DNA of 55,416 nt, the filler included, from Dimargaris cristalligena (lineage: Eukaryota), in assembly GCA_003614675.1 (NCBI GenBank). It is 3 parts of 3 records of this genome, joined end to end, with 100 filler letters (N's around TTAATTAATTAA, not from the genome) between each part and the next. Parts side by side here need not be neighbours in the genome. Positions count along the whole stretch, not along the records: positions 18,529 to 36,931 come from ML002767.1; 2 more parts are not named here. One strand, written 5' to 3'. Positions within the stretch are counted from its first letter, which is position 1, and the number at the start of each line of letters is the position of its first letter. Positions 1-55,416 of this stretch are shown here, piece by piece. Under the pieces are notes generated by a model. The model saw only the letters and a program-made list of their open reading frames with translations, did no database searches and was not told where the DNA came from. Both the position numbers and the translations under genes were made by a program.

Positions 1-58
1 GTAGTTGCTTCATCCAATGGATATTTCGTTATACAGCCTAGTTGAATCTCTCCCATAT
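1..58 (-). mobile_element. MITE family copy 1 (left end only, cut by window edge)
   Basis: Reverse complement ATATGGGAGAGATTCAACTAGGCTGTATAACGAAATATCCATTGGATGAAGCAA aligns with the left end of the copy at 22870 (ATATGGGAGAGGTTCAACTGAGTTGCATAACGAATAATCCATTAGATGGAGCAA). Confidence 0.75.
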
Positions 59-664
59 CCCCTCCCCCCCTAGCCCATCAATACACATCAGTAATTATAC
101 TACACTAGTAATACTAACTACCTGGCCAGAATAGCTAAGAGTTGCTAAAAAATCAATCTCATAGCGTAGTTTAAAATGGTAAGATACACCTCTCTGAACT
201 GGATTAACGTACTGTGTTCCTAATAACTCGCTGTACCAATCTAGCAAGAGTAGATGATCTGACAAATAATGATTACAGACAATAGACAATATCAAGTCAA
301 TTCACGAGCAATACCATACAAAGGAACACGGATGGGAGGTATATTTCATTAATAACAGACAAAAACCATGGTAATTATGATTTTTTAAAAAAAGAAGTAA
401 AATTGAGATCGAGTCAATCAGTATGTAAAAAAGGTTAAAGGTGCCAATTGGGGAAAAAAGCAATAGCGGAGGGCAATTTACAATGCCTCTAAAAGGATAT
501 ATATATAGGTGTGTGTGTGTGCGTGCGTAAATACTCTCCACTATGATCGGCTACTTAACGCAGAAAAATTAATATTGGGACAAAGACCAACTCGCCTGGC
601 CACTTTATCCGGTGTAATAGGAAGCTACAAAAAAACAAATCGCGGTCCTCACAACCCCCTCCAC

Positions 665-3600
665 TTATTGTCCGTAATGAAGAGAAGTCTGCAGCAGATC
701 GGTTAATTTGCGCACCAGTCGATGAACAAAAACCAAAGACTCCCCTGACTCGGTAGAGGCAGCCACCGCCGTCCTACCGGCGGTCCCGTTCGACTGAGAG
801 GGCTTCTCCTGAGATGCCAGAGCCGCCAGTTCGGCCAAATAGGGCTGCAGAACGGTGAGAGCGTCTAGGCGCAGGGAAGCCTGCTGGTCAGCCGAAGGAG
901 GGGAAAGCTGGGCAAAAACCTCGAGGGTGGAGGAAGGGGCACCGTCACTACCGCTGCTTCCTCCGGGGCCGTTTCGGCCGGCGTAGGCGGACTGATACGC
1001 CGCTGTTTCATTGGAGGGCACCAGGTAATAAGCCAAATGACGCCACAGCAGGTACAGCGTATTTTCGATAATCTGGACAATGGTTTGGTGTCGAAGGTGG
1101 GTAGTCTTCAGCCGTTGGCGGATTTCGGCATCCGCTAGGGCCTGTCGCTGTGTGAGCGCCAGCCCATGCGAGTCGTCGGTGGGGATAAACGATCCGGCGG
1201 AGGAGGAGGACGCCGTGGTGATAGAGTTGGCCACAGTCGAGCTGGTCAGGATTTGTTGCACCTCTTCACTAGTCAAGCGGGACGGATCAGCACCCAATCG
1301 ATTTAACCAGGCCTGGTCCGTGGTCTGTTGTTGGAGGGCCCGGACACAGTGGGCTAGGATTACCACCAGAGTACCCAAAGAAGGGGTTTTGGCCGAGTAG
1401 GGGTGAAGCTGATTGCGGGAACTGGGGTATGACGAAGTTACCCCACGACCAAAAGAGTCGTCGCCATCCCGTACGGCCAGGGACCAGGTGAATTTAGGCC
1501 GAAAAACATTAGTACAACCACCACGGAGGTCTTCGTCGCCTCCGCCCCGGCGGAACCACATGGCTGCAGCCGATACCGAAGAGGACGATGGCAGTGGACC
1601 ATTGAAAGTCGCCGCAGCCGATAAATACAGCGCCAGTTCCAGTAGATTACGCAAAGTACGGAGGAGTAAATCCCCTCCCTGCCAGTCTAGGAGGGATTGG
1701 GTATGGCCTTCGGCACGGTAAACCATGGTCCGGGCGGCCTGGTTATCCCGTTCCGTCACCGGCTGTAATTGCGTGGTCCAGAATTCCGGATCGCGGTACC
1801 GGGCGAGGAGGGCCAAAATGGCCGGTTCAAACCCGAATAAGTCACGCTGACCACCGCCCTGTCCGGATAGGAAGGTGAGAGCCGATCCCTTGGCGGGAAT
1901 AGTAGCGGTGGCGGCAGCGGGATTCGGGTGTGGGTTAGAACGCGCTGGCATAGCCCGACTAAGGGCCAGTATGAATCCCGAGAGTAATTCGGACTGGCGA
2001 AGGAGAGTGGGAGTGACCGTCGAGTTAAATCCTACCAGGGCGGATTCGAGCACACGCCGGCGCCGGGTCAGATATAGGCCCACTTTGATGGCCAATGTAG
2101 CCCGGTCTTGGCCCGCCTTGACCACAAGAGCCAGAAGCACCTGCAGGATCAGAGTAAGGATATGCTGGTATCGCTCCAGGATTTGGATATGCCCTTCCTC
2201 CAGATCCTCTAGACGGGTGTGCTTCAGGTCGAGGTCCACCTGGGGTTGCAGATCCAGAATATCGCATTCGTCCAAAATCTCCAAAAGGCCATTTTCGACC
2301 AATTTCTCCACCCCGTCGCGTCGCTGGGCGATGCGCAAAAAGAGGTTCATTTTGCTTTCGAAAACGTACAGGGGGTTGAGTGATTCAGCGTCGACCTGCA
2401 GAGTCTGGGCCAAGCTAAGCTCGTCCCGTTTGAGCGCCGTAATCATGTGGCGGAGGTATGTGCGCTGGGTAAGCGCCTGGATCCATTTGTTCGGCTGACT
2501 AGGTTGGGCAAAGACCCGTACCAGTTGTTCAAGCAGGGAAAAGGCCACGGTACGCCACACATCAGGACCGTCAGTGGCATCCCGGGACACGATTTCTAGG
2601 AGCTGGTTGCCGTTAGATTGAAGGGTAGCTAGAAGGGAGGTTTCGAGGGCACCGGGTCCGGTCGAAGTAGAGCTACCGCCCGCACCAGCGATAGCAGCCG
2701 ACCAACCACCGGACGGAAGAGCAACCCCCGATCCAGAGGCAGGGGAAGCAGGGAGCAGTGTGATTAAAGCCTCATCAGCCCGCACGACGGCTCCGGAGTA
2801 CCGCAGGATACCAAGTAAAGCAACATACATGTTACCCCGTAACTGAAGTGACGAACCCGTCTCCAAGGCACAGGGTACCAAGCGTTCCCACAGGGCCGTG
2901 ACCCACTCCACCGGGAATTGGGCCTCGATGGGGTGGCGGGGGAAGTTAGCCATACCCAATCTGTCCTGGGCGTCTCGGAGCAGAGTGGCCGAGATGGAGG
3001 CCAACCGGGGACTCAAACCCTGGTTCAGTTTACTACACAGGGTGAGCACACCGCCACCCAAATGTTCCAGAATAGCCGGAGCATTGGCCTCGTCGGAGGT
3101 CAGGGCAAAGGCGAAGCGGGTAAGGAAGGTATCGAGTAAGTGGAACAGGAGGGTTTCGCACGGTTGGTAAGTAATGCCCGGCGAGGACGACTGAGACGGG
3201 GAAGCCCCGTGGTTGCCACTGAAAATGGACATTGACTGCCAGCCCATCGCACCCGAGACCTCGGTTGACCCATTACCGGGCCCAACTTGCTGGGTACGGC
3301 AAATATCACCGAGGCAGTCGAAACCAGTGGTTAGAGCCACGTCCATCAACTGCTGCCAAGCGCGGACGGCGTGGGTGTGGGCGTAGTTAAACCGTAGCTG
3401 TTGTGACTTGACAAACAGCACCCTGAGAATCCGGTTAATTTCCGCCTGGGCCAGATGGTGGTGACCGGGAGTAGTAATTCGGCCGCGGCGCTCCAGTTGG
3501 AACAACTCCGCCTGGAGCTGCAACTGCACTGCCTGGAGGTCATAAACGGGACAGCCCTCCTCATCCGGGCGGCAGAATGCCTCGGTATTGACATGGTCAA

Positions 3601-6600
3601 AATAGTCAAGGGACGACATTGCCGTAGTCCCACCGGGGGACGAGTTCTCCAACTGTTCAAAGACTTGGGTGAAGAACAGGGCACCTTGGTTCCACAGGCT
3701 GAAAAATTCGTAAAACCACCAGACCACAGTTACCGTGCGGGGATCCACGTTGTCGGGGGTGGCGCCACGGCGGGCCAATCGAGAGGCTATCGTATGGGAC
3801 CAGAAGGATTCCAAAAATGCGTCAGTCGCCGAGTTGGGGTGACTCTGGACCAGTCGCTGGTAGTCGAGGTAACCCCCGCTATCCCCATCATCAGAGGACT
3901 GGGCATAGGTTGATGACATGATGGCGGAATGGGGGCGGAACAGTAGTTCCATTAGCTGGCGGGCACGGGTCCGCTCATTCGCGATTGTAAGCAGTTGCAG
4001 CTCAAGCGCCATAGAATGGAGCATCCAGGCCCGTTGGTGCATGCAAGTGGTGGCCCGGGCCAAGGCAGTCCAACCCGCGGTTCCGCCAAGCACACCGTCG
4101 ATTCCTTCCTGTTCGATATCGAAGCGGGGAACGATTGGTTCCACAAAACGCCCTAAATAGCCGCGGTACAGGGCGAGCTGGCGAGGCCAGAAATCTTCCA
4201 TTTCCCGCAAGTATTTAATGACCGGTGGCCCGGTGAATGGGTCAAGGGTTAGGTTGTAGATGAGATGGAAGCAGCGGGTGGCAAATTCGGGGTGCCGTAC
4301 GAAAAGGTTCATTCCTTCGCTGCCCCCGCCCTCCCCATCAGAGTCACCGGCGGACTGGATGTCAAGGGTACCTTCCCGGAGAGCCTGGATAATAATGTGG
4401 AAGCAGGACATTTTCACGTAGCGCCGGCGACCCCCAAATCCACGGACAGCCATATTAGATGATCCAACAGTAGCGTTCGCTTGGGGACTTTCGAATTCGG
4501 TATCACGGATAGCCGCGGGAGAGGAGATATCAAACCCTAGAAGCCAATGGGCCAGGGATGGGCGACCCCGCTGAGGAGCCAGGTTGGCCAAGATCAGGTC
4601 GATAATGGCGAGGCGAATGGTGTTGGCGGTGACGGGAGCATCCCCCCCCACTGAACGCATCATTGGTGTCGGTAGGAGAAGAACCCAAGAAGCCCAATCC
4701 GGAACCGCTCCCATTGAACTTGCAATCACCAACCGACTCATCGTCCATCATTTCCGGTCCGTCAATTTCGAGCCGACCCAGATACCCAAACAGAATACGG
4801 AGAGACTCGTCGCTATGGTCGAATAAGGCGACTAGGCGGCTTTCCCCGGCCCCGCTGGGGGGCGCGGCCAAGGGCATGGATCCCGCCGCCCCGCGACGTA
4901 GAAGGTCAGTCAAGGGCTGGGAATGGGCAAGGAATACTGGGGACTGGGACAGCCGGTTCAGGATTTGAATGGACAGCAGACAGACCTCCTCGCTGGACCG
5001 ACAGTTGATGGACAGGGCAATCTGGACGATGGCCTGGTGCCGGAATAAGAGCAGCTGGTCGAGAGGAACCAGGCTACCGGGGAGCTGAAGAGCCACTGAG
5101 AAGCCGAGTTGGGCCTGGACCCAAGGAGTGCTGAGGAGCGGGAAGAGTTGCTGTAAAAAGATGGACTGGATATGCAGTAGGCGTCGGATGATTCGCAGAG
5201 TCAGTTGCACGGTGCGTACTGAACGGACGGGGGCGGAGTCCCGTGTCCTCATGGTCGCAGTGTTATTGATAGAGTCCACGGGGTGGCTAATAACCAACCC
5301 CAGCAACTCCTCCAGCAGTTGGGAACCCGACAGGAAACGTAGGACAATCTCAAACCCAGGGTGGAGTACCAGTCGGCGGAGCGTGTTACGCAGGCCCTCG
5401 GGTAGGGTGGGAGATTGGTTGGCTTTCCCACCGGCGGGGTCGCCGCCATTGCCAAAGACTCGCGCGAGCTCGTCCGTATCCCCGAGAATTTGGCTCGGTA
5501 GGCTCGCGACCGTAGGGTCCAGGAGAAAATCGGTCAAATCAAGAGTCTCCAGACAGCGCTCAATCAGTTCCAGACAGGCGTCGTGAAGGTAACCATTCTC
5601 CTCGGGGACCCGGTAGCCCCGCTGGTTAGCTTTGAGGAAAATATGGTCCAGGACCGCGGTCACGTAGGGCGAGATGCCCGGGAGTCGGTAAGGCGCGCCC
5701 AACTCGGTAGGAATAGTCGGTGATGCAACACCATAGTCCAGGGAGGAGATGTCGGAGGTACCCATCGTGATGATGGCGGAAGGGGTCTGCTGGGTCGAGC
5801 CTCCTCGAGTAGGCAACTGGATTAAGGATAGCAGTAATCGCACAAAAGCCAGTGACTCGGGATATACTTCCTTGGCCGCCTCAATTTCTTCGAGTTCGTA
5901 CAAAAGACCTGATACGGTTGGGCCGGTGAGGGGGTACCAAGGGCCCTTTGTCGAAGTGGCACCCATGGCTGGGAGGGTCGAAGCAAATAAATGCTGGCCC
6001 CCTGCTACTGCCAGTCCTGTCGTAGCCGAAGAGGATGCCAGCGGATTTTTCTGGTAATAGCGCTGTAATTCACCCAAGTCGCCGGTGGTGGGAATGGTCT
6101 GAGACATTTCCAAGAAATGCCACACCTGCTGGGCCATGTCGACCACAGCTAGCACTGCGTCGACCGAATCGACGGCAGCCATATGGGGGCTCGCGGCGGT
6201 ACGGAGAGGTGGGGCACAGAATGCCGCTAGGGTTTTGAGGATAGCCGCTTTAAGAATTATAGGCACCCGGCAGCCCAACAGGTCGAAGAGAGTGTACAAC
6301 ACCCGGTACTCGATGTGTTCGAAAAGGGCCAGGCGGACCACCGCCGAGTAAGCCACGGCTTGGCGGAGCAAACGTAGAAAGGCCAAAATCAAGGACACCT
6401 CGTCGGGGGGGGATTTCGGCCCCTGTCTGATCGCCGCCGGATCCTAGGGCCGCCGATACGGCGGGGACCTGTAGCGGGCCGGCCTGCCGCAAACGCTGGG
6501 CATAGAACTGCAGGGCGGCGAAGAGGGCTGACCAGGAGCATAGGCTAGTGGGTTGGGCGGCAGCAAAGGTGGGACGACCCAATCCACCCTGGGCGGACGC

Positions 6601-8508
6601 ACCGTGATTATCAAGGAATAGGTAGGTGAACTGGGCACACTGGGGACCGGTAGCAAGCGACCCTAGCATGTCAAAGTAGGCCCGAATCATGCCCGGCACC
6701 CGGCAGTCACTGGCCCACTTGAGAAACACGTGGAGGCGCTCATCGGTAGGATCAAGTCGGCCCCCGCCGTTTTCATCGTCAGCGGTCAGGAGGGGTTGGC
6801 CAGTGAGGGGTAGCTGAGCGGGGGAGAGGGCAATCCAGAAGCGAAGGCCCAGATCGGGAGCGTCAGCGTAAAGAGTGGCAACTAAGGTAAAGAGATCCTC
6901 AATATCGTGGGAGAGCTTGGGCAGGGGATGGGGCGTGGCGGGCTGTCGTAGCGGATACTGGTGGTAATTCGAATACTGGTGTTGCTGCTGTTGCTGGATT
7001 TGCAGCTGGGGCAGCTGCTGTTGGTGGAGGTAACTATCTTCTTCGCGATAGCGCATACGGCGCAGAATACTGGACATATTGGCAATCAACCCCGTAATAG
7101 TACGGCTCAGCTGTAGACTGATATGCTGCTGGAAGTCCGCATCCAGAAACAGGGCATTCTGAGAGAAAACAGGCGCGGCGGGGTCGGGGGAATCGTAGCG
7201 TTGGGGATCGATGGTCTTGAAAGACAGGCAGTATTCGGTGGCAAAGGGGAATGCGCCGAGCTGGATGGCACGTTCGACCCACTGCTCGATCCAATCCTCC
7301 CGTACCGACAGTTGGTTTTCGATGGCCGGGTAACGGTGCAGGCAGAGCAGCATATACTGGCTCCACTGGAGAATAACCAACCCCCGTAGCCCCTGCAAGT
7401 AGTGGGAGGTGGTGACCCATTTGGTATCGTCCTGCAGCATCTCACTGATATGGGTGATGACGCTGGCGTGGGCGCTCAGCTGGCCCTGGGTATCAGACAC
7501 TGCACTTTGCGTGACCGATCCGGGCGCGGTAAGGTCAATCGAAGCCAAAATGGTGATTAGCAAATACAGGGACACGGGGTCCTCGGCATCGGCCTCCTGG
7601 CGAACATGGTTGAGCAGGGCCAGTAGCTGCGGGGGCTGGACGGCCCGGAAGTAGCTGGTGAGGAAAAGGGCATTAGCTAGCACTAGACGACTCTGGGCCA
7701 CCTTATCGATGATCTCTTCCACGACCTTAAAGCCATACGGCATAGCCGATTGGATGGTTCGGGGCTGAGTACTGCTGCTAAGGGTGGCGGCCGGTTGGTT
7801 AGCCGAAGGAGCGGCTGTGGTCGGCAGGCATTTGACGTCCTCCTGGAGAGTCCGCCACTTGGTGATTTCGGCCTTCTGGGACCCCAACGCTGTCTGCCAC
7901 TGGGCTATATAGTCTTTGTACGAACGGTTACCCGAGGCGGAGGCTGAGGAGGCTGGACTGGTCGCCGCGGACTGAAGGACATACTCCATGAGGAACCAGT
8001 CGCACACCTGACGGAGGGGCTCGTTAAGCTGGGCATCCAACGCGATTTTGACAACGAATTCCAAACACAGGTAGTTATACAGGGATTCGGTATAATAGAG
8101 CAGAATCCCCGTTTCTACCGGGGGCCGTTCAAACCGAGCGCAGTGATCCAGGCCACATTGGATCAGGGTCGCGGCTAGGTATTCGTCGATATTCAAAAAG
8201 TCGGCCAACCGGAGAACTTCTTGGCAGAAGTCGGCGTTCAATTGATGCAAGACGCCGTTAATTTCGGCCACTTGGTCGGTTTCCACCCGCCGGCGATGCT
8301 CCGGGTTGCGCTTGGTCGCAGCGGGGAGGAATAAGGCGGGGGCCAGATGGGTTTGGAGCTCCGCCTGCAAATGCCTGACCAGGCTGAGGGAGGTTTCCTC
8401 AAGGGCGGGCTCACCGACTAGATCCTGGGGCAACGCGCATGCCTCGCTGAGAAGCTCGTACAGCGACTTAAATGTGTCGGGCTTCCAAGTCGGGGCAGTT
8501 GTGTCCAT
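665..8508 (-). CDS. NUP192: Nucleoporin Nup192/Nup205, intronless, interrupted by two +1 frameshifts (G8 at 6405-6412, C8 at 4642-4649); about 2613 aa if corrected
   Basis: Three overlapping ORFs (6250-8508, 4530-6398, 665-4741) carry successive Nup192/205-type motifs: 'LADFLNIDEYLAATL', 'LLYELEEIEAAKEVYPESLAFVRLL', 'IPTELGAPYRLPGISPYV', 'PSLAHWLLGF', 'LRGNMYVALL', 'YVFESKMNLFLRIAQ'. Removing one base from each homopolymer gives 7842 nt = 2614 codons with seamless joins (EIPP-DEVSLILAFLRLL; AFSGG-DAPVTANTIRLAII). Confidence 0.88.
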
Positions 8509-10111
8509 TAGAGAGAGAGGGCAGTGGAATTAAACCGGATAAAGAAGGTAAATAAACAGAAAAGGCACCTTCAGATCAAACGGATCAGAGAGGGTCGAAC
8601 AGTCGGGGGAAGGAAACAAAGCCGGATAGACACGGCTGGACGGATGGTAAAACTAAGGGAGGAGTATATAGGAATATCGGTGAACAAGAGGAGACTAGCC
8701 AGCATTAGGCTTTGGCCTGGAGAGTAAGAATAAAAGTGGGGAGGTAATGGCCAGAGGCTTGGAAGGGTCTTCTTAGTCCCGGGAATTAAGGCTGGTAGGG
8801 TAGGGTTAGAGCTAGCTAATACACGAACACCATCCCTAGATAGACCCCGCCGGGACTCAAACACCATTCGCCTTCGCCAATGAGGACGCTTCAGTCCAGC
8901 CAGGGCACGCTCATTTCCAGTGTGGGCTAAACGGACACTACTACTAACTACTACCACTACTGCTGCTGCTGCCTTTAAATCGGATTTTTCTAGTTAAATT
9001 TGTGTCCCAAGTCTTGCCACGATAGTGGGTGGGCGGGCTCTCTGGAACCCAATTTAATCAGCATGCTGTATAAATTAAGTTATACGAGTCCAAAAGTCTC
9101 GAATTGGGCCAGTTATATACAACACAACAGCACCTGGCTGAGTAAATAGAGGGCCTTTCATTAATAGGTAAGAAAGCATCCGTGGGTGGCTATTTCCTTC
9201 AAAATCCTGTCAAACGATGTCCAACTCCATCAATCAATATGCCAAACTGGCGTCTATACGACCCAAGAAGCAGTCTAGACAATATCAGCCAGTACAGTAA
9301 TTACATGGCTAAAACCTATTATAGCCTGCTGTGGGGTGGTGGAGAACGTGTGTTGAAAAGGAAAACCATTGAAGACTCAAAAGTATACACCAAAGGCGGC
9401 GGTACTACAGCCAGCTTAAAATAATTGAATACCAATGAAGTCGGATCCAGTGGGAGACTGTGGGCCTAGAATAACAGGACAGTAATTTAAATACTCAGCT
9501 ACTGCATTAGAAGCACTCTACAGAGACCGCTGCCCCTAGTTTATAGAAAGACGGGTACTTAGTTTATGACACGTATCAGAAGCCTTTGAAGTTCCTTGAT
9601 TTACACTGGTCTTCGTACTGTCCATTTTGGCGATTTGACACTCTCTTGTTCGAATTGATAAATTGGCAAAAAACGTACGCCAAAGCGCGTTTGCCCTCCT
9701 AAACGAGGTTATTAAGCCCCAGTGCAGTCCATATATAGTCTCGCTCAAGTGGGCCTTGGGTGGTTCTCACTACCTTGTCCGTCTTGAGTATATTTTTTTA
9801 TTGCAATAGTTTTTGGCTTTCCCATTCACAGCTCGATTTGTCACAAAACCGTATTCAAAGACGGCTTGTTCTTCGTCCATCTCAGTTTACCTCCATTTGC
9901 ACCAACAGCGCTGCCGTCACCGTCGCCACCGCCCCCTCGACTCTCGGCCACAGCCTTGTTTGGGTTCTTTCAAAATCTTCTCTATAGTCCCTCCTCCCCC
10001 CGCGCCCCCTCATAGACGCGCAATTGGCTTATCTACCTATTTTTCATAGAGCTCCCCCTCCCTTTCAAAAATTCAGTATTGATACCTCTATTAACTATTC
10101 CTTATTTAGCC

Positions 10112-13100
10112 ATGTCTCTGATCCACTATAAATTCAAAGCGTCTAAAAACTATTCGTCGGTGGTATTTGACGGATTGTCCATCTCTCTCTATGATCTCAA
10201 GCAGGAGGTACTAAAGGCCAATAAATTGGATCCCGAGAGCTTTGACGTTATCATTTCCAATGCCCAAACCGGTGAGGACTACACCGAAGACAATTCCTTA
10301 ATCTCCCGGAACACATCGGTATTCGTACGTCGTATCCCTGTAAAGCCCGGCCGGAGCGGTCTGGCCGGTAGCGGTGGCCATGGCCACGGACACGGTTCTA
10401 CAGGAGGGGGAGGTGGTGGAGGTCTCTCGTCTGGGTATGGCGGCGGACTTTCCGGCGGTGGTGGCCGCAACTATCCCCCGGTATCAGGCGCCCCTTCTGG
10501 CTACCCATCGAACCCAACCCCTACGGGAGGTGCCACTTCTTCGAATTGGAATGTCGGCTCGTCCATGTCGCAATTCGGTTCCTCTTCAATGCCATTAACC
10601 GAGGAGGAGGGGATCCAACGCATGTTCCAACAGTCGTCTCAGCAGTGGGAACAGCGGGCCGAAGAGTTGGCGACGAGCCACGCTAAACTTAACCGGTATC
10701 GGCCCCAGCCCCGCAATCCACTGGGCCCTGGAGGCGGCCAACAGGCTAACCGACCCCTTCCGCCCAACTACGTGTGCCACCGGTGCGGTCAAAAGGGTCA
10801 TTGGATCTTCAATTGCCCAACCAACGCGGAAAAGAATTTCGGACAACCCCGCATTAAGCGTACTACGGGGATTCCCAAAAGCTTCCTTCAAAAGATCGAC
10901 GCCCTGCCCGAGGACAAGGGCGCCATGGTCACTGAGGACGGAAGCCTAGTCGTGGCCCAGGCCAATGACGCGGCCTGGCAGAAGTTCCACAAGTCGTCGC
11001 AGCAAACCGTCGCAACCGATGCGGGTTTGGAGGGAATCACGGTTCCGGCCGATTTCAAATGCGCGTTATGCCAAGGGTTAATCAAGGAGGCGGTGCGCAC
11101 TCCGTGCTGCCAAACCGCCTATTGCGACGACTGCATTACAGGGGCCCTCCTGGACACCCACCCATCGTCCCATTTTACTTGCCCCCACTGTCGAAAGTCA
11201 GCGCTCGTGCCCGACCAGCTCATTCCTGACCCGGCGCTTCGCCAACGTATCGATCACCATATCCAACAGTGGGTGACTAACCAGTCCCAGACCCCTACCA
11301 CCTCGGATACGCCGCAGCCACCAACGCCCAGCTCTAAACTCGAGTCGGAAGCCGTAGCAACGGCCGAGTCTGAGTCGGCGGGGTCCAAAATGACTCACCC
11401 AACGGATGGGCCCAAACCGGTCCAAAACAACCGCCCACCGGATATGCGAGGCCCATCCATAGGAGCCGGTCCCCGGGATAATCGATTCCGTCCCTATGTC
11501 CCCCAGCCTCCCATGTACCCGCCAAACAACTCCTACCCTTACTTCCGCCCAGGCATGGGTGGTCCCCGCCCTCCCTACATGAACCCGCAGTACCCCATGA
11601 ATATGGGTATGAATATGAACATGAATATGGGCATGGGGATGGGGATGGGAATGGGGATGAACCCCATGAATATGCCCATGGGAATGATGCGACCCCTTGG
11701 TAATGGATACCCCAATCCTCAGCCCGGTCGAATGAATATGGGTATGCCCTACTACTCGCACCCGGGCAGTGCTGCTGGTAATGGTCAATGGAGAGGTCCC
11801 CAGAATAACCAGGCCTACCCTAACAACCCGAATCATAATACTGGCTACCCACACATGGTTGGCGGACATGGGCCCACAACCGACGCGTCTCCCCAGCCCT
11901 CCTATACGGGCGACACCGATGATGAGGATTACCCCGGGGATAACGGCCGCGTTCCCGACCAGCAAATGTATATTCATTCTCATAGCGAAGACCATGATCA
12001 TGGCAATGGGAACAGCTATGACTATGACCAGCGCTTAAACGACTATAATGACAACTATAACGATAATGCCAACCCCCAGGAATACATGGATGCCCCTTCT
12101 CGCCAGTCACCCAGTGACCGCCCTGGCCAATGTTCACGGTCACCGAGCCGAGGTCCCCCAACGTCAGATCGAACCGATCTTTATCGAGCTGGCTCTGACC
12201 GGGACTCCACGCCACTCGAGAATGGTAAGGCAAGCGTACCTCGTCGATCCGCATCACCAACCCGCCGGCCTTCCCCTGACCCGATACGCTCGTCACCTAT
12301 CCAAGAGAATCTACGTAGTCCGTACAGCACAAAATCTTTCCCAGCGGATAATGACCAACCCGCGGATAGCCACTTCTCGCCTGCATCCAGCGCCAATCAC
12401 GGTCGCAATCGACGAACAAGTACCAACGGCTCCCGATCCGGTAGGTCCTCCTCCCGCCGGCGCGAGCCTTCCATGACATCCGAGTCCCGTCGCTCTTCCC
12501 GCCGTTCAAGCCGTAGCCCGAGTCGGTATCAGTCCCGTCCAAAGCGATACGATAGTAACCATAGGGTGTCCAGTCCCAATCGGCGGACTAGCCGGCCACG
12601 GGATCGCCGGTCACCAGTCGACCGCCATCCCCGTTCCTACCACGACTCCGATCGGTCGTCCCGCCGTCGCGTAAGGTCTCCCTCCCCTGCGAAATCACGC
12701 CAACGGTCTCGGTCTCGGGATCGCCCCGATAGCCGCAGCCGTACTACCAGTTCCACTTACCCACGCGAGCGCCAACGCCGTAGGTCCCGCTCCCCTTCCC
12801 GTTCCCGCACCCGTCCATCTACCACGACAACCCAAAGCGAAGGAATCCGTATTGCCGGGAGTGGTCGTTCTCACAAAACTTCCGGGGCCCGACGCTCTCC
12901 TTCCCCATTACCAGCATCTTCATCTTACTCACGGGATCGGGCGACTTCACGAACTACTACAACAAGTCGGCGTCGTGCCGACGAGCAACAAGATCACCCC
13001 TACCGACGACCAAGCAGCCCCCGCCATCGTAATGCAAGTGGCCGGTCCAGTAGGGACCATGGCCCGGACAATCGATCATCCCGTAACCGCCAACGTAGCA

Positions 13101-13180
13101 ATGGTGATCATGAAGATAGGGATAAATCAACTTACGGAGAGCGACTAGTCGGCGCCGCTAGAAATAAGGGCCATAGATAG
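10112..13180 (+). CDS. MPE1: Mpe1/RBBP6-like cleavage and polyadenylation factor (DWNN ubiquitin-like domain, CCHC zinc knuckle, RING/U-box, long Pro/Met-rich and RS-rich tail)
   Basis: First ATG at 10112 gives 'MSLIHYKFKASKNYSSVVFDGLSISLYDLKQEV...LISRNTSVFVRRIP' (DWNN), then 'PPNYVCHRCGQKGHWIFNCPT', 'RIKRTTGIPKSFL' and RING-like 'CALC...TPCCQTAYCDDCI...CPHC'. Confidence 0.92.
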   Translation: MSLIHYKFKASKNYSSVVFDGLSISLYDLKQEVLKANKLDPESFDVIISNAQTGEDYTEDNSLISRNTSVFVRRIPVKPGRSGLAGSGGHGHGHGSTGGGGGGGLSSGYGGGLSGGGGRNYPPVSGAPSGYPSNPTPTGGATSSNWNVGSSMSQFGSSSMPLTEEEGIQRMFQQSSQQWEQRAEELATSHAKLNRYRPQPRNPLGPGGGQQANRPLPPNYVCHRCGQKGHWIFNCPTNAEKNFGQPRIKRTTGIPKSFLQKIDALPEDKGAMVTEDGSLVVAQANDAAWQKFHKSSQQTVATDAGLEGITVPADFKCALCQGLIKEAVRTPCCQTAYCDDCITGALLDTHPSSHFTCPHCRKSALVPDQLIPDPALRQRIDHHIQQWVTNQSQTPTTSDTPQPPTPSSKLESEAVATAESESAGSKMTHPTDGPKPVQNNRPPDMRGPSIGAGPRDNRFRPYVPQPPMYPPNNSYPYFRPGMGGPRPPYMNPQYPMNMGMNMNMNMGMGMGMGMGMNPMNMPMGMMRPLGNGYPNPQPGRMNMGMPYYSHPGSAAGNGQWRGPQNNQAYPNNPNHNTGYPHMVGGHGPTTDASPQPSYTGDTDDEDYPGDNGRVPDQQMYIHSHSEDHDHGNGNSYDYDQRLNDYNDNYNDNANPQEYMDAPSRQSPSDRPGQCSRSPSRGPPTSDRTDLYRAGSDRDSTPLENGKASVPRRSASPTRRPSPDPIRSSPIQENLRSPYSTKSFPADNDQPADSHFSPASSANHGRNRRTSTNGSRSGRSSSRRREPSMTSESRRSSRRSSRSPSRYQSRPKRYDSNHRVSSPNRRTSRPRDRRSPVDRHPRSYHDSDRSSRRRVRSPSPAKSRQRSRSRDRPDSRSRTTSSTYPRERQRRRSRSPSRSRTRPSTTTTQSEGIRIAGSGRSHKTSGARRSPSPLPASSSYSRDRATSRTTTTSRRRADEQQDHPYRRPSSPRHRNASGRSSRDHGPDNRSSRNRQRSNGDHEDRDKSTYGERLVGAARNKGHR

Positions 13181-13669
13181 AATCTGCCAAGTCTGATATT
13201 TAATTCGGATTACCATTTTCTCGGTGACCCGTTTGTCTTTGGATTACCACAATATCAGCAACCTTTTCATACATAGCATCGTTATGTATTATGGATTTAA
13301 ATGTTCGATATCGTGTAACAGTATCCTGGATATTCATTATCAGGTCTGCTATTTTTTAGACACTGATATCATGGGTAGTAATATAGAGTGTAATAAACGC
13401 AGTTAACGAGCAAACTACAGATCCGTGAAATCGAATCATGGGAAATAAACATAGATGAATGAAAGCATCCTGTAAATTTTCATGGAATTGTTCTGAAAGA
13501 AGTCATAAATCCAAGTCTGCAAAACACATATACACTGTTATGGTCATGTTTAGTCATATATTTCTGGATATAATCCTACTAAAAGATAATTAAATCAACT
13601 TTGATCCAGTAATGCATGCCCAAGGAGGGCTGAATTTTCTTATGTATTTTCTTAAAGAGATACCGGTCG

Positions 13670-14130
13670 ATTATTATTTTTTGGTAATATACCTTACACC
13701 ATTATATTTAAAACAGTTCCAAATTATAATGTTTCTACCCCCTGGATGGGCCTGTTTTATTATTATAATATAATTAGACCCTCTCAGAATCACATTTCCA
13801 TATAAAGTAGCGGCCATTTGGCCTGTAATAGTTATTAATAGTCTTATATAACTACACAACATACTTCCAATTATCCAGAGCCCAGTCTTTGTGGGCAATT
13901 GGCCAGGCAAAATACTTACACACGTTCTTGATAGTAAACAATTGCTTCTTGCACTCAATACTCATACCTAATCCCTTTGTATGGAGAGTATTGTGTGCCA
14001 TACCGGTTAGTACAGATACCCCAAGCACCTCTATGATTAAATTGGGGATATCTAGTGAAGTTATCTTCCTTCTAGCCATGAGTTCATTAATATAATACAG
14101 ACTGGTAAAGTTAGTAAATTTGGATTACTA
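13670..14130 (-). mobile_element. Degenerate Tc1/mariner transposase relic (HTH plus start of the DDE domain)
   Basis: Minus-strand translation 'LGVSVLTGMAHNTLHTKGL...KKQLFTIKN...AHKDWALDNWKYVV*LYKT' resembles the Tc1 motif 'AHKDWxxxDWKxVVWSDET'. After a frameshift, 'HPGGRNIIIWNCFKYNGVRYI' resembles 'HGGGSIMVWGCFxYNGVG'. Contains stops and frameshifts. Confidence 0.8.
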
Positions 14131-16130
14131 CTCTTATATTGTGATAAAATGGCCCGGAGGTGGCCTAAATGCTCCCCATCAGTAGCATACTATATTATAG
14201 CACAACTTATAATACGCTCGTTAGTAATTTTTTACTTATTAGTAATAAAATTGAAGTACTGGGTGATATTACACCTATTGGCCTTGTGGATGGGATTTCT
14301 GATGCGTAAGTTGGGTAGTTCTTAGACAGGAAGGAATAAAAGAGGATGTAAATTGGAGAGGAAGGCTATAAATATCAATCACACTTTTTATTACTGATAT
14401 ATAAGGCCAAATAACACATTTTTTTTGAACAAGTTCAAAAATTGTATCAATGTACTAGTCATTTTAGAACAGCCATGTCTTGTCATTAAATAAAAAATAC
14501 GAGTCTATCGTTTAATTCATACTAACTAGAAAGGAAGGGTTCTCGTCTGGTTGTAACCATTTATTTATACCTTTATTAGAGCCTAAGTAATCCCTTTCTA
14601 AATCCAAAAGTGAAAAACATTGGTACACTTTTTGGAGCCACTGTAGTTGATATAGGTAAAATGTAGCTCAGCTAATTCATATTAATAAAAAATTGATATT
14701 TATACGGGGAAAAGCTAGACGTGTCTAGTTGTCATGTAATGCCTATCTAAACAAATGGATTTTTCTCTATCAATTATAGTCGAATCTCTCCCGTAGGAAT
14801 ACTAATTTGAATTGAGATTATTTTTCTTATAGGCGGCCACACTGTAGCCAATGGATTTGCACTGCAGTTGACACCCGGGCTTGATTTATTGGACTTTGTG
14901 GGAAAGCTATTACCTCCCTAGCAGTGTTGCCCAAAGATGTGGAAGGCAGCTCCTTGGTGACAACCGATTGGATGGTTGCCAAGTTGGAGGGGTCAATTTC
15001 AGGGGTAGATGTAATCATTATATCAGATTATCAACCACACACAATCAGAATATCACCAGTTCAGATTAAATATTTGAAAATTACTGTTTATTGTAAAAAA
15101 TGGGTAATGCAATTGGCAATAGTTAGTGGCAGATGAGAAGAGGAAAGTGCAAACACAAAAGGTAATAGTTACAACTTAGGAATAGGAGGTGGCATGCTCC
15201 AAGAGAGGAGATTCCATTGGCCACTTCATTACATTTGTGATATGGGGATTTAGGCCATTATACACCAGTATGATGTGGTTAGATGCAAAGAAGGTTGGGA
15301 GGTAAGGGAAAAAATATTGAACCTATAAATTCCAAGTAGGAAATTTAGATCCACAGTAATTATTAGGACAGTGTCCCTAATGTAAGGCTATCACAGGTAT
15401 TCCTTATTTGGGGTGAACTGTTCAAGGGGGTAGTCTCTACCTGCCATTTTGCCTACATGGTGGGATATGGCGGAATACAGTTGGGAGTGGAGCAGTTGCT
15501 GAATACAGCACTTTCTTTCTGCTTATTACTAAGGATGTCATGCCACCCACAGTTGGAGATAAAAGTTGATATGTTGGGCAACACAAGAGTTTTGTTTTAT
15601 GGCTAATTATTTTGTGTAGCCTAAATGCATTCACCATCTGATGGGAAAGATACAAATAAAGAAACATAGAATTGTAGAAACTATTGTTAGGAGCAATTAT
15701 ATAACTGTATTAATGGCAAGCATATTAGTGGTATAGCCATATAGGTAGCACATATCTATGGAGAAACACAAAGGCATGAGGCTAGGTCCATTTACATTGA
15801 TGCAAGGAATCACCACTTCATTGCTATCCTAATTAATAATTCCGCATTTTCAGAGCAGGTCTCAGGCATCCAAATGCCAGAATTCCAGCTAAATAAGAAA
15901 ATCTGGTGCAGTATATAAAAGGATGGCAGCCCCATTAGTTGGGAAAAACAAAAAAATATTATATTATATAAATATAACCTACCTTTTCGAAAGCCCACTT
16001 GATGGGCTTGATAATGGGAGCAATTGCATTGGCCATAGGATAGTCCCTACTAGGCCACTCCTTGCTCTTTGAAAATATATTTTTTATTATGGCTATGCTC
16101 ACATTGAATGCCTGGACTGATAATATTAAT

Positions 16131-16430
16131 GAAATCCAAACAGGGGGAACAGGGCTCGGGTTTTATACTGCTGGGGGACACAGCACCTAGCCCATGGAAG
16201 TAGGTGCTCATTATGAGGAATCAGGGATACCAACACCAAATCACATAATAAAGCCCAACCCAAAACCCCCTCCACAGATACTATGGTGGACAATTCAATT
16301 GAAATGATGAAGCCACTGCCATTGCAGCTGACTTGGCCCCTATGGAAAACAACCATTTTACTCCCTGGTGGCCATTGTTGTCCATGGCTATGCTTCAGAG
16401 ATCAAGGCTCCCTTACTGCCAAATACTATA
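16131..16430 (+). repeat. Diverged ~300-bp repeat, copy A (inverted relative to copy B at 18010-18305)
   Basis: Reverse complement contains GAGCACCTACTTCCATGGGCTAGGTGCTGTGTCCCCCAGCAGTATAAAACCCGAG versus copy B GAGCACCCACTTCCATGGACTAGGTGTTGTGTCCCCCATCAGTATAAAACCTGAG. Other shared blocks include GAATTGTCCACCATAGTAT and CAGTAAGGGAGC. Confidence 0.8.
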
Positions 16431-16843
16431 GAACAGTGGTATTACTAAGTTCAGTTTAGTTCAGCCCCTAAATAATAATAGCATAATTAATTCATGTTTA
16501 GTCAGGACATTTTCACCCTTCTAATTAAACTGAAATATAAAGACTGCAGGCCTAGTTCTATTTCAAGTAACAATGTCAACAACCCCCTAATTCCTAGAAA
16601 ACAGTGGGTCATTTACAAATGAAAGAATCCCCCACCCACTTGTTAATATACCTATTGTCCTGTGAAGTACCTTGCCCATCCCTGCAATAATCAAGAACAG
16701 CACTACCCCCCCCCCCTCCTTGATACCTTTGACTAGTATAATACAAGATACCATAGTATCCATCCTCTCCCCTGCCTGACACTCCCTTATATTTCTGCAC
16801 ATATCCCCTTTTCCTTCCTTGCATTTTCCCCTTTATACATATC

Positions 16844-16987
16844 ACATGGGAGAAGTTCATCTAAGTTGTATAATGACAAATCCATTTGATAAGGCCAATA
16901 TTACTAGTTAAAAATAAAGTTCCCATATATTCTCCCATGCACATATAATGCAAACCCTTATATAGCTGGGCAGAATTTCACCAATAT
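16844..16987 (+). mobile_element. MITE family copy 2 (full length, diverged)
   Basis: ACATGGGAGAAGTTCATCTAAGTTGTATAA...TATATAGCTGGGCAGAATTTCACCAATAT aligns end to end with 22870-23012. Confidence 0.75.
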
Positions 16988-18009
16988 ATATATACCGGTA
17001 AAACCACACAAAAGGGGATAACGTAGTTGGAGGTCAGCAGGTACCTCTAGATGCTTAATCTTATAGCATACTACTGCAGACTATGTATATTTTAAGCAAT
17101 TCAAATGGATGTATGCATCTTACATTTAATTCACTAACTTAGTTGGATTATATATGCAGAATTCAACAACAAGCAGAATCTGAATGAGAACTCTAAAAGC
17201 TATAGGGACCCAGAATGACAACCAAATTGATTCAAATTGCCATTACATACAACTCCATATCACGTAATTCCAAGGCATAGTTTTGGGGATAATTGTTGAA
17301 TTATTCGGAAGTAAATACTGAATCCATAGGACTAGGCACCCTTTGCACATACTACTTTCACGCAGTATAGGGTGCCTGTCTATAAATGGAAGGAGTGGGA
17401 TAGCCATTAATATTCACAATGACTATTTAATAAAAACCATCGCTGAAAGCAGCTAATCCCCCTATGATATATTTTGAATACCAGCGGTGGCAATAAATCC
17501 TGCTGAATGGGACATCCCATGACTATATCTTGAAGGAATTTTGACAATACTATTGTAGCCATTCATTTGACCGGGATTTAGGGGAAGGAGGGCATAGGTA
17601 ATACATGTATAGGAAATAATAATATAATGAAATCTGGGATACAAAGGAATAAAAGGCCATGTTAGGAATAGGGAGGGCACAATTATTGTGCTTATTGTTT
17701 TAGGCCTGTTGAAGGCATTACGGAGATAGTAGTGATGTCCTTGACTACTGCAGGGATGGGCGAGACACTGTACAGGGAAATGAGTGCATCTACAAATGGG
17801 CCAAGGTTGCCATTGTGTGTGAAAGACCCGCCGCCTCATGGGAACATATGTGTACTGAACATTGTGACTTGTAAAAGCACTAGGCCTGTGACCTTCATAA
17901 TTGGGCTTAGTCTGAAGGATTAGCACAATACCAGACCCAAATATGAATAAGCCGAACTATTGCTATTTAACATTCGAAATATACTGAATGTATCCATACT
18001 GCTATTTTA

Positions 18010-18305
18010 TTATATTAGACAGTAAGGGAGCATTAATGGCTGAAGCATAACTACAGCCAACAATAGCCACCAGGGAATAAAACAGCTGTCTTCCTTAGGG
18101 CCCCTGTCAGTTACAATGGCCATGGCTTCATTTGATTGGAATTGTCCACCATAGTATATCCAGTGAAAAATTTCAGTTGGACTTCATTGTTTGACTTGAT
18201 ACTGGTATATACTATTTCCTAATAGGAGCACCCACTTCCATGGACTAGGTGTTGTGTCCCCCATCAGTATAAAACCTGAGTTCTGCCTCTCCAGTTTGGA
18301 TTTTC
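18010..18305 (-). repeat. Diverged ~300-bp repeat, copy B (inverted relative to copy A)
   Basis: Colinear with the reverse complement of 16131-16430, with one in-frame 3-nt indel. Confidence 0.8.
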
Positions 18306-18428
18306 TATAATGTATTATTAAGGACATGATTTTTAAAGCTATGGTGACAATTAGGATAAAATTTAAAGACGGCGGGGATCGGCCCAGTAGGGATTACCCT
18401 ACAACCAATCCCATTGTGCTGATTATCA

Positions 18429-18528
18429 NNNNNNNNNNNNNNNNNNNNNNNNNNNNNNNNNNNNNNNNNNNNTTAATTAATTAANNNNNNNNNNNNNNNN
18501 NNNNNNNNNNNNNNNNNNNNNNNNNNNN
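18429..18528. other. Artificial contig spacer N44-TTAATTAATTAA-N44
   Basis: Exactly 44 N, a palindromic 12-mer with stop codons in all six frames, then 44 N. Identical to the spacer at 36932-37031. Confidence 0.97.
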
Positions 18529-18670
18529 ATCTCTTTTTTCATTCTTCTGAACTGTACCGGCAGTTTTGCCTACAGTTATCTTGAGTCCGATTTTACTATA
18601 TCTTTTGACAATAAGGCATTCTCACCTATTATTATATTAGTCACTCTGCCACACCACAACAAAACCTCGA

Positions 18671-18753
18671 GCTAATTTGGCCGAGTTGGTCTAAGGCGCC
18701 GCACTCAAGTTGCGGTCTCGAAAGAGGCGTGAGTTCGAATCTCACAGTTAGCA
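18671..18753 (+). tRNA. tRNA-Leu(CAA), intronless
   Basis: Acceptor stem GCTAATT/AGTTAGC plus discriminator A. D arm TGGCCGAGTTGGTCTAAGGC. Anticodon arm CCGCA-CTCAAGT-TGCGG. Long variable arm TCTC-GAAA-GAGG. T arm GTGAG-TTCGAAT-CTCAC. TTTT Pol III terminator at about 18759. Confidence 0.97.
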
Positions 18754-20012
18754 TTATCTTTTGCAATTTGTTTGCCCATCCCCGACTAGTAGGTGAATCC
18801 CCTTTTTTTATTGTACAAAGTTCATCCAATACTTTTTATATATGGGATTGGTACCTAATGTCATTGGCAAATTTATAAGTTAATTTTTGAATTAAATATA
18901 TCCAACGTGTGAAGTACTCGAGAATAGTCAGGAAAGCTCGTCCCTAACATAGGTTTATGCACTAGTTATCTGTTTTTTTATTTTTCATCTCATAGAATGT
19001 CCTATCGTGTCACAGAATTGAATGCCTGTGGGAACATGGCGAAAATCTATTGACAACATACCCCTATCGGGTATCCAGCACAGCTTGATGGCTTGTCTCC
19101 CACCTCTATTTTCGGTTCATCTAGCACCTGATGCTCCAAGTATTACCGCGCGGAACAGCCGATGGTCGGCTAATTCTACCACCTTTGTTACACAGAGTCT
19201 GATCGATGACAGGCTAGTTACCGGCTTTTTGCTATCACCAACTCCAATCATTAGGAAGCAATTAACCTAAAATAGGCCGTACATGTGTCAAAGTGTTATC
19301 CGAAGCTATATATCACCGCCGCGTCTGGCTATCCAATGTACCTGATCCTGCCACGAGATAGTATCATACCATTTGTATGCATAGTTCTTAAACACATCCG
19401 TATATTCCAGTGGCCAATCTTGGATATGGGTTATGTCATCAATTGACTGACTCTATTTATGGGGACTGTTCCTCTTGCTATTCCTGATTTGGTTTCCCAA
19501 AATATATTACACACGCGTAATCCCAAGGTAAAACTAATACAAGGGGTTCTATGATGGTAGGATGAAAGCGCCGATGTGGATGTTACACTACAGCTATTGC
19601 TTAACGTAGGACTTGGGCCTGGCAAAGGGGGATCATCCCACCTCTTTTGCTACTTTGCCCTAACTAGATGCCTCCGTGATACCATTACAATTGAAACAAT
19701 TGGCGCCTAACCCCCGCCCCCCAAAATGATACAACAACAACTATGCACCACTTAGGGCATGCCCCAACCGAGGGCATTGCCTAAGCTCTTGGACTTATTT
19801 ATTGGTTAGATTCTGATGGTCGGAAACATAAAAAGGGTCCGTCAGGCCCCTGAACGGTAATAGTTAGGCCATTTTGTTGGAAACCATTTACCCTGACCTG
19901 GTATGTATATATTTGATTTACCTTTGCTTTTAGTTATCTTTCACCGTTGTGTGTACTATTATTTATCCATCGGACTTTACGCTATAATCCTGATATCCCC
20001 TTTTAATCCACC

Positions 20013-21696
20013 ATGTATATTCGGGTCTTTTCAATTTTCTCGTATACGGCTGTGTTAGTTACGACTTTAAATGCAGCCATTATATCGATCGAACAGTTGT
20101 CTGGATTCATCTCCAAGCTGCCCTCTGAATTGCAAAACGAAGTTGCTAACCAATTACCCCTAGGCGATTTTGCCCGTCGTGTACATTTTTTTCAGCATGA
20201 TCCGGTCCTAAATTACTCCAACCTGAATAATCGGGTAAGTTTACCTTCGGAAAAGACATTCTCTAATCATTACTTTTTAGCAGGAGATTTGTAATCTCGA
20301 TAATGGTTGTTTTATACCAGTCTAGTGGCGATTAATTTTCCATAAGGGGGCCGCTAAAGCCCCAATCGGTTTCCACAAGTCGGCTATGCGCCCATAACGG
20401 CCTGTTGCAGCTATAGAATATAATTAACCCATCACACTATCCTTGTGGCTGTGCTTTTATTCCCCCATCTTCCACTTCCACCAGATAAACAAATTTTTGA
20501 ACAACGCAATCCGGGATTTTGAATTGGTGTCTAATAACCCCGATAAAAACCCCAAAGTAGAAACCCGCATCCAGAACTTCAAGAAAGAGTTTTATAATCT
20601 CTCCCAATTAGAGTCATGGTCCGCGTTTATGAGCAACTTTCTGGACATCTATAAAGACTGGCAGCCGATTGACCTTTCCGATCAAGAGGCCCGACTGGGA
20701 ATCGTACTTCCTTGGTTACAGTGGCGGGTTGCTTTTCTGGATTTTGTACGCACCAGCCAGACCAACCCCCTTTTGGAAGAAACCAACTGGCGTATCGTCA
20801 ATCTTGAGACTTTCTCTTCGTACGAACTGGCCCTGAATTTTCCCCTGGCTAGTTACGCCAATGCCAAAACGCTAGGCGCCTTGGATCGTATTTACCGAAT
20901 AATATCGGTGAATTCCAAGTTTGAGGCCGATTCGTCGGAAGTCATTGAGTCGCATTTCGGTGTCCAACTACCGGCCATTCAGCTGACCGATGAGTTGTCC
21001 CGGAGTGCTCCGTCATTTCAAACGACTATTGAATTGACGCTAGTACTCGCCGTTTGGCGGCTCTATAGACGGGGTGACACTGGTCAAGTGGAAAAATTTA
21101 TCGACACCATCTGGCAACGGGCTACCGTCCTCGAGAATGGCCACCGGGGGATTAGTCCCCTGGGTGGAAGTACCGTCTTCCTCCTGGTACTGCTGGCGGC
21201 CCTTTACCAAGACCATGTCATGTTGCATCTACTGAGTCCCAAACTTCTTACGATGGAAATCTATACCGCGAATTTCCGCACCACTCGGAGCGCCACCGTT
21301 CGCCTGAAATGGTTTGTGCAGTGTCTCGACGGCTGGGGCTTACCCACCACCGCCGCCGATTTTCTGCGAAATTCCGGGCTGCCTTTTGATCGTCAGTCTA
21401 TGGTCCCGGACTTCTGTATCCTGTCCGATTATATTGGCTGTCCCTGGCTCGGCTTGTCTCCCGAGGGAGGGTTCGGGATCGTGGTACCGCTTAATTTACT
21501 GGAGTCCAAGTCGGACGTGATCCAGTTTTTACCCGACCATTTACAAGAAATACACACTTCATTTATGCCCATTGATGACGCCAAACTATGCATCTATCGG
21601 GAATCCCATCCTATTATTGGGACCATATGGTCCACGATTAAACAAGCCCAAATGTTGATACAGGGGTTACGGACACTGGCTACCTACACGCACTAA
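20013..21696 (+). CDS. Predicted secreted protein (477 aa) with N-terminal F-box-like motif; exons 20013-20234 and 20485-21696
   Basis: Signal-peptide-like 'MYIRVFSIFSYTAVLVTTLNA', then 'ISKLPSELQNEVANQLPLGDFARR'. A phase-0 intron (GTAAGT at 20235 to CCAG at 20484) joins it in frame to the 417-aa ORF. I recognise no family in the helical-looking remainder. Confidence 0.75.
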
Positions 21697-22869
21697 CCTG
21701 ATGTATATTACATTATACTTAGAACTATTGGTAAATGCTAGTTAGACCACCTATATATGTAGTGCCATGAGGACGTCGGCGATCAGCCTTCAGAATCCGG
21801 CTATCAATCCATTATGCGACTACCTTGGCATTGCGAATTATTATCGATTATTCCAATTTTTGCAACAAATTTGAACTGATTTCGAATTTTGTGTGAACAT
21901 CTCCACTCCTTCGGGAAGTTAAAGTCCAACTAGTGATTTCGATTCTAAGATATTGACTATATACTATACCAACTGAGTGGCGAATATTTGAAATGTGTAA
22001 TAGAATTTGGCATATTTATAACGATTGCTTCACGACCTTGGTTCGGGGTGCCCTCCCCCACCCTGGAAACCAATTACAATTCGTTCATTCCTACTTTCGA
22101 TTCAAATTGACCCGACTAAAATAATTATTCTTAATAAACCTTTTCTTTTAAAAATCATTATTCCTCTATATTTTGATAAATCGACCGCCTTGATCAATAT
22201 GACCCACCCCAACCCTACTTCCTCCTCTGCAGCCAATGTGCCCCTTACTATCGGCCAGGAGCCACCCCCTTCGACGCCAATACACCGTCTACAAGAGCCT
22301 GGGGACGCCCGGCCGCATTCCCAAGCCTACCTCTGACTGGACGAACCCTGACAACTATACAATAGTAGCTATGGCGGAAGCAACGCTCATTTTAATAGTC
22401 ACCTATATGACTTATACCCCATTCTTTAACATCAATAAATATCAACGGGTCATCCGAATTCTAATTTCTGATGGCCCCTAGTGCAGTAGAAATTGCAATT
22501 ATCGGACTGATAGGTTGCGGCTTAACGTTTTACGACCCAGTACCTAGTGTTGAGAGGTCAATGGATCATCACCGATTGTAGGCCACGCCTACATCTATAC
22601 TAATAAGCCTCAAACTACCAGTCCAGACTTACCATAATCAGAAGAACCCACATTTTTACCTTTAACATGACATGAGAATACATCGTCTTGGGTTTCCGCA
22701 TTACAAGAGGGCCTCTCGTTTCCCGATTTTAGTGAACAACCCTTTATACCGACGGTAAAACAACTGCCATTATAACCTAATATAGGGATTTGGTACACTC
22801 CCTTTTGTAGGCTTTTTTACCCCTCGCCAACCATTTTATATCAGGAAATTTTATAAAAGTATGTAAGGA

Positions 22870-23012
22870 ATATGGGAGAGGTTCAACTGAGTTGCATAAC
22901 GAATAATCCATTAGATGGAGCAAATATTATTGGTTAAAAATAATATCCCATATATTTTCCCATTCACATATCATTGATAACCCTATACAGCTGGACCGAA
23001 CTTCACCCATAT
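22870..23012 (+). mobile_element. MITE family copy 3 (full length, ~143 bp, imperfect ~29-bp TIRs)
   Basis: Left end ATATGGGAGAGGTTCAACTGAGTTGCATA versus reverse complement of right end ATATGGGTGAAGTTCGGTCCAGCTGTATA. No ORF. Three other copies in the window. Confidence 0.8.
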
Positions 23013-23530
23013 ATAGTTAAATGAGAAAACGATTCGACATGCCCTTGGCAGGATAACACAAAGAGAACCAAAGTATGCCGTATAAAATCTATAATAAAGA
23101 GCGATGGTATTGATGGATTAGCAGTAGAAGGCAGGGAAGCAAAATGGTTTAAACACCTACCTGTAAGGCCAGAGTTGTGCAGCCGTAGTAGGGATAGCAA
23201 CACGAGTCCAGTCGTCCGGGTGCTAAACAAACCCTGCTATTTTAATCGCAGAGGGTATAGTTGCTAATAAGGGTCCCTGTATTAAATGGGAACATTTTAA
23301 ATCCCTCAGACAGATTAGGATATTGCAGCAGGGCACCTCCGAGAAAGATATGTACCGAAGGGCTCACAGAGATTATCATGGCTGGTTCAATTTACGAAGA
23401 ATAGAGGGGGGCTTAAGATACAGACAGAATAAAATAAACAAATTGGTATCAGTAGAGGTGGGATTGTACTCTGGAAGATACAAAAAGGGCGGCCAAGAAA
23501 GTGTCCATGCCACAGTGATAAAAGTAATAA

Positions 23531-23722
23531 TCATTGAGAGATTAATATTTCAATAGTGTAGTTGAAGGAACCATGGAATTTAGCAGGACACATACACCAC
23601 CTTGGTATGGTGTCAAAGATAAATTCATTAGTTGCAGGGGTTATGGGTACTACTGATAGAACAAGTGTACTGAGTATACACATCTTAATGAGGCTGTCAA
23701 CAGTCAGGAGGACTGTGACCAT
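23531..23722 (-). mobile_element. Possible decayed LTR-retrotransposon integrase fragment
   Basis: 'VLLTVDSLIKMCIL...FIFDTIPRWCMCPAKF' weakly resembles the Ty3/Gypsy integrase 'ILVVVDRLTKMAHF...FFDNIVRLHGLPKSI'. The region is CpG-poor. Confidence 0.3.
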
Positions 23723-25401
23723 AGGGTTGTGTGGAAGAAAAAATAAAGTAGCGCAATAAGAAAGAGTGAGCCAACGTATTTATGGCCGGGAAATGGTCAA
23801 TTTATATAATTTGTTGCTATTCCGAAACCGAGAACACGTTAAAAAAAGGGGGGGTGAGGGGGCCATTTATCGAACAATTCGAACAAATCCGTGCAACTAT
23901 ATTGATTGGCCATATCTATAGGTAAGCCACGCTTTCTATTGAAGTTGGGGGATATACTTGGGAGATAATAACAGCCCCCAGTAACATACCGAGTCTGGGT
24001 ACCATGGGTAATAGATGAGAGTCCAGGCCGGTGTGTTGGGATAGTGAATAGGGGGGAATACAGTCTAAATTAATCTATCGGATCAGGGTACTTTGAACGA
24101 GAAACGAGACCCGATGGCTCGGTAGGGTTGCCATTTGTACCCTGGATACTATTGATGTTGGGGAGGTTTGAGGGGAGGGGTGCGGAGTACCTATACCATG
24201 GGTATGTCCCTCTCAAGGAATAGGGAAATATGCTCACATGTAAAAAACCTGTCGGGAGAGAATCTAGGCCCCCGGTAGTGCAACCCTCAGAGGGGGCGGA
24301 CAACCCCGAGTTGGGAGGATCCCTCATTTCAACCAATGAGAGCGCTCCACCCAACTCCCTCACTATATCGCCCCCCTCAGAACAAGCAGCGAACGGCAGT
24401 CACTCTACCCAGATACCAGAGATATAGATATAAAAGAAGTAGCGACTCGCATACCCAAAAGATCTTTATGTTTCAATAAAACACTTATTTTAAAACTATA
24501 CATCTTATTCGTAATAACCCCACTCGGCATTTACTTGATTATTCAGTTCCCACTCGGCATTCCATCATAGTAGGTGCAAATAACTTAAGAAGCCAATTGC
24601 ACCCCAATGCTGTGGGGAGGGCTTCTTGGCGGCTATGTACGACAGCCCCATGATGCTTCAAAGTAGGCTTGATTTTGGAATGCGGGATAAGAAAGTCATG
24701 TTATTCGGCACATCACTAACGACGTGGTGGTACTGCACTACGATGAGCCTGGTCACTGAAATGCTGTACGCACAGCATGGCTAACAATAGCCTAAAAAAA
24801 TGTTCGATCGGAGACAGGGGTGCAGTCGTCCTCATTGGATTAGCGTATCAAAGCAGCCGGTTAAACTCTCTGTTGGCTAATAGTGGGTTGGGCCACCCCA
24901 ATTCGGGCAGCCCAGTTGAAGTAGCGTGGTCGCTGCATATTTCAAACCGATGGCGCGGGAGTCGCTGTTCACGGCGGAATGGTAATACCCCGACCAGTTT
25001 GATGCCCTATAGAGGGGATGTGTGTTTTTTTATTATTAAAAAAAGTCATATATCCATGTATTTACTCCCCCATAGCCAAAATAAGGACATCCATTAGCTC
25101 GGTTAAGACTATGGGTCAGGTGGGGCCGGGTAGGGGTGTATTTGAAGCCGATAGTTTATTTTTTTTAGGTGATAAAAACCCGAGATGCAGGATAGTACAT
25201 AATGGACGAGACGGGTGCGAAAATACAATGGGCTCGGGTGGGTTATAGGGAAAGGTGGGAGGACAAATAATGGGTGCGCCAATGGCTAAGGGAACTGTGA
25301 CAGCCGACAATCGGCGATAACCCACTGCCAGTTCATCCTTCTTCTATGGATAATGCTGGAGCCACGGACGCCGTAAACAGGACTCTACCTGTCTGCTCCC
25401 C

Positions 25402-25947
25402 TCATTCATTGAAATTGGAAAACAGGGACCGTCTGGGGGCCTTAATGGTGATGATGCCATTCTCCGTGCGGGCTTCGGCCCGTGAAGTATCCACGTAGGA
25501 AGGCACGGTTAGGGTGTGGTGGAAGCTGTGGATGTGGTCTTTGTGAAAGTGAGAAAGGTGGGGATGTTTGGGGGGGCTCGAGGGTTGGCTGTGGTGGTGG
25601 AGGTTATTGGGAAAGTGGTGTTTGTGGTGGTGCTCGTCATGGGTTTGACCCTGAAGGACAAGCCCGCCCAGCATAGCAGTGACCCGCAGTGACGAGGGTA
25701 TCACCCGAGGAATTAACACACTGATAGTATACACGGAGTCGGTTTCACGGGTGTCCAGTACCTCCATGGGGGTGTTCAATACGCTACCCGGGCCAGAAAA
25801 AGCTCCGAAGTTGTGGCCCGGAATGCCCCAGGGTTGGAAATGGGAGGGAATGCCCTGGCTGAGGAAATTGGGGAATTGGGTGGAGGGGTTGGCGGGAGTA
25901 GGTACCTGGCTCCGCTCGGTGTAGAATGCACTATAGGGCTTGGGCAT
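25402..25947 (-). CDS. Small heat-shock protein (HSP20/alpha-crystallin domain) with His-rich insertion
   Basis: 'LDTRETDSVYTISVLIPRVIPSSLRVT...LVLQGQ' and 'SFHHTLTVPSYVDTSRAEARTENGIITIKAPR' match the alpha-crystallin pattern (F.R...LP..VD...A..ENG.L.I..P). N-terminal arm is Phe/Pro-rich. Confidence 0.85.
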   Translation of the reverse strand: MPKPYSAFYTERSQVPTPANPSTQFPNFLSQGIPSHFQPWGIPGHNFGAFSGPGSVLNTPMEVLDTRETDSVYTISVLIPRVIPSSLRVTAMLGGLVLQGQTHDEHHHKHHFPNNLHHHSQPSSPPKHPHLSHFHKDHIHSFHHTLTVPSYVDTSRAEARTENGIITIKAPRRSLFSNFNE

Positions 25948-26444
25948 AGTGTTGAAAGTCGGTGGTGGGAGTTAGGGTAAAAAGACAGTGGGTTTTGGTT
26001 CGCTACAGAACTGGGGTGGAGAACTCACGTATAAGGCAGCGTAAGTGGAGGAATTGTATGGGGAAGGAAGGAGGGTGTAGGATATAGGAGGACGCCTGTG
26101 GTGCTGACTAGGTGAATGAATAGGAATGGAAAATGCGGGCAAATGTTCAAGAGTGCCGACTGTGAATTAAGCAGTTAATGCTTTGTCCAAGGCAATAGAA
26201 CCAAGGCGTGAGTGAGGAGGATGGATTGGGAATCGGAACAATTAAGAGGGAATGCGATGCAGGGGGGACGGCACCCGACAAGAAATAGTCGCTAATGCAG
26301 GAGAAGAACTAACCGAAACAGAGAGATGGTAGTTGTTAGATGACAGGGACTGGGAAACAGCCAGCGGCAACTAGACGATAAGTTAGACAGTAGTAAATGT
26401 TAACGGGCAAATGTGCTGCACTAGGAGCCCTGGAAACGCCCTGC

Positions 26445-26452
26445 CTTTTATA
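26445..26452 (-). promoter_or_regulatory. Candidate TATA box (TATAAAAG) upstream of the HSP20 gene
   Basis: Canonical TATAAAAG on the minus strand, about 500 bp upstream of the ATG. Confidence 0.3.
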
Positions 26453-27395
26453 TTCCCATGCAACCCAAATCAACGAGGGATTCAACCATATCCTCCATAT
26501 CCCTAATTTTCCGTGTTGAATGGGCGCGGCCCAATGGAACGGGTCTTTGTCCGCTTCAGTGGGCCCGACCTGCAACCACAACGACAACCGCGGCCGCGAC
26601 GAGCACCCATTACGCACAAATGACTTGGCAGCGGTCAGTATGGGCCATGCTGTGTGACGCTGAGTCTGCGGCACATCCCCACGACCTGCCTATACCGATG
26701 CAGATATGTGTCGTACCAAGTGTAAACAAAAAGCCGCTGACCTTCTGGAGTTGGGGAATCAGCATTCCTTCGATTCTTCAGTTGCTCTATTCATACATTG
26801 ACATTTGCTTATGCGCAAATTAAATAGTCGGCGGTGGAAGAAAGCATCCTTCCCCTTGTCCCGATGCCAAGTTTGTCCAGGGATCCACTAAGTAGTTAAC
26901 CTGCCATACGACCTCTACGTTTGCCGTCCGCAAGTAGAATGGATAATACAGTTATTAATATCGGTGCTCTCGCCGTTAATGCATCGCTTGATATACATAT
27001 ATAGACCAAAGGGAGAAGGAGGCCCTACCACACCTCAGTATAACTGGCTTCTCCGAGCTGCACCTCGCGAGTGGGCGGTCCGCTGCTAAGGAAAAGACAC
27101 CCCGGTCCTATGCATAACTGCAATTATACTGGAGCTTTCAAGGCCATACATAACCTTGCTCTGTGCGATATCCAGAGGGGGCCGCAAAACTCCCCGGTAT
27201 GTTCTATTCGAGTGAAATGGACCTAATTGCATACTAAGGTTTTTATTTCCAAAGTTTTTTTTTTCTCTTTCGATTCCTTCTTTTGCGACCTCTGCGCATT
27301 CAACGCAGCCCTAGTTGCCACGACCTCCCTGAATATACCAATCTGTCTCACACATACACGCGCCCCTTACTCCGGTCCGAACACCCCGATTCCGA

Positions 27396-30300
27396 ATGTT
27401 TGAGGTAGGGGCTTTCCCCATGCACCGCCAACCGAGGCTATGTGTTCTAGCGTTCGCATTAGTACCTAACCTGGATCGGAACGGTGGCGAAGGAAGAATA
27501 CGGCTCAATATTATCCCGCCTCTTGGCCGGCGTGCTAACCAACGTCTACAAGCCTTTGCTATGTAACCTATGCCCTATTCTTGTATACCTTGCCATACCA
27601 GCTTGCCGGGGTTCTCAAGGGGCACACAGACACAGTAGTGGCCCTTGACTTTCACTTATTTTCAGACGCTGGGCCTCTCCTTCTCTCGGGTTCCGGTAGG
27701 TCTTACTGATTCGGGACGAGGCCAACCCTGGACGATACAAGTCCATATTGCTTACTATTGGCGACACTAGCTGGGGAAAATGATGGCAGCGTCGGTGATA
27801 TAATGATATGGGGGGAGGATGAGGCGGAGCGTGGAGCCTCTCACGAGTCCCACTTTTAGCCTCGCATATCCCCCTCCCCTCCGCCTTGTTGTCCTGCTAA
27901 ATCCACCTATAACCATGCCTGTTCGGTCTGGTGGTTTATCTTTTCATTTACCCTCGACTACATTCCATTGTACCAGCCGCTTGTTGGTAAATATTAGAAA
28001 GTCATCCGCCCTGCCATATCATCATCATTTTATTATAATTATTATTGCCATAGTGATCCTAACAACAAGTATATTACCCTCTATTATTTTTGGTGGGGCG
28101 GGGCGATTATGTCACATAATATGCTACTTTAACCGCTACCTCTGGTGGCTAAATTACCTACCGTGCAACTACTTTTGCATCAATGCAATGGCATCCCCAA
28201 TCGACGTGGCCGCGGTGATTCATCAAAGAGGATGCAACGGCACGTCTATGGGATCTAAGAACCCGGAAATCAGTCAGAGCTATCCGGGGCTTCGATACTG
28301 CAGTAAGTAGCTCTAATGCTCATATTAAGTGACCTACTTCCCCATGGTTACCCCAACCGGTCTCAATGACGTGTTATGAGAGACCTGTACAAGTGGCCCA
28401 GCGTGAATTGGCGCCCGTTGGTGTTTTATAGGCCATTCCACGGTGTGGGTAATCGTCTGGCTTTGAAGCGGCCGGTATTGGCATTCTGCCTCTGGCCATC
28501 GTGATACTGTATTTATTTTAACACAGCTAATCGATTTCGCTGGGGGATCGGAGTGTAGATTCGAGAGGTTGTGATTGCCTCTCGACTCTGGAAATTGTAC
28601 TGCCTGCAGTACCCCCTTAACTGTTCGACCTGTTATATCCATGTCGGGTAAAGTACTTAACTCCCCGGCGGTATAATATTGATATATCCAATGACTAGGT
28701 GGCGTCGGCCCGATTTGGCCATCCCACTCGCCAGGCACAACGGTTCTATTTAGCTGCTGCTAATCAGGTAAACTAAACGGCCACAATCTAGCTATATGTT
28801 ATGGCCCCCAGAGTATCGCTCGAGGTTGAGTAGGCGAGGGCACTGTCAGCCAGCCTCCTTGGATGTGATCCTGACATACATTCCACATCCAGTAAATGCA
28901 CCTGCTTCGATAAGGCCTGGACCAGACGACTTAGGGCCTAACACCCGCATCAGGCGAACTTGCCACCCTTGACCAGTTCCTGCTCGGTTTATTCATCATT
29001 GAAAAACACCATAGGCCAACCGTATCCTACATTAGTCCAGCTGCCTATCCGTGTGCTATCAGTGGATAGTATCTGTTTGACTAACTTCCTTGAAACTGCA
29101 CTATGTATACACACAGATTTACGAGTACGACCTCCGACAACCCGGTATAATTTTGTCAGAGCCTATACACCAGTTCAGTGTGGGCGAGGACGAAATCAAC
29201 ATGGTAAGCAATAGCATTATTAGTATTGGCCGGCTGATTACTTATAGAGGCCGGTTTATATCGCCAAGCGGAACTATGCATGTACAAGCAGGGCCACGTT
29301 TAATTGAAGCCCTACTTGGCATCGTTTAAACCCCTACATACCGAAATACCATAGTGGTTGGTATTGCCCCGGATCCTTCAATCGAATTTCTCGACTGAAA
29401 CCAATTGGAACAGCTGCATTTTTTTATATAAAAAGATCCGCAAATTGGTCTGTCTTGTGCCCTGGATAGCTTGGCCAAAAAGGTCGACCATAGGGAAAAA
29501 TATCCGCAGCCCTATAGTTACATAGCTCAGCATGTCCTCTATCGCACTAACTCTCACCCACCTCTCTCCACCCATGCACGCCTACTTTTTCACATTTAAC
29601 TAAACTCGCCGTCGACCGCAGATTGATGTAGATCGCCGCGGGAAGTTTTTGGCCGTGGCCGACGACAGTGGCGAACCGGCTCTCTATGATCTAGTCGACC
29701 GACGACGCCATCCACGCCGGTTCCGCAAAGGCCATGTGGGTAATATTTGCGCCAGTGTGTGCTTCCAACCTGTCGCACCCTACGACTTGTGGACCGGGGG
29801 CATGGATATGCAGCAACTGCAATGGGACAGTTCCCGGGCCATCCTACTGGGCCGCTGGGCCAACCCACCACCACCACCACCATCATCGTCATCGTCGGAC
29901 GCGACCAACGCTAATGCCAATTCGCAATTGGTGAATCCGCCGTTTGTCTATAGTCTGGCGGTTCACCCAAAAGGCCACCAAGTCGCGGCGGGGCTTGGCA
30001 ATGGGGCCATCCGAGTGGTGGAATTCATGGAGCAGCCCCCCTTTAATAACCCCGGGATGACGGGTAAGAAAGATACGACGGCTACTACCCAAACCAAACA
30101 GGGCAAGAAGACTAAAGGTAAAAATGCCAAGGCAGCGACGATTACTGTTGCCCAACCGGAATGGCGGGAACACCCGTCGCTAGTCGACACCCACGCCTAC
30201 GCGGTGTCCGCTTTGGCCTACGCCCAGTTTGATCCCTCGTGGTTGGTGTCGGGAGGGTTAGACGGCCAATTGGGACTGTGGCGGGCCAAGCTGCCGGACT

Positions 30301-30593
30301 CGGTTTTAACCTCTTCTTCATCTCCGGCCAGGGTTACGGGGTCCCAAGGGGACGGTGATAATGACGATGGTGGTGGTGATGTGTCACCCCCGTTGGTGTT
30401 GGTAAATAAGTACGTTTCCTTCTTCGATAAGGTAGAATGCCTCACTACGGCGGATTTGCTCGGTCGCAGTGCGGCCCGGGACAAGTCCGGCGATACGACA
30501 CCGGGCTCACGTCTGGTCGCCCTGGGTGGGGTTGTAACGCAGCCCGATCTCAAGGGCGCAATCGCACTGTACCGATTTGGTGACAGTTCCTGA
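27396..30593 (+). CDS. WD40-repeat protein, WDR53-like (434 aa); exons 27396-27404, 27602-27695, 28229-28302, 28699-28767, 29117-29203, 29622-30593
   Basis: Spliced translation 'MFE-LAGVLKGHTDTVVALDFH...LLLSGS-EDATARLWDLRTRKSVRAI...-VASARFG...FYLAAANQ-IYEYDLRQ...GEDEINM-IDVDRRGKFLAVADDSGE...GHVGNICASVCFQP...TGGMDMQ...LVNPPFVYSLAV'. All introns are GT-AG with compatible phases. Motifs EINx, ADDSG, NICxSVxF and NPxxxxS are WDR53-like. The 9-nt first exon is the least certain part. Confidence 0.82.
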
Positions 30594-31210
30594 GTAATCT
30601 AATATTTAAATAAAATACGCCCTGCATATTTTAAAGTCGCCTATAGTCCAAGGCCTAGAGAGTCGTAAACGGGCGGATCTTATTGGCAAGATAATTGAAA
30701 TACTGAAGGGCGGACACTATAGTTTAACCAAATGCCCACCGCTTGGCTGGACATGCATGTTCAATCCTACCAATTTATTTTTCTGGGAAAAGGGTTACGG
30801 CCGTCAGAGGAATTAAAGTGTGGGCATACTAGTTACAGAATGCCACGTATAAGTTTCGTTATTAATTTTAAAGGGGGAATAACCATTTTAAATCCACCCC
30901 AATTCGTTAAACCAGGGCTAGTTACTATTGATACGCGTAATTTGGTATACGGAGGGTATTAATACAGCTCCACTGATTGAATCGCCAACAGGTTGCCTAA
31001 ACTCGGTACTATATTTTAACAAACCCCAGCCCATTCAGACATGTTACTTACCCCTGCCATCGACTGAGCTAGGTTTTCTAGGTTAAATTCACTTTCACAT
31101 TACTTTCTATTCCATATTCCCCCCTCTCCTTGCCTTTATTTCGTGACGCCTTTACCCTACCATCCTACCCATTACCAAACCGCTTCACCTATTCCCAGCC
31201 CATTCATACC

Positions 31211-32761
31211 ATGGCCAAGCAATACAAAACTCTCGGGGAGGACATCTGGAAGAACCGGGTCGAAACCATCGTAAGTATAAGGCTGCCGCCACAACCCCTC
31301 CCCACTTACGAACATGTGTGTACCCGCCAATCGACCTCTTCCCCGAGATGGGCTCTTATGCACCCTCTCTCGGGTATTGGAAATCGGGCCAAGTACCTAT
31401 ATATTTGGCAGACCTTCGAACTGGTCGGACAATAGCTTCCGATAAGGGGTTCGGCCGGGGTCGGGCCATGGGCAGCGGTGGCAAGCTCCGCCCCTTCTCC
31501 CTCCCGAACGCCCTCCTCCGTACGTTGGCCTAGTTGACCGAGCTTTCGGCGTCTAATTCTTAAATGGGTGCTTGTTTTTGCATATATATTTATTCGTTTG
31601 CATACTGCGGTGGTATTCGAAACCTTTGCTTCTATGTAATAGAATGCCGAACTCTTTATCTTCACCTACGGTTCTATTGTCGCCCAACTGGTCAAAGACT
31701 TCGAGGATTATGAACAGGTCAATAAGCAGTTAGAGAAAATGTAAGTTTCTCGATACCAATCCACCGGCATTTTTCTCTATTTTCCTATAGAAATACATAC
31801 CCTTTAATTGGGTCTAGTATACATGACCTGACCAATGCACTCGAATGCTCTTCACACACATATATATATATATATATAGGATACTCATTTGGTTCCACCA
31901 CTGTTTTGAATTCGGAATCGGCTGACTAGGGGCTACAATATTGGCGTACGGCTTATTGAGGACTTTCTTTCCCGCTCCGGCTGGGGCCGTTGCACGGACT
32001 TCAAGGAAACGATGGAGGTGATTTCCAAGGTAAGCGGATCTTGAGCGGTGGTGGAGGTAAAGAAGGGGAAATGAACGTATTTCTATAGGCAGTAATGCCG
32101 ACGATTTTGCGCAGACTGTGTATGGACTGTGTGATTTTTGCTATTTTACGATAACTTTGGTTCTTTACTCATTATGTATACTACATATGTATAACCTATG
32201 CTTCTATTGCACGCCACCCCATCTTCCCTGCCTAGATTGGCTTCAAAATGTTTCTCAACATCGCCCCTACCGTCACTAACTGGTCCACTGACAGCAAGGT
32301 GTGCTCTCTAATCCTTGACGAAAACCCCCTCAACGACTTTGTGGAATTGCCCCTGGACACGCAACACAAGTTATGGTATTCGAATATCCTATGCGGTGTC
32401 CTGCGCGGGGCTTTGGAAATGGTAGGCTCTAAACTTAAAGATGGTGGGGGCTATTTGAGATATCCAACAGCGCCATGGGTGGACTAGACGACACTTTTTT
32501 GATAACCCAACTATTTTTATCTTTACAAATATTGACTCGTCTATATTACCCAACTCTTCACCCCTTTCCTTGACTATCGCCCGTTATATCGGATCGACCC
32601 CCTCGTTTTCTGGAATCCATGCGTGACGGTCACCCCTATAGGTTCAAATGCAAATCGAGGCCAATTTTATCAGCTGTGTCCTTCAGGGCGACGACATTTC
32701 CGAAATTCGGGTTCAATTTATTCGCCACTTGCAGGAAGAGCTCCCCAACGCCGATGATTAA
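31211..32761 (+). CDS. BET3: TRAPP complex subunit Bet3/TRAPPC3 (187 aa); exons 31211-31270, 31643-31740, 31930-32029, 32236-32421, 32642-32761
   Basis: Spliced translation 'NAELFIFTYGSIVAQLVKDFEDYEQVNKQLEKMGYNIGVRLIEDFLSRSGWGRCTDFKETMEVISKIGFKMFLNI...ENPLNDFVELP...LWYSNILCGVLRGALEMVQMQ'. Splice sites canonical. Confidence 0.96.
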
Positions 32762-33362
32762 TTCATCGCATCCCCCACACCGCTGTCGCCCCACTGTATA
32801 ATAAATATATACCGATGGACCAAACCAGGTGATGTTTTATTGTTGTAATATTTTTTTTATTGGAAAATGGGGCAGATGTCAACATACTGCTGACCGGTTC
32901 TTTTATTCGACTGGTCTTTGAGTGGGATATAAATGAAATATTCGAAATGGAAATATATTCAAATTGGAGACAAGCACCAATTCACCCGCCAGGGGCGAAT
33001 TTTTTTGAGGGATGTCAGGGTAAACAGCGACGGAACAGTAGTCAATAATATGGGACAGTGAGAGAAAAGTTATAGACATAGAGAAGGCAGTTGCAAAAAT
33101 GATGAACGTAGTATTGGAGAGGAGAAACGGAATTTCAAAAACAAAATCGAACAATGAAGGAGACAGAGAAACAACGAGGCCAAGCCCGGTCTACGGGTTG
33201 GAGAACCAGCGAACGATTGGAAAAGAAAAAGGGGAATAAGAAAATGAAAATTTTTGTCAAAAACAGTCTCACCCTAACACTGAAAGGGTCGTTTGAAGAG
33301 ACAGTTTCGAATGGGCCGTTTTCGTTTTATTTATACATATATATATATGTGTATAGGGGATC

Positions 33363-35034
33363 CTAACGGACTAACGACCATTCGATGTCGTTTTCACCGT
33401 CATCGATGAACTTCTCGCCAAAGTGCTTGGCAATGGATTCATTGAGGTCAAGTTGGTTTACGTCGCAGCCGGGGCAAGTATCAGTGATCATGGCGTCAAC
33501 CGATTGACCAGCGTACGTAACACGGACGATATGGAAACAGTTGGGATTGCCGTTGCTCTCGCTTCCCATCTGGGACTCGTTCTGTTGATCATGGTCGTAT
33601 TGATTATTAGGAGAGAAGGCAGCAAATTAAATACAAAGATATCACCGGGTCAGTGGGGCCAGATATAACAGATATATATATATACATATATGCATAAATA
33701 ATGGTTGGTGTTAGCAGTGGTTGTGGGCTATTGCGAGATATATAATGAGATGAGTGTGGTTATATCCCATTCAGACATGTCTCCATCATTGGGCTAACCG
33801 GCTCACATGCACAGTGCCAGCGAAACTATTAGAAGGGGGACAGGAGAGGGGGGGAGGAAGAAATAAACCGGTTACTTACCACTGCCACGGTAAAGTCCGT
33901 CGAGCTACCGGGATTACCACACGAGTGGGTACCCTCTCCGCCGCTGTAGAAGGTTGCCTTGCCCTTGAATGGCCCACCTTCCAAAGTCGATGCACCGGTT
34001 GGGGTGTATTCGGGGAAATCACCACCAGCGGTCGGCGAGGGGGTTTCCGAGGGCGTTTCAGTAGGGATCTCACCGGAATCCGTGCCGGTAGGTGTTTCGG
34101 TGGGGACCTCGATGGAGTCCGTCTCAGTATCGGCACTTGCGTCGGTGTCAGTGTCGGTGGGCGTTTCGGTAGGGGTCTCGCTGGAATCAGTACCGGTATC
34201 AGTTTCCGCCTCCGTAGGCATTTCCGTGGGGAATTCGGTCGGGCTCATGATGGCGGTATCCACAGGGGTCTCGGTGGGAATGGGGTCAATATCGGTACGG
34301 GTGTCAGTAGAGTCCGTGGGGGTTTCCGTAGGTGCGATTTCCGTGTTATCGGGAGTTGGTAGAATCGTAGGCACGGCCCCGGTATTTTCGGGCGTCGGTA
34401 GAATCGTAGGCACAACCTCGGTGTTTTCAGGAGTGGGCGTATCCGTGGGTACCACTTCCGTATTTTCGGGTGTTGGGGTATCAGTAGGCACCACCTCGGT
34501 GTTTTCAGGGGTGGGGGTATCGGTAGTCATAACCTCCGTATTTTCGGGAGTAGGCTCCACCATAGGGGTAGTAGTATCGATTGGGGCCGAATCAGTCGTC
34601 GTGGGGACCGCGACCGTATCTGTCGAAAGGTTAGTAGAAGTAGTGGGGGGAGTCACACCGGGCACGGCGGGGTTGTAAGGCATAGTGCGCGGTCTACATT
34701 TCTGCTTAGGCGGGTTAGCGGGCGTGGGTTCCATAGTCGGGTAAGGCGAACGCCGCTGGAGGAAAGCAATGGGGTTATTATTGACCGGCGACTGAGCCGG
34801 GGGCGGGAAAGCAGGATCCGCTGACCGGCGGGCCATGCGGACCGCGGCGCGGGAACGGGGATGATTGGTAGTATCCCGGCGCTCCAACGAAGCTTGCGAG
34901 GCGGGCTGTTGGAAGAAGGGCCGGCCCAGGTCGAGGGAACGGCGTTCCACGGGGGAGTAGGAGTTGAGATACGCTAGGGCTCCGGCAGCCATAAGGTTTA
35001 TGGTGACAACGATAGTCTGGGGAGAGACCTTCAT
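33363..35034 (-). CDS. Secreted RlpA-like double-psi beta-barrel (expansin/loosenin-like) protein with Thr/Pro/Glu repeat stalk; exons 35034-33880 and 33581-33363
   Basis: Signal peptide, long T/P-rich region, then 'FKGKATFYSGGEGTHSCGNPGSSTDFTVAV-NESQMGSESNGNPNCFHIVRVTYAGQSVDAMITDTCPGCDVNQLDL...IEW'. Phase-0 intron 33879-33582 (GTAAGT...CTAAT...CAG). Confidence 0.9.
34318..34551 (-). repeat. Coding tandem repeat, 6 x 39 bp (TPENTEVVPTDTP-type)
   Basis: Six 13-aa units are visible in the translation, with many synonymous differences between units. Confidence 0.9.
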
Positions 35035-36853
35035 GATTATAGACGTGTGGTGAAGAAGGGAGGGGGTAAGGGGTGATTGATGTGAGAAAATAAGGTGGTG
35101 AGGGTAGGTGGTCGAGATTATAATTTCGACAAGCGGGAAACGGATAGGGTCCTCCGGATAATTTTTTTAAAAAAAGCCAACTCCTTGAAGTTCAATGTAG
35201 GACAAGGGGTGATGAGGAAAAGTCCTGGGGATGTATAATAGTCGAATAGCGCGTTAAATGGCCAAGATGTACAATTGCAAACACAACAATAATGTAGTTA
35301 AAACCTAGAGCTTATGATAAATGTCAAAGTAAGACGGTAATATTTTTAGGGCGAATAGAGAAGGTGTGGGCAATTGAAATGAAGATAAATTAATTTAATT
35401 GATGTTTACAGTCAATGTAATATAGATAAGGTAAGCGGTCAACGTTTACCGGCGAAAATAATTAAATTAAATTAGTTCGTGTACAAGGTGGGCATATCAA
35501 GGCGCTAATCGCCAAGTTAATGGAAAATACAAGAGAGGAGCTGGCTGATGGTGGAAATGGAGGCAATGAGAGTTGGATATTCGTTAAGAGGGCGGCTCTC
35601 CCCGGCCCTTTTATATCGGTTGGCGACGCGGTCTTGATGGATTTTGCCTCCTCTCTCCTACCGCCTGGCTGGTGGTTCGGAAGGGCCCACGGCTTTCGGG
35701 GTTTCCCGTAAGTTAAAGTAGGAGCGAAAAGGGAAGGGAAATGCGCCCATACGGCGCGGAGCTCGAGGCTGATAGGATCGGCCACCGCCTGCTTCTTCGT
35801 ATCCCTTACATGCCATTGAGTTCGTCGACTGTACTAACTCGTTGTCAGAATGGCCGGTCCCGGGCTTCATGATCAACCCCAATAATTGATCAATCTCTTT
35901 CTCCTCTCCGTCTTTCCCTTTCCCTCATTTCCCACTTTTTCCCTTTTCATTTTCCCTCTCCCGCCCACTCGCTGAGCATTCCTCTCGCTCTCCCTCCTAA
36001 GGCTGACAGACCCCACGCCGCTTGCCAATCCTGGCCATGGGCTCTCCCCAATGGATATGGCCCTGCATCTTCCAAAAGAAGCGGGTGCACACTTAGAAGG
36101 TGCACTATACAGAGGCAATAATATCGACAGAATCCGGCAACATTGGAGTGGCGTAGAGGGAAGGGTGGCGGTAGTGCTCAGACGTTCTCGCCGGATACCC
36201 TACCCATCGCCGAGTTCGTTGATGAGACATTCTAACAAAGACGGGGTGCACATGATTCGCCTCGGGTGCTAATAAAGTGCTGTGGGTAGTATACCGCCAA
36301 GCTCCTAATTAGCCTGTTGGCCAACCACTCATCCACTTCTCCTTGTATCTACCCACCGCCTTCACCACCACCCATATTCTCTACAATCACTAGTACTGGG
36401 CTAGTTAGGTAAGTCTAGCACCACAAACCCCCTACGGTGCCGGTTCAATCATTTACGTCGCCCTTTAGATTTCAGTCGCCATTTTTCCATCCACCTAGTG
36501 ACACGATCGGTCAGACAACCGTCGCTCATGAATATGAGAGTTCAATACTGTGAAAAATATGACTGCAAGTAAGTGAAGCCATCCCCTAATAGTTTCATAA
36601 TGCACATTTAAATGGGTCGAGTTCTCTGAGTTACTAGAACAGTTATTGGTTGTATTTTTAAACTCCGCCAATTAGCGGGAAAATGCTTAAATCGACTAAG
36701 TCTGGAACGGCACCTATCCACAATTAAAATGGCTAATAAAAAATAAATTATACGCCACCTTGGATAAGGACTATGGAGTATATTTTCATTAACTGGGTTT
36801 ATGTACCGTATTTTAGTTTATCGCTCTATGACCCACCCCCCCAGACATTATAT

Positions 36854-36931
36854 ATATGGGTGAAGTTCAGCTTGGTTGTATAAGGTTTTAACCGATATGT
36901 GTATGGGAAAATTGGTGGGATGTTTATTTTC
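36854..36931 (-). mobile_element. MITE family copy 4 (right end, truncated at contig end)
   Basis: Reverse complement GAAAATAAACATCCCACCAATTTTCCCATACACATATCGGTTAAAACCTTATACAACCAAGCTGAACTTCACCCATAT aligns with the right half of 22870-23012. Confidence 0.75.
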
Positions 36932-37031
36932 NNNNNNNNNNNNNNNNNNNNNNNNNNNNNNNNNNNNNNNNNNNNTTAATTAATTAANNNNNNNNNNNNN
37001 NNNNNNNNNNNNNNNNNNNNNNNNNNNNNNN
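36932..37031. other. Artificial contig spacer N44-TTAATTAATTAA-N44
   Basis: Identical in structure to 18429-18528. Confidence 0.97.
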
Positions 37032-38122
37032 AAAATCCTGGGTGGCCCCCCCCCCCCCCCCAATAAGGCTTTATGGGCTGAATGTTCGACAGAGTAGGGA
37101 ACTTCTTCTCCTTGGGTCGAACCTGTCGAAGTAGGAAAAAATCGCACTATGCGCCCTTGGTTGAACCAATTGTATATTTGGTAGACACAGGCGTCCCGTT
37201 CACTTCTACGAACTGGTCTATTAAGCGTCCCCCTCAGAGTCTCTTGTACAAGATTCCACATTTCTATCCCTGTAGGGCTAGTCCCTCCACGTACGATTTA
37301 TTATATTTAGTCATAGTAACAGTTATTTTCTAATAAATATGTTAAAATTAAACTACCAATGCCAGTGAATATAAATCAGAGTAAAATTTGGGGGCAATGT
37401 GGGTGCTATGGAAGGTGGGTTGTTTAGCCATATTTCCGGTAAGACTGCTTTAACAGATACAAAAGTGGAAACATCCAATGCACGCATTACTCCAATGAAC
37501 ATATGGTGGCCACCAAAGGCCTAGGAATATGAGTAGATGAGTAACCCAGTCAACCAGTATGGTAAATTAGGCAGGTGGTGCCAGACCCACAGCTAAAATA
37601 TGACCATGTTGGCACACTATGAAGAGTTTGCTCCTAAATGTCCATTGGCATCTCCATTCACTCTGGCCATCCTTCCATGAATCCCTTTACACTTATCACC
37701 AATAGAAAATTGATGGAATGAGGTACACTTGGTCTGGTTGATAAACCCTTTGCCCTGGCCCCATACATGAAAAAAGAAACACTGTATGGCAGTGGGTTTG
37801 GGACTGGTTAAAATATGGATGTATATATCAATTTAAAGGCCAGCTGCAAGGACATCACCTCCTTGCATCAGTATAGATTTTTTTATCCCCACCTACTCCA
37901 TCATTTTAACTAAATATTTTGACCTTATATTAGCAGGAATGGTTGTAGTATAGTTTAACTTTTCTTTGCACAATTTGACTAAAGGTACAGTAGTTATTCT
38001 CATTTCCTCCTACCTTTGTGGTAGGTGATATGGCTAGCTAAGCAATACACTGATTTGTAATTTAGGGCAGACCATATTAAACTGTGTTTGATATTACTCC
38101 CCATACCATCACTTTAACCTCA

Positions 38123-39291
38123 TGTCACCCAGGTTAACTATTCTTAGTCTGTCAAGAGTCCTGAGTGTTGGCCTTCCTAATCTGACTTAATCCAGTCCTA
38201 ATAACCACCCATCCTTATTAGGCCTTATAGCACTATATTAACCCTCCCATAGTCACCCCTGGTACTATGGGTCATCCTTTATTATATAACCCTGCCCATT
38301 GTGACCCCAATGCTTTGCACCCCAAACACTCCACTTGCTGATCCAAGACTCTTCCAGTTCTCAAAAGAGTCTTCCCAATGTGAAGCTGTCTGGCTGGGCC
38401 CTTTACCTATCAGCACCTTAGCCTTAGTTGTATTCCCCTTGGGACCTCCCTCTGGAGCCATCCCCATATATATAACTAGGCCCTACTAGACTAGTTCAAT
38501 TCCTTAGCTTATTCCTACCCCTTAGTTTACCTCAATAAACTCTATATATGATCACCCCCTCATACTAACTAGTAAGTGTACCTACCACACATCCCTCACA
38601 TTCACCTATATCTGTCCTTTATTAGTTAGTACTACACCCCTATCCTAATGCTAGTAGCCCACTTGGCTGAGTCTAAGCCCCACCTACTGTTAGAAGCCTA
38701 TCCCCAAGATTCTTCACAGACTAAGAGTGGTTAACTCAGGTGACACCAAGGATAGGCTTCTAATGGTAGGTGGGGCTTAGACTTAGCCAAGTGGGCTACT
38801 AATATTAGGATGAGGCATGGTACTAACCAATAAAGGATAAGTGTGGGGAAATGCAAGGGATATGCAGTGGGCACACTTACTAGTTAGTATGAGGGGGTGA
38901 GCATATATAGTTTATTGAGGTAAATAGGGGTATGAATAAGCTAAGGAATTGAACTAGTCCCAATGGGGCCCAGTTATATATACACAGGGACAGCTGCAGA
39001 GGGAGGTCCCAAGGGAAATACTACTAAAACTAAGGTATAGGTAGATAAATAGTCCAACCAGACAGCTTCATATTAGGAAGACTCTCATGGGAACCAGAAG
39101 TGTCTTTTGGATTAGCTGGTTGAGAGTTTTGTGCAAAGCATTGGGGCCAGAAGGAAAAGGGTTATATACTGAATGATGATCCCAGAGTACTGGGGGTGAC
39201 TATGGGAGGGTTAATATGGCACTATAGGGCCTAATAAGGGCAGATGATTATTAAGTCTGGATTAAGTTGGATTAGGAGAGCTGACACCTCA
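38123..39291. mobile_element. Foldback structure: ~540-bp inverted arms (38162-38703 and 38750-39291); the left unit is bounded by ~38-bp TIRs TGTCAC...GTGACA (38123-38160 and 38708-38745)
   Basis: Arms align over their whole length; the innermost 61 bp have 5 mismatches, all transitions. Spacer GATTCTTCACAGACTAAGAGTGGTTAACTCAGGTGACA is an inverted copy of TGTCACCCAGGTTAACTATTCTTAGTCTGTCAAGAGTC. No coding capacity recognised. Confidence 0.88.
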
Positions 39292-39382
39292 CTGCAGTAT
39301 TTTTAAATGGACTTAGGTTCAATTCTGGAGCTATTTCCCATACAATTTCATATCCTGATGCACTTGTCCATTTGGCTCTACA

Positions 39383-39850
39383 ATGAAACCCAGCCTTCTT
39401 TTGACTAGATTAGCAGCTACCTGTACCCAGGCGGCAGCTTCTATACCCCATGACCAACTGTCCGCTACTCCCCCCTTCTCTCTCAGTGAAAAACCTACTG
39501 ACAGTGAAGCCCAAAGAGGCCTAACCTTTGAGAAGTGTAAACAAATCATTGGCAAGTCTCGCTACAGTGACCTGACTGCAGAAAACAAAGTGAACCCCAG
39601 CAAACTCGCCTAAAAAATCGCCATAGATGCTGACTGCATCAGGAATGGCCAACTGGCCCTCTACGGTTAGTCCAAAGTTATATCTCAGCACTTAGCGGGT
39701 AATGAAGGATTTGAATGTGTTCTCCAATTTTTTATGACCAAGGAAGATGCTTGCAAACTACGAAACCTGCCTGCCAAACGGACCTCTGTGACTAGCTATT
39801 TCGATAAATTAGCAGAACACTTTTCCTACGGAGCCCTCCATTTGATGTAG
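39383..39850 (+). pseudogene. Pseudogenised small secreted protein, paralog of 41121-41666 (in-frame stops at 39611-39613 and 39668-39670)
   Basis: Read-through translation 'MKPSLLLTRLAATCTQAAA...GLTFEKCKQIIGKSRYSDLTAENKVNPSKLA*KIAIDADCIRNGQLALYG*SKVISQHLAGNEGFECVLQFF' aligns with the neighbour's 'DLSLRECTLVLGLKLYSKLTHEFKVGQQEFIRKFSEDLALVKNGQPPTNEWAVSRHNTAVGLQCVNQYI' across both stops. Confidence 0.78.
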
Positions 39851-40781
39851 AGTATATATGACATTCCGCTGGTTAATTTTCAGTTGCATTGAACAGCCTA
39901 TTTATAAATTTTCTTCCATGAGCTAACCCCACTAAATAAATCCCTTGCTCGGCGGCTGCTCCTAGAGTATATGGTTAGACCATTATGGTCGAGCAATTCC
40001 ACCGTGTATTCCGATACTCTCTATCTATTCAAATATATTTTGGGGGGCTATTTATATTATTAGAGCCTTGTTTTTTTTATCCATCCATTTATAAACCGCC
40101 CTTCTTGGAGCATGTACCGACGGCATTTAGGCCTAAGATGGTTCTCCAATTGAACAAAAGTCGGGTGAAAAATAATGGCCATGTATGCCCCGATTCAAAA
40201 AAAGGAAGGTGGTTCACTCTACTATTCGTACGAAGCGTAAATTAGTATTGGCATAACTGTCAATAAATGGTGTTTGCCAGCGGCTATTTGAATAATTACG
40301 GTTTTTTTAGGGTACTGCCAGCTGGCCGTGGATACATTGGCGTCCTTCCCACCAATTTTAATGGTATACACTGGGCCTGATACCATTATGGAATAATGCA
40401 CTGCGTTTGCCCCCCGAATATCGCTGCAACAAAGGCATACTTTAAATTGGGACTAATTTATCCATCCTTACCCCTTTAAAAAAAATTAAAAATGGCTATA
40501 GAATTGACTGATGGGTAGGCCGACGTCATGGCTAGGGCCAGAGATGATACCCTAGTGGCTTATAATGTGGAACCTAAGCCGAGTATAAAAATAGCTCGAC
40601 CAAACCATCCCAGAACATTCGTTTTACCCTCGTCCATCTTATCCCCACCGCAGCAATGGGTCGGTAGGTGCATTTTATAAACGACATACCCACCCGCCTA
40701 GCAGCTCTGCCGAAGGGGGAAACATCCTAGAAGAAAGCGGGAAGGCGTTTCCAAAAGCAGGGATTTGGGGACTGCCTTGGT

Positions 40782-40799
40782 TATATATATATATATATA
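40782..40799. repeat. (TA)n microsatellite / TATA-like tract upstream of the secreted protein gene
   Basis: Run of TA dinucleotides ending in TATAAA, about 320 bp upstream of ATG 41121. Confidence 0.6.
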
Positions 40800-41120
40800 A
40801 ACACAGGGATGCGCCCCGTTGGCTAGTATCTTCTCTCTCTCTCTCTTTCGACTAGTACTTTTAACTAGTTTCACACTCTCATTTTTTTATGAGTCTTCGC
40901 CCTGTTTATTTAAATTAGCCAGGAGCTTAGATATTTAAATCCTAATTGCCAACCGCATTTCTTTGGACACGACAGCCCCTCCCTGTTCCAAGCCCCCAAC
41001 ATCCATTGGCTTCACGTTGGACATATTGAACTACGCGGACATTATTATTATTGTTATCAGCACGCCGGTTTCTGTTTTTTGTATACCCCCATTTGACCAT
41101 TATTGCTGTCAACCAACAAA

Positions 41121-41666
41121 ATGAGATATACCTTCTTAATTTCGGGTCTTTCTTTGGCCGCCTCGTACGTCTGTGCCACTGGACCTTCCGATGCTCTATC
41201 CTGGTCAGGCTACATATCCCGCCCAAATTACAATCCCTCCAGCCAACAAACTAGGCCGTATTCCGCCGGCCCCTATGACACCCCCTATAATTCGGGTCTA
41301 AACCCGAAGATAATGCCCAGCTTATACATGGGCCCCGCCTCCACTGATACCACGACCCACGCCGCTAGGAGAAATTACCGCGAGGACACTGGCCCACATG
41401 ACCTTTCTCTACGGGAGTGTACACTGGTCCTCGGGCTCAAACTCTATAGCAAACTAACCCATGAGTTCAAAGTCGGGCAGCAGGAATTCATCCGCAAGTT
41501 CTCGGAGGATTTAGCCCTGGTTAAGAACGGGCAACCGCCTACAAATGAATGGGCCGTGAGCAGACATAATACCGCAGTGGGTCTTCAATGCGTGAACCAA
41601 TATATTGTCCAGAAAAACACGCAGTCGCCGAAAATACAGCTGGGTCCGCTTCCCCACCTCACTTAG
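41121..41666 (+). CDS. Small secreted protein of unknown family (181 aa), effector candidate
   Basis: ATG in AAAATG context, signal-peptide-like 'MRYTFLISGLSLAASYVCA', Pro/Tyr/Ser-rich linker with an RR site, and a C-terminal two-Cys domain shared with 39383-39850. Confidence 0.75.
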   Translation: MRYTFLISGLSLAASYVCATGPSDALSWSGYISRPNYNPSSQQTRPYSAGPYDTPYNSGLNPKIMPSLYMGPASTDTTTHAARRNYREDTGPHDLSLRECTLVLGLKLYSKLTHEFKVGQQEFIRKFSEDLALVKNGQPPTNEWAVSRHNTAVGLQCVNQYIVQKNTQSPKIQLGPLPHLT

Positions 41667-42696
41667 CCATACGGCCGACCGCTATTAATGAACGATGGAT
41701 ACTTCGGCATCTCCCCTCCCCTTCCCGTTGGGGTGGTTGGAGAGGGGAAGGGGCGTCATCTCGGAGCGCATCATCAATTCGTACTCCACTCCTACGGTGT
41801 TTTATTTCAGATTCATAGGTTTAGACAATAAATTGGCGGACCGCAGAAGTTAATCGAAGTTTTCCTCATTCACCTATGTTTTCTGTCTTTTACCGAATAT
41901 ATATATATATATATCTATATATCTCTTTTGGGAGCCCCAGACTATGAATAGTGGGTGTTTTAGTTATTTTTCATTTCTAGACTATTAGTGTGACTGTTGC
42001 TTCGTCATTCCGATGGTAAATAATGTATGCCTTGTGCTCCCCTCCCCTAACCCTGATAATTAAACGAGTCCCTTCACCATCCCTTTAAAATATAACTTGG
42101 TAGAATAGTGCAGTGGCGAATTAGCAGACCCAACTAAATACAAACCACGCATTTTACTCTTGCGGCTGTACTACCGATGTACTCGTTACTATATACGGCC
42201 TATGTATATACTCTTGAAACTAAACTTACTACCGGTGTAGATTCCAGGCCCTATCATATTTAAATCACCGCTAGACCGACCGATGGATGCATGGGAAAAA
42301 TACCCATGCTCAGAATACTCATACCTGTTCACACTCCAGTGCCACACTTTCCTATTTAGGAACTGATAGCGCGCCACCAAAAAATCCGCAGGTCCCCCCC
42401 CCCCACATACCACCATACCACACTTCCAGTCAGCTGACTTTGATATATACGTTGCCCGCTGCCATTTTGACTGGTGGTGCTGATAAAAGGTTATAGTGGA
42501 GACTGGAGCTGTAGGCCCCACACACTAAGACAATGGGGCTCCCCTACACGCGGCCTATGTATATCCAACATACTCCATACCTACCATGCCCAAATGAGAC
42601 ACTTCAAAGCTTTTACAGGCGTACTGGCTAATACCTACGTTATTTATTATTATTATTAGTTAAAAAAACAACTATCTCCTTAACTTCTCAATAACC

Positions 42697-45593
42697 ATGC
42701 CCTTTCCCACTTCCTCTCGCCGGGTGGTCGTGACGGGCCTCGGTCTCGTTACCCCCCTCGGAATCGGTTGGCCCGCCGTTTGGCGTCAACTCATCGCCGG
42801 TTCGAGTGGTCTAACCTCATTAGTAGCCCCCCACTCTGAGTCTGGCCCAGCGGCCAGAGGCACCCGAGGGGATGCTAACCCGCTCCGCAATCCCGCTCGG
42901 GACTACGGAGCCCAATTCGCGGACTTACCGTCCACAGTGGCGGGCTTGGTGCCCTACGGACCAATGGCAGAAAACCGATTCGACCCCGCTGAGTGGCTGG
43001 CCAGAGGGGTAAGTAATTTACCAGGTGCTTCGATTATTTCTATATATATATATATATATATATCCTCGTTGTAAACCTAGGTCCGCCTTTACCTACTCGC
43101 CAAAACAGGTTAATGTTATGGTGAAGGAGAGTACAGGACAAACTTATATTATTTGCTTAGGCTTAGAATATATGGAGGGAGAATGGGGCGTATATAAACA
43201 AACTCCAGGTAGATCAGGAAACCAAAAAACTACTGCCAGTTCATTAAGCGATGGTTTAATTACTCATGACTGACTCACGTTGACTTCATTATACATGGCT
43301 TCCTATAGGATGAGCGTAAAATGGCTCAATTTACCCAATTTGCCATGGCCGGAGCGGAATTGGCCCTGCGCGACGCCAACTGGAAACCCGAAACCGAATC
43401 CGAGCTTCTGCGCACCGTAAGTAATCAACTTATTGTATTTCGTCATTTTAATACGTATGGTATTGGCCTAGAATGATAGTCAGAACCATGGGTGACACTT
43501 GAAACACAATATTCAACCCGGTCTAATATTGAGTTTAAACCCAACCAATCTTGAACTTACATTATCATACTAAACGGGCAAACCCACGGTGCCGGGCCAT
43601 TAGGGCGTATCGGTAGGCTCGGGCGTTGGCAGTATTGCGGATTCGGTTAATAATGCACTGGCCTTTCAACAAAGTGTAAGTCTGGTAAATATTCCCGACC
43701 ACCTGTAATTTCCTAGATCCTTTGGATCGCCACTTCATAATACCAGATATCGATTCGGATGCCCCCTTAACCTAAATGATTCTCCCAGTGTGTTTGATAT
43801 ACCTGCATGTCCACTCCATATCGCAATGTGGCCAGGGAATCCGAAAAGTCAGCCCCATGTTCGTGCCACGGACGCTGATCAACATGGCGTCAGGGCATAT
43901 TACAATGAAGTACGGATTTCAGGTAATGTACCTTGGCAATCGGTATGGCTACGAGGGGGCAGAGAAAGCTTCGCCCCGGCATCTGCCTCGTTCTTAATTT
44001 TTAATTATTTCTATGTCCTGTCTGGACCGATGTGCCTAAAAAAGCCGACCCTTGTTATCATCATCTAGGCTATTAATGAATTCGTATGATGTCTTGATGT
44101 TTACGGCTATTTTAAAAATTACAGGGCCCCAACCATGCGGTTTCCACGGCCTGCACCACCGGCCTCCATGCCATTGGCGATGCGTCGCGCTTTATCATGT
44201 TTGGCGATGCCGACGTGATGGTGGCAGGTGGGTCCGAGGCGTGTATCCACCCCCTTACTCTAGCGGGGTTTGCAAAGTACGTTAAGGGCCCCTTTCCCTT
44301 GATCAGAACTATTAGCGTCTACGGCTATTCGTGTAACCACCCACGCGCCCTAAAAGGCGATTTCCCCCCACCTTCACACACCCCCTCCTAACCCCTATGG
44401 TGGACATTCTAATTATTATTATTATTATTATTATTATTATTTGCTTACGACTTCCTCCGGAATCGGACCACCCCTTCCACAGGGCCAAATCCCTATCAAC
44501 GCGGTTCAACGATCGCCCCGCACTAGCCTCTCGGCCTTTTGATCGCCAGCGCGACGGGTTTGTCATTGGCGAAGGCTGTGGTATTGTCGTATTGGAAGAA
44601 CTCGAACACGCGCGTCGCCGGGGTGCCCCGATTTATGCCGAAATTAAGGGCTATGGTTTGTCGGGTGATGCCCACCATATGACAGCCCCGCCGGAAGACG
44701 GTCGGGGTGCCCGATTGGCTATGGAGCGGGCATTGGGCTCAGCGGGACTGCGGCCCTCGGATATTCAATATATTAACGCTCATGCTACCTCAACACCCTT
44801 GGGTAAGTATGCGAAGGGAGAGAGTCGCTTAGGCCTCTCTCTTTCTCTCTCCTCCTCCTTTTTACATTGTTTCAGCCATTGGTATTCTATTTGGCCCACC
44901 TTATTCGCATTAACACATATGTGTAGGTTAATTGGATTTCTAACTATTTCCGATGATGTATCATTTGACTACTACCATTGTGCCTCAATTCCTTTATATT
45001 TGGGGGCCTCACCCTACTCTCGATAAATAGGAGATGCGGCGGAAAACCGGGCCATTAAAAAATTATTCGCCAATGTCGATAGCTCTAAATTTGCGGTATC
45101 CTCCACCAAAGGGGCCATTGGGCACCTGTTAGGAGCGGCGGGGGCGGTTGAGACCATTTTCACTATCCTCGCTGTTTACAATGTAAGTTCAATCCACATC
45201 GTTACTACTTTTATATGGTATGGCACCACCAATAGAGTTTTTTTCCCGGTGATCACCACCGGATTCAGCCACCCCCCCCCTCTCATATTTCTGATCACTC
45301 CTAAAAACTGCCTATGACTCGCAAATTTTATTATGAACTTTTGAATATATACTAACTGATATGGGTTTACCTGAATCCCATTGATTCGTGATAATGACTG
45401 CGTGGTACCGGATCATATATAGAATATGTTACCCCCTACGCTGAACTATACTCCTGAGGATGATCCAGCCGGGGAATTCAATTTAAATTACGTTGCTGGG
45501 GAGGCCCAGGCCAAGTCCGACGTGAGTGCAGCTCTAACCAACTCATTCGGGTTCGGGGGAACCAACGGGTCCCTCTGTATTGGTAAAATCTAG
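42697..45593 (+). CDS. CEM1: Mitochondrial 3-oxoacyl-[ACP] synthase (FabF/KAS II type); exons 42697-43008, 43309-43416, 43604-43675, 43836-43922, 44125-44276, 44483-44802, 45031-45182, 45423-45593
   Basis: '[15 protein letters not shown]', '[13 protein letters not shown]' (catalytic Cys), '[16 protein letters not shown]', '[13 protein letters not shown]', '[15 protein letters not shown]', 'NSFGFGGTN'. Seven GT-AG introns with consistent phases. Confidence 0.96.
44412..44441. repeat. (ATT)10 microsatellite in a CEM1 intron
   Basis: Ten tandem ATT units; these produce the spurious poly-Ile in the ORF track. Confidence 0.9.
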
Positions 45594-47431
45594 ATCAGAG
45601 AGTTGTGGTAAGACCTACTGCTTATAAACAACCTCCATACAAGTCCTACTTTGTACCGAAAGAATCACATTCTAATAGCCGACCCCCGCTGTACCCGGAG
45701 TCTATTGACCCTAATCTCGAGACTTACCCAACCTTAGAATATATACGGCTATATAACCTGTAGTGAGCTCCCTTTTGACTATTGCATGTTTTTTTTTGCG
45801 TTTATGGTACAATAAATAACTACGCTTTGCTTATAAGAAATCCGCCTGTTGATTTGCGTTTGGGGTTAGAGTCAATAAAATGGTACATACATTAGGAGCT
45901 ACCGACAATTAAGTGGGGTCGTTCTTTAAATATGACTTTGTAGTATATGATTTGGTTGATGGTATATGTTGTGTTGGAACCATCGTTGGATGATGGATTC
46001 GCTTCAACGTACGCGAGCGGTTTGGCTAGTTTCTCGATTTTCCCCTGGAGCCGGTGCTGCCCGACGGTGAGACGGGCTATGCTTCCCTATATACAAATTT
46101 GCATGCACGCCCCATGCCCATAACACCATTGTATACAAATTGTATATGGATAGAGAATAGCCTGGTTGAGCTATATGGTACGCAAGTTTACACAGCCTAC
46201 TCCAAGCCTTTATTTATACGACTCTTCTAAATATTAATAGAATAGGCTCACTTACAGGTTTGAATTCGGGGTCTAACGTCAAGTCCCCCACGTTTTCGCC
46301 GGCTAATGAGGCCACTTCGGACTGAAGGCTTCCTTGGAGTTCGACGATGAATAAAGGGGGTAGGGAACCGGTACTGGCTTGGCCAAGTCGGCCGGAAACG
46401 ACAATGGGGATGTTCACCATAAGCACTAAAGAGTAAGGAATGAGAAAGCAGTGGAATAGTATACGAGTGACGGGTCTCCACTAGGAAATCAGGTATATAT
46501 ATATATGGCTCGGTTGAAAAAATAAAAAAGGAAAAGAAATGGAAATCCCCGAGAACGTAACAAAAGGGTAAATATTGTAGTAATTCGGAATGTCCTGGTT
46601 TTGGGGGGTTGAGTAGCGATAGATTCGCTTAGCCAAATGCCCCATGCTTACACTCCCTACACAACAAATGGGGAGGAAGGAATACATTCCCCACCTATCG
46701 CCGTGTTACACCCGCATGTCAGTTCCTATACTCCCATTACCCAAATGGGATTCATTACAAGATTTTAGTCTCCGCTATTTTCATTATTATATTAACATAA
46801 CATATTTCCATACCATGCAATGTAGTATTAACCAAAACCATGTAGGCACGTGACCCAAGATTCAATATTATAGGGATGGGGAGGAGAGGTGGGGGATTTG
46901 ACTGCGGGGCTGAAACAAATGGTGGGGGGGGGATTAAACCCCTTAATCGAATAACTCTTTATTTTATCCCATCGGAGCCCGTACCCATTGGTGGGGTTCC
47001 GATCCTGACCCAGCGATGACATTGGGTACACAATGACATGTCACGATTTCTCTTATTCATCATTGGTTCCATACAGCAAGCGATGCGCGCTGTCCATCTG
47101 TGCAAGTAATTCGGGGGAGGGGAAATCTGCGAGGTAAGGCAGCCTTTAAGCCATGACTTAGTGACAACCTCTCTCGCGCAGTATAACTAGGCGGAAGGCT
47201 AATAATAAAACTGACAAACCCATTTATTGGAGATGTATCCGTAACAATATGGGGGGTTGAGGATCAATGTCCTTCGAAAGAAGGGAATGCTGATTACACA
47301 CAAGAAGTAACTAATACAATTGACAAGCGCAATAAAAACTTTAAAAAACTACGAAACAAGTATTGTGCCATTCAATCCACATAATGGACCGGTCTTTCCT
47401 CCACCATTGCAGTATGGAGAGGAAAGAGGTA

Positions 47432-48678
47432 TTAAGCGCTAGGAAGCTTGAGGGTCTTGTCCCGGGTCCTTACAAGGTATAGAAATAAAGCAATAGTCTC
47501 GATTTCGTCCACCGGTCGACTTGAACAATGGTTAGAAACCACTGACACGAGTTCCTCTTTAGATGCCCGGTTTTTGGTGTTGAGGCGATGTACCTGGCGG
47601 TACTTCCGTAGGGTATGGATATTCATGGTGTTGAAGTCGAGCTACAAAGATGGCATTGAATAGAACCACGAGCGAAGGAAGGCGAATAGTCGGATAGATT
47701 TGGAACCATCGAGCACGGGATTAGTTAATGAATAATGTGACAAGGGGGCTTTAGTATATTGGATCGTACAACTGCATCGTCGACCATTCAAGTGTCTGAT
47801 GTCTTTTCTATAGATATATATAAAAAGAACGAAAGGATGAAGGCGAAACGGTAGCGTGAGCGGGTGATGATCCCTTTCAACTCCATCAAATCGGCCCCTC
47901 CAGGGATAAGGGAATAAAATGGGTGGCACTGTAGATATATACATGAGCATGTGATGGTACCTCGACAAATAAAAAAAATAGTTAATTACCTTGACGGGGC
48001 CGCTGGGAACTGCCGTAGATGAACGGTGGGAGCTATCATTACTGCTCGTTCGCTTGGCGCCATTGGCGGCTAGATTCAGGCAGGAATCCCCCACGCATAG
48101 TAGTAGAAGAGAACACACCACGCGTGATAAAAGGGTGAAAACAGACATGTATACCAAACCATAAGGGTAGTGTTATAGAATAGTGTCAGTTAGCAATAGG
48201 ACTTTATCAACCACCGTCTATTAGACGAGGGAGATGGGATAAATGAACCCCCATTTAGTTGTCCCGCTAGTTCACACATGGTGTAAACAAGGGAAATTGC
48301 AAAAAGGCCCACCCCTCACAGAAACCGGCGGATAGCAGCGAGTCGAATATCCAAGCCAAAGGCGCCCAAGACAAAAAAAAAGGGGGGGGGTAAATACACA
48401 GTAGTAGGGTAGCACAGTCAGCCCCACGCCTCGAGACTCGTTAAAGTCGGAAACATCCTTTCCAGGTCAACAACACAGGGCAACAACAGCCACCAGCCCA
48501 ATACGTGGACTGTGCATACTGCTAGGCTGATAGAAGCCCCGGGCAGCCCGAAGGTCAGCGGTGAACGAGAGTGGGGGGGGGATCGGGCTTATGAGACACA
48601 GCAGGACCTTTTGGTCGGTAGTGTGGACCATTACTTACACTGGGTCAGAGTTGGTGCTTGCTTAGGGCGTGGACCCAT
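47432..48678 (-). CDS. SAP30: SAP30-like Sin3/HDAC complex subunit (109 aa); exons 48678-48639, 48069-47990, 47641-47432
   Basis: C-terminal 'LDFNTMNIHTLRKYRQVHRLNTKNRASKEELVSVVSNHCSSRPVDEIETIALFLYLVR' matches the SAP30 Sin3-binding domain (TLRRY...L..V..HF....V.E.E.I..F.Y.V). Two phase-compatible GT-AG introns. Confidence 0.85.
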
Positions 48679-51191
48679 GGGAGGCGCTTTAGACTTAGAA
48701 TGGCAACGAGAACAGGGGAAAGGCCGAAGAAGTGGTGGGGTAAGTTTAGCACCGAAGGAATTGCGGGAGTAGAAGCAGTCCGTCGTATTGGCGCTTGGGA
48801 GAAGGGTTGGCACTAAAACGTAGAGGGGTTGGGTTGGGAATGAGGAGGTGACGGGACGACCAAGGCTGGTTTCCGAGGAAGGGGCGGGCGCAGGAAAGAG
48901 AAAGACTAAGTAAGGTGTATGTTACAAAGCACGGCTGGACTATACAATAAACAGAGATGGGTTACAAAGGCAATAGCATATAGCCAGAGTCAGGGTAGGG
49001 GAGGGGAGGACAGGAAACGCACGTTAGGCTATTTCGGGAAAATTGGAGCCGGGAAAGGAAAAGATAAAGCGAATAAGAAGAGTGGGAGGGGAAGGTCTAT
49101 ATATATATATTACAGGCCATTGGCGGTGGCTAACGTAGGTAAGGTGGGGGGGGCAGTTTGTATGCACCGAGGAAAGGGAAGACAAAGGATAAAGGGGTTT
49201 AGTAGACCATTTAGGTAGATAGATAGATATAACCCGAAAAATTAGGAACCGCACGCACCGCGAGTGGGGGAAGAAAGGGGGAAGAGTGCCTTCTTATCTG
49301 GCTTTGTCTCCTCCACTTACAACTTACTTATCCACACACTAAGCCCCAAGGGCTAACAGCCGGAGAGATCGGTGGCCAATAGGAAAGGATATACCTTTCT
49401 GTCCCCTTAACTGCATTTCTTCAGTCTATGCCATTTTCTCTTCTCTTGTCTCCTCGGCCTATTTGAGGTTTCAAGCCATATTATTTCCATCTGACTAACT
49501 GTTTCTTACAGCCTGCCCATACATGCACGTTTGTCCTGTGCAGGCTGACCTACGCGAGAGAAAGCCCGTATATAGGAAAGGGAGAAAGACTACTAACTAG
49601 TGGGCAGGCTCGAGTCCCTCATTCCCTTCTCCTAGCAGCTGCATTAAATCCGCTTGGTCCTTTAAGCCCCGGCCCGGACAAACTACCTGTCGAATGCAAC
49701 GAGTTTCTTTGACCTCTTCCGGCGCATTAGTAAAAAAACCCCCCACTTGTCTATCTACCCATCATGAGGGGGCCGAACCACCCGGGGAAGGGCGTGAGTA
49801 GCCGAAACTGTTTCTCCCACAGTAGACAATAGCTACGCTGTCTGGATAGTGGGCGGGGGAAGAGGAGTTTTGTCTGCCTAAATTGGCTAAACCAATCTAT
49901 ACACAAATACGCCAATACCCCAGGCGATAAAGAGACATACCCTCCTCCTCCTCGCTCTATATACACACCCACGATACCGAAGTCGGTCCTTGTAGACCGA
50001 TCAACAAATGTGCCACTCGCTCTTACTAAGGGCCCGTGGGGGGGAAACGACCACCAGTCAAACTGATGGCACACCGCCTCGTATGTATGGCAGACAGGTG
50101 GTGCTCTCGCTTCCAAAATAGAAAAGTGGTAGAACATGCCCGGTAGGGCGTTACACCGAGCCGTAAGGCACCGAGAGTGTCGCCGCCATCGTTAATTGCA
50201 AGCGATGTCGCCATCCAGCAGGGCGAGTTGATTATCAAACCCAACGAAGACTGAGGAGACTTGTCACTTAGAGGCCGGCTCAAGGTTTACCTCCACACAC
50301 TGGCAGCGACCATGGGGCTAAATAATAGAATCGATCGCAGAGTGTGAGCACACCATCATTCCAGGGGACCGTATAAGGGGGGGGGAGTGATAATCAGCCT
50401 GGCGTTCATAACCCCCCCCCCCCTCACCCTTCCGAATACACCAAACAATATGGGGGCCAAGGGCAATTCAAATTGTTCACAATATCCCGGGATTTTCCCC
50501 AGCCCAATGACCATAAGGCCGGGTGATCCGATGAGATATATTCACATTTCCCCCACGATGGACTTACCCGGAATCTCACTATCTATTTCTTCATCATGTT
50601 GGGCAGGGCGTGAATGTGGGCCAATTCCTTCTGAAAAGGCACCGGATCCCTATGATAGCGTAGTTATCGAACCGGCTTTAGAGTAATCTTTATTTACTTG
50701 ACCATGTATATTAGGTTTCCCCCTCCTTTTTGGCTTTTTCTTTCCAAACCAGCCAGCTATTATACTCGTAAACCGCGGGTGTAGGGTAAATAGGGTTTCA
50801 GGGAATCAGCCAAATTCACCAAACCAATAGGTAGGATTCATGGTAACTCACTTATCATACAATCCCTTATTTTGCCCATGCATGCAGATGCCGTCCGTGC
50901 GAATGGCTTCTCCGCTATACAGTGGCTCCCCCCCTTCTAGTACTCCCTCCGGCTGGGGGATTTAGGAGGTATTGCTGTAGATAGTGCGGCTCTTAATTCG
51001 CATTGGATCCGGATGTGCTCAGGAATAAAATGGGACTGGACTATACCTTGGTATAAGGCCCCACAGTATGGGCCAAGCACACTCACATAACTACATCGAA
51101 CTCAGATACTAGGAATATGTTTATCGAATAAGTGTATCTACTTGATAAATACCATTTACCACCATCTACAACCCCGAATAGGAGGAAAGCG

Positions 51192-53192
51192 TTATAACTG
51201 GATGCACAGATCATTGTCATGGTGTTGCTGCCACCGGCAGAGACTAGGCTCTAGCCACAATGCAGTCAGCCCAGCCAGGGTAATTCCGATACTATCGCCC
51301 ACGCCTACAGGGAAGGTCAAATGTAATGATGAGATACCGTATTAGTATGGTGCTAAGGGAGTACGACCTTTCAGAGAGTGAGCGAACGAGTTATTTTTTT
51401 AAAAAGATAGATATGATAAAGCTAAAAACATAAGCGGTCCACCGACAGTGCCACCTACCCCGAACCACCAATCAAACAATTACACTTACCAACTACACCG
51501 AGGGCGAATTCACGATAATTAGCCGGGACATTATGGGTTATGTTGAAAAACGTATTTACATATGTAGCACCTGGGATAGTATAGAAGAGATAGTGAATAA
51601 AGCACGCGGAAATAAACATTTATGAATCCAAGAATGTTAACGTATTTTGGACTTTCTGATTTACCTCGCATGGTAGTTCCATGTAGGTAAAAATCATTCC
51701 TAATTAGTGATTTGATGAATTCCACCTCCCCCAAATATAAATATAGATATGGGTATATATATATCCATGACAGAGCGAAGATCCATGAATCATTCGAAGG
51801 TATAGTGAATTTTGCGGATCCTTCCATGGGGTGGGTGGCCTACCGAATAGACTTACCTCCCAAGAGTCCTTCGACAAAAATAATGCCAAATACCAACCAA
51901 ACCGAGGGGATCCACCCGAACAAAGACTGGGATAGCATCACGGCCAAAATGCCCACCTGGGCCCCACTAGGGTACCACACCTGTCGAATGGGGAACCAAT
52001 GGACGCTCGACCGGGACACAAAAACCCCCATTTGGTAGATGGCCTGGTAGTACACGTAGTGGTCCTTAAGACGCTTGAAGGGGTAGTGCCAGGCGGTGGA
52101 AAGTGGGAAGAGAATGGTGGGGTTGATGCCCTGGTTGATGGTATACTCGGCCCAGTAGACCACCAAAAGGGGCAGTATGTAGATGGACAGGAGGGATCGG
52201 ACAACTTGGAGTCGTTGGTTGAGCGTCATGTCGTGGACTGGTACTTTGGGCAAGTGAGAGTACCGGTGGGGGTCGCCAATTGTGGGGTCGAGTGGCGCCG
52301 AGTAGGTATCGGTGGACATGGACGACCGGTATTCGGCCAGGCCAGGCTCCGCAAAAGCCTCTAAATTCCCCAAAGGCTCAGCATAGGGGGGCGGGTATAG
52401 GGGGGATGATACTGACTCATCGTCAGAGTGGTCAGTAAATTCCGCGGCCTCTTGCCCTAAAAGAGCAGCAGCAGTATTAGTAGTAGCTGCCCCTCCTTCC
52501 GTCTGTAGCGGACGGTATTGAATCATGGGACCAACGATGGGCCATCCCGTCAGCTGATTTAACCCACGGGTCTTCCAATACACCAAGCAGGCCTCCCACC
52601 TAGCCATGGGCACGCCCCGCGACCGCAAAGGTGACCATAGAATAAGGTAGAAAAACACCATCATAGTCGGGGGCAGTAAACTCACCGTGCGTAAAGTAGT
52701 CGACGTCGACAAATTGAACCAGGCGGTCAGGGCCAAAAACATCAGAGACCCCGTCACCCCGGCCCCGCCGGTTCCGGACGACCAGGCGGACACTGCCACG
52801 GGATCGAAATAGGATGTGAGCATCAGGAAACTCAGTTCCCCCAACCCTGAGGCGGCCGACGCCAACACTACCCCCAGGAGCCGGAGGGGAAGGGCCTGGA
52901 ACGAGGCCACTAAATGGAGGGCGCTAAATGACGCAACGGAACACACGACCACACGGGTGCCGTAGCGGATATGGTGGATAAAATAGGGCGCCACCAGTTT
53001 CACCACCAGGGAGGGGAGAATATCGGCCAGGAGGACCACCCCTTTGGACAAGGAGGCATTGGACTCTAGAATGTCCACTGCTGCGGACAGGAATACAACG
53101 TAGACGAAGTTGTTGATGAGGCCGCTGAAAAAGAAGGCCACGAGAATGGGCCAGGTTTTGGCAATGGGCCCGCTGGAACGCGGGGTGGCCAT
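51192..53192 (-). CDS. BTN1: Battenin Btn1/CLN3 vacuolar membrane protein; exons 53192-51857, 51570-51490, 51304-51192
   Basis: 'FFFSGLINNFVYVVFLSAAVDI', 'VVLLADILPSLVVKL', 'SGLGELSFL', 'AWSSGTGGAG', 'VYWAEYTINQG', 'YQMGVFVSRSS', and spliced 'EGLLGGATYVNTF...REFALGVVGVGDSIGITLAG...LC'. Confidence 0.95.
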
Positions 53193-54066
53193 TGTAGGAC
53201 AGCGCGGGAAGAATGAGAAGAGTCAGTTAGCTTGCGTAGTATAGAGCTAGTAGGGCGGTAAAGGGATAAAGCGGAGTTCAAAGAGTAATGGGTGAGACGT
53301 CAGAAGGCCTATTACTATAGCCAGGGACAATGCATATTAGGAACGGGCAACTCCTCTCATTCCAGGGCTTGTATTTGTATGCGTATGCATTAGAAGTAGA
53401 AAGCCTCGCCGCCCCAGCCAGTCCCTAAGCTGGTCTTACTGGCATTCTTTAATTCGCTCGCGGTTTGCTCCTTATAAGGCTAGAGAAATGGCCGACGGCG
53501 GTCCACTGGATCCCACCACGTGTGTGTGCAGTCACAGCCCTAGCGGGGTGCACTCATTATAACAAGTCGTTCGTATTCCCAAATAACCGTACCTCAGTCC
53601 AATGGCTTGGAGATAACCTAAGGTATTTGCTCCTATTTGAGTAAGTAAATTAGCAATTATAGTAATAGTTGAGGTCATTGGTAATAACTATAAACCTCGA
53701 ACCCTCTCACTACGTTGCTGCCTATCTATGAAAGGGGTGAGGGAGGGATGGTCGGATTCTAGGCTGCAAACACCTTCCCGCCCCCCTGTCTGGGTCACAC
53801 ACCCCCTAACCAGCCTCAGCCACATTTGAGTAGTTTACTTTTTGCTGTACACCGGGAATGGCCTAATTCCAGCCCACCTTGCCTTAGCCATTTGTTTCTC
53901 ATTCTTATTGCTTTTTATATAAATTTATTTTGAGCTATTCTTTCCTTGTGTGATTCCCCTGGCTTGCGCATTGGTACTCTATTGTCCAGCTATACCAGTA
54001 TATCCGTTTCGGGTTAAGCAGAAGCTTCCGTGAGCCCACGTTTACCAGCATTGCTCAAGTTCAACC

Positions 54067-55416
54067 ATGTTGAATTCTACGCCTTATTCACCCTCGTCCA
54101 TTCTATCCCTAGCCACCACCACCACCACCAACGCTCCTACCACTACCCCCATTTTGACAGTAGCTGTCCAACGTCCTGCCCAACCAGCTAAAGTCGTCCT
54201 TGAGGAAGAAGACTACGTGGAAGCCATCGAGGCCATTATCGAACGGGACTTCTACCCCCATATCGCCCGACTTCGCCAAGACAATGCCGCGTTAGACGCC
54301 CACGGGGCAGCCCCGGTGCCCCTAGCCTGGATCCGCCAGGCCACTGAAACCGGCTCCTTGACTCCCGCCGCCGTCATTCTCAACCAGGTCCGACGGGCTC
54401 GGTCGAACTGGGAAACGGTCACGCCGACCCCTGATCAACGCCGGGTTCCCGCCCCCTCCACATCCACCGGCGAAACCCTCCCCCCCCACCCCGAACTCAA
54501 TTCTATCCCAACCCTCCTCCCCTTGGCGATGTCGGCCCCGTTGGCCACGGGTCGACTACCGGGGTCGAACATGTCGCTGGACCAGTTTCAGGCCCAGTAT
54601 GACAATGAAGACAATAGCAGTTTTACCGAGATTATCGATAAGGACAATGCCGAAAGGAAACGCAAGCACGCCTGGGCTTATGAAGCCGAGGCCCGGGCGC
54701 AGGCCCAGAAACAGCTGCGCCTCCGGGATTTAATCGGCACCACCGAGGGCAAGTCTAGTCCCCAGCAACTGACCACCGCGTCTGCCTCCGCTTCGGTTGC
54801 TATTTCTGCTGTAGGCGACCCATCAACATCACCCACTTCTGCTCAAAAGGAAACGCCCAATGACGAGTCCGACAGTAAAGTTGCAATCGGCAAACAGCCT
54901 TCGGCCTCGACAACTATTACATCATTGGCTTCAGGGGAGTTAAGTTCGGAAACCTCTTCCCTTAGCAACAGTCGTACCCACAGTAATGCCACGACGGCTA
55001 CCACTGCTTCCCCGACAGATGACGAAAACCTACAGTCACTTGTGAAAATTGGCGACTCCAGCGCCCCATCGGGTCCCGCGCGTCTCATTGTTGTCCCAAC
55101 CCTGACTGATCCCCCCACTGCCGCCGATACGTGGCATTTCAAGGCCAAAAATACCTTCATGTATTCACCGGATGGCCTAGGTTCCAACTCCCCCCCGTCC
55201 AGTCGCCTAATCTACAGTGAACCCCGGCATATCGTCCACGCCAACACGCGATTTAGCGAACCCGAATTATTAAAACAAGCTCTCTTGAATAACCGTGGCT
55301 ATAGCCTTGCCTCATCGCGTTTGTCTACCGAGTCGTCTCTGGCCCATGGGGGAGAGGTATCCAGTGGCTTAGGTGCCACTGACCGTCTCCTACATTCCTT
55401 ACACACATTCGTTCCC
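54067..55416 (+). CDS. ESS2: ESS2/DGCR14 (Es2) splicing factor, 3' end runs off the window; absent from the ORF track
   Basis: ATG 54067 opens a frame with 'VLEEEDYVEAIEAIIERDFYP', 'MSLDQFQAQYDNEDNSSFTEIIDKDN...KHAWAY', 'DTWHFKAKNTFMYSPDG' and 'IVHANTRF', all Es2 family motifs. Confidence 0.9.
   Translation, partial: MLNSTPYSPSSILSLATTTTTNAPTTTPILTVAVQRPAQPAKVVLEEEDYVEAIEAIIERDFYPHIARLRQDNAALDAHGAAPVPLAWIRQATETGSLTPAAVILNQVRRARSNWETVTPTPDQRRVPAPSTSTGETLPPHPELNSIPTLLPLAMSAPLATGRLPGSNMSLDQFQAQYDNEDNSSFTEIIDKDNAERKRKHAWAYEAEARAQAQKQLRLRDLIGTTEGKSSPQQLTTASASASVAISAVGDPSTSPTSAQKETPNDESDSKVAIGKQPSASTTITSLASGELSSETSSLSNSRTHSNATTATTASPTDDENLQSLVKIGDSSAPSGPARLIVVPTLTDPPTAADTWHFKAKNTFMYSPDGLGSNSPPSSRLIYSEPRHIVHANTRFSEPELLKQALLNNRGYSLASSRLSTESSLAHGGEVSSGLGATDRLLHSLHTFVP

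Follow-up and report, generated by a model that had tools for sequence, protein, structure and literature searches.

A candidate secretory protein of Dimargaris cristalligena from an orphan helical family with a half-F-box-like motif

The 477-aa hypothetical protein RKP35868.1 of Dimargaris cristalligena is best explained as a lineage-specific secretory protein that belongs to an orphan helical family and carries that family's own half-F-box-like motif, a reading to which a probability of about 0.5 is assigned. Its gene lies within the window, i.e. the whole stretch of 55,416 nucleotides of D. cristalligena DNA that was analysed. According to this model, the N-terminal hydrophobic segment would send the protein into the secretory pathway, to be secreted or shown on the surface of the mycoparasite, and it may work there at the interface with the host. 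The signal would be followed by four helices in the N-terminal part and by an all-alpha domain of ~400 aa without a known fold, in which a conserved cysteine pair may make a disulfide. An earlier note on the same DNA had proposed a secreted effector whose F-box hijacks the SCF ubiquitin ligase of the host.

Annotated RKP35868.1 is the letter-for-letter translation of the spliced 1434-nt CDS, which bears out the two-exon gene model of the earlier note. The start codon (ATG at 20013, context CCACCATG) has an in-frame TAA upstream at 20004-20006, the exon 1 product begins MYIRVFSIFSYTAVLVTTLNA followed by A, and the reading frame of exon 1 closes within the intron (Table 1). The splice junction falls between R74 and I75, within a (K/Q)(I/V)NxFL motif that is kept across the protein family described below, with N76 and L79 invariant, and exon 1 was itself matched by two paralogs in tblastn searches (P0004, E 0.19; P0003, E 0.023). 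On the contig of a second isolate the frame is intact, with 4 differences over 3.5 kb; the two that fall in the CDS are I23T and one synonymous change (S371). Neither 'transcriptom' nor 'RNA-seq' occurs in the main text of the genome paper, so the D. cristalligena gene models appear to be predictions. Judged from the sequence, the locus at 20013-21696 is a real, intact two-exon gene as predicted.

Table 1. Positions of the gene, its notable segments and nearby repeats, counted along the window
Feature	Position	Strand	Details
Exon 1	20013..20234	+	74 codons (P0001); carries signal-like segment and F-box-like motif
Signal-peptide-like or signal-anchor-like segment	20013..20075	+	Residues 1-21, MYIRVFSIFSYTAVLVTTLNA; possible cleavage after TLNA
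F-box-like half motif	20109..20180	+	Residues 33-56, ISKLPSELQNEVANQLPLGDFARR; LP turn, helix, start of second helix
Intron (predicted)	20235..20484	+	250 nt, phase 0; 5' GTAAGT, pyrimidine-rich tract, 3' CAG
Exon 2	20485..21696	+	403 codons (20485-21693), stop 21694-21696; all-alpha domain
Hydrophobic helix	21148..21204	+	Residues 296-314, GISPLGGSTVFLLVLLAAL; family motif FLLTLAA; L311 and A312 invariant
Cys354 codon	21322..21324	+	Invariant in 6/6 members
Cys385 codon	21415..21417	+	Invariant in 6/6 members
Short dispersed repeat	21754..21812	.	Just 3' of gene; many other same-organism contigs match, ~85-92%
Second short dispersed repeat	22013..22055	.	3' of gene

The genome-wide count of paralogs was drawn from protein databases. 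Of 1.84 billion representative proteins searched, six passed E<=1e-3, the query (P0010) being one of them. The other five are P0003 (RKP40047.1), P0004 (RKP34170.1/KAJ1976510.1), P0006 (RKP39737.1), P0007 (RKP37157.1) and P0008 (RKP39388.1), all of them D. cristalligena hypothetical proteins (E 1.8e-30 to 1e-5, 23-33% identity). They are very divergent from RKP35868.1, and the LPxE of its F-box-like motif is present in P0006 alone among them. Homology nevertheless spans the whole helical domain, and the layout is collinear: a hydrophobic N-terminus, an LP-type motif, (K/Q)(I/V)NxFL, the FLLTLAA helix and two invariant cysteines. Sixteen columns of the six-member alignment are invariant, including N76, L79, W265, C354, C385 and W395. 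The P0003 model is truncated at the N-terminus, and the gene model of P0009 is a fused one. A word-indexed homologue search with exon 2 gave the self-match only, the same type of search with the family alignment gave two proteins that had both been found previously, and none of 76 pattern matches in JGI metagenomes was confirmed as a close relative. Within the databases searched, RKP35868.1 is a member of a small, fast-diverging paralog family known solely from D. cristalligena.

Secretory signs were judged by inspection together with hydrophobicity, the criteria being a basic n-region, an h-region of 7-15 residues and small residues at -3 and -1. The sole basic residue at the N-terminus of RKP35868.1 is R4, which is followed by 22 uncharged residues (V5-I26), and the best 19-residue Kyte-Doolittle window near the N-terminus reaches 1.77 (residues 8-26). 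By the above criteria R4 would be the n-region and V5-L19 the h-region, with a site between TLNA and A that has Leu at -3. The hydrophobic N-terminus ending TLNA-A that had been described earlier is present in the exon 1 sequence, and it is plausibly a cleaved signal peptide. It also recurs in the paralogs. P0004 (MKVYITSALLAVFSFTNLGRA, with the site before ADD) and P0006 (MKVNNFGIALFALLAGRQYSSA, with the site before NT) have textbook n, h and c regions, and with P0010 they make up the three members with a classical-looking signal among the five that possess an N-terminus; the hydrophobic N-termini of P0007 and P0008 are short and weak, and that of the N-truncated P0003 is missing. Best 8-residue hydrophobicity lies between 2.0 and 3.0 in all five. 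Three other targeting signals were rejected: a mitochondrial presequence because the N-terminus of RKP35868.1 is hydrophobic and not amphipathic-basic, ER retention because the protein is without HDEL or KDEL, and a GPI signal because its C-terminus is not hydrophobic. Taken together with the signal-like N-termini, the two cysteines that are invariant across all six members fit passage through the secretory pathway.

The same N-terminus admits a different reading, namely that RKP35868.1 serves the SCF of the fungus itself as a divergent, endogenous F-box adaptor, with the hydrophobic segment either acting as an anchor that leaves the F-box cytosolic or going unused. The run of 22 uncharged residues is long enough for a signal anchor that spans the membrane, and F-box proteins are normally laid out with the F-box first and a variable, helical substrate-binding domain after it. 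However, the flank after the hydrophobic segment is net acidic, which by the positive-inside rule favours a luminal over a cytosolic protein body, the short h-regions and AxA-like sites of P0004 and P0006 are found in cleaved signals more than in anchors, and the invariant cysteine pair better suits an oxidising compartment. Furthermore, housekeeping SCF adaptors are usually conserved in more than one species, whereas no match to this family was found outside D. cristalligena. An endogenous adaptor is therefore unlikely, and it draws on the same F-box-like signals, and suffers from the same weaknesses in them, as the effector proposed in the earlier note.

The F-box-like stretch was found at exactly the coordinates that had been reported. 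Pfam PF00646 matched exon 1 at E 0.17 (12.3 bits) and residues 22-91 at E 0.075 (13.4 bits), both below the cut-off of 20.5 bits, and the match reaches profile positions 1-22 of 43 only; one of five N-terminal pieces and none of the six full-length family proteins matched, and a match over the whole domain of ~40-50 residues at the curated score was not obtained. L36 is invariant in the five members with an N-terminus, and within the motif region hydrophobic residues are conserved among paralogs at residues 40, 44, 48 and 53; Pro is kept in three of the five and LPxE in two, and its absence from the other three goes part of the way towards what had been named beforehand as evidence against an F-box. 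When the family profile was aligned by hhalign to 17 true F-boxes, the two matched in register over 18 columns with a score of 15.0 and a probability of 5.0%, compared with scores of at most 9.7 for column shuffles (30/30 lower) and 7.3 for the reversed profile, while a positive control made of the five weakest true F-boxes gave 98.2% over 46 columns. P0010, P0004 and P0006 individually align to F-boxes at the same place. In a language-model search with residues 22-110 the ten best named neighbours were all F-box clusters, with a top score of 0.88 against a bar of 0.9, in a test where a third of shuffled proteins also score ten of ten and only 81 of 256 features are shared.

Searches of the PDB and by fold gave no F-box among the matches listed. 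The family N-terminal profile hit no F-box chain in the PDB, its sole match being a glutamate transporter (E 1.3, not meaningful), the exon 1 sequence gave zero PDB matches, and nothing corresponds to the region of the third F-box helix and the tryptophan conserved there. Short helices were modelled at residues 26-34, 38-47 and 50-60, followed by a long helix (pLDDT about 70), and this N-terminal model retrieved no F-box protein in 18 Foldseek matches (all E>4) or among the 50 VIA matches listed (Z<=5.0); the N-terminal domain is small, so the absence of a fold match is not decisive. A complex model of residues 22-95 with a dictyostelid Skp1 as stand-in (P0126), built without alignments or controls and with a partner of uncertain fold, scored 0.01 with a mark of 0.34, which is evidence neither way. 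All of the signals that support an F-box derive from one stretch of roughly 20 residues. The F-box claim thus keeps its in-register alignment above all shuffles and its language-model neighbours, and loses ground on the sub-threshold, half-profile Pfam match and on profile and fold (5% vs 98% in the control, and no F-box in PDB or fold searches). The F-box reading of the LPxE motif is accordingly weak. LPxEL...L...DF, a helix-turn-helix kept in the family where the mature protein would begin, looks like an F-box in its first half, with the second half absent. It is read here as a piece of the fold peculiar to this family, or as an amphipathic motif that arose by convergence, and not as a proven Skp1-binding F-box.

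These results bear most directly on the translocated effector of the earlier note, a protein that would be secreted from the haustorium and enter the cell of a Mucorales host, where its half F-box would dock host Skp1 and its helical domain would feed the host's own proteins to the SCF ubiquitin ligase, redirecting it. The setting is appropriate, in that the Dimargaritales are described as haustorial mycoparasites of Mucoromycota and D. cristalligena as a biotroph among them (PMC9866270), in agreement with the supposition that the sequence came from a haustorial or parasitic early-diverging fungus. The motif begins <=15 residues after the signal-like N-terminus, the family is lineage-specific, fast-diverging and located, at this locus, in an AT-rich, gene-poor flank, and there is a eukaryotic precedent in the SSGP-71 proteins of the Hessian fly, which bind wheat Skp1 (PMC7330099, PMC4617103). 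The sub-threshold Pfam match, the alignment that outscored every shuffle and the F-box neighbours in the language-model search can be added to this side, but half of the F-box profile, including helix 3 and its tryptophan, is unaccounted for, LPxE is missing in three of five members, no full-length protein matches Pfam, no F-box chain was retrieved from the PDB, and what support there is comes from the same ~20 residues. Such an effector is decidedly improbable on present evidence.

Behind the motif, the ~400-aa domain on a separate exon that the earlier note could not assign is confirmed as such, at 403 aa with zero Pfam families for exon 2 at E<=10. The full model of RKP35868.1 is all-alpha (pTM 0.68, pLDDT 65.6) and gave no Foldseek match at E<=1e-3 (best E>=0.011); its best VIA match has Z 7.5, and the top matches are generic helical repeats. 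A search of the PDB with the full-length family profile returned a PAX3/7-binding protein as its sole match (E 0.12, not meaningful), ESM Atlas returned unrelated bacterial clusters for exon 2 (best score 0.79), and neither Pfam at E<=10 nor the fold searches revealed recognisable substrate-binding repeats (LRR, ankyrin) after the motif. ESM Atlas's own structure of RKP35868.1 is too poor (pTM 0.32), with structural matches below the bar. P0006 has no cysteines other than the equivalents of C354 and C385, and a C354-C385 disulfide is possible.

The domain also contains the most hydrophobic window of RKP35868.1, residues 296-314 (Kyte-Doolittle 1.95), which is the best-conserved helix of the family. 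Coupled with the segment at residues 8-26, it could make RKP35868.1 an integral protein of the endomembranes or plasma membrane, held by an N-terminal anchor and a second span at 296-314, with no ubiquitin-ligase role, and the conservation of the helix as FLLTLAA agrees with that. The equivalent helix is, however, weaker in the paralogs (1.21 in P0006, 1.38 in P0007 and 1.76 in P0003), and in P0004 and P0008 it lies below maxima that anywhere in the protein come to just 1.24 and 1.65. In the model the segment is packed inside a helical bundle (block pLDDT 85-88), and it is bordered by Gly/Ser and Gln/Asp and not by basic residues. Residues 296-314 probably form a helix buried in the core, which is likelier than a span of the membrane, and a membrane protein is improbable overall.

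The surroundings of the gene match their earlier description as a gene-sparse, repeat-containing block in part. None of 11 short ORFs in the flanks, which extend over 6.8 kb on the 5' side and 3.7 kb on the 3' side (13.6-24.4 kb), has a Pfam match, GC around the gene is 0.36-0.46 compared with 0.49-0.59 in the gene-dense part, and two short dispersed repeats lie on the 3' side; tandem repeats, by contrast, are absent from 13-26 kb, and the window holds no tandem paralog of RKP35868.1. That the gene is non-functional, a mis-predicted or decaying ORF of an AT-rich intergenic block, would agree with an annotation of 'hypothetical protein' only, with a 250-nt intron that is predicted and with the protein not being seen from the second annotated assembly in the 90% cluster, but it is scarcely credible against a 422-codon open frame that is improbable by chance at the local GC, five divergent paralogs with collinear conservation over both exons and the splice junction, the frame kept in a second isolate and a moderately confident fold.

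Under the preferred reading, that of a secretory protein from an orphan family, the signal-like N-terminus, the cysteine pair, the orphan fold and the AT-rich, gene-poor flank make this small family, known from the one species, a reasonable set of candidates for host-interface proteins. To our knowledge, almost nothing is known of the means by which Dimargaris and other early-diverging mycoparasites manipulate the fungi they parasitise, and the strings 'secret' and 'effector' are absent from the main text of the genome paper. Were host Skp1 bound by the half F-box, this would be a secreted effector with which a fungus achieves ubiquitin-ligase mimicry, for which there was no example among the literature matches listed, and it would parallel, between two fungi, the bacterial GALA/AnkB and the Hessian fly SSGP-71 effectors on an otherwise unknown helical fold. 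The finding at present is suggestive, consisting of an annotated hypothetical protein with a sub-threshold motif, and is not a claim of that kind. Where PMC8146833 touches on such roles in eukaryotic pathogens, it describes support for them as lacking.

Compared with the canonical F-box (PF00646/PF12937), RKP35868.1 has the LP turn and, after it, the amphipathic helix; motif positions 1, 5, 9, 13 and 18 are hydrophobic and position 17 is Asp. It matches only profile positions 1-22 of 43, at 12-13 bits, and lacks a counterpart of the third helix. F-boxes normally occur in cytosolic or nuclear proteins and not after a signal peptide. In polerovirus P0 a short LPxx(L/I)-type motif is reportedly enough for SKP1 binding without a full F-box, and this would be a precedent for a half-motif that works, although P0 comes from a virus, is cytosolic and has its motif spaced differently. 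VirF and AnkB are among the bacterial F-box effectors, and the Ralstonia effector RipG7 (RipG/GALA) is a further pathogen-delivered F-box protein, described as recruiting host SKP1-like proteins (PMC4617103). The bacterial proteins reach the host through type III or type IV secretion and have a clear F-box with LRR or ankyrin repeats, whereas RKP35868.1 has a putative Sec-type signal and no proven F-box. The SSGP-71 proteins of the Hessian fly combine a signal peptide, a cyclin-like F-box and LRRs, and their F-box and repeats are recognisable and their binding to Skp1 has been shown, in contrast to the half-matched motif and orphan helical fold of RKP35868.1. The two share their general design, each belonging to a family of a eukaryotic parasite in which a signal or signal-like N-terminus precedes a motif of the F-box type and a binding domain that varies.

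P0010 (RKP35868.1), listed in databases as 'hypothetical protein BJ085DRAFT_36319 [Dimargaris cristalligena]', is the product of an intact two-exon gene, the anatomy of which is based on a reading of 19500-22300 and its stop-to-stop frames. The exons and motif position proposed in the earlier note agree with the sequence: joining the exons by coordinates gives a 1434-nt CDS whose translation is identical to the annotated 477-aa protein. Furthermore, the splice is supported because the junction (R74|I75) falls inside a (K/Q)(I/V)NxFL motif conserved in a six-member alignment and because paralogs match both exons.

A word-indexed homologue search returned the query alone; when phmmer was run exhaustively over 1.84 billion representatives, six proteins reached E<=1e-3, the query included. 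The five paralogs (P0003, P0004, P0006, P0007 and P0008; E-values, ordered from strongest to weakest hit and not by name, 1.8e-30, 4.9e-20, 3.8e-10, 4.9e-9 and 1.0e-5, identity 23-33%) are all D. cristalligena hypothetical proteins, two of which are also present in the same species' second annotated assembly. A profile search with the family added no members, none of 76 pattern matches in JGI metagenomes was confirmed as a close relative, and there is no tandem paralog within the window. The family is one of species-restricted, divergent paralogs. Conservation extends to a hydrophobic segment at the N-terminus, a motif of LP type and a pair of cysteines, and the alignment has 16 invariant columns (M1, N76, L79, L116, L245, W265, F279, L311, A312, C354, L360, A364, C385, G392, W395 and G402). 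In the second assembly, P0009 (KAJ1977955.1, 724 aa) joins P0007 (447 aa) to an unrelated C-terminal half of ~340 aa and is probably a merged gene model.

The N-terminus of P0010 consists of R4, 22 uncharged residues (V5-I26) and an acidic flank, with a best 19-residue Kyte-Doolittle window of 1.77. By inspection, the N-termini of P0004 (MKVYITSALLAVFSFTNLGRA|ADD) and P0006 (MKVNNFGIALFALLAGRQYSSA|NT) resemble textbook cleaved signals, while P0003 as modelled begins downstream of this region. The signal peptide proposed earlier is plausible, with clearly signal-like N-termini in three of the five members that possess one, as judged by eye and not by a trained predictor, but it is weak in P0007 and P0008, where the hydrophobic runs are short. 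The invariant cysteines are spaced 31-33 residues apart in all members and are the only cysteines of P0006, a pattern suggestive of a disulfide shared by the family and of location in an oxidising compartment. P0010 is predicted to enter the secretory pathway with cleavage near A21|A22; the parasite would then release or display it as a helical protein stabilised by a disulfide, and it may act at the interface with the host. The database names of P0010 and its relatives give the species as D. cristalligena, and the Dimargaritales are described in the sections of PMC9866270 consulted as parasites of Mucoromycota that use appressoria and haustoria, so the earlier guess, a haustorial fungus from an early-diverging lineage, was right.

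The domain encoded by exon 2 matches no Pfam family at E<=10 and has no Atlas neighbour above 0.79, and a sequence profile search found no PDB relative of P0010. A model from the six-sequence alignment is all-alpha (pTM 0.68, mean pLDDT 65.6); Foldseek gave no match to the full model at E<=1e-3, and the best VIA score (Z 7.5) was to generic helical repeats, a level that the tool itself gives as background when the protein is helical.

Several signals point towards an F-box. Conserved hydrophobic residues of the family coincide with positions 1, 5, 9, 13 and 18 of the F-box motif, and the Pfam F-box gives E 0.17 against exon 1 and 0.075 against residues 22-91. Against 17 reference F-box domains from a giant-virus bin, all above the Pfam cut-off, the family N-terminal profile aligned in the correct register, LP over LP, and scored 15.0, compared with 7.3 for the reversed profile and at most 9.7 for 30 column shuffles; P0010, P0004 and P0006 each aligned singly at the same place. 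In a language-model (Atlas) search with residues 22-110, restricted to named clusters, F-box clusters ranked top (0.88, 0.83 and 0.82, against a bar of 0.9 and with only 81 of 256 features shared), and the ten best named hits all belonged to the F-box family or clan; by the tool's own statement, a third of shuffled proteins likewise reach ten of ten. All of these positives come from the same ~20 residues.

Meanwhile, the F-box proposed in the earlier note is unproven and falls short of Pfam's standard: it scores 12-13 bits where the cut-off is 20.5, and the match spans profile positions 1-22 of 43. The Pfam F-box was found in none of the six full-length proteins and in one of five N-terminal pieces. 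Exact LPxE is kept in two of five members. With hhalign, the family matched the 17 F-boxes at a probability of 5.0% over 18 columns, compared with 98.2% over 46 columns in a control that set the five weakest true F-boxes against the remaining twelve. Searched with the family profile, the PDB yielded no F-box chain. The AlphaFold models place helices at 26-34, 38-47 and 50-60 before a long helix; no F-box protein appears among the rows listed by Foldseek and VIA, which for so small a domain counts little either way. The motif has perhaps one chance in four of being a divergent true F-box, and Skp1 binding would be somewhat less probable still.

A single giant-virus bin of 573,639 bases contains 20 matches to the F-box at E<=0.001, of which no fewer than 18 exceed the Pfam cut-off, accompanied by the bin's own Skp1-like gene on L001. 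In viral Skp1 genes on contigs of 1.8-2.5 Mb (L004 7662-8555, L005 2-691, L008 and L009), one frame runs through to ...RKTFNIK, after which two short interruptions precede the NDFT...EEE and KENEWC ends, both conserved, as would fit a pair of small introns; P0012, P0015 and P0017 are spliced database forms.

The rest of the window holds ordinary housekeeping genes. Pfam matches were absent from all 11 ORFs tested around the P0010 gene, over 6.8 kb on its upstream side and 3.7 kb on its downstream side. GC in these flanks is 0.36-0.46, compared with 0.49-0.59 for the left part of the window, which is gene-dense. There are no tandem repeats in 13-26 kb. The dispersed repeats 3' of the gene have ~85-92% matches on many further contigs of this organism, in both runs compared, which indicates a small multi-copy element. 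An 80-nt inverted pair (22936-23015 and 36851-36930, 78% complementarity, 13.8 kb apart) is probably a short dispersed element present twice, with one copy on either side of the gene-poor stretch. Five nested inverted-repeat pairs at 38165-39287 (arms 52-130 nt, 79-92% complementary) form one imperfect palindrome of ~1.1 kb, centred near 38726, a candidate foldback or MITE-like element. The Nup192-type nucleoporin is distributed across three long open frames that overlap (665-4747, 4530-6443 and 6250-8529), which implies that introns or changes of frame separate them. Beta-ketoacyl synthase domains lie on at least two open frames (N-terminal piece 42664-43074, C-terminal piece 44337-45026), probably an intron-rich mitochondrial-type KAS gene.

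Features of the P0010 locus and the surrounding window
Feature	Position	Strand	Remarks
Nup192	665-8529	-	
DWNN/zinc-knuckle protein	10016-13180		
X5 difference	19241		A>C, upstream of P0010 gene
ATG start	20013	+	context CCACCATG; in-frame TAA 20004-20006
Exon 1	20013-20234	+	74 codons
X5 difference	20080		T>C, exon 1, I23T
F-box-like motif ISKLPSELQNEVANQLPLGDFARR	20109-20180	+	residues 33-56 of P0010
Intron	20235-20484	+	5' GTAAGT at 20235; pyrimidine-rich tract, CAG at 20482-20484
X5 difference	20416		G>T, intron
Exon 2	20485-21693	+	403 codons; stop TAA 21694-21696
X5 difference	21375		C>T, exon 2, synonymous at S371
Short dispersed repeats	21754-21812 and 22013-22055		just 3' of P0010 gene
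Hsp20	25402-25971		
WD40 protein	29604-30593		
Ketoacyl synthase pieces	42664-45026	+	
CLN3	51840-53222		
Es2	54034 onward		

Among the alternatives, an endogenous F-box adaptor tethered to the membrane would draw on the uncharged N-terminal run and the same sub-threshold motif, and is unlikely. A membrane protein with no ligase role is less likely again: helix 296-314 is hydrophobic (Kyte-Doolittle 1.95), well predicted and conserved, but is probably a buried core helix, its equivalent being the best window in P0006 (1.21), P0007 (1.38) and P0003 (1.76) and lying under the maxima of P0004 (1.24) and P0008 (1.65). The translocated effector hijacking host SCF, as first proposed, is about as improbable; the organism was guessed rightly and the secretory signs are plausible, but the F-box is unproven. 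A non-functional ORF is highly improbable: the genome's gene models appear to be predictions, as 'transcriptom' and 'RNA-seq' are absent from the genome paper's main text, but the frame is intact in a run X5 contig (another sample of the same organism) that spans 19000-22500 unbroken with four differences, too few for a selection test.

Signal peptide and F-box are combined in the Hessian fly SSGP-71 effectors, which, in the portions of PMC7330099 and PMC4617103 consulted, bind wheat Skp1 and lose activity when the F-box is deleted; bacterial RipG/GALA effectors act likewise by way of type III secretion (PMC4617103, same portions). No secreted fungal F-box effector is described among the papers listed in the literature survey, the part of PMC8146833 consulted notes that roles of this kind lack support in eukaryotic pathogens, and 'secret', 'effector' and 'F-box' are absent from the genome paper's main text. 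SSGP-71 and RipG/GALA carry recognisable F-boxes and LRRs, whereas P0010 has a sub-threshold Pfam match and an orphan helical domain; this annotated hypothetical protein is best filed with the candidate secreted proteins, a familiar class, that are specific to the lineage of a biotrophic parasite.
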